From the NCBI GenBank assembly GCA_021783355.1, contig JAJXTZ010000002.1:1-45785 (forward strand): DNA of 45,785 nt, read 5' to 3'. The notes under the pieces are model-generated. The model worked only from the letters and a program-made list of their open reading frames with translations, made no database searches and was not told where the DNA came from. Shown here piece by piece: positions 1 through 45,785 of this stretch (its first letter is position 1; each line of letters opens with the position of its first letter). Made by a program: the position numbers and the translations under genes. The stretch comes from a bacterium (GTDB lineage Bacteria; Elusimicrobiota; Elusimicrobia; UBA1565; UBA9628).

Positions 1-489
1 CCCGCGCCCGTCGCGGCGGCGCCCGCCGCCCCCGCGGCGCCCTCCGCCGCGCGCTCCGCCGCGAGGAGGATCCCGGTCACTTTCCTGTCGGCCGCGGCCG
101 CCGGCCCCGCGTCCGGCCCCGTCTCCGGCTACGTGACGGTCTCCGGCAGCGGCTTCCTGAACTGCTCGGGCGGACCGACCGGCGGAGGCTGGATGAACGG
201 CTGGATCAACCTGAGCGGGAACGTGCAGGTGACCACCGCGGACGGCGGGTCGGGGACGGTGCCGCTGAGCGGGTCCGCCTTCGTCAGCGGCTCCTGCCAT
301 AACGGCTCGGGGTTCGTCAGCGGCAGCGCCAACCTGAGCGGCACCGGCACGGTCTACAAGGCCGGCAAGGCGATCGGCACCGCGTCGCTGTCCGGGAGCC
401 CGTTCATCAACCAGTTCGTGAACGGCTCGTACGCCTGGATCACCCAGAGCGTGTTCGTCAACGGCCGCTTCGACGCGTTCCCGAACTGA
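1..489 (+). CDS. hypothetical Gly/Ser-rich repeat protein, 5' end outside window
   Basis: Frame 1 is open from nt 1 to the TGA at 487-489; the ORF track lists only the part from an internal start at 133. Reiterated SGS motifs (VSGSGFL, NLSGNV, PLSGSAFVSGSC, FVSGSANLSGTG, SLSGSPF). No family recognised. Confidence 0.45.
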   Translation, partial: PAPVAAAPAAPAAPSAARSAARRIPVTFLSAAAAGPASGPVSGYVTVSGSGFLNCSGGPTGGGWMNGWINLSGNVQVTTADGGSGTVPLSGSAFVSGSCHNGSGFVSGSANLSGTGTVYKAGKAIGTASLSGSPFINQFVNGSYAWITQSVFVNGRFDAFPN

Positions 490-492
490 GGG

Positions 493-1335
493 CTAGCGGC
501 CGACGGCCTTCCGGAGGAACTCCGGCAGGGCGAACGCCGCCTCGTGCATCCGCGCGTTGTACCAGCGCAGGGGCAGGCGCGCGGCCCGCACGCGCGCCGG
601 CTTGAAGTCCCGCGACGGGCGCGGTCCCTTCGACGAGTAGAGGAAGGACCAGAGCCCGCCGGGATAAGTCATGTTCGTGAACAGGTAGGGCTCGACCACG
701 GGGAAGACGGGCTTGAGGATCCGCATCAGGTTCTTGATCGTTCCGATCTCGTAGAACGGCGAGCCCGCCTGGCTGACGACGACGCCGTCCCTCGTGAGGA
801 CCCGGCGCACGTCCTTGTAAAACGCGGGGCCGAAGAGCTCCTTCGCGGGACCGAACGGCTCGGTCGAGTCCACGATCACCGCGTCGAAGCGCTCGGCGGT
901 CTCGCGCACGAAGCGCACCCCGTCGCCGATCCTGATCTCGCAGCGGCGGTCGGACAGGGCGGCCGCGGTCTTCGGGATGTACTTGCGCGACGCCGCGACG
1001 ACCAGCGGGTCGATCTCGGCCAGCACGCAGCGCTCGACGCCCTTGTGGCGCAGGACCTCGCGCACGCTGCCGCCGTCGCCGCCTCCGATCACCAGCACGC
1101 GCCGCGGGCGCGGATGCGTGAAGAGGGGGACGTGCGCGATCATCTCGTGATAGACGAACTCGTCGCGCTCCGAGACCATCGTCATCCCGTCGATCAGGAG
1201 CAGGCGCCCGTGCCCGGAAGTCTCCACGACCTCGACGGTCTGGAACGGGCTCTTCCCCTTGAACAGCCGGCGCTTCATCCGGAAGCCCGTGCGCACGATT
1301 CCTTGGTAGCTCTCGTCGGCCCAGCGCGTTCTCAT
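493..1335 (-). CDS. speE: spermidine synthase (aminopropyltransferase)
   Basis: Translation from ATG at 1335 (MRTRWADESYQGIV...) carries VLVIGGGDGGSVREVL and IVDSTEPFGPA, typical of spermidine synthases. The ATG overlaps the upstream gene's stop (ATGA, 1332-1335). The 564-aa ORF-track extension is Arg/Pro-rich and overlaps the upstream gene. Confidence 0.9.
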   Translation of the reverse strand: MRTRWADESYQGIVRTGFRMKRRLFKGKSPFQTVEVVETSGHGRLLLIDGMTMVSERDEFVYHEMIAHVPLFTHPRPRRVLVIGGGDGGSVREVLRHKGVERCVLAEIDPLVVAASRKYIPKTAAALSDRRCEIRIGDGVRFVRETAERFDAVIVDSTEPFGPAKELFGPAFYKDVRRVLTRDGVVVSQAGSPFYEIGTIKNLMRILKPVFPVVEPYLFTNMTYPGGLWSFLYSSKGPRPSRDFKPARVRAARLPLRWYNARMHEAAFALPEFLRKAVGR

Positions 1336-2270
1336 AGGACGATCTCGAAGGCCGGGGCGGCGCCCTCGACCGGCTTGAAGTGATGGTCGAAGCTCACGCG
1401 GTAGCCGCAGGAGAGGCTGTGCCGGACCGAGCGCTTGACCGGGTACGCGCACGCCACGCGCTTGCGCGCCGCCTGCGGCTGGAAGAGCACCACGTCGCAG
1501 GACTGGGGCTTGAAGAGGTCCAAGACCCGCGACACGGTGTCGCTGGCGTCGCCTTCCACGCAGTTCGTCTCGAAGCTCACGTAGGAGCCGATCTTCTGCG
1601 GGGTCACGTGGATCGTGTAATACTTGGAGCCGCGCACCGCGTTGAGCGAATAGCCCATCGGCTCGAAGAGGTGATCGTCCACCTGGAAGCCGGGAAGGAT
1701 CGACCAGACCCCGGACCCCTCCCGGATGTAGTCCCGCTTGCGGGCCGGCCCCGACATGAACACGCGCGAGGCCTGATGGTCGATGCCGTGCATCAGGATC
1801 TCGAGGGTCAGATCGTCGGCCGCCGGCTGGTAGGGCTTGTCCAGATGGAACACGAAGACGTGGTGGTCGTCGCCGTCGCCGAAGCGGAACGACTTGCCCG
1901 GCATCTCCGCGGAGAGCCGCCGCGCGTCGTCGAAGAAGTTCGCCGGCTGATACTCCTGGAACATCGCGTTCTTGCGCTCGTAGATCAGGTACTGGAAGCT
2001 GTCCCGGCCCAGGTCCGCGCACATCTTCTGCACCGCGGCGACCAGGTCCGTGCGTCCGCAGGTGATCATCGTCAGCCAGGAGTCGGTCACGAACAGGCTG
2101 GACTCGGAGAGCAGGTAAGCGTCCATCGACTCGCTGGAGAGAGCGGAGAGGATCTGGGCCCGCGACGCCGCGACCACCTCGTCCCAATACTTGCGACCGC
2201 GCGCGCGCAAAGACGGGCTTCCCGGCGCCAGCGCCAACTCCACCTTCTTCTCCGGCCCCTCGAAAAACAT
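1332..2270 (-). CDS. S-adenosylmethionine decarboxylase proenzyme, eukaryote-type (class 2)
   Basis: The 312-aa product carries FFEGPEKK, the autoprocessing motif YLLSESSLFV, ITCGRT, TLEILM, FEPMGYSLN and YTIHVTPQKIGSYVSFETN, colinear with eukaryotic AdoMetDC. GGGGAGAG lies just upstream of the ATG at 2270. Confidence 0.85.
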   Translation of the reverse strand: MFFEGPEKKVELALAPGSPSLRARGRKYWDEVVAASRAQILSALSSESMDAYLLSESSLFVTDSWLTMITCGRTDLVAAVQKMCADLGRDSFQYLIYERKNAMFQEYQPANFFDDARRLSAEMPGKSFRFGDGDDHHVFVFHLDKPYQPAADDLTLEILMHGIDHQASRVFMSGPARKRDYIREGSGVWSILPGFQVDDHLFEPMGYSLNAVRGSKYYTIHVTPQKIGSYVSFETNCVEGDASDTVSRVLDLFKPQSCDVVLFQPQAARKRVACAYPVKRSVRHSLSCGYRVSFDHHFKPVEGAAPAFEIVL

Positions 2271-2283
2271 GGCTCTCCCCGCC

Positions 2284-2724
2284 CTAGCGGCGCGCCGTCC
2301 GGCGCTTCGTCCCCGACCGCGCGGCGCGGCGGGCCACGTCCCGGTCCCGCAGGCGGCGCTCCTTCGACTTCACTTCCTGCCAGTGGCGCAGGACCTCGGC
2401 GGCCGTCTTGAAGGATCGAGAGCCGAACACGTGAGGATGGCGGCGCGTCAGCTTCAGCGCCTGGCTGCGCGCGACGTCCTCCAGCGTGAAACGGCCGTTC
2501 TCCTCGGCAATCCGGGCGTGGAGCATCACGTGGAACAGGATGTCCCCGAGCTCGTCCTCCATCTCGTGCCAGCGGCCGCGGCGCAGGGCGACCTCCAGCT
2601 CCTTGGACTCCTCGCGCAGGTACGGGATCAGGGTCCGGTGGGTCTGCTTGCGGTCCCAGGGGCACCCCCGCGGGGAGCGCAGGCGCGCGACGACCGATTT
2701 CAGCTGGTCGAGTCCGCGGGACAT
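2284..2724 (-). CDS. mazG: MazG-family nucleoside triphosphate pyrophosphohydrolase
   Basis: 146 aa from ATG at 2724. CPWDRKQTH, EESKELEVAL and EDELGDILFHVMLHA are the MazG EExxE/ExxD helix motifs. Confidence 0.85.
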   Translation of the reverse strand: MSRGLDQLKSVVARLRSPRGCPWDRKQTHRTLIPYLREESKELEVALRRGRWHEMEDELGDILFHVMLHARIAEENGRFTLEDVARSQALKLTRRHPHVFGSRSFKTAAEVLRHWQEVKSKERRLRDRDVARRAARSGTKRRTARR

Positions 2725-2726
2725 GG

Positions 2727-4028
2727 CTAGACGGCCGCGATCGTCCCGGCCCCGAAGTAGGGGACCAGGGCGCGGGGCAGGACGACGGACCCATCGGCCT
2801 GCTGGAAATTCTCCATGACGGCCGCCGCAAGGCGGCCAACCGCCACGCCGGAGCCGTTGAGCGTGTGCACGAGCTCGGGGGCGCCCTTCGCCTCGCGGCG
2901 GAAGCGCGCGGACATGCGCCGGGCCTGGAAGTCCGAGCAGTCGGAGCAGGAGGAGATCTCCCGGTACTTCCCCTCGGCGGGCATCCAGACCTCGATGTCG
3001 TAGGTCTTGCGCGAGGAGAAGCCCATGTCGCCGGTGCAGAGATGGATCGTCCGGTACGGGAGCTCCAGCGCGGCGAGCACGGACTCCGCGTCGGCGGTCA
3101 GCGTCTCGAGCGCGGCCAGGGAGTCCTCCGGCCTCGTGATCCACACCAACTCCACCTTGTCGAACTGATGGTTGCGAATGACGCCGCGCACGTCCTTGCC
3201 GTAGGAGCCGGCCTCCTGCCGGAAGCAGGGCGTGAAGGCCGTCATCTTCAGCGGCAGGCGCTCGGGCGGGAGTATCTCGTCGCGGACCATGTTCGTCAGC
3301 ACGATCTCGGAGGTGGAGATCAGGTACAGGGTCTGGGACTTCTCGCCGTCGGAGTTGACCGTCTTGTACATGTCCGCCTCGAACTTGGGCAGCTGGCCGG
3401 TGCCCTCCATGACCTCGGGACGCACGAGGTACGGGGGATGGACCTCCAGATAGCCGTTCTTGGCATGATGGTCGAGCAGGAAGTTGCCGAGGGAGCGGAT
3501 GAGCCGGGCGCCGGCGCCCTTCCAGAGGGCGAAACGCGAGCCCGACAGCTTGGCCGCGGCCGCGAAATCCAGCACGCCCAGCCTCTCGCCCAGCGTCTGG
3601 TGGTCCAGAGGCTTGAAGTCGAGCGTGCGCGGCTCTCCGCAGACGCGCACGACCGGGTTCTGAGTCTCGTCCTTGCCGACGGGGACGCCGGCGTCCGGAA
3701 GGTTCGGCAGGTCCAGCGCGGCGGCGCGCACGGCCTTCTCGGCCTCGGCCAGCGCCGCCTCCTTGCTCCCCATCTCCGCCTTCAGGCGTCCGACCTCCGC
3801 CATCAGCGCCTGGGCGCGGGCCTCGTCCTTGGACGCCTTCGCCTTCCCGATCTCCTGCGACGAGGCGTTGCGCTTGGCGCGGAGGTCCTCGACCTCCTTC
3901 AGGACCGCGCGATGGGACTCGTCGAGCTTGAGCAAGGCGTCGAGCGCCTCGGCCCAGCGCGGATGACGCGAGGTCAGCGCCGCCCTCGCGGCGGCGGGAT
4001 CTTTGCGCAGGGCGGACAGGTCGTTCAA
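2727..4028 (-). CDS. serS: seryl-tRNA synthetase
   Basis: Coiled-coil N-terminal arm followed by a class II core (GSRFALWKG, YLISTSE, TPCFRQEAGS, GSGVAVGR). Start placed at TTG 4028, preceded by GGAGG (4040-4036) with a 7-nt spacer. The longer ORF-track start has no homology-like sequence. Confidence 0.92.
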   Translation of the reverse strand: MNDLSALRKDPAAARAALTSRHPRWAEALDALLKLDESHRAVLKEVEDLRAKRNASSQEIGKAKASKDEARAQALMAEVGRLKAEMGSKEAALAEAEKAVRAAALDLPNLPDAGVPVGKDETQNPVVRVCGEPRTLDFKPLDHQTLGERLGVLDFAAAAKLSGSRFALWKGAGARLIRSLGNFLLDHHAKNGYLEVHPPYLVRPEVMEGTGQLPKFEADMYKTVNSDGEKSQTLYLISTSEIVLTNMVRDEILPPERLPLKMTAFTPCFRQEAGSYGKDVRGVIRNHQFDKVELVWITRPEDSLAALETLTADAESVLAALELPYRTIHLCTGDMGFSSRKTYDIEVWMPAEGKYREISSCSDCSDFQARRMSARFRREAKGAPELVHTLNGSGVAVGRLAAAVMENFQQADGSVVLPRALVPYFGAGTIAAV

Positions 4029-4567
4029 GGCAGGGCCTCCGAGGATTGGAACTCGAGCGTGTCCTCGACGGTCTGGATCGAGGCGGAGCCGGGGCGGGGA
4101 TCGAGCATCACCTGGAGGCGGACCCGGTCCGGCCACCAGCCCGAGCGCGCCAGGCGGCTCAGGTAGATCTGCAGGGCGGTGGCGGCCTGAAGCGGCACCT
4201 CCAGCACGCGGCCCGGTCCAATCTTGGGCACGCGGCGCTCGTCCACGAAGAAGGGGATCGCCCACGAGCCGCCGGTCGGCGCGGCGCCGGAGGACGGCTC
4301 CAAACGCGCGGTCAGGCTGTAGCGCAGAAGGAGGCCCTCCTCCGCCCTCGGCCCGGTGTTCTTGATGACCAGCCGCGCGCGCAGGCGGCTGTCCAGGCGC
4401 GGCGGTCCGTCGTCCAGGACCTTCATGTCCTGCCAGCCGGCCACGCGGCCGCGCGACATGCTGGCCACCTGCCAGTGCACGCCTTCCAGCACGACCTCCG
4501 CCGAGGCGACGGACGCCCCCGCGGCGGCCAGCGCCGCCGCCAGGAGCACGGGCGCGAAGGTCTTCAT
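4025..4567 (-). CDS. hypothetical secreted protein
   Basis: 180 aa with a clear signal peptide (MKTFAPVLLAAALAAAGASVASA). Its stop overlaps the serS start by 4 nt. No family recognised. Confidence 0.6.
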   Translation of the reverse strand: MKTFAPVLLAAALAAAGASVASAEVVLEGVHWQVASMSRGRVAGWQDMKVLDDGPPRLDSRLRARLVIKNTGPRAEEGLLLRYSLTARLEPSSGAAPTGGSWAIPFFVDERRVPKIGPGRVLEVPLQAATALQIYLSRLARSGWWPDRVRLQVMLDPRPGSASIQTVEDTLEFQSSEALP

Positions 4568-4580
4568 CTCGCCGCGGGCC

Positions 4581-7094
4581 TCACTTCTTGGCGTCGCCGG
4601 CGGCCGGCGGCTCGGGGGCCACCGGCGGCTCCACCGCGATCGGCGCGACGCGCGCGACCCGGTCTCCCTCGTCGAGACGGACCAGGCGCACGCCCTGCGT
4701 GTTGCGCGAGATCGTCTTGATGTCCTTGCAGCGCAGGCGGATCGCCTTGCCCTTCTCGGTCATCACCATCAGGTCGTCGTCGTCGGTGGCAAGCTTGACC
4801 CCGATGACGGCGCCGTTGCGCTCGTTGGCCTTGATCGTGATGATGCCGCCGCCGCCCCGGTGCTGGCCGCGGTACTCGTTGAGCTCGGTGCGCTTGCCGT
4901 GGCCGTGCTCGCAGACGGTGAGCAGGGTCTTCTTCGTGCTCGGGGGGAAGGACTCCATGCCGACCACCTGATCGCCGCCGTCCAGTCGGATGCCGCGCAC
5001 GCCGCGCGCGGAACGGCCCATCGAGCGGATGTCGGCCTCCGGGAAGCGGATCGCCATGCCGTCCTTGGTGGCGACGAGCAGTTCGTCCTTGCCGGAGGTA
5101 TGCTGCACCTCGACGAGGACGTCGCCCTCGTCGAGCGTCAGCGCGATGATGCCGGAGCGCCGGATGTTCTCGAAGTCGGACAACGGAGTCTTCTTGACCG
5201 TGCCGCCGCGCGTGGCCATCGCCAGGAAAGTCTCCTGGCCCTTCTTCTCCTCGAACGAACGAATCGCGATCGCGGAGGTCACCTTCTCCTCGCCGGTCAG
5301 GGCCAGGAGGTTGACCACGGCCTTGCCGCGGCTGGTGCGGTTTCCCTCGGGGATCTCGTAGGCCTTCAGCGCGAACACGCGGCCGCGGTTCGTGAAGAAC
5401 AGCAGGGTCGCGTGGGTGTCGGTCACGAAGAAATGCTCGATCCAGTCCTCGTCCTTGACCTCGGCGCCTGTGATGCCCTTGCCGCCGCGCCCCTGGGCCT
5501 GATAGGTGGTCGTCGGGATGCGCTTGACGTAGCCGGTGTTGGACAGGGAGATCACGACCTCTTCCTTCTGGATGAGGTCCTCAAGGGTCATCTCGGCGGC
5601 CTCGGTGGTGATCTGCGTCTGCCGGGCCTGACCGAACTGCTCCTTGACCGCCTCCAGCTCGCGCGTGATGATCTCGTAGACCTTCTTCACGTCGGCCAGG
5701 ATCGCCTTGAGATCGGCGATGCGCTTGACCAGGCCGTCGTACTCCTCCTGCAGTTCGCCGACGGACAGCTTGGTGAGGTTCGCCAGGCGCATCTCGAGAA
5801 TCGCGTTGGTCTGGGCCTTCGACAGCTCGAAGGTCTCCATCAGTTCGCCGCGCGCGGCGTCCGTGTCCTTGGAGCCGCGGATGATCTTGATCACGCGGTC
5901 GATGTTCTTGACGGCGATGATCAGGCCTTCCAGGATGTGGGCCCGGTCCAGAGCCTTGCGCAGCTGGAACTTGGTGCGCCGGGTGACGACGACGCGCCGG
6001 TGCGCGATGAAATGGCCGAGCATGTCGCGCACGCCCAGCACGCGCGGGCGTCCGTCCACCAGCGAGAGCAGGATCACGCCGAAGGTGGTCTCCATCTGCG
6101 TGTGCTTAAGTAATTGATTCAGGACGACGTTCGCGTTGCCGTCGCGCTTGACCTCGATCACCACGCGCATGCCCTTGCGGTCGGACTCGTCGCGGATGTC
6201 GGAGATGTCGGGGATCTTCTTGTCGCGCACCAGGGCCGCGATCGTCTCCAGCAGGCTCGCCTTGTTGACCTGGTACGGAAGCTCGGTGATGATGATCGCC
6301 TGGCGGTTGCCCTTGATGTCCTCGATCTCGGTCTTGGACTGGACGCGTACGGAGCCGCGGCCGGTCTCGAAGTAGTCGCGGATGCCGGCCTTGCCGCGGA
6401 CGATGCCGCCCGTCGGGAAGTCCGGACCCTTGACGATCTTCATCAGCTCCTTGTTCTCGAGCTTGGGCTCCTTGATGAGCGCCATCGCCGCCTCGCAGAT
6501 CTCGGAGAGGTTGTGCGGGGGGACGTTGGTCGCCATGCCGACCGCGATGCCGGCCGAGCCGTTGACCAGCAGGTTGGGGACCTTCGCGGGCATCACCGTG
6601 GGCTCGGTGGTGGTGCCGTCGAAGTTTGGGGAGAAGTCGACCGTGTCCTGGTCGATGTCGGCCATGACCTCCTCGGCGATCTTCGCCAGGCGGCACTCGG
6701 TGTAGCGGTAGGCGGCGGCCGGGTCTCCGTCCACGGAGCCGAAGTTGCCCTGTCCGTCGATCAGGGGATGGAGAAGGGAGAAATCCTGGACCATGCGGAC
6801 CATGGCGTCGTAGACGGCGGAGTCGCCGTGCGGGTGGTACTTCTTGAGCACCTCGCCGACCACGCCGGCGCACTTGGAGTATTTCTTGTTCGACGCCAGG
6901 CCCTCGTCGTGCATCGCGTACAGGATGCGGCGGTGGACCGGCTTCAGGCCGTCGCGGATGTCGGGCAGCGCCCGGCTGACGATGACCGACATCGAGTAGT
7001 CGAGGAACGATCCGCGCATCTCCGCGCCGAGGTCGCGCGGGATGATGTTGCCGACGGGCTCGGGAGCGGCGTCCTGCTGATCGGGCTTGCTCAT
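4581..7094 (-). CDS. gyrA: DNA gyrase subunit A
   Basis: The 837-aa product carries [49 protein letters not shown] and the AAYRYTE active-site Tyr region, followed by C-terminal beta-pinwheel repeats. Confidence 0.97.
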
Positions 7095-7118
7095 GGTCTT
7101 GTCTCTCTTTCTCTCAGA

Positions 7119-9728
<2,610 letters not shown>

Positions 9729-10034
9729 CTAGCGGTAAGTCGTCCGGACCGCGACGATCCACGGCCGGCTAAAATACTTATTGAGAGCCTTCACCAGACC
9801 ACCGGCCCGCATGTGAAGCTCTTGAGCGGCGGCCGAGCTCTTCGGCCGCACGTACAGCACGCCCTTCTTCACGCCCACCAGCGTCCAATGCTTGGCGAAG
9901 GACCCACACTCCTTGTCCCACACCGAGGCCAGGATCGCCAGACGGTCCGGCCCCTGCGCCCGGCGAGTGAACGCCGCGACCAAGTCTCCCGCGTTCGCCC
10001 AGCGCCCCCGCGGGGCGTCCGGACGGCCCGTCAC
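9729..10034 (-). CDS. DUF721 / DciA-like protein
   Basis: 101 aa. The position between dnaN and gyrB and the pattern W..IVG..FA.HT....(K)G.L.V...SS....EL are typical of DUF721. The GTG start overlaps the dnaN stop (GTGA). Confidence 0.6.
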   Translation of the reverse strand: MTGRPDAPRGRWANAGDLVAAFTRRAQGPDRLAILASVWDKECGSFAKHWTLVGVKKGVLYVRPKSSAAAQELHMRAGGLVKALNKYFSRPWIVAVRTTYR

Positions 10035-11146
10035 AGCCGCATCGGCATCACGACGAAGCGATAGTCGCTCCCGTCCCCGACCGGCTCGAACAGGGCCGGG
10101 TTCACTGGACTGGTCATCGCGACCGTCATCTTGTCGGTGTCGACGTGCTTCAAAGCGTCCATCACGAACTGAGGGTTGAACGCGACCGAGAAATCCCCGC
10201 CGGAGTACTCGACGGCCAGATCCTCGGAGAATTCATTGTTCTGGCTCGACGAGGTCACGCTCAGGACCCCTTTTTTCAGCGCGTACTTGACCGAACCGCC
10301 GCGGTCCACCGCGCACAGCGACGCGCGCTTGGTGACCGCGAGAAGATCCTTCGTCGGCGCGGTGAAGATCACCTCGCGCTTGGTCGGGATCACCTGCTCG
10401 TAGTTTGGGAAGGAGCCGCCGACCAGGCGGGACAGCAGCGTTGTGCCCTTCAGTTGGAAGGTGATCTGGTTCTCCGTGACGGACACCAGCATCATCTCCT
10501 CGGCGTCCTTGACGTCCAGGAGCCCCAGCAGGCGCAGAAATTCGGAGAGGACTTTGGTCGGGACGATGACCGCGAACTCCTTGTCCTTGGGCAGTATCTT
10601 CTTCGCGCAGACGGCCAGGCGCCGCCCATCCGTGGAAACCATCTCGAGGTTTCCTTTGCGCGCGCTCCAGAACACGCCGTTGAGCACGTGGCGGGTCTCA
10701 TCCGACGAGGCCGCGAAGATCGTCTTACGCACCATCTCCCCGATCACCGCCGCCGGCAGTTCGAAGGCGCTCGCGCGGTTGAATTCAGGCAGGACCGGAT
10801 ATTCGGATTTAGGAGCGCCGACGATGCCGAAGCGGGAGCGTCCGCACTTCAAGGATATCTTTCCTCCCGCGTCCACTGACAACTCCACGTCCTTGGCGTC
10901 CGGGAGGCTGTGCAGGATGTCGGAGAACTTCTTGGCCGGGATCGTAATCGCGCCGTCGCTCTCGATCTCCGCGTTCAAGTAGTGCTTGACTCCCATCTCC
11001 AGGTCCGTGGAAATCACTTTAACCCGCTTGTCCTCCGTCTCGAGAAGGAAGTTCAGGAGGATCGGCAAAGTGGTCCGGGAGGACAGGGCCGACTGGATGG
11101 TCTGGACTCCCTGCGCCAGTTCTTCCTTGCTGATGGTTATTTTCAT
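10031..11146 (-). CDS. dnaN: DNA polymerase III beta sliding clamp
   Basis: 371 aa: MKITISKEEL...LPILLNFLLE...FNPQFVMDAL...MPMRL, typical of DnaN. GGAGAGGACGGAG lies upstream of the ATG at 11146. Confidence 0.96.
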   Translation of the reverse strand: MKITISKEELAQGVQTIQSALSSRTTLPILLNFLLETEDKRVKVISTDLEMGVKHYLNAEIESDGAITIPAKKFSDILHSLPDAKDVELSVDAGGKISLKCGRSRFGIVGAPKSEYPVLPEFNRASAFELPAAVIGEMVRKTIFAASSDETRHVLNGVFWSARKGNLEMVSTDGRRLAVCAKKILPKDKEFAVIVPTKVLSEFLRLLGLLDVKDAEEMMLVSVTENQITFQLKGTTLLSRLVGGSFPNYEQVIPTKREVIFTAPTKDLLAVTKRASLCAVDRGGSVKYALKKGVLSVTSSSQNNEFSEDLAVEYSGGDFSVAFNPQFVMDALKHVDTDKMTVAMTSPVNPALFEPVGDGSDYRFVVMPMRL

Positions 11147-11182
11147 GTCACTCCGTCCTCTCCCTCATCGAGCGGGGGATGC

Positions 11183-11301
11183 TGTGGATAACCGGGGTCG
11201 CTCCCGGAACGGCGGCGGCGGGACTTGTGGATAGCGGCGCGGGATTATCCCCGCCGTCCACAGCCGCGGATTCTATCCACGGCCGGCGAGAACCTTCCAC
11301 A
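11183..11301. promoter_or_regulatory. DnaA-box cluster in the dnaA-dnaN intergenic region
   Basis: TGTGGATAA (11183-11191, perfect complement of TTATCCACA). TGTGGATAG (11226-11234, 1 mismatch). TTATCCCCG (11245-11253), CCGTCCACA (11254-11262), CTATCCACG (11273-11281) and CCTTCCACA (11293-11301) have 2-3 mismatches but keep the TCCAC core. Confidence 0.7.
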
Positions 11302-11320
11302 GGTCGTCCCCAGGCCGCGT

Positions 11321-12670
11321 TCATCGTTCGGCCGCCTTGATGTCGGCTTGGAGCCGGTTGATCAACTCCAGGAAAAACGGGTCCTCTTCCACCTTCCTCT
11401 CAATCTTCTTGCGCGCGTGGAGGACCGTGGAGTGGTCCTTGCCGCCGAACGCGCGGCCGATGTCGGTGGAGGACTGGTCGGTCATCACGCAGGACAGGTA
11501 CATCGCGACCTGCCGAGGCAAGGCGATGGACGCCGTGCGCTGGTGGCCTTTGATGTCCTTAACCTCGACCGAGTACTTCAGCGCCACGACGCGCTGGATG
11601 GTCTCGATGCGCACGGGGTTGCCCTCGTCGGAGGCCAGGGTGTCCTTCAGGATGTCGCGCGCGTCGTCGACGGTCAGGGGCGCCCCGGTCATGGACTGGA
11701 AGGCCTTGAGACGGATCAGCGAGCCCTCGAGCAGGCGCACGTTCGTCTTCACCGACGAGGCCACGAACAGGACCACATCGTCCGGGACGGCGAAGCCCTC
11801 CAGGGCGGCCTTCTTGCGCAGGATCGCGATGCGCGTCTCGAGGTCCGGCGGCTTGATGTCCGCCACGAAGCCCCACTCCAGGCGGCTGATCAGCCTCTGC
11901 TCCAGGGGGGACATCTCCTTGGGGGAACGGTCGGAGCTGACGACGATCTGCTTGCGCGAGTCGAAGAGGGCGTTGAAGGTGTGGAAGAACTCCTGTTCGG
12001 AGCGGTCCTTGGCGATCAGGAACTGGATGTCGTCGATGAGCAGGCAGTCGAGCGAGCGGTAGCGCGCGCGGAACGCGTCCAGCGCGTTGTTCTGCACCGC
12101 GGCGATGAACTCGTTGACGAACTGTTCGCTCGTCGTGTAGAGGACGCGCGCCTTCGGGTGCTGGCGGCGCATCGCGTTGCCGATCGCGTGCATCAGATGG
12201 GTCTTGCCCAGACCCACGCCGCCGTAGATCACGTACGGGTTGTACTGCGTTCCCGGGCTCTTCGCGATGGACTCGGCCGTCGCGCGCGCCAGGCGGTTGG
12301 ACTCGCCGATGACGAAGGTCTCGAAGGTGTAGCGCGGGTTGAGCTCCGAGAGGGCGAAGTCCGACTGCGACGAGGCCTCCGGCACGGGGTCCGACGGGGG
12401 CAGCACGCGGGAGATGTCGCGCTCCACGCGGAAGTCGAGGCCGACGTCGGCTCCGGAGAGTTCGCGGAAAACGGCGATCAGGCGCTTCTGGTAGCGCTCC
12501 TTTATCCCATCGGAGAAAAACTTGTTCGGCACGCGCAGGGTCAGGACGCCTCCCTCCAGCGAGACCGCCTGGGCGGGCTTCAACCAGAGTTCAGCGTTCT
12601 CCTCGCCGATCTCGGCGCGCAGGCGTTCAACCGCCTGGGACCAAAGCTCCGCGGAGTCCGCGATCTTCAC
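11321..12670 (-). CDS. dnaA: chromosomal replication initiator DnaA
   Basis: 449 aa with NPRYTFETFVIGESN, Walker A GGVGLGKTHL, LLIDDIQF and the C-terminal DNA-binding helix (IGRAFGGKDHSTVLHA). GTG start at 12670. Confidence 0.97.
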   Translation of the reverse strand: MKIADSAELWSQAVERLRAEIGEENAELWLKPAQAVSLEGGVLTLRVPNKFFSDGIKERYQKRLIAVFRELSGADVGLDFRVERDISRVLPPSDPVPEASSQSDFALSELNPRYTFETFVIGESNRLARATAESIAKSPGTQYNPYVIYGGVGLGKTHLMHAIGNAMRRQHPKARVLYTTSEQFVNEFIAAVQNNALDAFRARYRSLDCLLIDDIQFLIAKDRSEQEFFHTFNALFDSRKQIVVSSDRSPKEMSPLEQRLISRLEWGFVADIKPPDLETRIAILRKKAALEGFAVPDDVVLFVASSVKTNVRLLEGSLIRLKAFQSMTGAPLTVDDARDILKDTLASDEGNPVRIETIQRVVALKYSVEVKDIKGHQRTASIALPRQVAMYLSCVMTDQSSTDIGRAFGGKDHSTVLHARKKIERKVEEDPFFLELINRLQADIKAAER

Positions 12671-12673
12671 AAG

Positions 12674-12761
12674 CTGTCCACAAACGTGGATAACCCGTTA
12701 TTCACAGGATAAATCGTTATTTTTAAATGATTTATTTATTTACAACCCAAGCGGTGGATAA
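12674..12761. other. candidate oriC core: DnaA boxes flanking an AT-rich unwinding element
   Basis: CTGTCCACA (12674-12682, 2 mismatches), CGTGGATAA (12685-12693, 1 mismatch, reverse), TTATTCACA (12698-12706, 1 mismatch), GGTGGATAA (12753-12761, 1 mismatch, reverse). Between them, 12709-12745 (ataaatcgttatttttaaatgatttatttatttacaa) is 33/37 A+T in an otherwise very GC-rich window. The coding strand switches here. Confidence 0.75.
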
Positions 12762-12865
12762 GTCCAACTAGCCCCCGCCGGGCCTCAGCGTGCTCACGGA
12801 CGGCGAAGCCTCATCTTAGCGCATTTCATTCCATAGAGTCAACTAGACGATCGCGCGCGTTCGCG

Positions 12866-12894
12866 TTGACAGCCATCGCCCCAATGGCTAGAAT
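12866..12894 (+). promoter_or_regulatory. sigma70-type promoter of the hpf operon
   Basis: TTGACA (12866-12871), 17-nt spacer, TAGAAT (12889-12894). Only 10 nt separate the -10 element from the hpf ATG. Confidence 0.55.
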
Positions 12895-12904
12895 TCCTCC
12901 ACCT

Positions 12905-13429
12905 ATGGAGATACAGCTCACCGCCAAGCAGCTCAAGGTCACGCCCGCCCTGCGGGAGTACGTCCAGCAGAAGATGGGCAAGGCTCAGAAGTACTTCGAT
13001 CACATCGTCTGGGGGCAGGCATTCCTTTTCGTTGAAAAGCGCGCCCACAAGGCGGAGATGATCGTGCACGCGCCGGGGCAGACATTCCGCGCGCTGGCGA
13101 CCGCGGCCGACCTTTATTCCGCGATCGACCTCGCCTCCGACAAGATTGACGCCCAGCTCAAGAAGCACAAGGAGCGCGTCAAGGTCCGGCACAAAGCCAA
13201 GACTTCCGAGACGATGTCCGGGGCCGTGCCCCCGGCGTCGACGACCTTCTCGGTCGTGCGCCAGGTGGTCGAGCCCACGACGCCCGAGGGCGCCGCCGAG
13301 GAACTGGAGTCCAGCGGTCGCGAGTTCATGGCCTACCTGGACCGCGACACCGATCAGATCCACGTCGTCTTCCGCCGCAGCGACGAGACCTTCGGCGTCG
13401 TCCAGCCGGTCCGCAAGACGAAGCGCTGA
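12905..13429 (+). CDS. hpf: ribosome hibernation promoting factor, long form
   Basis: MEIQLTAKQLKVTPALREYV aligns with HPF/RaiA N-termini. The C-terminal dimerisation domain (FMAYLDRDTDQIHVVFRRSDETFGVVQP) is present. Start taken at ATG 12905, not the TTG 12866 of the ORF track. Confidence 0.88.
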   Translation: MEIQLTAKQLKVTPALREYVQQKMGKAQKYFDHIVWGQAFLFVEKRAHKAEMIVHAPGQTFRALATAADLYSAIDLASDKIDAQLKKHKERVKVRHKAKTSETMSGAVPPASTTFSVVRQVVEPTTPEGAAEELESSGREFMAYLDRDTDQIHVVFRRSDETFGVVQPVRKTKR

Positions 13430-13433
13430 GGCC

Positions 13434-14384
13434 GTGCAGGCCGCGGATCTGACCGTCGGAGACCTCCTCAAGGAGCAGGGCGAGAGGCTGCGCCTCGAGC
13501 TGCTGTCGGGGGAGAAGTCCTTGGCCCGGCGCGTCCCCGTCGCGGACTTGAACCGCCCGGGCCTGGCCCTCTCCGGCTTCCTGGACCGCTTCCGCGCCGA
13601 GCGCGTCCAGGTCTTCGGCGCGGGAGAGCAGGCGTATTGCCTGAAGGCCGAGGCCAAGAAGCTGGCCGAGTCCCTCTCCCGGATGATGTCGTCGCCGGAG
13701 CTGCCCTGCGTGATCGTCACGCACAACGCGGCGGTGCCGCCGGCCCTCACGCAGGCCTGCCGCAAGCACGGCGTGCCGCTGCTGCGCTCGGCCTACGACA
13801 CCGCCACGCTGACCGGCGAGCTCTCCGAGGCCCTTGAGGCGCGGCTGTCGCCGACGACGACCATCCACGGCGTCCTCGTCGACGTCTACGGTCTGGGCGT
13901 CCTGATCCAGGGGGAGGCGGGCATCGGCAAGTCCGAGTGCGCGCTGGAACTGCTCAAGCGCGGCCACATCCTGGTCGCCGACGACGTGGTGCAGGTCCAG
14001 CACCGGCGCGGCGCGTACCTGCGCGGTTCCTGCCCGGAGCCGCTGAAGAACCACATGGAGGTCCGCGGGCTGGGACTGATCGACGTGAAGCTCCTGTTCG
14101 GCATCGGGGCCATCCTGGACCGCACGCGCATCGAGCTTTCGATCAAGCTGGAGCCGTGGAACTCCCAGACGCCCCCAGACCGCACGGGCCTGGAGGCGCG
14201 CAAGATCACCATCCTGGACGTCGAGGTCCCGCTGATCCGCATCCCCGTCAGCCCGGGGCGCAACCTCGCGGTCCTCATCGAGGTGGCCGCGCTCAACCAG
14301 CGCCTGCGCTCCCAGGGCTATTTCTCGGCGGAGACATTCAATAAGCGGCTGATCGAGCGCATGCGCGTCAAGGAGCGCCCGTGA
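13434..14384 (+). CDS. hprK: HPr kinase/phosphorylase
   Basis: 316 aa from GTG 13434. HGVLVDVYGLGVLIQGEAGIGKSECALELLKRGHILVADD and EVRGLGLIDV are HprK/P signatures. The ORF-track N-terminal extension overlaps hpf. Confidence 0.92.
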   Translation: MQAADLTVGDLLKEQGERLRLELLSGEKSLARRVPVADLNRPGLALSGFLDRFRAERVQVFGAGEQAYCLKAEAKKLAESLSRMMSSPELPCVIVTHNAAVPPALTQACRKHGVPLLRSAYDTATLTGELSEALEARLSPTTTIHGVLVDVYGLGVLIQGEAGIGKSECALELLKRGHILVADDVVQVQHRRGAYLRGSCPEPLKNHMEVRGLGLIDVKLLFGIGAILDRTRIELSIKLEPWNSQTPPDRTGLEARKITILDVEVPLIRIPVSPGRNLAVLIEVAALNQRLRSQGYFSAETFNKRLIERMRVKERP

Positions 14385-15250
14385 GGCGCAAGCACTCCCC
14401 GGACCCCAAGCGCCTGTTCGTGATCACCGGCATGTCCGGCGCGGGCAAGAGCCAGGCCCTGAAGGTCTTCGAGGACTTCGGCTGGTTCTGCGTGGACAAC
14501 CTGCCGATTGCGCTGCTGGACCAGTTCGTGCGCCTGACGCTGAAGACCCCGAGGATGACGCGCGTGGCGCTGGGCATGGACGTGCGCGAAGGCCGCCTGC
14601 TGTCGTCGCTGCCGCTGCAGCTCAAGGAGATGAAAAGCCGCGGCCTGCGCATCAGCGTCCTGTTCCTGGACGCGCCCGACGAGGCGCTGGTCCGGCGCTT
14701 CTCCGAGACGCGCCACCGGCACCCGCTCGGCGGCAAGGTCGGCGACGCCGTGCGCCAGGAGCGGCGCCTGCTGGCCCCGATCAAAGGCGCCGCGGACAAG
14801 GTGATCGACACCGCGCACCTGAGCCTTGGCGAGCTCAAGGAGAAGATCTCCGAAACCCTGGGCCTGACGCGCACGCGCGAGATGACCCTGCAGGTCACCA
14901 GCTTCGGCTACAAGAACGGCATCCCGATCGACGCCGACATCGTGATGGACGTCCGCTTCCTCCCCAACCCGCACTACGTTCCGGGCCTGCGCCGGCTGAC
15001 CGGCCTGGACGGGAAGGTGCGCCGCTACTTGCTGGCCCAGCCCATCGCGCGCCGTTTCCTCGACGACTGGATCAAGCTCGTGACCGCGCTCCTGCCGCAC
15101 TACGTGCGGGAGGGGAAGTCCTACCTGACCATCGCCGTCGGCTGCACCGGCGGCCGTCACCGCAGCGTGTTCTGCACACGCTGGCTGGCCCAGCACCTGC
15201 GCTCAGCCGGGCATCCGGTTCAAGAGTTCCACCGGGACATCTCCGCGTGA
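14381..15250 (+). CDS. rapZ: RNase adapter protein RapZ (YhbJ family P-loop NTPase)
   Basis: FVITGMSGAGKSQALKVFEDFGWFCVDNLP and the C-terminal IAVGCTGGRHRSV motif. The GTG start overlaps the hprK stop. Confidence 0.9.
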   Translation: MRRKHSPDPKRLFVITGMSGAGKSQALKVFEDFGWFCVDNLPIALLDQFVRLTLKTPRMTRVALGMDVREGRLLSSLPLQLKEMKSRGLRISVLFLDAPDEALVRRFSETRHRHPLGGKVGDAVRQERRLLAPIKGAADKVIDTAHLSLGELKEKISETLGLTRTREMTLQVTSFGYKNGIPIDADIVMDVRFLPNPHYVPGLRRLTGLDGKVRRYLLAQPIARRFLDDWIKLVTALLPHYVREGKSYLTIAVGCTGGRHRSVFCTRWLAQHLRSAGHPVQEFHRDISA

Positions 15251-15666
15251 TCAACTTCATCGTCGCGACCCACGGGGAGTTCGGCGCCTATCTCGTGGAG
15301 GCGGCCGAGGGCATCGTCGGGCGCCAGGCCCGCGGCGTGCGCGTGGTCGCGACCTCGTCGCGCCTCTCCGTGCCCGAGATCCGCGAGAAGCTCTCCCGCG
15401 CCCTGCGCGAGCTCGCGGGGCCCGACGGCATCCTCCTCTTCACGGACATGCCGGGCGGCACGCCAAACAACCTGGCCTTCCCCCTGATCAAGGAAGCCCC
15501 GCGCGTCGAGATGGTCAGCGGGGTCAACCTTTACATGCTGGTCTCCGCGTTCAGCCAGCGCGACCGCCTTCCGCTCGAGGCGCTCGTCGAGAAGGTCGTG
15601 GCCGACGGCCAGCGCTCGATCCGCGACGTGCGGCGCATGTTCCTCGCCGCGGCGGGGTCGCGCTGA
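15247..15666 (+). CDS. PTS mannose-family EIIA component
   Basis: 139 aa. INFIVATHGEFG (phosphorylatable His near the N-terminus) and LLFTDMPGGTP are typical of EIIA-Man. The GTG start overlaps the rapZ stop. Confidence 0.85.
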   Translation: MINFIVATHGEFGAYLVEAAEGIVGRQARGVRVVATSSRLSVPEIREKLSRALRELAGPDGILLFTDMPGGTPNNLAFPLIKEAPRVEMVSGVNLYMLVSAFSQRDRLPLEALVEKVVADGQRSIRDVRRMFLAAAGSR

Positions 15667-16142
15667 TGCCGATCGCGCTGCTGCGCATCGACGACCGCTT
15701 GGTCCACGGCCAGGTCGTCGAGGGCTGGCTGCCGCACCTCAAGGCCGACCTCGTCGTCGTCGTCTCCGACGCCGCGGCCGCCGACGAGGTCCAGGTCGCG
15801 CTGATGAAGATGGCGCTGCCGGCCTCGGTCGGGCTGCTGGCGGCCCGGGTCGCCGACGCCCCCGCCGCGCTGGCGGCCCTCAAGGGCCGGCGCGCGCTGG
15901 TCCTCACGCCGGGTCCGTCCGAGGCCCTGGCCCTTCTGGAAGCGGGCGTAGCCGTCGACCGGGTCAACGTCGGCGGCCTTCACTACACCGTCGGCAAGGT
16001 CCAGCTCGGACGCGCGCTGTTCCTGGACCAGAAGGACAAGACCGCCCTGCGCGCCATCGCCGCGCGCGGCGTCCCTCTTGAGGGCCGGCCGCTGCCGTCG
16101 GATCCCGAGGAGAACCTGGCGGCCATGCTGGAGGGGCGATGA
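15666..16142 (+). CDS. PTS mannose/sorbose-family EIIB component
   Basis: 158 aa. LLRIDDRLVHGQVV is the EIIB-Man/sorbose phospho-His motif. The ATG overlaps the EIIA stop (TGATG). Confidence 0.85.
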   Translation: MPIALLRIDDRLVHGQVVEGWLPHLKADLVVVVSDAAAADEVQVALMKMALPASVGLLAARVADAPAALAALKGRRALVLTPGPSEALALLEAGVAVDRVNVGGLHYTVGKVQLGRALFLDQKDKTALRAIAARGVPLEGRPLPSDPEENLAAMLEGR

Positions 16143-16756
16143 GCCCGCTGGCGACGGACGCGGCCGGCGCCGCCGCCCTCGCCCTGCTCGAGCTTGACGA
16201 GGCGTCGGTCGGCCCGTTCCTGCTCTCGCGGCCGTTCGTGACGGCTCCGCTGCTGGGCTTCGCGCTCGGTTCCCCATGGCTGGGCGCGGCGGTCGGAGCC
16301 GTCTTCGAGCTGCTGACCCTGACCGAGCTCCCGCTGGGCGGGTGTCTGGACCTCTCGGCCCCGATCGCCGCGGGCAGCGCCGTCTTCCTGGCGGCGGGTC
16401 CGGCCGCCCTGCCTCTGGAGGCGGCCTTCCCCGCGGGCTTGGCCGCGGGCTGGGCGCACGCGCGCGTGGAGCGCGCCCTTCGCGCGCGCCGCGCCGCCGC
16501 CTGCCGGCGCGCGGAAGAGGCGTTGGCGGCGGGACGGCCCCCGCGCCTCGGCGCGGAGATCGCCGGGACGATCGGCGTCCAGGCCGCGGCCGCGTTCGCC
16601 CTGGCGCTGACGGTGTTCGCCCTCGGCGGGCCCGCGCTCTCGCGCCTGTGGCCGCTCCTGCCCGATGCGCTGCGTGCCGGCGCCCGGACGGCGCTGGAGA
16701 CGGCTCCGTGGCTCGGCGCGGGCGGGCTGGCGGCGTCGCTGTGGAGGCGCGCGTGA
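16139..16756 (+). CDS. PTS mannose-family IIC-like membrane protein
   Basis: 205 aa, polytopic and Ala-rich. LELDEASVGPFLLSRPFVTAPLLGFALG..GAVFELLTLTELPLGG parallels the ManY N-terminal region. ATGA overlap with EIIB. Confidence 0.7.
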   Translation: MSPLATDAAGAAALALLELDEASVGPFLLSRPFVTAPLLGFALGSPWLGAAVGAVFELLTLTELPLGGCLDLSAPIAAGSAVFLAAGPAALPLEAAFPAGLAAGWAHARVERALRARRAAACRRAEEALAAGRPPRLGAEIAGTIGVQAAAAFALALTVFALGGPALSRLWPLLPDALRAGARTALETAPWLGAGGLAASLWRRA

Positions 16757-17520
16757 GCGGCCTCTCCCGGAGGACGGCCAGGCTTTTCCTGCGCTCCCTG
16801 CTGATCCAGGCCGGGTTCGGCGACGAGCGCCTCCAGGGTCTGGGCTTCGCGTGGGCCATCGACCCCGAGCTGCGCGAGTCCTACGCCCGGGACGCGGCGG
16901 GACTGTCCCGCGCGCGGACCCGTCACCTGGAAGCCTTCAACGCGAGTCCGGCGGTCTCCGGACTCCTGCTCGGCGCCGCGGCCGCGGCCGAGGCCGCCGC
17001 CGCGGCCGGCGCTCCGGAGGCCGTCGAGCGCGCCCGCGTCGTCAAGACCGCCTTTGCCGCTCCGCTCTCCGGCGCCGCCGACGCCCTCTTCTGGGGCGCG
17101 TTGCGCCCGCTCGCCGCGGCCGCCGCGATCTGCGTCTTCATCGCGGGCCGGCGCTGGGGCTGGTCCCATCCGCTCTTCTGGGGCGCGGGGCTGGGGCTGG
17201 CGGCGTTCAACTTCCCATCCCTCGGCGCGCGCTGGCTGGGCGCGCGCCGAGGCCTGGAGGCGGGGGCGTCCGCCGCCGCCGAGGCCGCGGCCCTTCCGCT
17301 GCGCCGCTGGACCGCGCTCGCGCGCGTCGCCGCGGGCGTTCTGGTCTTCCTCGCCTGCGCCGGAGCGCTGAGCCTCCCGTTCGGGATTCGGCCGATCCTG
17401 GCCGCGCTCTCGTTCGCGGCGGGTGCGGTCCTCTCGGGCCGATCCGGGGGGGCGCTCAAGCTGGTCGGGGCGGCCGCCATGCTGGGCGCGGCGGCGTCCG
17501 CCGCGGGGCTGGCGCCGTGA
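16753..17520 (+). CDS. PTS mannose-family IID-like membrane protein
   Basis: 255 aa from GTG 16753. LFLRSLLIQAGFGDERLQGLGFAWAI..RHLEAFNASP parallels the ManZ signature (RS..IQASWNYERMQ.LGF...RHLEFFNTHP). Confidence 0.72.
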   Translation: MSGLSRRTARLFLRSLLIQAGFGDERLQGLGFAWAIDPELRESYARDAAGLSRARTRHLEAFNASPAVSGLLLGAAAAAEAAAAAGAPEAVERARVVKTAFAAPLSGAADALFWGALRPLAAAAAICVFIAGRRWGWSHPLFWGAGLGLAAFNFPSLGARWLGARRGLEAGASAAAEAAALPLRRWTALARVAAGVLVFLACAGALSLPFGIRPILAALSFAAGAVLSGRSGGALKLVGAAAMLGAAASAAGLAP

Positions 17521-17783
17521 GCGAGCGCGTCTTCATCGTCACCAACCGCCTGGGGCTGCACGCGCGCCCCGCGGCGCTCTTCGTCCAGGAGGCGGCGCGC
17601 TTCCGCTGCCAGATCACCGTGGTCAAGGACGGCCTGGAGGTCAACGGCAAGAGCGTGATGGGGCTGATGCTGCTGGCCGCGGAGAGCGGCTCGCGCCTCA
17701 CGGTGAAGGCGGAGGGCGCCGACGAGTCCCAGGCCCTCGAGGCCCTGCAGAAGGTCTTCGATCGGAAGTTCGATGAGGACTAG
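17517..17783 (+). CDS. ptsH: phosphocarrier protein HPr
   Basis: 88 aa from GTG 17517. GLHARPAA (His15 site) and NGKSVMGLM (Ser46-type HprK target) are present. Confidence 0.9.
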   Translation: MSERVFIVTNRLGLHARPAALFVQEAARFRCQITVVKDGLEVNGKSVMGLMLLAAESGSRLTVKAEGADESQALEALQKVFDRKFDED

Positions 17784-17815
17784 ATGCTTTAGGCCCTTCC
17801 TCAGCGCATCTGCGC

Positions 17816-17932
17816 CGCGCGCGAAGCGTCGCGGCGTAGAGCCCATCGTCGGGATCCCTGAGGCGCGCGCGAAGCGTCGCGGCGTAGAGCCCATCGTCGG
17901 GATCCCTGAGGCGCGCGCGAAGCGTCGCGGCG
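17816..17932. repeat. 48-bp tandem repeat, 2 identical copies plus 21 nt of a third
   Basis: cgcgcgcgaagcgtcgcggcgtagagcccatcgtcgggatccctgagg occurs at 17816-17863 and identically at 17864-17911. 17912-17932 repeats the first 21 nt. It lies in the ptsH-ptsI intergenic spacer. Confidence 0.95.
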
Positions 17933-17948
17933 CGCGGAGCGTCATCCC

Positions 17949-19666
17949 ATGATCGTCATCAAGGGCATCGCCGCCAGTCCCGGCATCGCGATTGGCAAAG
18001 CCTACGTGGTCGACGATGAGGACATCGTCGTCGAGCGCGTGGAGATCGGCCGCGAGCGCCTGCGCGACGAGGTCCGCCGCTTCAAGGCCGCTCAGAAGGC
18101 CACGCACCGCGACCTGGACGCCGCGGAGCAGAAGGTGCTGAAGGTCCTCGGCAAGCAGCACGCCAAGCTCATCGACGCGCACCGCTTGATCCTGAAGGAC
18201 ACGCTGATCACGCGCGACGTGCCCAAGCGTATCCTCGACGAGGGCGTCAACGCGGAGTTCGCCCTCTCCGAGTCGCTGGAGGCGGTCAACCGCCAATTCG
18301 AGAAGATGGACGACGAGTTCTTCCGCGAGCGCCGCCACGACCTCTTCGACGTGGGCAAGCGCCTGCTGCTGCACCTGATGAAGCGGCAGAAGCGTAACCT
18401 CGCCGAGATCGAGCAGGAGTGCGTGCTGATCTCCCGCAACCTGCTGCCGTCCGACACGCTGGGGCTCAAGGACACCAAGATCCTGGGCTTCGCCACGGAC
18501 CTCGGCGGCAAGACCTCGCACACGGCGATCCTCGCGCAGAGCCTGGAGATCCCGGCGGTCGTCGGGCTCTCCGACGTCAGCCGCCGCGTGAAGACCGGCG
18601 ACACGATCATCCTGGACGGCGAGCAAGGCATGGTCATCATCGCGCCCGGCCCCGAGACCGTCGCCAAGTACGAGAAGGTCCAGCAGCGGACGATGGCCGA
18701 GGAGCGGCAGCTGGAGGCGCTCCGGGGGCTGCCGACCGTCACGCAGGACGGGCGCGGGTTCCGCCTGGAGGCGAACCTGGATTCCCCCGAGGAGCTCAAA
18801 AGCCTGCAGGCCCTCCAGCCCGACGGCATCGGCCTTTTTCGCACCGAGTACCTGTTCCTGAACCGGTCCGACCCGCCCGGAGAGGAAGAGCAGGCGAAGG
18901 CCTACGCGGCCGTGGTCAAGGCCCTGGACGGCCGCGAGGTCGTCATCCGCACCGCGGACATCGGCGGCGACCGGCTTTCGATGCTGGGCATCGAGGGCCC
19001 AAAGAACGAGACCAATCCGTTCATGGGCCTGCGCGGGGTGCGCCTGTTCCTGCGCCATCTGGACCTTTTCAAGGTCCAGTTGCGCGCGATCCTGCGCGCC
19101 TCGACGAAGGGCAAGGTCCGCGTGATGATCCCCATGGTCTCCTCCGTCGGCGAGGTGGTCGCCGCGCGGCGGCTCCTGGAGCAGGCCGCGGCGGAGTTGG
19201 CCGCCGAGGGAGTCGAGCTCAAGGAGGACCTGGAGCTCGGCATCATGATCGAGATTCCCGCGGCGGCCATTCAACTGGACTCCTTCCTGCCGCACGTGGA
19301 CTTCGTCTCCATCGGCACCAACGACCTGATTCAGTACGTGCTCGCCGTCGATCGGATCAACGAGAACGTGACCCACCTCTACGATCCTTTCCACCCGGCC
19401 GTCGTGCGCCTGCTGGAGCACGTGGTGCGCACGGCCCACGCGAAGGGCAAGTGGGTCGGCGTCTGCGGGGAGATGACCTCCGATCCCCGCGCGGTGCCGC
19501 TGCTGGTCGGCATGGGCGTGGACGCGATGTCGGTCTCGCCGCGCATGTTCCTGCGGGTCAAGCAGACGATCCGGAGCCTCAAGCACGAGGCGATGAAGAA
19601 GCTCGTGATCAAGGCCGTCGTCTGCTCGGAGTCCGACGAGATCCGGCGCCTGCTGGAGCAGTCCGC

Positions 19667-19670
<4 letters not shown>
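17949..19670 (+). CDS. ptsI: phosphoenolpyruvate-protein phosphotransferase (PTS Enzyme I)
   Basis: 573 aa: MIVIKGIAASPGIAIGKA, GGKTSHTAILAQSLEIPAVVG (active-site His), GLFRTEYLF, IGTNDLIQY. Confidence 0.96.
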
Positions 19671-21478
<1,808 letters not shown>

Positions 21479-21480
21479 GA

Positions 21481-22482
21481 ATGGAATACAGGCTTTTCTT
21501 CATCGGACTGGCGATGGGCGCCTTCGCGTGGTTCTCCCGCGGCTGGCAGAAGGAGGGTGGTCCGGACACGCCGCTGAAGTCCGCGTTGTGGCACGCCCTG
21601 TTCTTTTTCCTCGCCGGCTTCTCGGCCGCGATGATCCTGGCGATGTCGTCGGAGTCGCGGTCGCAGTACATCTCCGTTGCGGCCTACGTCCTCTCCGTCG
21701 GCGAGGTCTATCCGGGCCTCGTCGCGGGGCTGGCGCTCGGCGCGTTCGGCTTCTGGCGGGCCTGGTCCAAGGGCGAGAGCGTGGAGAGCCGCCGTTATTT
21801 CCTCAGCGAGGACGCCGAGTGGGCGGACACGGTGTTCTCCGCGGCGCTGATGGCGTCGCTGTTGATGATCTTCGTCGTGCAGGCCTTCAAGATCCCGTCC
21901 GGCTCGATGGAGAACACGCTTCTCATCGGCGACCACCTGTTCGTCAACAAGTTCCTCTACGGCGTCCGCGTGCCGGTCTCCGGCAAGCGCGTGCTGGCCG
22001 TTCGGCCTCCGGAACGCGGCGACGTGATGGTCTTCGAGTTCCCGGTGCACGACCTGACCGAGCTGCACTGCGGCTCCGTCCAGTACGGCAAGGACTTCAT
22101 CAAGCGCGTGATCGGACTGCCCGGCGAGACCGTCGCGGTGCGCGCCGGCCGCGTGTACATCAACGGCAAGCTCCTCGCCGACGAGCCGTACGCGGTCTAC
22201 AAGGACTCGTACCGCCAGCCGGAGTCGGTCCACGCCAAGGAGCTCTCCCCCGAGCGCTACCAGACGCTCTGGCAGGAGCACCACCTCGACATGGAGCTCC
22301 AGGACATCCAGCGCGACTACTTCGGGCCGGTCAAGGTCCCGCCGCACTCGTATTTCATGATGGGCGACAACCGCGACCGCTCCTGCGACTCGCGCTACTG
22401 GGGTCCGGTCCCGGAGAAGGACGTGAAGGGCAAGGCCTGGTTCATCTACTGGCCTCCGGGCCGCATGGGCGCGGTCCGCTGA
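21481..22482 (+). CDS. lepB: signal peptidase I
   Basis: 333 aa from ATG 21481. PSGSMENTLLIGDHLFVNKF (catalytic Ser), KRVIGLPGE (Lys box) and GDNRDRSCDSRYWGPV. Unusually long multi-TM N-terminal region. Confidence 0.9.
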   Translation: MEYRLFFIGLAMGAFAWFSRGWQKEGGPDTPLKSALWHALFFFLAGFSAAMILAMSSESRSQYISVAAYVLSVGEVYPGLVAGLALGAFGFWRAWSKGESVESRRYFLSEDAEWADTVFSAALMASLLMIFVVQAFKIPSGSMENTLLIGDHLFVNKFLYGVRVPVSGKRVLAVRPPERGDVMVFEFPVHDLTELHCGSVQYGKDFIKRVIGLPGETVAVRAGRVYINGKLLADEPYAVYKDSYRQPESVHAKELSPERYQTLWQEHHLDMELQDIQRDYFGPVKVPPHSYFMMGDNRDRSCDSRYWGPVPEKDVKGKAWFIYWPPGRMGAVR

Positions 22483-22483
22483 C

Positions 22484-23764
22484 ATGACCCGGGCGCGTCT
22501 GGCGCCGTCTTTCCTCCTGCTGGCGGGGACGGCGTCGGCGGCCGCGGCCCCGCGGGTCCTCGTCGCGCGCTGGACGGGCCCGATCACGCCGGTCTCCGCG
22601 GAGTTCGTGGACGCGGCCGTCGCGCAGGCGGGGCGGGACAAGGACGCGGCTCTGGTGCTCGAGCTCGACACGCCCGGGGGACTCGACGGCGCGATGCGCG
22701 AGTCGGTCAAGACGATCCTGGCCTCCCCGGTGCCCGTGATCGCCTTCGTGTCGCCGGCGGGGGCGCGGGCGGCCTCGGCCGGGGTATTCCTGGTCTCGGC
22801 CGCGAACGTCGCCGCGATGACGCCGGGCACCAACATCGGCGCCGCGCACCCGATCGAGCTGGGCGGGGCCCCGAGCGGCGCGCAGGGCGCGGTCATGGGG
22901 AAGAAGGTCGCCAACGACGCCGCCGCCTACCTGGCGGCGATCGCGGCGCGCCGCGGACGCAACGCGGACTGGGCGCGCTTCGTCGTTCAGCAGAGCTCGT
23001 CGATCACCGCCGAGGAGGCGGTCCGTGAGCGCGTGGTGGACCTGACCGCCGAGGACCTCCCCGACCTGTTGGCCAAGGTGGACGGCCGCAAGATCGCGAG
23101 CTTCCCGGGCCGGCTGCGCACGAAGGGCGCGGTGATCGAGCGCTACGAGCCCAGCGCGCGCCAGCGCCTGCTGATGGCGGTGGCCGATCCGAACGTGGCG
23201 ATGATCCTGATGACGCTGGGCGTCTCCGGGCTGCTGATCGAGCTCTACCATCCGGGCCTCATTCTGCCCGGGGTCGTCGGGCTCGTCTGCCTGATCTCGG
23301 CGTTCTACGCGTTCCAGGCGCTGTCGGCCAGCCTCGCGGGGGTCCTGCTGATGCTGGCCGGGATGCTGTTCCTGGTGCTGGAGATGCACGTGGTCAGCTA
23401 CGGTCTGCTGGCGGCCGCGGGGCTGGCCTCGATCCTCCTCGGCGCGGCGATGATGTTCCGCGCGGGCACGGGGCTGGCGATCGGCTGGAAGGTCCTGGCC
23501 GGGACCGTCGGCGGCTTCGCCGCGGTGTTCGGCGCGCTGACCTACACAGTGGCGCGGGCGCTGGCGGGCAAGCCGCGCGCCGGGGCGGCCGCGATGATCG
23601 GCCGGCGCGTGACGGCGACGACGGGCCTCGCGCCCCGGGGCACCGTGAGCTACGGCGGCGAGCTGTGGCGCGCGCAGAGCCTGGACGGGTCCCACCCGGC
23701 CGGCGCGGAGCTGGAGGTCGTCGCGGTCCGCGACCTGACCCTCGAGGTCCGCGCGCCGCGATGA
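22484..23764 (+). CDS. nfeD: NfeD-family membrane-bound ClpP-class serine protease
   Basis: 426 aa: signal peptide, a ClpP-like domain (LELDTPGGLDGAM, ARAASAGVFL), a central polytopic region and a C-terminal OB-like NfeD domain (GTVSYGGELWRAQS). Confidence 0.85.
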   Translation: MTRARLAPSFLLLAGTASAAAAPRVLVARWTGPITPVSAEFVDAAVAQAGRDKDAALVLELDTPGGLDGAMRESVKTILASPVPVIAFVSPAGARAASAGVFLVSAANVAAMTPGTNIGAAHPIELGGAPSGAQGAVMGKKVANDAAAYLAAIAARRGRNADWARFVVQQSSSITAEEAVRERVVDLTAEDLPDLLAKVDGRKIASFPGRLRTKGAVIERYEPSARQRLLMAVADPNVAMILMTLGVSGLLIELYHPGLILPGVVGLVCLISAFYAFQALSASLAGVLLMLAGMLFLVLEMHVVSYGLLAAAGLASILLGAAMMFRAGTGLAIGWKVLAGTVGGFAAVFGALTYTVARALAGKPRAGAAAMIGRRVTATTGLAPRGTVSYGGELWRAQSLDGSHPAGAELEVVAVRDLTLEVRAPR

Positions 23765-24678
23765 CGCCGCGACCCTGCCCCGCCTGCGGAGGGACCCGCG
23801 AGGCGGAGCTCGTCGAGCAGAGCCGCGACGCCGTGTCGGGCGTCCTCTATCGCCTGCACCGCTGCGGCTCCTGCGGCGTGGTCTTCGCGGAGCCGCGCGA
23901 CCCCGTCGCGGCGCCTGCCGCGCCGTCTCCGGCGGGAGCCGCCGTGCTGGACAGGGTCGGGACGCCCGGCAAGCTCCTGATCCTGGGGACCGCGCCGATC
24001 CTGGCCGCCGCCGCCCGCGGACGGGGCGGGGCCGTCGTCGAGGCGCCGGGTGGGGACTTGGAGGCGTTCCTCAAGTCGCGCTCTGCCAAGGAGTTCGACG
24101 CCGTCGTCCTCGCCGGCGCGCTGGAGAGCTCCCCGGAGCCGCGCGGCCTGCTCGAGGGGCTCAAGTCCGTGATCAAGCGGGGGGGGCTCCTGACCGTCAC
24201 GCTCCCGAACGCGGCGCGCCCGAGTCTCTTCCCGCGCTCGGACGAGGACCGGCCGCCGCGCGTCTTCACCCGCTGGGACGCGCGGGCGCTGAGGGCGCTG
24301 TTGGAATCGGAGGATTTCTCGGTGCTGAGCGCGGAGACGCCGGGCCCGTCGGTGCGCTGGCTCTGCGACGAGCTGTTCCGGGGCTGGCTCGCGCCCGCGG
24401 CGGAAGCCGCGGCGCGCCGGGCGTTGTTCGGCCCCGACGCGAGCGGGACGCTCGACCAGCTCTACGCGGGCGGCGCCGCGGAGGCGTCCCGTGCCGCGCC
24501 CGACGGGCTCAAGGGGTTCCTGGCCGACGCGGAGCGTCGCCGGCGCCTCGCGGACTTCACGCGGTCGGCTTTCCGGGCCGTCGCCTGGCCCGCGGGGCTT
24601 CTGTTGGCGGCGTTCTACCGCCTGCGGCGCCGGGACTCGGGCGAGCGGCTGTACGCGCTGGCCCGCTACGACGCGTAG
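23761..24678 (+). CDS. hypothetical Zn-ribbon protein with class I methyltransferase-like core
   Basis: 305 aa from ATG 23761 (ATGA overlap with nfeD). CPACGG...CGSCG forms a four-Cys ribbon. LLILGTAP...FDAVVLAGALESSPEP...LKSVIKRGGLLTVTLPN resembles Methyltransf_11/23 motifs I and post-II, but motif I is degenerate. Confidence 0.5.
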   Translation: MTPRPCPACGGTREAELVEQSRDAVSGVLYRLHRCGSCGVVFAEPRDPVAAPAAPSPAGAAVLDRVGTPGKLLILGTAPILAAAARGRGGAVVEAPGGDLEAFLKSRSAKEFDAVVLAGALESSPEPRGLLEGLKSVIKRGGLLTVTLPNAARPSLFPRSDEDRPPRVFTRWDARALRALLESEDFSVLSAETPGPSVRWLCDELFRGWLAPAAEAAARRALFGPDASGTLDQLYAGGAAEASRAAPDGLKGFLADAERRRRLADFTRSAFRAVAWPAGLLLAAFYRLRRRDSGERLYALARYDA

Positions 24679-25676
24679 CCCGACGGGTTCGCCTTCTGCC
24701 AACGCCAGTGGTCGGCGCACATCGCGTCCAAGCCCCGTGCGGCGCGCCAGCCGAGCTTGGCCCGCGCCAGCGCCGGCTCGGCCCAGATCGCCGCGGCGTC
24801 GCCGGCGCGGCGCGGGGCGATCTCGAAGGGGATGTCGCGTCCGGCGGCGCGCGACGCGGCCCGGATCACCTCCAGCACGGAACTGCCGTGGCCCGTGCCC
24901 AGGTTGACCGCTTGCGCGCCGGCGAACGAGTCCAGGCGGTCGAGCGCGGCCAGGTGGCCCAGGGCCAGGTCCGTTACGTGGATGTAGTCGCGGAGGCAGG
25001 TGCCGTCGGGGGTCGGGTAGTCGTTGCCGAACACGCGCACCTTGTCGCGCCGCCCGACGGCCGTCTGCATGACGAACGGCATCAGGTTGTTCGGCGCGCC
25101 GCGCGGGTCCTCGCCGATGCGGCCGCTGGCGTCCGCCCCGACCGGGTTGAAGTAGCGCAGCAGCGCGACCCGCCACGCCGGGTCCTTCGCGGCGCGAGCG
25201 AAGCAGAGGTCCTCGATGTCGAGCTTGGTCCGCCCGTACGGGTTCGCCGCCGCGCGCGGATGCGACTCGTCCACGGGGTTCTTCTTCACCTCGCCGTACA
25301 CCGTGCACGACGAGGAGAACACCAGGCGCCGGCAGCCGGCGGCGTCCATCGCGGCGAGCAGGTTCTCGCTGCCCGACACGTTGTTGACCCGGTAGAGCTC
25401 CGGTTTTTCCACCGACTCGCCGACCGCCTTCAGGCCCGCGAAATGGAGCACCACGTCCCAGCCCTCGCGCAGGAGGCGCGTCAGCGCCGGGGCGTCGAGC
25501 AGGTCCAGCCGCTCGAAGCGCAGCGGCTTGCCCGCAAGCTCCCGCACGCGCCGCACCGACTCCTCCGACGAGTTGGACAGATTGTCGAAGCCGGCGACCT
25601 CGTGCCCCGCCCTCAGGAGCTCCAGCGCCGCGTGGCTGCCGATGTAGCCGGAGACGCCGGTCACCAGGACTTTCAT
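24666..25676 (-). CDS. galE: UDP-glucose 4-epimerase
   Basis: 336 aa: MKVLVTGVSGYIGSH (GxxGxxG), SSSCTVYG and NPYGRTKL (YxxxK). Confidence 0.93.
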   Translation of the reverse strand: MKVLVTGVSGYIGSHAALELLRAGHEVAGFDNLSNSSEESVRRVRELAGKPLRFERLDLLDAPALTRLLREGWDVVLHFAGLKAVGESVEKPELYRVNNVSGSENLLAAMDAAGCRRLVFSSSCTVYGEVKKNPVDESHPRAAANPYGRTKLDIEDLCFARAAKDPAWRVALLRYFNPVGADASGRIGEDPRGAPNNLMPFVMQTAVGRRDKVRVFGNDYPTPDGTCLRDYIHVTDLALGHLAALDRLDSFAGAQAVNLGTGHGSSVLEVIRAASRAAGRDIPFEIAPRRAGDAAAIWAEPALARAKLGWRAARGLDAMCADHWRWQKANPSGYAS

Positions 25677-25707
25677 CGCTGACGGAAGGCGGCCATGAAA
25701 CGACGCC

Positions 25708-26904
25708 TCAAGACCGATTTCCTTTTTCGAGCCTGGGCATGATTCGCTTCATGAACCCGTCGAAGAGCGGGACCGTGAAGGCGGTGTCTCCGTGCGCGGG
25801 ACTGAAGATCATTCCTTTGGAAATCAGGGTGTTTCTCATCGGTGCGACCGTGCTCACTTTCTTGGAAAGAAGATGCGCGATGTCGCCGGAGCGGTGCGGC
25901 CCGGGTCCGAGTTCCGCCATGGCGCGCATGTACTTCTTTTCCGCCGGAGTCAGACGGTCGAAACGGACGCGGAAGAAGCTGTTGTCGAGCGCGGCCAGAG
26001 CGGCGATGGTCGCTTTTTTCGCGTCATCGACCTTTATCGGGGAACGGGCGGCGATGTCCCAACTGTGCTTACCCCACTCTTGGAGGAAATAGGGATACCC
26101 CTTCGTCTGCTCCAGGATTTCCTTCACGGCCCGGCCGTCGAACTTCGAGCCTTCTTTTTGCGCCGGCACGCAGAGCGCCTCGCGGGCGGAATCGTCGTCG
26201 AGGCTGTCGACATGCACGAATTCGAACAAGCGCTCGGCGTACGACTTCGCGCGTCCCATTTGTCCGAGCAGCTGAGGCAGACCGGCGGCGACCATGGCGA
26301 CGGGAAGTTGATTCTGGCTCGTCCGATGCAGAGCCGAGATCAGCGCGGCGAGCTGCTCTTCCTTCACGTACTGCAGCTCGTCGATGAAAAGAACCACGGC
26401 CGTTTTGTTTTCGAGAGCCGCCAGGCCGGTGTTGTTCAGGAGATCGGCGAGATCCGTTTCCAAATCCCCGCTGTCGGACAAGCCCCTTTTGGGTTCGTAA
26501 TCCATGGCGAGCTCGATGTCGCGGTATTTGACCTTCATCGCGGCGGCGAAGCCCGCCAGGGAAGAGAGAGCTTTCTCCAGGCCCGCGCGGAGCGCGTCGC
26601 CGGCGCTGAGCTTGATCAGAGACGCGCGGAGGGCGGGGGCGAGGATCGCCGGCAAGGATCGGTCCTCAGGAGCTTCGATCTGGACGCAGGAGAAGCCGCG
26701 GCCTTCTGCATCACGGCGGATGGTGTTGAGAAGGACGGTTTTCCCGACTCCGCGGAGGCCGTAAAAGATGAAGCTGCGGGCGGCGCGGCGGCTGCGTATC
26801 CGGTCCAGCGCGATGGCGGCGTTCTCGACGAGGTCGCCGCGACCCGCTAATTCTGGAGGGGGGCTTCCTGCGCCCGGCGCGTAGGGGTTCTTTCTCGGAT
26901 CCAT
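25708..26904 (-). CDS. AAA+ ATPase with C-terminal winged-helix domain (Orc1/Cdc6-like, 'archaeal ATPase'-type architecture)
   Basis: 398 aa. NPYAPGAGSPPPELAGRGDL..., Walker A GLRGVGKTVLL, Walker B VVLFIDELQYV. The C-terminal LTPAEKKYMRAMAELGPGPHRSGDIAHLLSKKVSTVAPMRNTLISKGMIF reads as a wHTH. Codon third positions are visibly less GC-biased than in neighbouring genes. Confidence 0.7.
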   Translation of the reverse strand: MDPRKNPYAPGAGSPPPELAGRGDLVENAAIALDRIRSRRAARSFIFYGLRGVGKTVLLNTIRRDAEGRGFSCVQIEAPEDRSLPAILAPALRASLIKLSAGDALRAGLEKALSSLAGFAAAMKVKYRDIELAMDYEPKRGLSDSGDLETDLADLLNNTGLAALENKTAVVLFIDELQYVKEEQLAALISALHRTSQNQLPVAMVAAGLPQLLGQMGRAKSYAERLFEFVHVDSLDDDSAREALCVPAQKEGSKFDGRAVKEILEQTKGYPYFLQEWGKHSWDIAARSPIKVDDAKKATIAALAALDNSFFRVRFDRLTPAEKKYMRAMAELGPGPHRSGDIAHLLSKKVSTVAPMRNTLISKGMIFSPAHGDTAFTVPLFDGFMKRIMPRLEKGNRS

Positions 26905-26964
26905 TTATAGTTAAGTTAGGCGGAGTTATGTTTTAAACATAATATGACCTAATTCAACTATAAA
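26904..26964. repeat. 61-bp imperfect palindrome in AT-rich spacer
   Basis: Arms TTTATAGTTAAGTTAGGCGGAGTTATGTTT and AAACATAATATGACCTAATTCAACTATAAA surround the centre T at 26934. 23 of 30 arm positions pair, with perfect outer (TTTATAGTT/AACTATAAA) and inner (TTATGTTT/AAACATAA) blocks. Confidence 0.9.
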
Positions 26965-26968
26965 TCAA
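26939..26968 (-). promoter_or_regulatory. candidate sigma70-type promoter for the AAA+ gene
   Basis: On the minus strand: TTGATT (26968-26963), 18-nt spacer, TATTAT (26944-26939). It is embedded in the palindrome. Confidence 0.45.
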
Positions 26969-26984
26969 GCCTAACCGGCGGAAG

Positions 26985-29447
26985 CTAGAACGGCGCCATC
27001 GCGCTCTGCAAGTGGTAGTACGGGGGCTTGGCGCGGTAGCGGAGGATGCACTCCTTCATGATCTCCTCGATGAAGTCCGCGTAGTTCTGGCCGATGACCT
27101 CGGCGCAGGCGGGGACGCAGTCGCCGTCGTTGATCGAGGGGTTCGGGTTGATCTCGATGATGTAGGGATTGCCGGCGTGGTCCACGCGGACCTCGATGCG
27201 GGCGTAGTCGTGGCAGTCGAAGAGGCGGTAGGCGTCCAAGCAGATCTCGGAGATCAGCGCGGTCAGCTTCTGGGTGAACTTGGCCGGGCGCTCGACGCGG
27301 ATGTTCTCGTAGACCGAGCCGCTCTCCCACTTGGCCTGGAACGGATAGATGCCCCAGGTGCCCTTGGGCAGGTCGTCGAAGATCGAGCGCGACAGCGGCA
27401 GGACTTTCACGCGCTCCTCGTTGCCGACCACGGTCACGTCCACCTCGTCGCCTTCGATGAATTCCTCGATGAGAACGGGGCGGTTGTACTTCTCGAGCAG
27501 GTGGTTGACCTGATTCTTCAGGTCCTTGAGGCTGGTCACGACGGACTGGTTCGAGATGCCGATGGAATTGTCGGTGTTGGCGAGCTTGACCATCAGCGGG
27601 TAGCGCAGGTCCTCGCGGATCGGCTCGTCCTTCTGGAACACGTAGTCGAACTTGGGCGTCGGCAGGCCGTGCTGCTCCAGGATCTCCTTGACCTTCACCT
27701 TGTCGATGCACAGCGCCAGGGTCAGCGGGTTGGAGCCGGTGTACGGGATCCCTAGACAGTCCAAGATCGCGGCGGCGTGCGGCTCCAGCAAGGACGAGTT
27801 GTTGATGCGCTCGCAGACGTTGAAGATCAGGTCCACGTTGGCGTTGGCGATCTTGTCGAACGGGAGCGGGGTCTCGTTCATGTCGAAGAAAGTCACGCGG
27901 TGGCCCTTGGACTCCACCGCCTTCTGGATGCTGCGTCCCACGGAGGTCAGGTCGGAGTGGACCGCGCCCTCCTCCGCCCCGTCCTCGGCGTCGTAGACGT
28001 TGCAGAGGATGCCCACGTGCAGGCGCTTCTTGCCCAGGTCCACGCCGCGCACGCGCTCGATGCGGGCCGACTGCAGGATGCGGCGGCGCGACACTTGCGC
28101 CGCGCCGAAGCGGTTCTTGCGCCGGGTCTTGCCCAAGGACGAGGTCGAGTCGAAGCGCGCGATCGAGACCGAGACCTGGCGCATCGCGTCCTCCAGGTTC
28201 TCCTCGGCCTCCGCGTAGGTGTCGCCGCGCCCGACCACCCAGCCCATCGTCTCGAAGCCCTCCGGGGGGACGAGCACCGCGTCGCCCGCCTCCTTGTGGA
28301 CGTTGATGTCGTGGACCTTCTCCGGGGCGGGCTTCTCCTGCGGCAGCTTCACGCCGACGACCACGCCGGAATGCTCCGGGATCATGTACTTGCCGACCAG
28401 ATGGCAGCGGGGCGCCTTCAGGCGCTTGGGCGTGCTGGGCAGGCCGACGGCGATCTTGGAGGTCTCCTCGATGAGGTCCACCTCCCACACGGTCTTGATC
28501 CAGTCGTAGAGGTAGTCGCCGCCCATGCGCGCGTTGATCTCGATGAGCTTGGGGCCGGACGGGGTGATCTTGGCCTCCAGGTGCAGCGCGCCGTTGGTCA
28601 GGCCCAGAGCGGCGACGACCTCCTTGGCCATCTTCAGCACCTCGGAGAGGTCCTTAGCCTCGTGGCGCGAAGGCATCGCGTCGCCGATCTCGACGAAGAA
28701 CGGCTCCTTCGTGGGGAAGTTGTCGGTGAACGCGTGGAACTTGATCTCGCCGCCCTGCACGAGCAGGTCCACGTCCACCTCGGCACCGTCCATGTACTCC
28801 TCGGCCAGGACGTCGGTGCCGTATTTGTAGATCGGGTCGAAGGCCGGGGTCATGTTCGTCTTGATGTAGTCGAAGGCCTTCTTCGCCTCGTCCAGGCTGT
28901 CGAGCTTGACGACGAACTGGCTCTTCACGCCCCAGGCGGGCTTGAGCACCAGCGGGAAGCCGATGCGCGCGGCCGCCTTCTCGAGGTCGGTGTGGCCGTT
29001 GATCAGCGCCCAGGCCGGCTGGTACTTGGCGAGTTTCGCGTTCTCCAGCGTCTGGCGCGTCAGGTACTTGTTGCGCGCGTTGAGCGCGGCCTGAGGCGCG
29101 TTGCCGATCCAGCCGAAGCGCTGGGACAGCGTCGCCGCCAGCGGCACCGCGTTCTCCCAGAAGGTGAGCACGCCGTCGATCTTGGTGGTCTTGACCAGCT
29201 CCTCCACCTTCGCGGCGCAGGCGACCTCGTCGAGCGGGTCGGCCTCGATGAAGCCGTCGGCCAGCTTCGAGACCCAGTTCGCCTCCGAGGCGATCAGGAT
29301 GATCTTCGGGCCCAGCTCCTTGAGGCGCTGGTAGATGAACTTCTTCTTCGGCTGGGGGCTGGCGATGACGAGCAGGGTCTTCGAGCGGAGGTCCGGGCTC
29401 GCGGTCTCGGCGGGCGCGGGCGCGGCGGCGGCGTCGGCATGGTTCAT
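26985..29447 (-). CDS. fusion of two ATP-grasp ligase modules (N: carnosine-synthase/L-amino-acid-ligase-like; C: D-Ala-D-Ala-ligase-family-like)
   Basis: 820 aa. The N half (TLLVIASPQPKKKFIYQRLKELG..., GFPLVLKPAWG, LAEEYMDGAEVDVDLL, LIEINARMGGD) reads as an ATP-grasp_4/CARNS1-like unit. The C half (HVGILCNVY..., LDCLGIPYTGSN, YPLMVKLANTDNSIGIS, LIEEFIEGDEVDVTVVG, YARIEVRVDHAGNPYIIEINPNPS) reads as a Ddl-family unit. Confidence 0.75.
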   Translation of the reverse strand: MNHADAAAAPAPAETASPDLRSKTLLVIASPQPKKKFIYQRLKELGPKIILIASEANWVSKLADGFIEADPLDEVACAAKVEELVKTTKIDGVLTFWENAVPLAATLSQRFGWIGNAPQAALNARNKYLTRQTLENAKLAKYQPAWALINGHTDLEKAAARIGFPLVLKPAWGVKSQFVVKLDSLDEAKKAFDYIKTNMTPAFDPIYKYGTDVLAEEYMDGAEVDVDLLVQGGEIKFHAFTDNFPTKEPFFVEIGDAMPSRHEAKDLSEVLKMAKEVVAALGLTNGALHLEAKITPSGPKLIEINARMGGDYLYDWIKTVWEVDLIEETSKIAVGLPSTPKRLKAPRCHLVGKYMIPEHSGVVVGVKLPQEKPAPEKVHDINVHKEAGDAVLVPPEGFETMGWVVGRGDTYAEAEENLEDAMRQVSVSIARFDSTSSLGKTRRKNRFGAAQVSRRRILQSARIERVRGVDLGKKRLHVGILCNVYDAEDGAEEGAVHSDLTSVGRSIQKAVESKGHRVTFFDMNETPLPFDKIANANVDLIFNVCERINNSSLLEPHAAAILDCLGIPYTGSNPLTLALCIDKVKVKEILEQHGLPTPKFDYVFQKDEPIREDLRYPLMVKLANTDNSIGISNQSVVTSLKDLKNQVNHLLEKYNRPVLIEEFIEGDEVDVTVVGNEERVKVLPLSRSIFDDLPKGTWGIYPFQAKWESGSVYENIRVERPAKFTQKLTALISEICLDAYRLFDCHDYARIEVRVDHAGNPYIIEINPNPSINDGDCVPACAEVIGQNYADFIEEIMKECILRYRAKPPYYHLQSAMAPF

Positions 29448-29455
29448 GGTGATAA

Positions 29456-29484
29456 AGTGTAAAGCATTCTCCGACGGGAATCAA
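29456..29484 (-). promoter_or_regulatory. candidate sigma70-type promoter immediately upstream of the double ATP-grasp gene
   Basis: On the minus strand: TTGATT (29484-29479), 17-nt spacer, TACACT (29461-29456). Only 8 nt remain before the ATG at 29447. Confidence 0.45.
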
Positions 29485-29511
29485 ATGCGTCCACGACGGG
29501 AGCGGGCGGCC

Positions 29512-30762
29512 TCAGGAAACGGCGGCGTCGATGCTCGGGCGGGACCGCTGGCTCTCGATGAGTCCGACCTTGTCGGTCAGCGCGAGCGCCACCACGGTGG
29601 CGATCAGCGTCGTGGGCAGCAGGCGCACGCCGGTCATGCCCGTCACCACGAGCATCGAGCCGAGCGGGGTCTTGGTGACGCCGGCGTTCGTCGCCGCCAT
29701 CAGCGCCGCCATCAGCACGATCTCGTTGGCTCCGGGAAGGAGCGCGTGGCCCAGGCGGCCGAGGCAGGCGCCGATGAAGAACAGCGGGATGATGAAGCCG
29801 CCTTTCCAGCCCGAGGAGACGGTCAAGGTCGTGCCGGCGAACTTGGCGGCCGCGGCGATCGCGAAGACGGCGGCGACTGAGGGGAGCGACAGGAGGCCTC
29901 CGAGCTGGCCTTCGCCGTAAGTCAGCGCGTAGGGCGACGCGAGGGCCAGCGCGCCCAGCCCGAGCCCTCCCAGGAGCGGCCGGGCCCACGGGGGCAGGCG
30001 CGCGAAAGCCGCCGCGAGGCCGCGCACCCCGGAGGTGAAGGCGGCGGCGACGAGAGCGGCGGCGGCGCCCGCGACCGCGGCCCAGGCGAGGTCGGCCGGG
30101 CGCAGGGGCGCCGCGGTCGGGAAGCGCCACACCGGCGCCAGTCCCAGCCCCGTCAGGACGGCGAAGGCGGCGTAGCCGCACAGGGAGCCGACCACGGCCG
30201 GCATCAGGGCCTCGTAGTACTCGAGGCCGCGCCGGTGCAGGAGCTCCAATGAGAAGAGGGAGGCCCCGAGCGGGGCGCCGAAGAGGACGGTGAAGCCGGC
30301 GGCCATGCCCGTGATGGTCAGGACGCGCCGGTCCGTCGCCCCTAGATCCAGCGCGTCGGCGAGACGGCTGCCGAGGGTGCCGGTCGTCTGGACCAGCGGC
30401 GCTTCCGGGCCCGCCCCGCCGCCGGACGCGATGCACAGCAGCGAGACCGGGATCAGCGAGAGCAGCTCGCGCGAGCCGCGAGCTCCGCCGCGGACGTGGA
30501 TGTTGTCGACCAGGACCTCGACCGAGCCCGACGCGCCGAGCCATCGTTCAAGGAGGCCGACCGCGGCCCCGGTCGCGGCGAGGATCCCGGCGACGGTCCA
30601 CGGCCGGGCGCTCCACGCCGCCGGACCGAGGCGGCCGCTCAGCGCGCGCAGGGCCCAGAGGTAGACCGCCCCGAGCGCCGCGCCGCAGACGCCCGTCAGG
30701 ACGATCGCGGCGGCCAGCCGGCCCCGCAGGACGGGAGAACGGGCTTCGCCGGGCTCGGTCAT
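29512..30762 (-). CDS. ClC-family chloride channel / H+-Cl- antiporter
   Basis: 416 aa, polytopic. GGGAGPEAPLVQ (GxEGP-type selectivity motif region), FGAPLGASLFSLE and a second-half repeat (GGFIIPLFFIGA). Confidence 0.85.
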   Translation of the reverse strand: MTEPGEARSPVLRGRLAAAIVLTGVCGAALGAVYLWALRALSGRLGPAAWSARPWTVAGILAATGAAVGLLERWLGASGSVEVLVDNIHVRGGARGSRELLSLIPVSLLCIASGGGAGPEAPLVQTTGTLGSRLADALDLGATDRRVLTITGMAAGFTVLFGAPLGASLFSLELLHRRGLEYYEALMPAVVGSLCGYAAFAVLTGLGLAPVWRFPTAAPLRPADLAWAAVAGAAAALVAAAFTSGVRGLAAAFARLPPWARPLLGGLGLGALALASPYALTYGEGQLGGLLSLPSVAAVFAIAAAAKFAGTTLTVSSGWKGGFIIPLFFIGACLGRLGHALLPGANEIVLMAALMAATNAGVTKTPLGSMLVVTGMTGVRLLPTTLIATVVALALTDKVGLIESQRSRPSIDAAVS

Positions 30763-30801
30763 GGAGCGAGGGTCCCCATGCCGGGATTCTACCTCTTTGG
30801 T

Positions 30802-32064
30802 CTAGCGGTAGTCGGGGTTCAGTCGCGCGAGGCTTTCTTCCAGGCGCGCCTGGAACCGCGGAGCCAGCACATCCGCGCAGACCGCGTAGCGGATCAGCGG
30901 TTCGGGAGCGCCGGCGGCGTCCCGCCCGGTGAAGTGGACGCCGACGATCCCGGTGTCCGCGATCACCGCGCGGTTGAAGGCCTCGGCGCGGCCCTCGGCC
31001 GGGAGCCTCGCGCCCAGCACGGACTCGGGGACCTTCCAGAGCGTGAAGAAGCCGGCCTCGGTCGCGCAGGCGGGCCGGAGCCCGGCGGCCTTCAGCCGCG
31101 GGATCAGATAAGCCAAGCGCTTCTCGTACAGCCCGCGGATCGCGTCCAGCGCGGCGCGGGCGGCGGCCTCGTCGGAGAGGAACTCGCCGTAGGCGGCCAT
31201 CACCGACGGGACCGGCCCCGAGTCCGCGTTGCCCTTGACCAGCGCGAAGTCCTCGACGAAATCCTTGGAGCCGGCCAGCGCCCCGAGGCGCGCGCCCGGG
31301 TCGTTGAAGGATTTGGACACCGAGTAGAGCTCCAGCCACTCGAGGTCCGGGTAGTCCTTGGCGACGCGGGCGAGGGGGACGCTGGTCCCCGCCGCGGCCA
31401 GCCCCGCGTAAGCCGCGTCGTTGACCAGGCGCATGCCCTTCTCCAGGCAGAACGCGATCAGCTCGCGCCAGTCGGCCTCCGACGCGCCGACGGCGGCCGG
31501 ATTGCCGGGGCGGATCACGTACACCAGGTCGGCGCGGTCGGCCCCGTCGGCTTTGAGCGCCTCCTTCAGGCGCGGCACGCTCAAGCGCATGTTGTCGGCC
31601 GAGACCAGCGGCCACACCGTGCGCTCGGCTCCGTAATACGAGGAAGACCAGGTGCCGATCACGTCGTAGGCGGGGAGGTTCGACGCGACGCGGAAGCTCC
31701 GGCGCCGCGCGGCGCCGGGCAGGTGCAGGCCGCAGGCGAGCGGCACCAGCGCGCCGGCGGTCTTGATCCCGGCGATCGGCAGGACGCGCAGACGAGGGTG
31801 CGCGCGCGCGTCGATCCCGCCGTGCAGGCGGACCATCGCGCCGGCGAAGCCCTGCAGGTCCTTGTCCTCGGCGTAGGTGTGGTGCTCGTAGCCGGGGTCG
31901 GCGGCGTACTTCGCCTGCAGGCGGAGGAGCGCCTCCGGGGGGACGCCGTCGGGATTGCCGAGCGAGAGGTTCAGCGGGTCCTCTCCGGTGCGCTCCTTGT
32001 ACTCGCGCAGGAGCACGTAGATCAGCTGGAAGAGGTTGATCCCGGAGGCGGGGATGCGCCGCAT
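30802..32064 (-). CDS. class I/II PLP-dependent aminotransferase
   Basis: 420 aa: LSLGNPDG, NPGNP-like IRPGNPAA, LVNDAAYAG, and YSVSKSFNDPGARLG carrying the Schiff-base Lys. Substrate not inferable. Confidence 0.8.
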   Translation of the reverse strand: MRRIPASGINLFQLIYVLLREYKERTGEDPLNLSLGNPDGVPPEALLRLQAKYAADPGYEHHTYAEDKDLQGFAGAMVRLHGGIDARAHPRLRVLPIAGIKTAGALVPLACGLHLPGAARRRSFRVASNLPAYDVIGTWSSSYYGAERTVWPLVSADNMRLSVPRLKEALKADGADRADLVYVIRPGNPAAVGASEADWRELIAFCLEKGMRLVNDAAYAGLAAAGTSVPLARVAKDYPDLEWLELYSVSKSFNDPGARLGALAGSKDFVEDFALVKGNADSGPVPSVMAAYGEFLSDEAAARAALDAIRGLYEKRLAYLIPRLKAAGLRPACATEAGFFTLWKVPESVLGARLPAEGRAEAFNRAVIADTGIVGVHFTGRDAAGAPEPLIRYAVCADVLAPRFQARLEESLARLNPDYR

Positions 32065-32084
32065 GCGGGACAGGATAGCGTTTT

Positions 32085-33290
32085 TCAGTAGCTGAACGAC
32101 ACGCCGAGCAGGTAGCTCTGCAGGGTGTAGTTCGTGCGGAAGAAGAGCTCGTACTTCTGGTTGGAGGACGCGGTCGCGATGTTGGCGGTGGCGAGCACCT
32201 TCCAGTGCTCGTTGACGGGCACGGCGAGGTCGAAGGTGAAGTTGTCCTGGTTCAGATGCTCCGCGTCGCTCGTGTAGGCGCCGGAGACGTCCTGCGCGGG
32301 GCGCGACAGGTAGCGGCGGTAGACGTTCAAGTACGAGAACGACATCTCCACGCGCCGCGGGCCCAGGATGGCGGTCGCGCGCGGGCCGATGCGGCGTTCC
32401 TCATACGCGTAATAGTCCGGGTTGAACACGCTCAGCGACGCGTCGTAATGGTTCTGATTGGAGGTCACGCGCGTCCAGCCGCCCTCCAGGCTCAGGAAGA
32501 TCCCGGCGTTCTCCGTCAGGCGCCGGCCCCAGAACAGCTTGCCGTCCACGGACACGGCGTCGTCGCGGCGGGTGTCCGGGGTCAGGTCGCCCGAGGCGGC
32601 GACGAGGTGCTGCTGGCCGTACGAGCGGGCGGTCCAGTTCGCCGAGAGCTTGGCCTTGACCTCCGGGACCGGCGTCGGCGCGCTGCCGGACAGGGTCCAG
32701 GAGAGGTTGTCCGAGTCGAGCGTGCGCGCCTGCGCCTGCTCGCGGCCGAGGCCCTGGCCGACGACGGCGGATTCCAGCGACGAGTAGTTCGGGAACAGGA
32801 TCTTGTACCAGTCGAAGGAGGCGGAGGCGACGCGCCCGCCGCCGAAGTCGTACTCGGCGTCCAGTCCCGCGGACGGCTTGCGGTAGTCGAAGAGGCCGCC
32901 GCCCCAGGACTCGTCGCGGGTCTCGCGCAGGAGCTCCCAGCGGTAGCCGGCCTTGGGCTTGAGCTTGAGCGGGCCGTTCTTCCAGATCCCTTTGACGAGG
33001 AGGGCGTGGCTCATCGAGTCCTGGAAGAGCTGGCCGCCGCTGCCCAGGTCCGTGACGGACTTGGTGCCGCGGTAGTCGAACGCGTAGGTCGGGATGACCC
33101 CCCAGTGCTCGTTGAGCTTGGCGGCGGGGGTCGCCTGCAGGCTGGCGTTCCCCTGCCACGACGAGGCCGATCCGTTCTCGTAGAGCTGGCCGAGCTGGAG
33201 CGCGGAGTCGAAGACCGGCACCCACTCGACGGCGCGGGCCGGGGCCGCCGCGAAGAGCGCGGCCGCGAGCGTCAGGAGGAGGAGCCTCAT
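32085..33290 (-). CDS. hypothetical outer-membrane beta-barrel protein
   Basis: 401 aa from ATG 33290 (ATGA overlap with the upstream gene). Signal peptide MRLLLLTLAAALFAAAPARA, alternating hydrophobic/polar strands throughout, and a C-terminal YLLGVSFSY ending in an aromatic residue. Confidence 0.65.
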   Translation of the reverse strand: MRLLLLTLAAALFAAAPARAVEWVPVFDSALQLGQLYENGSASSWQGNASLQATPAAKLNEHWGVIPTYAFDYRGTKSVTDLGSGGQLFQDSMSHALLVKGIWKNGPLKLKPKAGYRWELLRETRDESWGGGLFDYRKPSAGLDAEYDFGGGRVASASFDWYKILFPNYSSLESAVVGQGLGREQAQARTLDSDNLSWTLSGSAPTPVPEVKAKLSANWTARSYGQQHLVAASGDLTPDTRRDDAVSVDGKLFWGRRLTENAGIFLSLEGGWTRVTSNQNHYDASLSVFNPDYYAYEERRIGPRATAILGPRRVEMSFSYLNVYRRYLSRPAQDVSGAYTSDAEHLNQDNFTFDLAVPVNEHWKVLATANIATASSNQKYELFFRTNYTLQSYLLGVSFSY

Positions 33291-34213
33291 CTCTCGCGGG
33301 GTCCTTGGTCCTCGCCGGGGCCGCCGAAGCGCCAGGTCAGCGCGAAGAGATGCTGGTCGCCGACGTCGGCGCCCGGCCCGAACGCGTAGTCGATGGAGAC
33401 GCCGCGGTAATCGACCCCGAGCCCGGTCTTGAGCCCCGCGAAGCGCCCGGCGTCGGGCGTCTTCGTGTTGAGCCCGCCGCGGAAAGACACCGAGACGTCC
33501 TGCGAGGCGCGCAGGCGGTACTCGGCCCCGATCGCGGCGTAGGTCGGCGCGTGCAGGGGGCCGACCAGGTCCAGGCCCAGGGTCACGGCGTCGCCCAGGC
33601 GCCAGGCCGCGCCGCCGTCCAGGCGGGCGGGCATCGGGTCGGAGACGGAGTCGAACTTGAGCCCGCCGCCGAGGTTGTCGCCGGCGAGGGCGAGGGTCCA
33701 TTCCTCGTCCAGGCGCCAGCGCCCGCCGAAGTCGAAGGTCTGCGAGCGCGCGGTCGAGACGATCTTGGACTGCACGTAGCGGCCCGCGGCGGCCAGCTCC
33801 ACCGGCCCCATCACGGTGCCGTAGACCAGGGAGTAGGCGTCGGCCGTCGGCGAGAAGTCGCCGATGGGGTTGCCCGCGTCGTCGCGCCCGTTGAGCGCGC
33901 CGTATCCGACGTGCAGGAGGCTCAGCGCGAAGTGGTGGACGCCGCGCGTCAGGCCCCAGGCCGCGTAGTCGGAGCCGACGCCGTTGCCGAGGAGCGTGTG
34001 CGTGAAGTACGCCTCCTGGGCGCGGACGTCGTGGACGGCCGCGGGATTGACCGTCACGCCGCGCACGCCGGAGGCCGTCGCCGCCCCGGCCTCTCCCATG
34101 CCGAGGGAGCGCACGTCCTGGATCTGGTTCAGGAAGTCCGCGCCCGCGAGGCTCCCGGCCCGGGCCGGGAAGGCCGGGAGGACGAGGAGTCCGGCGAGCA
34201 GGAGACGCTTCAT
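33287..34213 (-). CDS. PorV/PorQ-like outer-membrane beta-barrel protein
   Basis: 308 aa with a signal peptide. The N-terminal GADFLNQIQDVRSLGMGEAGAATASGVRGVTVNPAAV matches the FL.i...aR..gMGgA..A......NPA signature of the PorV/PorQ family. ATGA overlap with the upstream cargo gene. Confidence 0.65.
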   Translation of the reverse strand: MKRLLLAGLLVLPAFPARAGSLAGADFLNQIQDVRSLGMGEAGAATASGVRGVTVNPAAVHDVRAQEAYFTHTLLGNGVGSDYAAWGLTRGVHHFALSLLHVGYGALNGRDDAGNPIGDFSPTADAYSLVYGTVMGPVELAAAGRYVQSKIVSTARSQTFDFGGRWRLDEEWTLALAGDNLGGGLKFDSVSDPMPARLDGGAAWRLGDAVTLGLDLVGPLHAPTYAAIGAEYRLRASQDVSVSFRGGLNTKTPDAGRFAGLKTGLGVDYRGVSIDYAFGPGADVGDQHLFALTWRFGGPGEDQGPRER

Positions 34214-37200
34214 CGCTGCACCGCGAACTTGATCGTGCGCCGCGCGCCGCCGGACGGGTCGGAGACGACGGCGAGATAGACGCCGCTGGGGAGCGCCCGG
34301 CCCTCCTTGTCGTCGCCGTTCCAGCCCAGGATCTGGCCGGTGGAGTCGGCGTCCAATTCCTTGAGGAGGCGGCCGGAGACGGTGAACACCTTCACGTGCG
34401 CGCCGGCGGTCAGGCCGGCGAACTTGATCCGCGTGTGGCCGAGCGACGGCCGGAACGGGTTCGGGTACACGAAGGCCTGCGAGAGCGTGCCCGCGGCCGG
34501 GGTGATCGAGACCACCTGGAACACCGAGAAATGGTCCGTGGTCCCGGTGACGGAGCGGGCCGCGACGTCGGACTGCGAGTCGAGCAGGCGCCAGCCGGTG
34601 TCCGGGTCGTAGCGCGCCAGGCGCAGGTGGTCCGGGTCGAAGGAGGAGACCTGCGACGCCGTGTAGCCGATCGAGACGCCGACGGGGACGGCGGGCTGGA
34701 TCCCGCCGGTGTTGATCGAGATCGCGATGCCGGTGGGCGAGAGCCCGGGCAGGGGGGGCAGCGACGCCAGGCTCGAGGCCGACATCGAGACCGCGGTCAG
34801 CGTCGTGGCCGTCCCGAACGCGCCGAACGGGACGCTGACGGTGGCCGTCGCGCCGCCGGAGAGCGGCGTCACCACCGTGGCGCTGGAGCCCGCGCTCAGC
34901 GTCGCGTACGGCGGCGCCCCGACCGCGTAGATGCCGTCCGGGTCGTAGACCTGGCCGACGACGACGCTCGAGGACAGGTTCACGAGGTTGTCGCCGTCGA
35001 GGAGCATCTCGAAGACGGAGGTCTGCTGGTTCAGCTTGAAGACGCGCAGGACCGACAGCGGGACGAGCAGGCTCTGCCCGCGCAGGGAGCCGACGGTGAC
35101 GCTGGAGCCGGCCGCGGTGAACGGCATGGAGACGGACAGGAGCTCGCGCCCCTTGCCGGCGGCGGTGTTCGGGTCCGAGTCGCGCACGGCCGCGACCTTG
35201 AGGATGTCGGTCGACACGAAGGTGTTCGGCGCCGCGGCGAAGGCCGCGGTCGCCAGCGCCAGGTCGGCGGCCGAGAGCTCGGAGCGCCCCTGCAGGGTCA
35301 TGCGCACCGGGAAGGCCCAGGTGTTGGCCGGGCAGTCGACGCGCAGGCTGGGGTCGCCGGCGTTGACGATGGTCCCGCCGGCGGTGGTGAGGAGCACGGC
35401 GCTGTAGATGGTCGTGTCCGTGGTCAGCCCGCCGGTCTGGGCGCGCACGACCTCCGCCATGGCCGAGGCGGTGTTCGTGGACCCGAAGAAGGACTGCGCC
35501 GTCCCGGCGGCCCCGGTGACGGCCTGCGTGGACGAGACGCCGTCGGCGGCCGGGAGCGACCCGCTGACGAGGCCGAGGCTCACCACGCCGGAGCCGGAGA
35601 TCACCGAGAAGGTCACGGTGGACCCCGCGATGGGGTTCGAGTAGGCGTCCAGGGCCGTGGCGGTCAGCACCGACGGGACCGAGGCGACGATCGACTGGGG
35701 GTTGGCCGCCACGGCCAGGCTCGACGGCGCCCCGGCGACGATCGTCATCGACGACGACACCGAGGTCACGCCGACGCCGGAATCGGACACCTTGAAGCGG
35801 ATGCCTTGCGCCTTCGTGTAGCTCTGGAACGAGGAGGAGCCCGAGCCGGCCGCCAGGGTGAGGCCGGTCACGCCCAAGGTCCCGCCGCCCGCCGCCGAGG
35901 GGGTCGAGGCGTCGACGGCCGAGATCGAGACGGTCCCGTCGTAGCCGAGCACCTGGCTCCCCCCGCCGTCCTGGGCCTGGACGACGAACTGGAACTGGGA
36001 GCCGGCCTGCGCGGCCGTCGGGACGGTGACGACGAACTGCGTCGGTCCCGAGAAGACGACCGGGGACGAGAGGCCGGTCCGGCCGTCGTCGTCGGTCACC
36101 CGGAACTGGACGGACTCGATCTTGTTGTAGGTCTGCGAGGCGGTGTACGAGTAGGTCGTCCCGGCCGTCAGGGTCAGCGTCGTCACGCCGGCGGAGCCGG
36201 AGCCGGCGATCGAGGTGCCCGACAGGAAGGCCTGCACGTTCAGCGTCCGCGGCAGCGAATAGCTGACCGGGGCGCTGGAGGCGTCGAGGGCGTCCGCCTC
36301 GAACGAGAACGAGCGCCCGACCGTCACCTGCGTGGGCACGGAGATCGAGTAGTGGTCGATGGTCAGCGCGGGCGTGGTGACCGTCATCGTGCTCGACACG
36401 CTCTGGATGCCGAGCGACGAGTCGACGACCTTGAGCGCGATGCCGCCGCCGGCGCTGAACGACTCGTTGTTGATCGTGACCGACCCGGTCGGCGGCATGT
36501 TGACGCTGGCGACCGACAGCGAGCCCGTGGCCGCCGTGTTCGTGCTGTTCCAGACGACCGCCGACAAGGACAGCGTCGCCGAGTAGCCGGCGACCTGCGT
36601 GCTGCCGCTGACGGCGGTGATCGTGACCGGGAAGGACTGCCCGGCGGGGATGCCGGTGGGGATCGTGACGACGAAGCCGTCGGGCCCCGTGACGACGACG
36701 GTCGTGGACAGGCCCACCGCGGTCCCCGGCGACTGCTGGGCCGCCTTGATCTGGATGGATTCGATCTTGTTGTAGGTCTGGCTCGTGATGGTCCCGGTGC
36801 CGTTCGAGATGCCGACCGAGGTCTGCCCGAGGGAGCCGCTGCCCGCCACCAAGGTCCCGTTCAGGTACGGCGAGAGGTTCACCGTGACCGGCCCGCTGGT
36901 CCCCGGGAAGCTGGGCAGCCCGTGGTCGTAGGCGTTGCGCGCGTAGACCGACATCGCGAACGGCACGCCGATCGGCGTCGTCGTCGGGACGACGACGCTC
37001 AAATGGTCGATCGCTTCGCCTTCCATGAAGACGTTGTTGTCCACCGGCGCGAAGTCCAGGGAGGTCGCCCGCACGGTGACGGTCGCCTGCTGGACCGAGG
37101 AGTTCAAGGACGACGAGGTGAAGCTGACCGAGAAGTGGCCGCTGCCGTCGGTGGTGCCGGTCGAGAGAGCCGGCGCCATCGAGCTGCCCAGGACCTCGAA

Positions 37201-38598
37201 TTGGACGGGAATGTCCGGCACCGGGTTGCTCGTGGCGTCGAGGACCGTCGCCGTGAAGGTCACGCTGCTGCCCGGAACCAGAACGAACGAGGAGACGGAA
37301 ACCGAGAACTGGCTCGCCGCAGAGCTGGAGAACGCGACGATCCTATAGCCGTCGGAATAGTAGAGGTCGTTGCCGGCGGGGACGACCACGCCCAGGCTCA
37401 TGCTCTGCGGCAGCGGGAGCGCCCATTTTTTCGCCCCGGTCCCGGTGTCGACGGCGACGAGATATGTCTCCGGGGTTCCTGGATTCGACGAGGTGCCCGA
37501 CGGGGGATAGACATTGTCGAAGGCGAAGAACGCCGTGCTCCCGCCGATGCTGACCGGGCCGGCGGAGGGGGCGTACGCGCCCGCCATGACGCCGCCGCAG
37601 CCGAAAGGGGTCCCGGTCAGGACGACTCCGGTCGTGGAGGCGCACAGATCGAAATTCCAGACGACGGCGCCGGAGGTCGCGTCGAAAGCCGTGACGGTCG
37701 AGCCGTGATGCGTGAACACGAGATTGCCGGTCGCGGCGGGGGGGGTGTCGCCGGCGGCGCCCAAGGCGGTCCAGAGCAGGGAGCCGGCCGGGCTGAAGGC
37801 CTTGAGGTCGCTCCCGGTATTGAAGTAGAGCGCTCCGGACGCCCCGACGCTCACGCTGCCATTGAGACCAGAACCGCCGACCGACCAGCCGGGAGTCCCG
37901 TCGGCAGCGGCGTAGGAGTAGAGGGTTTCGGAGCCGCTATTCGTGGGCGCGTAGACTGTGGCTCCGTCCGGAGACAAGGCTCCCGCCAAGAACGGCGAAC
38001 CCTGAACGGCGAACCAGCGCCGCGTGCCGGTCGATGGGATCGCCGTGTAGCAGGAGATCACGGATCCGCCGCCGCTCTCGGCCGAACCGTAGTATTGCGT
38101 CCCGTCCGGACCGACGGTCGGCGACGCCGCCAGGCCATAATAGCCGCAAGTCTGGTTGGACCAGTTGACGCTCCCCACGCTCGTGCTTAACGAGACCGCG
38201 ATGGTTTGACTCGAAAGCGAGGCGGTGGAGGACACATAGACCTGGCCGTCGTCCGACACGGCGGGTTGGGAAGCGCTGATAAGTCCCAGAGGGAAGGTCC
38301 ATTTCGTCGTGCCGTCCGGGTTGAGGGCGACGACCTGATAATTGTTGCCCGAGGCGACCGACGGGACGTAGAGCGCGCCGTCCGGGCCGATGGAAACGCT
38401 GTAGCCGGAAGAGAGATTGGAGACGCCGATCGTCTTGAAGAACTGGAGTTGGGGCTTGGCGGGCGCGGAGTAGGTCGTCGAGCTCGTGTGCTGGGCGTTG
38501 CCCAGGTACATCGGCCACGGGCTCTGGGCGGGGCCGGCGGCGCGCGCGGCGGAGGCGGCGGCCGGGACGAGCAGGGCGGCGAGGAGGAGGCGCCTCAC
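34210..38598 (-). CDS. large secreted beta-propeller + Ig-like repeat protein with T9SS-type C-terminal sorting domain
   Basis: 1462 aa from GTG 38598 (GTGA overlap with the FecR-like gene). Signal peptide RRLLLAALLVPAAASAARA. PQQ/BamB-like repeats (GPDGALYVPS, SDDGQVYVSS, GPDGTQYYGS, SPDGATVYAPT, GASGALYFNT). Big-like Ig domains with an internal tandem duplication. The C-terminus (VYPNPFRPSLGHTRIKFAGLTAGAHVKVFTVSGRLLKEL...WNGDDKEGRALPSGVYLAVV) matches the Por-secretion-tail / FlgD-Ig pattern. Confidence 0.8.
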   Translation of the reverse strand: MRRLLLAALLVPAAASAARAAGPAQSPWPMYLGNAQHTSSTTYSAPAKPQLQFFKTIGVSNLSSGYSVSIGPDGALYVPSVASGNNYQVVALNPDGTTKWTFPLGLISASQPAVSDDGQVYVSSTASLSSQTIAVSLSTSVGSVNWSNQTCGYYGLAASPTVGPDGTQYYGSAESGGGSVISCYTAIPSTGTRRWFAVQGSPFLAGALSPDGATVYAPTNSGSETLYSYAAADGTPGWSVGGSGLNGSVSVGASGALYFNTGSDLKAFSPAGSLLWTALGAAGDTPPAATGNLVFTHHGSTVTAFDATSGAVVWNFDLCASTTGVVLTGTPFGCGGVMAGAYAPSAGPVSIGGSTAFFAFDNVYPPSGTSSNPGTPETYLVAVDTGTGAKKWALPLPQSMSLGVVVPAGNDLYYSDGYRIVAFSSSAASQFSVSVSSFVLVPGSSVTFTATVLDATSNPVPDIPVQFEVLGSSMAPALSTGTTDGSGHFSVSFTSSSLNSSVQQATVTVRATSLDFAPVDNNVFMEGEAIDHLSVVVPTTTPIGVPFAMSVYARNAYDHGLPSFPGTSGPVTVNLSPYLNGTLVAGSGSLGQTSVGISNGTGTITSQTYNKIESIQIKAAQQSPGTAVGLSTTVVVTGPDGFVVTIPTGIPAGQSFPVTITAVSGSTQVAGYSATLSLSAVVWNSTNTAATGSLSVASVNMPPTGSVTINNESFSAGGGIALKVVDSSLGIQSVSSTMTVTTPALTIDHYSISVPTQVTVGRSFSFEADALDASSAPVSYSLPRTLNVQAFLSGTSIAGSGSAGVTTLTLTAGTTYSYTASQTYNKIESVQFRVTDDDGRTGLSSPVVFSGPTQFVVTVPTAAQAGSQFQFVVQAQDGGGSQVLGYDGTVSISAVDASTPSAAGGGTLGVTGLTLAAGSGSSSFQSYTKAQGIRFKVSDSGVGVTSVSSSMTIVAGAPSSLAVAANPQSIVASVPSVLTATALDAYSNPIAGSTVTFSVISGSGVVSLGLVSGSLPAADGVSSTQAVTGAAGTAQSFFGSTNTASAMAEVVRAQTGGLTTDTTIYSAVLLTTAGGTIVNAGDPSLRVDCPANTWAFPVRMTLQGRSELSAADLALATAAFAAAPNTFVSTDILKVAAVRDSDPNTAAGKGRELLSVSMPFTAAGSSVTVGSLRGQSLLVPLSVLRVFKLNQQTSVFEMLLDGDNLVNLSSSVVVGQVYDPDGIYAVGAPPYATLSAGSSATVVTPLSGGATATVSVPFGAFGTATTLTAVSMSASSLASLPPLPGLSPTGIAISINTGGIQPAVPVGVSIGYTASQVSSFDPDHLRLARYDPDTGWRLLDSQSDVAARSVTGTTDHFSVFQVVSITPAAGTLSQAFVYPNPFRPSLGHTRIKFAGLTAGAHVKVFTVSGRLLKELDADSTGQILGWNGDDKEGRALPSGVYLAVVSDPSGGARRTIKFAVQR

Positions 38599-40253
38599 GG
38601 GAGCAGGCCCGCCTTCGCGAGGATCTTGGGTTCGACGACGAAATCGATGGTGCGGCCGTGGAACTCGGTGGCGGAGATGGTCTGCTCGAAGTTGTACTTC
38701 AGCAGGGTGTCCAGGTAGGTCTGGCCGCTGGTCACGCCGCCGAAGTCGGCGGTGGTGGCCAGGCGGCCGTCGTCGCCGACGACGAAGAAATCGTAGGTCT
38801 CCTGCGAGCCGTCGGCGGCGTAGGTGATCGTCGCGCGGTCGTGGAGGACGCCGGAGCCGTCGGGGGTGGAGGTCGCGCTGGCGCGGGCCGCCGACTCGCA
38901 GGACGTGGTCGTGCAGACGGTCTCGGCCATGCCCGCGCCGTTCCAGATGCGGGTGTTGATGCCGCCGGCGACGTAGTCGTAGCTGGTGATGCCGGAGCCG
39001 GAGGCCGGCTGCCAGCCGAACTTCTCGGTGCCGTCGATGCGGTACGAGTAGTTGTCGAAGAGCGTGGACCAGAAGCTGGAGCCGGATTTGACGGTGCGGT
39101 AGGCGTTGAGCGTGGCGTCGTAGAAGGTCTTGTCGGCGGTCAGGGTCGTGCTGACCAGGTGGCCGCCGGTCGCGAACTCCTGGATGGAATCCTGCGTGTT
39201 CGAGCGGCCGGTCTCGTAGGCGGTCACGTAGTAGTCGGGCGCCGTCCCGTCCTTGCCGCCGAGGTAGCGCGTGGCCAGCGTCAGGTCGGTCGGCAAGGTC
39301 TTGTTGAACTGCGCCTGGTAGTAGAAGTAGTCGAAGCGCCCGTCGCGCGAGTTCAGCGCCACCAGCTTGAACGAGTCGGCCGCCGGGCGCACGACGTACT
39401 CCTCGAGGCGCACGCGCCGGCCGAACGCGTCGATCATGGTCTTGCCTTCCATGTACTCGGCGCGCCGGGCCTCCTCGGCCGCGGCGGCCTGGACCGCCTC
39501 CTCGGACAGGCCGAGGGCGACCTCGCGCTGGACGTCCTTCTTGAACTCCTCCTTGTCGCCCTCGCCGACGATCTCGGCGGTGGCGGGAGGCGGGGGGAGC
39601 GGAGCCGAGACCGCGGCGACCCGGTCTCCGGCCGCGGCGGGGCCGGCCTTGGTCTGCTTGCCCGCGGGCGAGGCCCGGACGCCGGCGGGGAGGTCCAGGG
39701 GCCGGTCCGGGAGGACGCGGATGGAGCGCATCGGACGCCCGTCGCCCAGTTCCAGCTCCTCGCCCAGCAGGGTCTTGACCGCGACGACGCCTTGGGAGAC
39801 GTCCACCAAGGTCGCCTTGTCGGGCGAGACGTCGACGACGAACCGGGTCCCGCGCACGGCGCAGACGGCCGTCGGGGTGCGGACGTGGAACTCGTGCCGG
39901 TCGACCAGGTGCGAGACCCAGGCCTTCAAGGAGCCCAGGTCCAGCCCCAGGACCACGTCCACGCGCGACCCGGACTGCATCGTGAAGGCGGAGGACGGGC
40001 CCAGGCGGACGTGGCTGCCGTCCGGGAAGTCGAGGTCGGCGGAGGACTGTTCGCCGGTGCGCACGCGGTCCCCGTTCTCCAGCCGGAACGGGGTCTCCGG
40101 GATCCGCTGCCATTGCCGGGTCTGGGGGAAATAGACCTCGGCGACGCCGTCGACGTTCTGGACGTCCACCTGCGCCCGGACGAATCCGGGCGCTAGCAAG
40201 AGCAGGGCGGCAATGATACCCGCAAGCGACCGGCGGGCGGCTCGGTCAAGCAC
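38595..40253 (-). CDS. secreted FecR-domain protein with uncharacterised C-terminal region
   Basis: 552 aa, GTG start at 40253, signal peptide SLAGIIAALLLLAPGFVRA. The N-terminal G.A.V.......W..I.....L..GD.VRTG..S.A.L.F.DGS.V.L...S.F......VRGT.F pattern is typical of the FecR domain. The C-terminal ~330 aa are not recognised. Confidence 0.7.
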   Translation of the reverse strand: MLDRAARRSLAGIIAALLLLAPGFVRAQVDVQNVDGVAEVYFPQTRQWQRIPETPFRLENGDRVRTGEQSSADLDFPDGSHVRLGPSSAFTMQSGSRVDVVLGLDLGSLKAWVSHLVDRHEFHVRTPTAVCAVRGTRFVVDVSPDKATLVDVSQGVVAVKTLLGEELELGDGRPMRSIRVLPDRPLDLPAGVRASPAGKQTKAGPAAAGDRVAAVSAPLPPPPATAEIVGEGDKEEFKKDVQREVALGLSEEAVQAAAAEEARRAEYMEGKTMIDAFGRRVRLEEYVVRPAADSFKLVALNSRDGRFDYFYYQAQFNKTLPTDLTLATRYLGGKDGTAPDYYVTAYETGRSNTQDSIQEFATGGHLVSTTLTADKTFYDATLNAYRTVKSGSSFWSTLFDNYSYRIDGTEKFGWQPASGSGITSYDYVAGGINTRIWNGAGMAETVCTTTSCESAARASATSTPDGSGVLHDRATITYAADGSQETYDFFVVGDDGRLATTADFGGVTSGQTYLDTLLKYNFEQTISATEFHGRTIDFVVEPKILAKAGLLP

Positions 40254-40259
40254 CGGTGA

Positions 40260-40288
40260 AGTATAAGGAGGGGTCCCAAAACTGTCAA
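40260..40288 (-). promoter_or_regulatory. near-consensus sigma70 promoter of the FecR/cargo/barrel operon
   Basis: On the minus strand: TTGACA (40288-40283), 17-nt spacer, TATACT (40265-40260). Only 6 nt remain before the GTG at 40253. A second TTGACG (40294-40289) abuts it. Confidence 0.55.
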
Positions 40289-40319
40289 CGTCAAAAAAGT
40301 TACAGAACCGTCTAAAGCA

Positions 40320-41051
40320 TCAGAAAGACGGGTCGAAGCCGGTCCCGTGCGGGGGCTGATTGCCGCCGTTGCCGTCCCGATTCCCGTTGGTGTTTCCCGA
40401 GGCGCCGTTCTGGGTGGTGTTGTTGACCGTGACAGAGGTGGTCCCGTTGGCGGTGACGCCGTTGCCTCCGGCGGCTCCCCCGGAGTCCGGCGTCGCGGGC
40501 GGCAAGGTGTCGGGCTGGCCCCAGGTCACGCCCGGGGAGCGGCCCGCGTCCTTGGCCTTGCTCTGGTCCAGAGCGACGAAGCCGCCCCCGTCCACCGCGT
40601 GCTGGCGTGCTGGAGCCGCGTTCGAGTACTGGGGCAGCTGACCTTCGGTGCGGATCAGGGCGCCCGGTTTGGAATAATTGGGCGGCGTCTGGGTGGCGCC
40701 GCCGGAGGTGCCGCCCGTCGAGCCCCCGGTGTCCGCGGCCGCCCGGGCGCCGAGCCCGCGGCCGACGGCGTGGGTCAGGCGCAGGGGGTGCCAGAAGCCG
40801 GAGGAGGAACGGCGCGAGGTGAATCCGCTCGGGGCGTAGGCCGCGCGGGAGGTTGCGGCGCCGAAGGCGGAGCGGGCCGGAGCCGCGGCCGGCGCGGCGG
40901 GGACGAACGGCGCGGGGGTGGAGAAACCCGGGCGTCCCGCCGGGGCGCTGGGGGGGGTGCTGCGACCGTTATAAAGGACGTAGGCTTTCCCGGAATCGGC
41001 GAGCGCCAGGGACGGAATCAGGACGGCCGCGGCGAAAAGCACGGTTTTCAT
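40320..41051 (-). CDS. hypothetical secreted low-complexity (Pro/Ala then Gly/Asn/Thr-rich) protein
   Basis: 243 aa from ATG 41051. Signal peptide MKTVLFAAAVLIPSLALA, with GGGGGAAG just upstream. The ORF-track extension to 41201 lacks a signal peptide context. Confidence 0.6.
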   Translation of the reverse strand: MKTVLFAAAVLIPSLALADSGKAYVLYNGRSTPPSAPAGRPGFSTPAPFVPAAPAAAPARSAFGAATSRAAYAPSGFTSRRSSSGFWHPLRLTHAVGRGLGARAAADTGGSTGGTSGGATQTPPNYSKPGALIRTEGQLPQYSNAAPARQHAVDGGGFVALDQSKAKDAGRSPGVTWGQPDTLPPATPDSGGAAGGNGVTANGTTSVTVNNTTQNGASGNTNGNRDGNGGNQPPHGTGFDPSF

Positions 41052-41189
41052 GGCTTCCCCCAAGCGATTCCAGTATAGCCCCGGAACCGGGACCCCGCCA
41101 TGGTTGCGTTGTTGCGGACGATTAAAAAGACGGTAAAGCGCCCGTTCGTCCAAAATATGTAGAATGGCCGCGCGGGACCTCCGCCCGTC

Positions 41190-41218
41190 TTGATTTCGCA
41201 ACGCGGGGGCCTCATACT
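41190..41218 (+). promoter_or_regulatory. candidate sigma70-type promoter of clpC
   Basis: TTGATT (41190-41195), 17-nt spacer, CATACT (41213-41218). A 42-nt leader ends in AGGAG 7 nt before the ATG. Confidence 0.4.
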
Positions 41219-41260
41219 GTCTGTATAGAAGGAAGCGAAGGGGCTTCCAGGAGACAATTT

Positions 41261-43753
<2,493 letters not shown>

Positions 43754-43766
43754 AACCGGACGAGTG

Positions 43767-43800
43767 ACGGCCCGCCGCCTCTGGCGGCGGGCCGTTTCTC
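43767..43800 (+). terminator. intrinsic terminator downstream of clpC
   Basis: Perfect 11-bp GC stem GGCCCGCCGCC (43769-43779) / GGCGGCGGGCC (43783-43793) with a 3-nt loop, extendable by 2 bp. It is followed by GTTTCTCCTGTT. Confidence 0.7.
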
Positions 43801-43832
43801 CTGTTATCCTCATCGTAGGGCCGAGTCTCGTC

Positions 43833-44972
43833 ATGCACCGCCTCTCCGCCGACCGAAAGATCCGCTGGGACTCCCTGCGCGCACGCGGGGCGGACCTCCT
43901 CTTTTTCTCCGCGCTGGCGGTGGTGGGCCTCTCCTACGGCCTCGGCTACCGCCTGGACTGGCGCCAGGAGTCCGGCGTCCCTGACGACGACGTCGAGGTC
44001 GCGGAGATCCCGGCCCCCGCGTCCATGCCCGCCATGGTCGCGCGCCTCCCCAGTCCGCCGCAGATGACCCCGCCCGCCGGCGCCGCGACGCTGTCCGCGC
44101 CGCCGGTGCCCGCGCTCCTGCCGACGCCGAGCGACGCGGCGTGGGACAAGATGACCTCGCGCCTGGAGACGATGGCCGACCACTACCCGGGCCGCGTGGG
44201 GATCTACCTCAAGGACCTGAGGACCGGGCGGACCTGGACCCACAATCCCGACGACCTGTTCCCGGCGGCGAGCCTGATCAAGCTCCCGATCCTGATCTCG
44301 ACCTTCTACAAGATGAAGGACGGCGGACTGTCGCTCGACGACCAGCTGACGCTGACGCGGCGCAATCGCGTCGGCGGCTCGGGCTCGCTGAAGTGGCGCC
44401 GCGACGGCTCTCGCTTCACCGTGCGCGAGCTGCTGGGCCACATGATCACGGAATCCGACAACACCGCGACGAAGATGATCCTCGACCGCCTGGGCATCGG
44501 CTACGTCCAGCAGCAGTTCCCGCGCATGGGCCTGCTCTACACCGGCATCTACGCCGAGGGGATGAGCCTGAAGAGCGGCCGCGTCGCGCACGAGAATTAC
44601 ACGACCGCCCGCGAGATCGAGATGCTCGAGGAGAAGATCTACCGAGGCGAGGCCGTCGACAAGGCCTCCAGCGCCCTGATGCTCGAGATCCTGCGCCGGC
44701 CGCATGCGGTCGCCTCGCGACTGTCGAAGGGGATGCCGAAGGGCTGGGAGATCGCCCACAAGACCGGCCTCGAACGCAAAGCCTGCCACGACGCGGCCAT
44801 CTTCTTCACGCCGAACGGCGACTACGCGATCACCGTGCTGACCGGACAGAACCGTTCGTACTCGGAGGCCAAGAACTTCATCACGAAGGTCGGGCACGTG
44901 ACCTTCGCCGACTACGCCGGCCCGCGCTACATCGCCTCGCTGCCGCGCCGCGAGCGCGCCTGGCTGCGCTGA
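43833..44972 (+). CDS. membrane-anchored class A beta-lactamase-like serine hydrolase
   Basis: 379 aa from ATG 43833; the ORF-track start at 43764 would lie inside the clpC terminator hairpin. N-terminal TM segment (LLFFSALAVVGLSYGLGY), a Pro/Ala linker, then SxxK (AASLIKL), SDN (ITESDNTAT) and KTG (HKTGLE) motifs. Confidence 0.75.
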   Translation: MHRLSADRKIRWDSLRARGADLLFFSALAVVGLSYGLGYRLDWRQESGVPDDDVEVAEIPAPASMPAMVARLPSPPQMTPPAGAATLSAPPVPALLPTPSDAAWDKMTSRLETMADHYPGRVGIYLKDLRTGRTWTHNPDDLFPAASLIKLPILISTFYKMKDGGLSLDDQLTLTRRNRVGGSGSLKWRRDGSRFTVRELLGHMITESDNTATKMILDRLGIGYVQQQFPRMGLLYTGIYAEGMSLKSGRVAHENYTTAREIEMLEEKIYRGEAVDKASSALMLEILRRPHAVASRLSKGMPKGWEIAHKTGLERKACHDAAIFFTPNGDYAITVLTGQNRSYSEAKNFITKVGHVTFADYAGPRYIASLPRRERAWLR

Positions 44973-44975
44973 CCC

Positions 44976-45488
44976 GTGCGCGCGCTCCTGCTGGCCGCCC
45001 TGCTCCTCCCGGTCGCGCGCGCGGCGCGCGCCGACGACGCCCCCAAGCTCCAGCGCTACCTCGCGGACCTGCGCCTCGGAGACGACCTGGAGACCGTGCG
45101 CCGCGTCTATCCGCCGGCCCAGGAGTGGCCGAGCTCCTCGGCGCCGGCGGGGGGGATCACCCGCTACCGCGTCGAGCGCGCCTGGGCCAAGGCCTTCCCG
45201 CGGGGCGCGCAGACGCTCTTCCTCGGCTTCCTGCGCGGCCGCCTCGCCGAGGTCGAGATCGTCTACGACGAGCGGCTCTCCGCCCGCCAGCCGGTCGAGA
45301 AGCTGGCCGGCGAGTACGCGCTGATCTACGGCGAGCCGCGCCGCGCCGCGGAGCGCTTCTGGTGGGCGGACGAGCGCACCGTCCTGCGCGTCTTCCCCAC
45401 CGAGGTCCCGGCCCGCAAGGCCGGTCCCCGCGCCGTCGAGATCCGCACCAGCGTCCAGGTCTTCGACCGGCGCTCCTTCGAGCACTGA
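44976..45488 (+). CDS. hypothetical secreted protein
   Basis: 170 aa, GTG start, signal peptide MRALLLAALLLPVARAARA. No family recognised. Confidence 0.55.
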   Translation: MRALLLAALLLPVARAARADDAPKLQRYLADLRLGDDLETVRRVYPPAQEWPSSSAPAGGITRYRVERAWAKAFPRGAQTLFLGFLRGRLAEVEIVYDERLSARQPVEKLAGEYALIYGEPRRAAERFWWADERTVLRVFPTEVPARKAGPRAVEIRTSVQVFDRRSFEH

Positions 45489-45528
45489 AGAGCCTCCCTT
45501 CGGGGCTGCCCGCGGCGGGAAGGGCCGT

Positions 45529-45785
45529 TTACCAGCGCCGGGCGACGGTGAAGCGGTGGGTTCCGCCGAGCTCGCCCATGGGCACCGCCGCGTAGTCCAG
45601 GCGCCAGCGCGCGCCGTCCAAGCCCACGCCGAGCGTCAATCCCCGCGCCGCGTCGAAACCGGAGCCGCCGGTGATGGCGGACTGGGTGGCGTAGCCGGCG
45701 CGCAGGCGCACGCCCTTGCGGGCGCGCAGCTCGCCGCCGAAGGCGAAGTCGCTGCCGGTGCCGCGCGGGCCGTCGGTCCATTCGG
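45529..45785 (-). CDS. PorV-like outer-membrane barrel, 5' end outside window
   Basis: The frame stays open from 45785 down to the stop at 45529. The C-terminal ...GLTLGVGLDGARWRLDYAAVPMGELGGTHRFTVARRW parallels the C-terminus of the 33287-34213 protein (GLKTGLGVDYRGVSIDYAFGPGADVGDQHLFALTWRF). Confidence 0.5.
   Translation of the reverse strand, partial: EWTDGPRGTGSDFAFGGELRARKGVRLRAGYATQSAITGGSGFDAARGLTLGVGLDGARWRLDYAAVPMGELGGTHRFTVARRW

Follow-up and report, generated by a model that had tools for sequence, protein, structure and literature searches.

What might be made by a single polypeptide in which two different ATP-grasp ligases are joined? The question is raised by one gene in the window, the 45,785-nt stretch of an Elusimicrobia contig (JAJXTZ010000002.1) analysed here. 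An earlier note on this DNA had proposed an 820-residue fusion and a candidate two-step synthetase. The fusion stands as a single frame without interruption, to which we add its orientation:

26985–29447 (stop codon included), minus strand: double ATP-grasp ligase ORF, 820 aa, supported by GC3 and full-length homologues

GC3 is 0.97 in each half, equal to that of the adjacent native genes, and codon usage is native to the genome. As the same full-length fusion is found in hundreds of independent contigs, its junction is not an assembly artefact. An ORF at 29444–30544, which overlaps the ligase start by ATGA, was rejected as a wrong-frame artefact (GC3 0.56); the true gene upstream is a ClC channel (29512–30762). 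All motifs quoted in the note were located in the translation:

Residues 34–46, N half: KKKFIYQRLKELG
Residues 163–170, N half: GFPLVLKP
Residues 216–227, N half: EEYMDG.EVDVD
Residues 302–311, N half: IEINARMGGD
Residues 436–456, between the modules: basic linker SSLGKTRRKNRFGAAQVSRRR
Residues 565–573, C half: LGIPYTGSN
Residues 616–632, C half: YPLMVKLANTDNSIGIS
Residues 660–675, C half: IEEFIEGDEVDVTVVG
Residues 749–756, C half: ARIEVRVD
Residues 761–771, C half: PYIIEINPNPS

The N half had been read as an ATP-grasp of the L-amino-acid-ligase (LAL) type, an assignment borne out by domain, structure and column conservation:

28152–29390, minus strand: N module, residues 20–432, LAL-type ATP-grasp (Pfam, PDB, Foldseek, conserved columns)
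Residues 43–112, N module: ATPgrasp_N (Pfam)
Residues 162–311, N module: ATP-grasp_4, PF13535 (Pfam, 1.6e-24)
Residues 354–429, N module: LAL_C2, PF18603 (Pfam, 2.5e-10)

Its best match in the PDB is BL00235 (3vot; E 1e-21 over residues 21–413), with which it superposes at a TM of 0.86 in Foldseek. Residue-by-residue alignment to 3vot, and also to 4wd3 and 3wo1, confirmed the motif equivalences. Among 82 homologues, K169, E216, E291 and R307 are invariant, E303, G309 and G310 near-invariant, and K127 and D311 occupy invariant or near-invariant columns. The ATP-grasp_4 core, LAL_C2 and the catalytic Arg in E-x-(N/A)-x-R-x-G-G are thus all present, and the half shares with the L-amino acid ligases (BL00235/3vot, RizA 4wd3, BacD-YwfE 3vmm and DdaF) a three-part fold ending in LAL_C2 as well as the K, E-E hinge, H-x-E and E-x-(N/A)-x-R-x-G-G motifs. 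Their mechanism, in which an acyl-phosphate is converted to an amide, is presumably also that of the N half. Unlike these enzymes, it is joined to a second ligase; it is only ~22% identical to them and scores far under the NCBIfam cut-offs for BacD and DdaF.

For the C half, assigned earlier to the D-Ala-D-Ala ligase (Ddl) family, the assignment holds at the level of fold, though the module is not an orthologous Ddl:

27018–28022, minus strand: C module, residues 476–810, Ddl-fold ATP-grasp of a distinct subfamily (Pfam, NCBIfam, Foldseek, alignments)
Residues 590–797, C module: Dala_Dala_lig_C (Pfam, 4e-34)

Foldseek covers ~305/306 residues against Ddl at a TM of 0.83–0.87, so that the module, like DdlB (2dln), DdlA (8evx) and VanA (1e4e), spans the full fold. 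Equivalents of Ddl K97, K144, S150, E180, K215, R255, E270 and N272 are retained, and that of D257 is a Glu. Columns invariant in the 82 homologues comprise K583, K621, D626–G630, E661, E662, K706, R750, E752, E765, N767 and S771, and the signatures of the module are FNVCERINNSSLLEPH (542–557), TDNSIG, AKW and E(I/L)NPNPSI.

An immediate concern is whether this is simply the usual D-Ala-D-Ala ligase with which the cell makes its peptidoglycan, joined to an accessory ligase much as MurC is joined to Ddl in Chlamydia. The fold and the JGI annotation ("D-alanine-D-alanine ligase") would favour such a reading, which we nonetheless consider scarcely credible. The module falls under every NCBIfam Ddl cut-off (NF002378, 177.2 against 243 bits; TIGR01205, 150.3 against 245.65). 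Moreover, the residues which we take to bind D-Ala (in E. coli DdlB numbering, the E15 loop, S150, Y216 and S281/L282) are changed in the N-domain loop, the KY motif and the second D-Ala pocket. The loop (GG.S.E...LHG..GEDG) is replaced by the invariant FNVCERINNSSLLEPH, reading FNVCER...EPH, and cannot be aligned by phmmer; Y216 is a W (KY to KW); and the second D-Ala site, G-MT...S-L in Ddl, is S-IN...D-C. Finally, the family is conserved in the Micrarchaeota, Woesearchaeota, Nanoarchaeota and Diapherotrites, and DPANN archaea are wall-less organisms without murein. No mur genes were found among the recurrent neighbours of ~150 related loci. The sub-threshold scores, the altered substrate-site residues and the archaeal occurrence together argue that the C half is not an orthologous Ddl.

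The fusion defines a widespread family, conserved at full length in 248 species genomes and 319 metagenome contigs. These come from Elusimicrobia and from the CPR bacteria and DPANN archaea, tiny organisms of groundwater; homologues are at 45–90% identity and each of the three groups is monophyletic in the ligase tree. Plasmids that were searched yielded no full-length copy, and in phage records the matches are to the C half alone, from ordinary Ddl-like genes at 24–27%. The pairing had not been recognised as a characterised enzyme, and we likewise found no characterised fused ligase that matches it in the PDB, NCBIfam or the literature searched; literature searches on the fusion, on ATP-grasp enzymes in CPR, DPANN or Elusimicrobia, and on ATP-grasp enzymes with EF-P returned nothing relevant.

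Conservation extends to the segments flanking the C module. The basic linker described earlier exists and is itself conserved:

28023–28151, minus strand: inter-module segment, residues 433–475, conserved SS(L/I)GKTxRKNRF..A followed by a helix at 451–467
27006–27026, minus strand: C-terminal tail PPYYHLQ, residues 808–814, conserved columns

In the segment, S436 and G439 do not vary among the 82 sequences, and T441, R443 and A450 hardly do; the S and G are retained even in fusions at 25–46% identity, and AlphaFold pLDDT is ~50. In the tail, H812 is invariant, P808, P809, Y810 and L813 are near-invariant (82 sequences), and the whole is gone from distant fusions with a degenerate C module.

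Degeneracy of one half would have undermined a two-step reaction. On alignment neither half lacks ATP-binding or catalytic residues: both carry the phosphate-binding Lys, the acidic pair at the hinge and the Mg-binding acidic/Asn residues of the ATP-grasp superfamily, and both are predicted to be active. Purifying selection acts on both modules, with dN/dS against close relatives of 0.14–0.27 (N) and 0.06–0.18 (C). Loss of catalytic residues from one of the two modules is seen in distant branches of the wider family: P0129 is without the E..R.GG motif of the N module, and in P0133, P0134, P0136, P0139 and P0140 the C module is without its E-x-N, K-W and TDNSIG motifs. The two-step reaction is hence not obligatory for this pair of folds, and these branches may be cited for the view that a single module is catalytic in vivo and forms a single bond, the other serving as a substrate-binding, regulatory or oligomerisation domain. 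Given that the ATP, Mg and catalytic residues of both modules are kept in our protein and in all 82 close members, and that dN/dS is low in both halves, we regard this as quite unlikely here. The predicted full-length structure (pTM 0.62, low-confidence linker) leaves the relative placement of the two active sites undefined, and a hand-over of intermediate between them is therefore unsupported.

We consider the double ligase to be a bifunctional two-step small-peptide synthetase, a cytoplasmic carboxylate-amine ligase, with a rough probability of 0.6. Each module would bind MgATP, convert a substrate carboxylate to an acyl-phosphate and allow an amine to attack it, spending one ATP on each amide bond. 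The N module, being of the LAL type, would most likely condense two free amino acids into a dipeptide; the C module, combining Ddl-type ATP/Mg residues with a remodelled substrate site, would most likely add a third residue or take the dipeptide as one of two substrates. This route would need neither ribosome nor NRPS and would yield a short, defined peptide or pseudopeptide. This reading draws on significant family and fold matches, conserved motifs and purifying selection in both modules, on retention of the fusion in three deep lineages, on small-molecule operon partners and on rhizobial pairs of LAL-like and Ddl-like genes. Characterised relatives of either half (BL00235, RizA, BacD, DdaF and the Ddl/Van ligases) all act on free amino acids or small molecules. 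A common product for the two sites, the sequence of the two steps and the small-molecule nature of that product are what we infer.

The window itself offers no conserved operon partner that would point to a pathway; here the gene stands alone:

29456–29484, minus strand: promoter-like element TTGATT-N17-TACACT, read in the sequence and similar in relatives

The -10 box of this element ends 8 nt upstream of the ligase ATG, which suggests that the ligase may have its own leaderless or near-leaderless transcript. Close relatives carry the 29 nt almost unchanged, and Elusimicrobia at a greater distance have TATAAT-like boxes 6–9 nt ahead of the start codon. As the element scores under threshold in a generic promoter scan, its role as a promoter is something that we infer. 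The co-directional run of aminotransferase, ClC and ligase was considered as a pathway and rejected: the neighbours are not conserved partners, the closest relative carries its ClC gene in the opposite orientation, a conserved promoter-like element serves the ligase separately, and the "aminotransferase" by a distant homologue is a BioF/Kbl enzyme without similarity to the DapL-like one in the window.

In other lineages the ligase belongs to closely packed clusters, transcribed in one direction, whose further members are enzymes of small-molecule amides and amino acids. In six lineages the gene immediately downstream encodes a FemAB-like Acetyltransf_6; CPR operons include a third ATP-grasp, a QueC/MurL-like protein and an Orn/DAP/Arg-type PLP decarboxylase; and M14/AstE hydrolases also occur among the neighbours. 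A second set of neighbours is of a different character. EpmA, the EF-P lysine aminoacylase, adjoins the ligase in three CPR lineages, in two of which it passes the NCBIfam cut-off; in one Nanoarchaeota locus the next gene downstream encodes a proteasome subunit; and a chaperone ATPase recurs on the opposite strand:

41261–43753, plus strand: ClpC-type Hsp100 ATPase (Pfam Clp_N, AAA, AAA_2, UVR, ClpB_D2-small)

This gene is divergent from the ligase and 11.8 kb from it in the window, compared with 0.13–5.5 kb in relatives. Of 48 Elusimicrobia loci, 22 have a Clp/Hsp100 gene as an opposite-strand neighbour of the ligase, as do half of the CPR loci (7/14), with gaps down to 132 bp in a large Elusimicrobia clade and of 85–160 bp in one CPR clade. 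We regard the association as suggestive only. Co-transfer of clp and ligase between phyla was rejected, the CPR Clp-like ATPases being without Clp_N and only 29–37% identical to Elusimicrobia ClpC. The window contains no FemAB-like or EpmA-like gene, and no CtsR box, CIRCE or HAIR operators were found upstream of the ligase, clp-ligase spacers included.

The recurrence of Clp/Hsp100, EpmA and proteasome genes indicates that the substrate could instead be a protein. One or both modules would then attach amino acids to a protein, at a carboxylate or a lysine, in the manner of RimK, TTL and LysX. The target marked or tuned in this way would be connected with protein quality control or with translation; Clp substrates and EF-P/aIF5A are examples. 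The divergent Clp genes at these short distances speak for such a role, all the more as the divergence of the two ATPases makes them apparently two separate juxtapositions, as do the proteasome and EpmA neighbours and the conserved yet unexplained inter-module motif and C-terminal tail. We nevertheless judge it unlikely. Neither half belongs to the RimK, TTL or LysX families, to which there are only weak secondary matches (TIGR00768, 77.7 against 143.4; LysX, 63.8 against 275.6; Pfam RimK, 23 bits in a secondary overlapping match), and the characterised LAL and Ddl relatives all take small substrates. Adjacency to Clp is a feature that arose in derived clades; basal CPR, basal Elusimicrobia and every DPANN locus are without it, and its chance recurrence is ~0.01 on a rough estimate. 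The CPR ligase loci lie within general translation-gene synteny (S2, EF-Ts, RRF), which could account for EpmA, and the commonest operon partners are small-molecule enzymes. A more specific conjecture, and a very doubtful one, is that the ligase is a protein-tagging enzyme of Elusimicrobia, CPR and DPANN which builds a short peptide branch on a protein; this could be a degradation or quality-control mark read by Clp/Hsp100 or the proteasome, or a modification of the EF-P/aIF5A type. Such tagging, if true, would give pupylation or beta-lysylation a parallel among ATP-grasp enzymes.

To return to the small-peptide synthetase, CPR and DPANN organisms have very small genomes and few biosynthetic genes, yet keep this 800-residue enzyme at 45–50% identity across the divide between bacteria and archaea. 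Its retention in such genomes suggests a specific and important product, missed by current metabolic reconstructions. With that product known, the biochemistry of these uncultured groups would gain a peptide made independently of ribosome and NRPS, and the ligase would supply a compact two-site tool for enzymatic peptide synthesis.

Several known systems bear comparison with the fusion. The earlier note had invoked GshF, cyanophycin synthetase and the ligases of mycosporine-like amino acid (MAA) pathways; all three stand as analogies, and in each case the defining extra domains or partner genes are absent. The only solved chain to span both halves in Foldseek is the large subunit of carbamoyl-phosphate synthetase, because it too has two ATP-grasp units; rmsd is ~20 A, identity 12–14%, and chemistry and domain order differ.

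Cyanophycin synthetase pairs an ATP-grasp G domain with a Mur-ligase-like M domain. Our match to it (7lgn, E 3e-3) covers the ATP-grasp core only, and the Mur-ligase domain is absent. This weak match, together with two non-identical ligase sites on a single chain and the M14, AstE and M29 peptidases (possible depolymerases) adjoining in some lineages, might indicate a polymerase whose sites alternate in building a poly-amino-acid or poly-dipeptide for storage or the envelope. We hold this to be very improbable: Pfam detects neither an M domain nor a primer-binding N domain, the peptidase neighbours are sporadic (3–4 of ~150 loci), and no characterised LAL/Ddl-type enzyme is processive, save some LALs that form oligomers.

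In MAA synthesis, MysC and MysD, a generic ATP-grasp ligase followed by a Ddl-like ligase, act successively on one scaffold. These are separate proteins which need a 4-deoxygadusol core from a DHQS-like enzyme and an O-methyltransferase. The ligase loci show no such cluster of a DDGS/EEVS-type cyclase and O-methyltransferase: no DHQS-like gene was found among the Pfam-scanned ORFs of the window or the recurrent neighbours of ~150 related loci.

Rhizobial symbiotic plasmids (e.g. R. leguminosarum pRlvC, RLV_RS00935/RS00940) carry unfused, adjacent LAL-like and Ddl-family genes in the same order as the modules here, within a cluster of small-molecule type that includes an ectB-like transaminase, a further ATP-grasp and an MFS exporter. 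These pairs are only 22–24% identical to the fusion, and they are likewise uncharacterised. The rhizobial Ddl-like protein belongs to another subfamily, since it keeps the canonical LHG..GEDG, KY and NT.PG motifs.

GshF, finally, makes a tripeptide in two ATP-dependent steps at two different ligase sites of one chain, the second being a Ddl-like ATP-grasp. Its first module is a gamma-glutamylcysteine ligase of the GshA fold rather than an ATP-grasp, and no GshA domain was matched by Pfam or NCBIfam in the 820-residue ligase. Should the proposed function hold, the ligase would be the second natural single-chain two-step peptide synthetase besides GshF.

The 820-aa ligase, which an earlier note made from sequence alone had placed at 26985-29447, is indeed encoded there by one uninterrupted open reading frame, on the minus strand. 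The motif strings quoted in that note were all found (residues 34-771), and its basic linker was located at residues 436-456. The window derives from a mine-tailings metagenome, and the genome's GC content is roughly 68%. As GC at third codon positions (GC3) is 0.97 in both halves of the gene, comparable to the surrounding native genes, the ligase belongs to the resident gene set and was not recently imported.

Pfam domains detected in the ligase
Residues 43-112: ATPgrasp_N, N half
Residues 162-311: ATP-grasp_4, N half (1.6e-24)
Residues 354-429: LAL_C2, N half (2.5e-10)
Residues 590-797: Dala_Dala_lig_C, C half (4e-34)

The proposed pairing of an L-amino-acid-ligase (LAL)-type N half with a D-Ala-D-Ala ligase (Ddl)-fold C half was borne out by Pfam, PDB sequences and Foldseek alike, while neither half reached a named NCBIfam family. 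The PDB sequence nearest to the N half is the L-amino acid ligase BL00235 (3vot, residues 21-414), followed by RizA and BacD; those nearest to the C half are Ddl and Van ligases. An AlphaFold2 model built from an alignment of 82 homologues (mean pLDDT 86.7, pTM 0.62) was of low confidence between the modules, at roughly 430-470. In Foldseek comparisons with the PDB, the N half was superposed on 3vot (TM 0.86); for the C half, whole Ddl structures matched over about 305/306 residues (TM 0.83-0.87). No solved protein with this two-module architecture was found there, the only match covering both halves being carbamoyl-phosphate synthetase (rmsd 20 Å). An SS.GKT.RKNRF segment, structurally undefined, and a PPYYHLQ tail are also conserved.

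Family alignments of 22 and 82 members showed the catalytic inventory of both modules to be invariant or nearly so.

Conserved residues of the two modules
N module: K127, K169 (VLKP), E216 (hinge), H289/E291, E303, R307, G309-G310-D311
C module: K583 (IDK), K621, D626-N-S-I-G630, E661-E662, K706-W707, R750-x-E752, E765-x-N767, P-N-P-S771

Residue-level alignments to 3vot and to the Ddl enzymes of B. anthracis and P. aeruginosa confirmed these equivalences. In pairwise comparisons with close relatives, the N module had dN/dS values of 0.14-0.27 and the C module values of 0.06-0.18, all upper estimates because extreme GC3 compresses dS. Given such conservation and low dN/dS, neither half of the ligase is degenerate, the outcome by which the earlier note would have had its reading refuted. 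More distant branches of the wider family (25-46% identity) do include proteins with one decayed module: P0129 has no E..R.GG motif in its N module, and the C-module motifs are missing from P0133, P0134, P0136, P0139 and P0140. All of these proteins keep their overall length and an SxxGK linker motif.

Four results led us to reject the C module as an ordinary Ddl. Firstly, residues 504-800 align with the NCBIfam Ddl models at 177 bits, short of the curated cut-off of 243. Secondly, the substrate loop of the Ddl N-domain gives way to an invariant FNVCERINNSSLLEPH. Thirdly, the omega-loop KY of Ddl is replaced by KW, and the second D-Ala pocket reads S-IN...D-C as opposed to G-MT...S-L; here we take residue roles to follow those of DdlB (D-Ala pocket, omega-loop). 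Lastly, conservation of the family extends to DPANN archaea, a group without murein. That the remodelled loop is so highly conserved suggests a single substrate, specific and conserved.

Full-length fusions, all generically named, were the only hits of a word-indexed search covering 5.8 billion proteins. On the question of where the fusion is conserved, these place it in Elusimicrobia (60-90% identity), in DPANN archaea (Micrarchaeota, Nano-, Woese- and Diapherotrites archaea) and in CPR bacteria (Roizman-, Peregrini- and other Patescibacteria), the latter two at 45-50%. A relative is encoded in 248 of 185,579 species genomes and on 319 metagenome contigs. Since Elusimicrobia, DPANN and CPR each form one clade in a maximum-likelihood ligase tree, old transfers followed by vertical descent would fit. 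An exhaustive phmmer search of 1.84 billion representatives extended the fusions to identities as low as 32% and found either half stand-alone, giant proteins carrying the N half at their C-terminal end, and C-half subfamily members joined to a GNAT or duplicated in tandem; none of these reached a named NCBIfam model.

Features near the ligase in the window
30802-32064: DapL-like aminotransferase, preceding the ligase beyond ClC
29512-30762, minus: ClC channel, 416 aa, preceding the ligase
29456-29484, minus: promoter-like element TTGATT-N17-TACACT, TTGATTCCCGTCGGAGAATGCTTTACACT, 29 nt, ending 8 nt before the ligase ATG
25708-26904, minus: AAA_16/STAND-like ATPase, following the ligase
41261-43753, plus: ClpC, 11.8 kb from the ligase

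A GalE-like epimerase gene also lies downstream. None of ClC, the aminotransferase, the AAA_16 ATPase or the GalE-like gene is a conserved partner; the closest relative has ClC on the other strand and different small genes after the ligase. The ClC protein is without CBS domains, which its 582-aa orthologue in a close relative possesses. A frame at 29444-30544 (minus), overlapping the ligase start by ATGA, was discarded as a wrong-frame high-GC artefact (GC3 0.56), the real gene being ClC. The AAA_16 gene, whose GC3 is only 0.77 against about 0.95 in its neighbours, is preceded by an AT-rich spacer (26905-26984) that carries a separate promoter-like site, TTGATT-N18-TATTAT. Horizontal acquisition probably inserted this gene between those of the ligase and the GalE-like epimerase.

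The 64-nt spacer ahead of the ligase ATG holds the 29-nt element, which is near-identical in close relatives, 17-nt spacer included; more distant Elusimicrobia carry TATAAT-like boxes 6-9 nt ahead of their start codons. A generic promoter scan of the window left the element below threshold. We infer an autonomous, leaderless or near-leaderless transcript, for which the element may serve as promoter and operator. Its 17-nt spacer contains an imperfect inverted repeat, TTCCCG-N-CGGAGAA.

Neighbours were surveyed by clustering six-frame ORFs around the ligase at about 154 loci (L-numbers), which a ligase identity of 70% sorted into 38 lineages. In six of these (L064, L087, L089, L136, L145/146, L166) the next gene downstream, in the orientation of the ligase, is a FemAB-like Acetyltransf_6 gene; in L060/L093 such a gene is divergent. 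In three CPR lineages the fusion belongs to a tight operon, transcribed in one direction, alongside a QueC/MurL-like protein, a third ATP-grasp and an Orn/DAP/Arg-type PLP decarboxylase, together a candidate pathway for making a peptide with several enzymes. EpmA (EF-P lysine aminoacylase) adjoins the ligase in three lineages of CPR, two of which exceed the NCBIfam cut-off.

Operons and EpmA genes in CPR loci
L155:3919-12095, plus: Komeilibacteria-type operon
L082:2487-11640, plus: Komeilibacteria-type operon
L164: Komeilibacteria-type operon
L161:5178-6212, plus: EpmA, directly adjoining
L134:5878-6906, minus: EpmA, directly adjoining
L071:10413-11366, minus: EpmA, directly adjoining

The operons also encode a 459-aa protein of unknown function and, in L082, a SET-domain protein; their third ATP-grasp is YheCD-like. 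M14 or AstE-type hydrolases occur near the ligase in a few loci. In five related lineages, which also have RuvA and pyrF in common, the ligase is flanked by IleRS and a NIF3-like gene; this looks like plain synteny. A profile search of the window found no FemAB-like or EpmA gene, nor were the CPR-operon partners, M14/AstE hydrolases or IleRS/NIF3-like genes found there.

Upstream of the ligase, and divergent from it, a Clp/Hsp100 ATPase is encoded in 22 of 48 Elusimicrobia loci (gap 132 bp to 5.5 kb) and 7 of 14 CPR loci (85-160 bp in five of the seven), spanning a large Elusimicrobia clade and one CPR clade (L029, L030, L027, L002, L071, L074, L076, L081). The window's ClpC, at 11.8 kb, is the same Elusimicrobia gene. 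The Elusimicrobia and CPR pairings look like two independent juxtapositions, since the ATPases of CPR share only 29-37% identity with Elusimicrobia ClpC, with the Clp_N region missing in alignment, and both adjacencies fall in derived clades of the ligase tree. We roughly estimate chance recurrence at about 0.01, a suggestive figure that falls short of proof. The CPR protein (about 740 aa, double-AAA+, without Clp_N; L002:5671-7893, minus; homologues in L071, L073-L076, L081) has, as read from DNA, a hydrophobic-looking N-terminus (LLLFFPYFF...), which suggests a membrane-anchored Hsp100. On a Nanoarchaeota contig (L003/L061:10528-11160, plus), the ligase is followed after 88 nt, in the same orientation, by the gene of a proteasome subunit.

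With Clp, proteasome and EpmA genes among its neighbours, the ligase might modify proteins, a reading to which we assign a low probability. The best-supported reading is a cytoplasmic bifunctional enzyme whose two acyl-phosphate steps, each dependent on ATP, would yield a defined short peptide or pseudopeptide, because characterised relatives of either half all act on free amino acids or small molecules, because the commonest partners in operons are enzymes that also form amides or that modify amino acids, and because unfused LAL-like and Ddl-like pairs occur in small-molecule-type clusters on rhizobial plasmids. In some lineages the product might be extended or tailored by a tRNA-dependent FemAB-like transferase, a third ATP-grasp, a possible epimerase or a decarboxylase. 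One rhizobial cluster (L170, R. leguminosarum pRlvC 196006-205368, next to nifHDKE on the symbiotic plasmid) encodes an ectB-like transaminase, a LAL-like ATP-grasp, a Ddl-family protein, a hypothetical protein, a second ATP-grasp and an MFS transporter, and looks like an uncharacterised diaminobutyrate-peptide pathway.

The analysis contributes the divergent Clp pairing, the putative leaderless-type promoter, the single-module decay in distant branches and the wider count of FemAB-like, EpmA and MurL-like partners. The PDB, NCBIfam, Pfam architecture matches and literature searched gave no description of the fusion and no characterised fused ligase matching it; the earlier note had not recognised the pairing as a characterised enzyme either.

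What the first reader, a model, noticed from the sequence alone, without database searches (positions are those of the whole stretch)
32085..40294. Four-gene overlapping operon: FecR-domain protein, giant T9SS-CTD cargo, PorV-like barrel and an unknown barrel, a possible self-contained surface-display module
A near-consensus promoter (TTGACA-17-TATACT) precedes four genes chained by 4-nt stop/start overlaps (38595-38598 GTGA, 34210-34213 ATGA, 33287-33290 ATGA), which implies fixed stoichiometric co-expression. Gene 2 ends in a domain matching the type IX secretion C-terminal sorting signal (VYPNPF...KVFTVSGRLLKEL...WNGDD..G..LPSGVYL). Gene 3 has the N-terminal FL....R..GMG.A......NPA signature of PorV/PorQ, the barrel that binds such CTDs and shuttles cargo in Bacteroidota. 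Gene 4 is a 401-aa barrel with no recognisable family. In Flavobacterium the giant adhesin gene sprB is followed by sprF, a dedicated outer-membrane partner required for its secretion. The layout here is analogous but uses a PorV-like protein plus an extra barrel and a periplasmic FecR-domain protein. The genomic background (very high GC, hprK, DciA-like gene) does not look like classical Bacteroidota. This could be a dedicated cargo-shuttle-pore cassette, either an accessory to a T9SS or a reduced, uncharacterised export or anchoring route.
Basis: partly seen in the sequence, partly recalled or inferred. Interest (0 to 1): 0.72.

Follow-up and report, generated by a model that had tools for sequence, protein, structure and literature searches.

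The report
Elusimicrobial four-gene surface-protein display cassette
Bacteria of the phylum Elusimicrobiota, which has no recognised type IX secretion system, carry repeated four-gene cassettes that pair a giant surface protein bearing a type-IX-style sorting tail with its own PorV-like barrel, a second new barrel and a FecR-domain partner, which looks like an undescribed way of putting large proteins on the cell surface.

Summary
Four minus-strand genes with GC3 of about 0.96 are chained by GTGA/ATGA overlaps behind a TTGACA-17-TATACT promoter.

- **g1:** signal peptide, FecR domain, and a 290-aa domain with no match.
- **g2:** beta-propeller, Ig-like repeats, and a T9SS type-A C-terminal domain (CTD).
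- **g3:** PorV/PorQ-family barrel.
- **g4:** a roughly 16-strand barrel with no known family.

The host is an Elusimicrobiota MAG. The g4 and g1 families were found only in genomes labelled Elusimicrobia wherever a label exists.

In 80 related loci, often several per genome, the same four components recur in two gene orders:
- g1-cargo-g3-g4 in the window's clade;
- g1-g4-cargo-g3 in most others.

Every cargo whose C-terminus is visible ends in the CTD and is followed by a PorV-like gene. Cargo N-termini are unrelated to one another. Some g4 barrels carry a cargo-type domain fused to their N-terminus.

Best reading: a lineage-specific surface-display module. The PorV/PorQ-like barrel would hold the cargo's CTD, as PorQ holds PorZ, and g1 plus g4 would form a dedicated outer-membrane export or tether unit. 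That second role is inferred, not shown. I could not test whether a canonical T9SS core is absent from this genome.

Verdict: new variant of a known kind, moderately high interest.

The parts
40260..40288 (-). Sigma-70-type promoter TTGACA-17-TATACT. The -10 hexamer ends 6 nt before the g1 GTG start, so the transcript is probably leaderless.
   Evidence: 11 of 12 consensus positions, the only site in 12.5 kb, 0.3 expected; an equivalent promoter upstream of g1 in 30 of 50 related loci, with GTG 6-8 nt after the -10 in all six Type-A relatives.
38595..40253 (-). g1: 552-aa exported protein. It has a signal peptide, a FecR-type beta-sandwich (residues about 30-180), a disordered Pro/Ala-rich linker (196-232) and a conserved C-terminal beta-rich domain (about 265-552) of unknown fold family.
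   Evidence: PF04773 at 61.6 bits; LipL45-like. AF2 pLDDT 85.9. PupR 6ovk at E=4e-6 for the N-domain, and no PDB match for the C-domain; 337 homologues, all named ones from Elusimicrobia.
39783..40070 (-). FecR domain of g1 (residues 62-157). The N-terminal roughly 70 residues before and overlapping it weakly resemble the LapA/MpIBP retention (cell-surface anchoring) module.
   Evidence: 5ix9, TM 0.75 over 67 columns; 5ix9 at E=0.057. NF033682 hit in 19 of 44 family members, best E=1.1e-6. The one score shown (23 bits) is below the 50-bit cut-off.
34210..38598 (-). g2: 1462-aa cargo. It has a signal peptide, a PQQ-like beta-propeller (about 30-440), Big_1 and further Ig-like repeats, and a C-terminal sorting domain.
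   Evidence: designed and archaeal cell-surface propellers; 3hxj.
34219..34470 (-). C-terminal domain of g2 (residues 1377-1460), a T9SS type-A / FlgD-Ig-like CTD.
   Evidence: TIGR04183 at 24.4 bits against 23, and the PorZ CTD region at 54.7 bits; 5m11 residues 650-757 at E=7.8e-12; the motif ...SGVY...K.AV.[KR] at the extreme C-terminus is conserved in 21 cargoes.
33287..34213 (-). g3: 308-aa PorV/PorQ-family (FadL-like) outer-membrane barrel, the proposed receptor or anchor for the CTD.
   Evidence: NF033709 at 105.8 bits against 90; PorQ 55.5 and PorV 29.6, both far below their equivalog cut-offs. PorV 6h3i_F is the only PDB hit; conserved F-L...R..G.GEA...NPA N-terminal motif. Type-B orthologues score 134-189 bits.
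32085..33290 (-). g4: 401-aa outer-membrane beta-barrel of about 16 strands, from a family found only in genomes labelled Elusimicrobia where a label exists. Conserved residues concentrate in the putative extracellular loops and lumen, for example the DExWGxGL[FY]D motif at residues 126-135. The protein ends in an aromatic residue (...GVSFSY).
   Evidence: no family. AF2 pLDDT 88.5; only generic barrels, TM at most 0.47. (distribution); 534 representative clusters among 1.84 billion proteins; no relation to g3.

Best explanation
This is one copy of a multi-copy, four-component cell-envelope module found here only in Elusimicrobiota. Its likely job is to place a giant, variable, beta-rich protein on the cell surface.

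Shown:
- All four products carry Sec signal peptides.
- They are transcribed from one conserved strong promoter in front of g1.
- The same four families stay together in two different gene orders.
- The only element shared by the otherwise unrelated cargoes is a C-terminal T9SS-type / FlgD-Ig-like domain, and the gene that follows it is always a PorV/PorQ-family barrel.

Inferred, step 1. The cargo's CTD is bound non-covalently by its cognate PorV/PorQ-like barrel g3, and this holds the cargo on the surface. PorQ holds PorZ and PorV holds PorU in the same way through uncleaved CTDs, and PorP/SprF barrels hold type-B CTD adhesins.

Inferred, step 2, more weakly. The invariant pair g1+g4 is the cassette's own outer-membrane export or tether unit. 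g4 would be a roughly 16-strand barrel able to carry a polypeptide segment through its lumen. g1 would be a partner whose FecR / retention-module-like N-domain stays in the periplasm, with its Pro/Ala linker and C-domain engaging or threading the barrel. On this reading the module does not depend on the SprA/PorKLMN machinery, which has not been reported in this phylum.
For: Family assignments:
-.

Taxonomy:
- One search identifies the window as a GCA_027325765.1 Elusimicrobiota MAG.
- the g4 scan of 185,579 species genomes gave 249 places, and the best 80 are all Elusimicrobia or unclassified 'bacterium' MAGs. The g1 and g4 homologues carry only Elusimicrobia names, apart from one 'PVC group' label.

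Conserved linkage:
- 10 loci have the order g1-cargo-g3-g4. In 52 loci g1 lies directly upstream of g4.
- All 10 Type-B cargoes whose end is visible are followed by a PorV-like gene.
- 20 of 24 PorV-like genes are preceded within 400 nt by a CTD. Of the other four, at least two (L004, L011) are cut by a contig end.
- The Type-A order is a derived clade nested inside Type-B, so the genes stayed together through a rearrangement.
- There are several copies per genome. A second CTD-cargo / PorV-like pair with a 4-nt overlap lies 5 kb away in this same genome.

Cargo:
- Cargo N-termini fall into at least 9 unrelated groups, so only the CTD is shared.
- Cargo domains are adhesin-like.

g4 and g1:
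- g4 is a confident barrel.
- A subset of g4 proteins carry an N-terminal domain of about 250-550 aa joined by a Pro/Ala linker. That domain is homologous to internal repeats of the giant cargoes, down to E=1e-31. This domain fusion ties the barrel to cargo-type surface domains.
- g1 has a FecR fold, a disordered linker and resemblance to the retention module.

Expression:
- The promoter is conserved.

Literature:
- T9SS is reported only in the FCB superphylum.
- TXSScan found no secretion system of any type in two Elusimicrobia genomes.
- PorZ and PorU are anchored by PorQ and PorV through uncleaved CTDs (PMC8545088).
Against: - There is no experimental or co-folding evidence for any of the proposed contacts.
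- I did not test for a T9SS core in this genome or in the complete relatives CP096137.1 and OY969767.1. The TXSScan result concerns two distant, reduced Elusimicrobia.
- A 16-strand barrel cannot pass a folded propeller or beta-helix, so export through g4 would require unfolded transit of proteins of 1,400 to more than 3,300 aa with no obvious energy source.
- A monophyletic set of orphan g4 paralogues sits among housekeeping genes without g1, cargo or g3. The family therefore includes members with some other role, possibly as porins.
- Conservation in g4 is concentrated in loops that would face outward or fold into the lumen, which also fits a specific channel.
- g4 variants with an N-terminal passenger-like domain still have g1 upstream. 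This complicates the model in which g1 threads through g4.
- The TIGR04183 score is marginal in the window's cargo (24.4 against 23).
- The retention-module similarity is weak: the one score shown is below the curated cut-off.
Confidence: 0.5

Rival explanations
1. The cassette is an accessory to a T9SS-like translocon encoded elsewhere. The cargo would cross the outer membrane through a divergent SprA-type pore or another general pore such as a secretin. On this reading g3 is only the cargo-specific receptor or anchor, and g1/g4 are stabilising or regulatory partners.
For: - The CTD and the PorV/PorQ family are bona fide T9SS-associated families.
- Bacteroidota have analogous cargo-specific cassettes, such as sprB-sprF and porP-porE with type-B cargo, and all of them depend on SprA.
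- A 16-strand barrel is small for giant folded cargo.
- The whole genome could not be searched.
Against: - T9SS is reported only in the FCB superphylum.
- None was detected in the two Elusimicrobia genomes analysed by TXSScan.
- No paper links Elusimicrobia with T9SS.
- Every visible CTD cargo has its own PorV-like gene. Canonical type-A cargo instead shares a single PorV.
- No T9SS component turned up among the module's neighbours that I examined.
Confidence: 0.22
2. g1+g4 is a solute or nutrient channel with a periplasmic or surface partner, and it is co-expressed with a giant surface binding protein and that protein's anchor. This would be a functional analogue of a polysaccharide-utilisation-type locus: the cargo captures substrate and g4 imports it. 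g1+g4 would play no part in exporting the cargo.
For: - The nearest structural neighbours of g4 are porins and specific channels such as PorB, OmpG, CymA, OccD/K and FadL.
- Orphan g4 paralogues sit in housekeeping contexts.
- Conserved residues lie in loop L3 and other outward or lumen-facing loops, as they do in porin constriction loops.
- Cargoes carry carbohydrate-related folds such as beta-helix, pectinesterase-like and CarboxypepD_reg domains.
- FecR domains normally act in receptor-coupled signalling.
Against: - g1 has no membrane anchor or anti-sigma domain, and no sigma factor or TonB-dependent receptor lies beside it.
- Foldseek TM-scores are low (at most 0.47) and generic for any barrel.
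- g4 variants carry cargo-type domains at their N-terminus, which points to a role in protein display rather than solute uptake.
- The cargoes are too diverse to suggest one substrate class.
Confidence: 0.18
3. Ordinary adjacency: an unremarkable secreted protein happens to lie next to an ordinary porV homologue and two unrelated envelope genes.
For: 4-nt overlaps are common in compact bacterial operons, and downstream metabolic genes may share the transcript here.
Against: The same four families co-occur in dozens of loci from about 70 assemblies, in two gene orders, with a conserved promoter.
Confidence: 0.02

Closest known systems
T9SS attachment-complex pairs PorZ-PorQ and PorU-PorV (Porphyromonas gingivalis)
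   Same: - A surface protein keeps an uncleaved Ig-like CTD and is held on the cell by a FadL-family outer-membrane barrel.
- g2's CTD matches the PorZ CTD best.
- g3 scores higher against PorQ than against PorV.
- PorZ, like g2, is built from beta-propellers plus a CTD.
- There are two barrels and two non-barrel proteins in each system.
   Different: - g3 reaches only the broad PorV/PorQ family cut-off, not the PorQ or PorV equivalog cut-offs.
- g2 is not a PorZ homologue outside the CTD.
- There is one barrel per cargo, encoded next to it and repeated many times per genome.
- The host phylum lies outside the FCB superphylum.
- g1 and g4 have no counterparts in the T9SS.
Type-B CTD cargo with cognate PorP/SprF barrel and PorE-like periplasmic protein (sprB-sprF; PG1035-PorP-PorE)
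   Same: - The cassette logic is the same: a giant adhesin gene sits next to a dedicated FadL-family barrel that anchors it through its C-terminal domain.
- A periplasmic partner is often encoded alongside.
- There are many paralogous cassettes per genome.
   Different: - The CTD here is type-A / FlgD-Ig-like, not type B.
- The barrel belongs to the PorV/PorQ family, not to PorP/SprF (TIGR03519 is not met).
- The partner is a FecR-domain protein rather than PorE (TPR, beta-propeller, OmpA).
- There is an extra 16-strand barrel.
- The Bacteroidota cassettes depend on SprA.
LapA/MpIBP-type giant adhesins retained in their outer-membrane pore by an N-terminal retention module
   Same: - The concept is a folded N-terminal domain that stays in the periplasm while a linker occupies an outer-membrane channel and the rest of the protein is displayed.
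- The N-terminal roughly 70 residues of g1 resemble the 5ix9 anchoring domain and the NF033682 model.
   Different: - The one score shown for this similarity is below the model's cut-off.
- No T1SS (ABC transporter, MFP, TolC) or LapG/LapD genes are present.
- g1 is Sec-exported and is only 552 aa.
- The pore would be a monomeric 16-strand barrel, not a TolC trimer.
FecR/PupR anti-sigma regulators of cell-surface signalling
   Same: They share the periplasmic FecR-type beta-sandwich (PF04773; Foldseek 6ovk at E=4e-6).
   Different: - g1 has a cleavable signal peptide in place of the cytoplasmic anti-sigma domain and transmembrane helix.
- No ECF sigma factor or TonB-dependent transducer lies beside it.
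- It has an unrelated 290-aa C-terminal domain.
Autotransporters and two-partner secretion (type V)
   Same: - A single outer-membrane barrel is dedicated to one large beta-rich surface protein.
- A subset of g4 proteins have the layout N-terminal passenger-like domain, linker, C-terminal barrel.
   Different: - There is no homology to the PF03797 autotransporter barrel or to Omp85/TpsB, and no POTRA domains.
- The cargoes have no common N-terminal TPS domain.
- The barrel has about 16 strands, and the cargo is a separate polypeptide recognised, if at all, through a C-terminal domain.

Membership tests
Type IX secretion system (canonical) | Cargo carries a type-A C-terminal sorting domain (TIGR04183 / PF18962) | tested here: met
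   TIGR04183 at 24.4 bits against a cut-off of 23 (marginal). PorZ CTD 5m11 at E=7.8e-12. PF18962 was not reported at E<=0.1. Type-B-order cargoes pass FlgD_ig PF13860 (31-40 bits against 27).
Type IX secretion system (canonical) | PorV/PorQ-family FadL-like barrel (NF033709) | tested here: met
   105.8 bits against 90; paralogues and orthologues score 134-189 bits.
Type IX secretion system (canonical) | Orthology to PorV (NF033710) or PorQ (NF033711) at equivalog level | tested here: not met
   PorV 29.6 bits against 250; PorQ 55.5 bits against 220.
Type IX secretion system (canonical) | SprA/Sov translocon, PorK/L/M/N (GldKLMN) motor and ring, and PorU sortase encoded in the genome | not testable with these tools
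None of these genes is in the window or in the neighbours I examined. Indirect evidence: TXSScan found none in two other Elusimicrobia genomes.
Type IX secretion system (canonical) | Host belongs to the Fibrobacteres-Chlorobi-Bacteroidetes superphylum | tested here: not met
   Elusimicrobiota MAGs throughout.
Type-B CTD / PorP-SprF cassette | PorP/SprF-family barrel (TIGR03519) and a type-B CTD on the cargo | tested here: not met
   no TIGR03519 or type-B CTD hit for g2-g4 at E<=0.1; a Type-B-order g3 scores 20.3 bits against 90.55.
Type-B CTD / PorP-SprF cassette | Cargo gene lies next to its own cognate FadL-family barrel gene | tested here: met
   a CTD is followed within 400 nt by a PorV-like gene in 20 of 24 cases. 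Of the other four, at least two (L004, L011) are cut by a contig end.
FecR-type anti-sigma regulator | FecR periplasmic domain PF04773 | tested here: met
   61.6 bits against 24. PupR 6ovk.
FecR-type anti-sigma regulator | N-terminal cytoplasmic anti-sigma domain plus a transmembrane helix, with an adjacent ECF sigma factor and TonB-dependent transducer | tested here: not met
   a cleavable signal peptide is followed directly by the FecR domain; the neighbours are ClpC and a low-complexity secreted protein. The FecR equivalog NF007296 scores 17 bits against 385.
Two-partner secretion / Omp85 | Omp85-type barrel with POTRA domains and an N-terminal TPS domain on the cargo | tested here: not met
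   no such hits; cargo N-termini fall into at least 9 unrelated groups.
Classical autotransporter | 12-strand PF03797 barrel fused to the C-terminus of the passenger | tested here: not met
   no PF03797 hit and about 16 strands. Only a minority of g4 proteins carry an N-terminal passenger-like domain.
LapA-type retention module (NF033682) | N-terminal retention module above the model's cut-off, with an adjacent T1SS | tested here: inconclusive
   19 of 44 g1 homologues hit the model (best E=1.1e-6), but the window's own g1 does not at E<=0.01; the one score shown is 23 bits against a cut-off of 50. Foldseek 5ix9, TM 0.75 over 67 columns. No T1SS genes are nearby.

The most novel reading that the evidence does not exclude
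The three invariant proteins would form a self-contained, CTD-dependent outer-membrane export-and-anchoring pathway that works without SprA/PorKLMN. They are the FecR / retention-like g1, the 16-strand barrel g4 and the PorV/PorQ-like barrel g3. This would amount to a previously unrecognised secretion route in a phylum where standard tools detect no protein secretion system. It might also reflect the ancestral CTD / FadL-barrel anchoring unit from which the Bacteroidota T9SS attachment complex was built.
Probability: 0.3. Interest if true: 0.85.

Novelty: new variant of a known kind. Interest (0 to 1): 0.66.

Why it matters
The T9SS sorting domain and PorV-type barrels are treated as hallmarks of the Bacteroidota/FCB type IX system. 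Here they occur as one-to-one cargo/barrel pairs in a phylum outside FCB. They are locked to two protein families that have no annotation at all.

If the module works without a SprA translocon, three things follow:
- It would define a new and much simpler route for displaying giant adhesin-like proteins.
- It would explain how Elusimicrobia, for which TXSScan reports no secretion systems, build their surface.
- It would show that CTD/FadL-barrel anchoring is older and more widespread than the T9SS itself.

Even on the conservative reading, the finding has practical value. It gives names and a testable role to two orphan families: g4, with about 530 representative clusters, and the g1 C-domain. 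It also provides a compact four-gene cassette that could be tried for heterologous surface display.

Tried and rejected
- **g4 as a remote PorV/PorQ paralogue.** Tested by profile-profile comparison and rejected (hhalign probability 3%).
- **A named structural relative for g4.** Foldseek against the PDB gave only generic barrels with TM at most 0.47. A profile search against PDB sequences found nothing.
- **A known fold for the g1 C-terminal domain.** Foldseek and the profile search against the PDB gave no credible match.
- **Flanking dnaG/rpoD or tmk-holB-metG-tatD genes as extra module components.** Rejected. They are housekeeping genes in conserved synteny.
- **The downstream aminotransferase and CLC channel as module members.** Rejected. 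They are not conserved beyond the closest relative.
- **The upstream 243-aa low-complexity secreted protein as a fifth component.** It is conserved only in L002.
- **A shared N-terminal export domain in the cargoes, as in two-partner secretion.** None was found.
- **N-terminally extended g4 variants replacing g1.** They do not, because g1 is still present upstream.
- **Literature linking Elusimicrobia with T9SS, PorV or FecR.** Searches found nothing relevant.
- **Whole-genome search for T9SS core genes.** Not possible.


Full report
**Observation**

The region 32085-40294 holds four minus-strand genes: g1 38595-40253, g2 34210-38598, g3 33287-34213 and g4 32085-33290. In this roughly 70% GC window all four show GC3 of 0.95-0.97. 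The long ORFs that overlap them on the other strand show GC3 of only 0.57-0.75, so these are the real reading frames.

The three GTGA/ATGA overlaps are present. They are conserved in related loci such as L006 and L009.

The promoter TTGACA-17-TATACT at 40288-40260 is the only sigma-70-like site in 12.5 kb, against 0.3 expected. A site matching at least 10 of 12 positions precedes the g1 homologue in 30 of 50 related loci. In all six close relatives the GTG start follows the -10 hexamer by 6-8 nt, which implies a leaderless mRNA.

Each of the four proteins starts with a Sec-type signal peptide.

An aminotransferase gene follows g4 after 20 nt with no terminator. That neighbour is not conserved elsewhere.

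**What the four proteins are**

*g1*
- It has a FecR domain (PF04773, 61.6 bits) and is closest to the Leptospira LipL45/Lsa33 FecR-domain lipoproteins.
- Its AlphaFold model (pLDDT 85.9) shows an N-terminal beta-sandwich, a disordered Pro/Ala-rich linker at residues 196-232, and a beta-rich C-terminal domain of about 290 aa.
- The sandwich matches the PupR cell-surface-signalling domain 6ovk at E=4e-6. The C-terminal domain has no credible PDB match.
- The first 70 or so residues resemble the cell-surface anchoring (retention) domain of the MpIBP/LapA adhesins. Foldseek gives 5ix9 with TM 0.75. The profile search gives E=0.057. The NF033682 model is hit by 19 of 44 family members. The one score shown, 23 bits, is below the 50-bit cut-off, and the window's own g1 is not among the hits.
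- It lacks the cytoplasmic anti-sigma domain and membrane anchor of true FecR regulators.

*g2*
- It consists of a PQQ-like beta-propeller, Big_1 and further Ig-like repeats, and a C-terminal domain.
- That domain passes TIGR04183 (24.4 bits against 23) and matches the solved PorZ CTD at E=7.8e-12.

*g3*
- It passes the PorV/PorQ family model (105.8 bits against 90). It does not pass the PorV or PorQ equivalog models, and it scores higher against PorQ.
- Its only PDB sequence hit is PorV 6h3i_F.

*g4*
- It has no Pfam or NCBIfam hit.
- Its model (pLDDT 88.5) is a barrel of about 16 strands. Foldseek finds only generic barrels, with TM at most 0.47.
- It is not detectably related to g3.

**Host and distribution**

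The window matches Elusimicrobiota MAG GCA_027325765.1 and lies near the chromosomal origin, next to dnaA, dnaN, gyrB and gyrA.

g4 homologues (49 proteins) and g1 homologues (337 proteins) carry only Elusimicrobia names wherever a name exists. A scan of one genome from each of 185,579 species with the g4 profile found 249 places. The best 80 are all Elusimicrobia or unclassified MAGs, and some genomes hold two or three copies. Against 1.84 billion representative proteins the g4 profile finds only 534 clusters. One cluster I checked is labelled 'PVC group bacterium'.

**Is the gene set conserved?**

Yes. I annotated the 80 loci with profiles built from the window's proteins.

- *Type A.* Ten loci, the window's clade, have g3 directly upstream of g4. 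All six with enough flank also show g1 followed by the CTD cargo, giving the order g1-cargo-g3-g4.
- *Type B.* Fifty-two loci have g1 directly upstream of g4.
  - In all 10 of these where the end of the next giant gene (1,900-3,000 aa) is visible, that gene ends in the CTD and is followed by a PorV-like gene scoring 134-189 bits on NF033709.
  - In 14 others a single ORF of more than 3,300 aa runs off the 10-kb flank.
- *Permuted.* L067 and L081 have the order cargo-g3-g1-g4.
- *Type C.* Seven loci hold an orphan g4 among housekeeping genes. These form one separate clade.
- *Order of events.* Type A is nested within Type B in the g4 tree, so the four genes stayed together through a rearrangement.
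- *A second pair nearby.* Within this same genome, a second CTD cargo with a 4-nt overlap onto a PorV-like gene (153.5 bits) lies just past the window's right edge.

**What the cargoes share**

Cargo N-termini fall into at least nine unrelated groups. Their domains are adhesin-like: propellers, CarboxypepD_reg/PEGA/Ig repeats and beta-helices.

The only common element is the extreme C-terminal domain, with the conserved pattern ...IYN.AGELVR...W[DN]G.ND.G..VASGVY...K.AV.K. The machinery's invariant parts are therefore g1, g4, g3 and the CTD.

**A clue to g4**

Some g4 proteins (P0203, P0209, P0214, and the g4 genes in L080 and L065) carry an N-terminal extension of 250-550 aa joined by a Pro/Ala-rich linker. 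P0200 carries an fn3 domain in the same position. The extension is homologous to internal repeats of the giant cargoes, down to E=1e-31.

This domain fusion ties the barrel to cargo-type, presumably extracellular, domains. The layout of passenger, linker and barrel recalls autotransporters. g1 is still encoded upstream of such a variant.

**Mechanism**

Well supported: this is a co-transcribed, Sec-dependent envelope module specific to Elusimicrobiota, in which each giant CTD protein has its own PorV/PorQ-like barrel.

Inferred by analogy: g3 binds the CTD and holds the cargo on the surface. The analogies are PorZ-PorQ and PorU-PorV (uncleaved CTDs held by FadL-family barrels, PMC8545088) and type-B CTD cargo with PorP/SprF and PorE (PMC9143113).

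More speculative: g1+g4 is the cassette's own outer-membrane export or tether unit. The FecR / retention-like domain of g1 would act on the periplasmic side, and its linker or C-domain would engage the barrel.

Published surveys place the T9SS only in the FCB superphylum. TXSScan detected no secretion system of any type in Elusimicrobium minutum or in the termite group 1 endosymbiont. This fits an autonomous route but does not prove one.

**Caveats and rivals**

- I could not search any whole genome for SprA, GldKLMN or PorU.
- A 16-strand barrel cannot pass folded giant proteins.
- Orphan g4 paralogues and loop-centred conservation are compatible with a channel function.
- No interaction has been tested.

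The main rivals are an accessory cassette for a translocon encoded elsewhere (about 0.22) and an uptake channel co-expressed with a surface binding protein (about 0.18). Chance adjacency is excluded by the conservation survey.

**Novelty**

Half of the module, the CTD and the PorV/PorQ barrel, belongs to known families and is already auto-annotated as such in some MAGs. I found no description of the four-component cassette, of its g1 C-domain and g4 families, or of its presence as one-to-one cargo/barrel pairs outside the FCB superphylum. I rate it a new variant of a known kind. There is roughly a 30% chance that it is a genuinely autonomous secretion and anchoring pathway.

Noticed in passing
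window 45532-45783 (- strand), continuing beyond the window end; L083 10554-12742: There is a second PorV/PorQ-family gene (296 aa, NF033709 at 153.5 bits). Only its last 84 codons lie inside the window. Upstream of it, with a 4-nt overlap, sits an NHL/propeller-type protein that ends in a T9SS-type CTD (TIGR04183 at 22.2 bits, just under the 23-bit cut-off; it also matches the CTD regions of the PorZ and M6-like protease models). This is a second cargo/barrel pair 5 kb from the first. The contig ends before any g1/g4 pair could be seen.
   Followed up: yes
window 40253-40288 (- strand) and the equivalent sites in L002, L006-L009: The g1 GTG start codon lies 6-8 nt after the -10 hexamer in all six members of the window's clade, which implies a leaderless mRNA. 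Many Type-B loci have ATG 12-13 nt after the -10. The consensus-like TTGACA...TATACT promoter stands out in genomes of 65-70% GC.
   Followed up: partly
L016, L021, L024, L028, L030, L034, L055 (g4 homologue at about 10000-11200 in each full-length locus): A monophyletic group of orphan g4-family barrels has no g1, cargo or PorV-like neighbour. In L024 and L055 the barrel gene sits between a leuA-like gene and a 520-aa gene of unknown function, downstream of the ribosomal-protein operon and a few genes upstream of what look like exbB/exbD/tonB genes (judged by eye only). It may be a housekeeping outer-membrane protein from which the module-associated barrels diversified.
   Followed up: partly
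P0203, P0209, P0214, P0200; L080 1539-3752; L082 1851-3965: These g4 barrels carry N-terminal extensions joined by a Pro/Ala-rich linker. The extension is either a cargo-type repeat domain of about 250 aa, present once or twice, or an fn3 domain. The layout resembles an autotransporter.
   Followed up: partly
window 40320-41051 (- strand): A 243-aa ORF immediately upstream of the promoter has a signal peptide followed by low-complexity Gly/Ser/Thr/Asn/Pro-rich sequence. It is only partly conserved, in the closest relative L002, and has no family hit.
   Followed up: partly
window 26985-32064 (- strand): Directly downstream of g4 on the same strand lie an aminotransferase gene (20 nt after g4, no terminator), a CLC chloride-channel gene and a gene for a double ATP-grasp protein (D-Ala-D-Ala ligase-like plus L-amino-acid ligase-like). 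They may be co-transcribed with the module in this genome, but the linkage is not conserved.
   Followed up: partly
window 1-15250: This is the chromosomal origin region, with dnaA, dnaN, gyrB and gyrA on the minus strand and hprK and rapZ on the plus strand. A SAM decarboxylase gene (PF01536) lies at 1332-2369.
   Followed up: no
L001 957-2030 and 1-728, compared with window 41261-43753: The ClpC gene is intact in the window (830 aa) but is split into two called genes (357 and 396 aa) in the NCBI MAG contig DAIEEW010000234.1. This is probably a frameshift or assembly difference between two assemblies of nearly the same organism.
   Followed up: no
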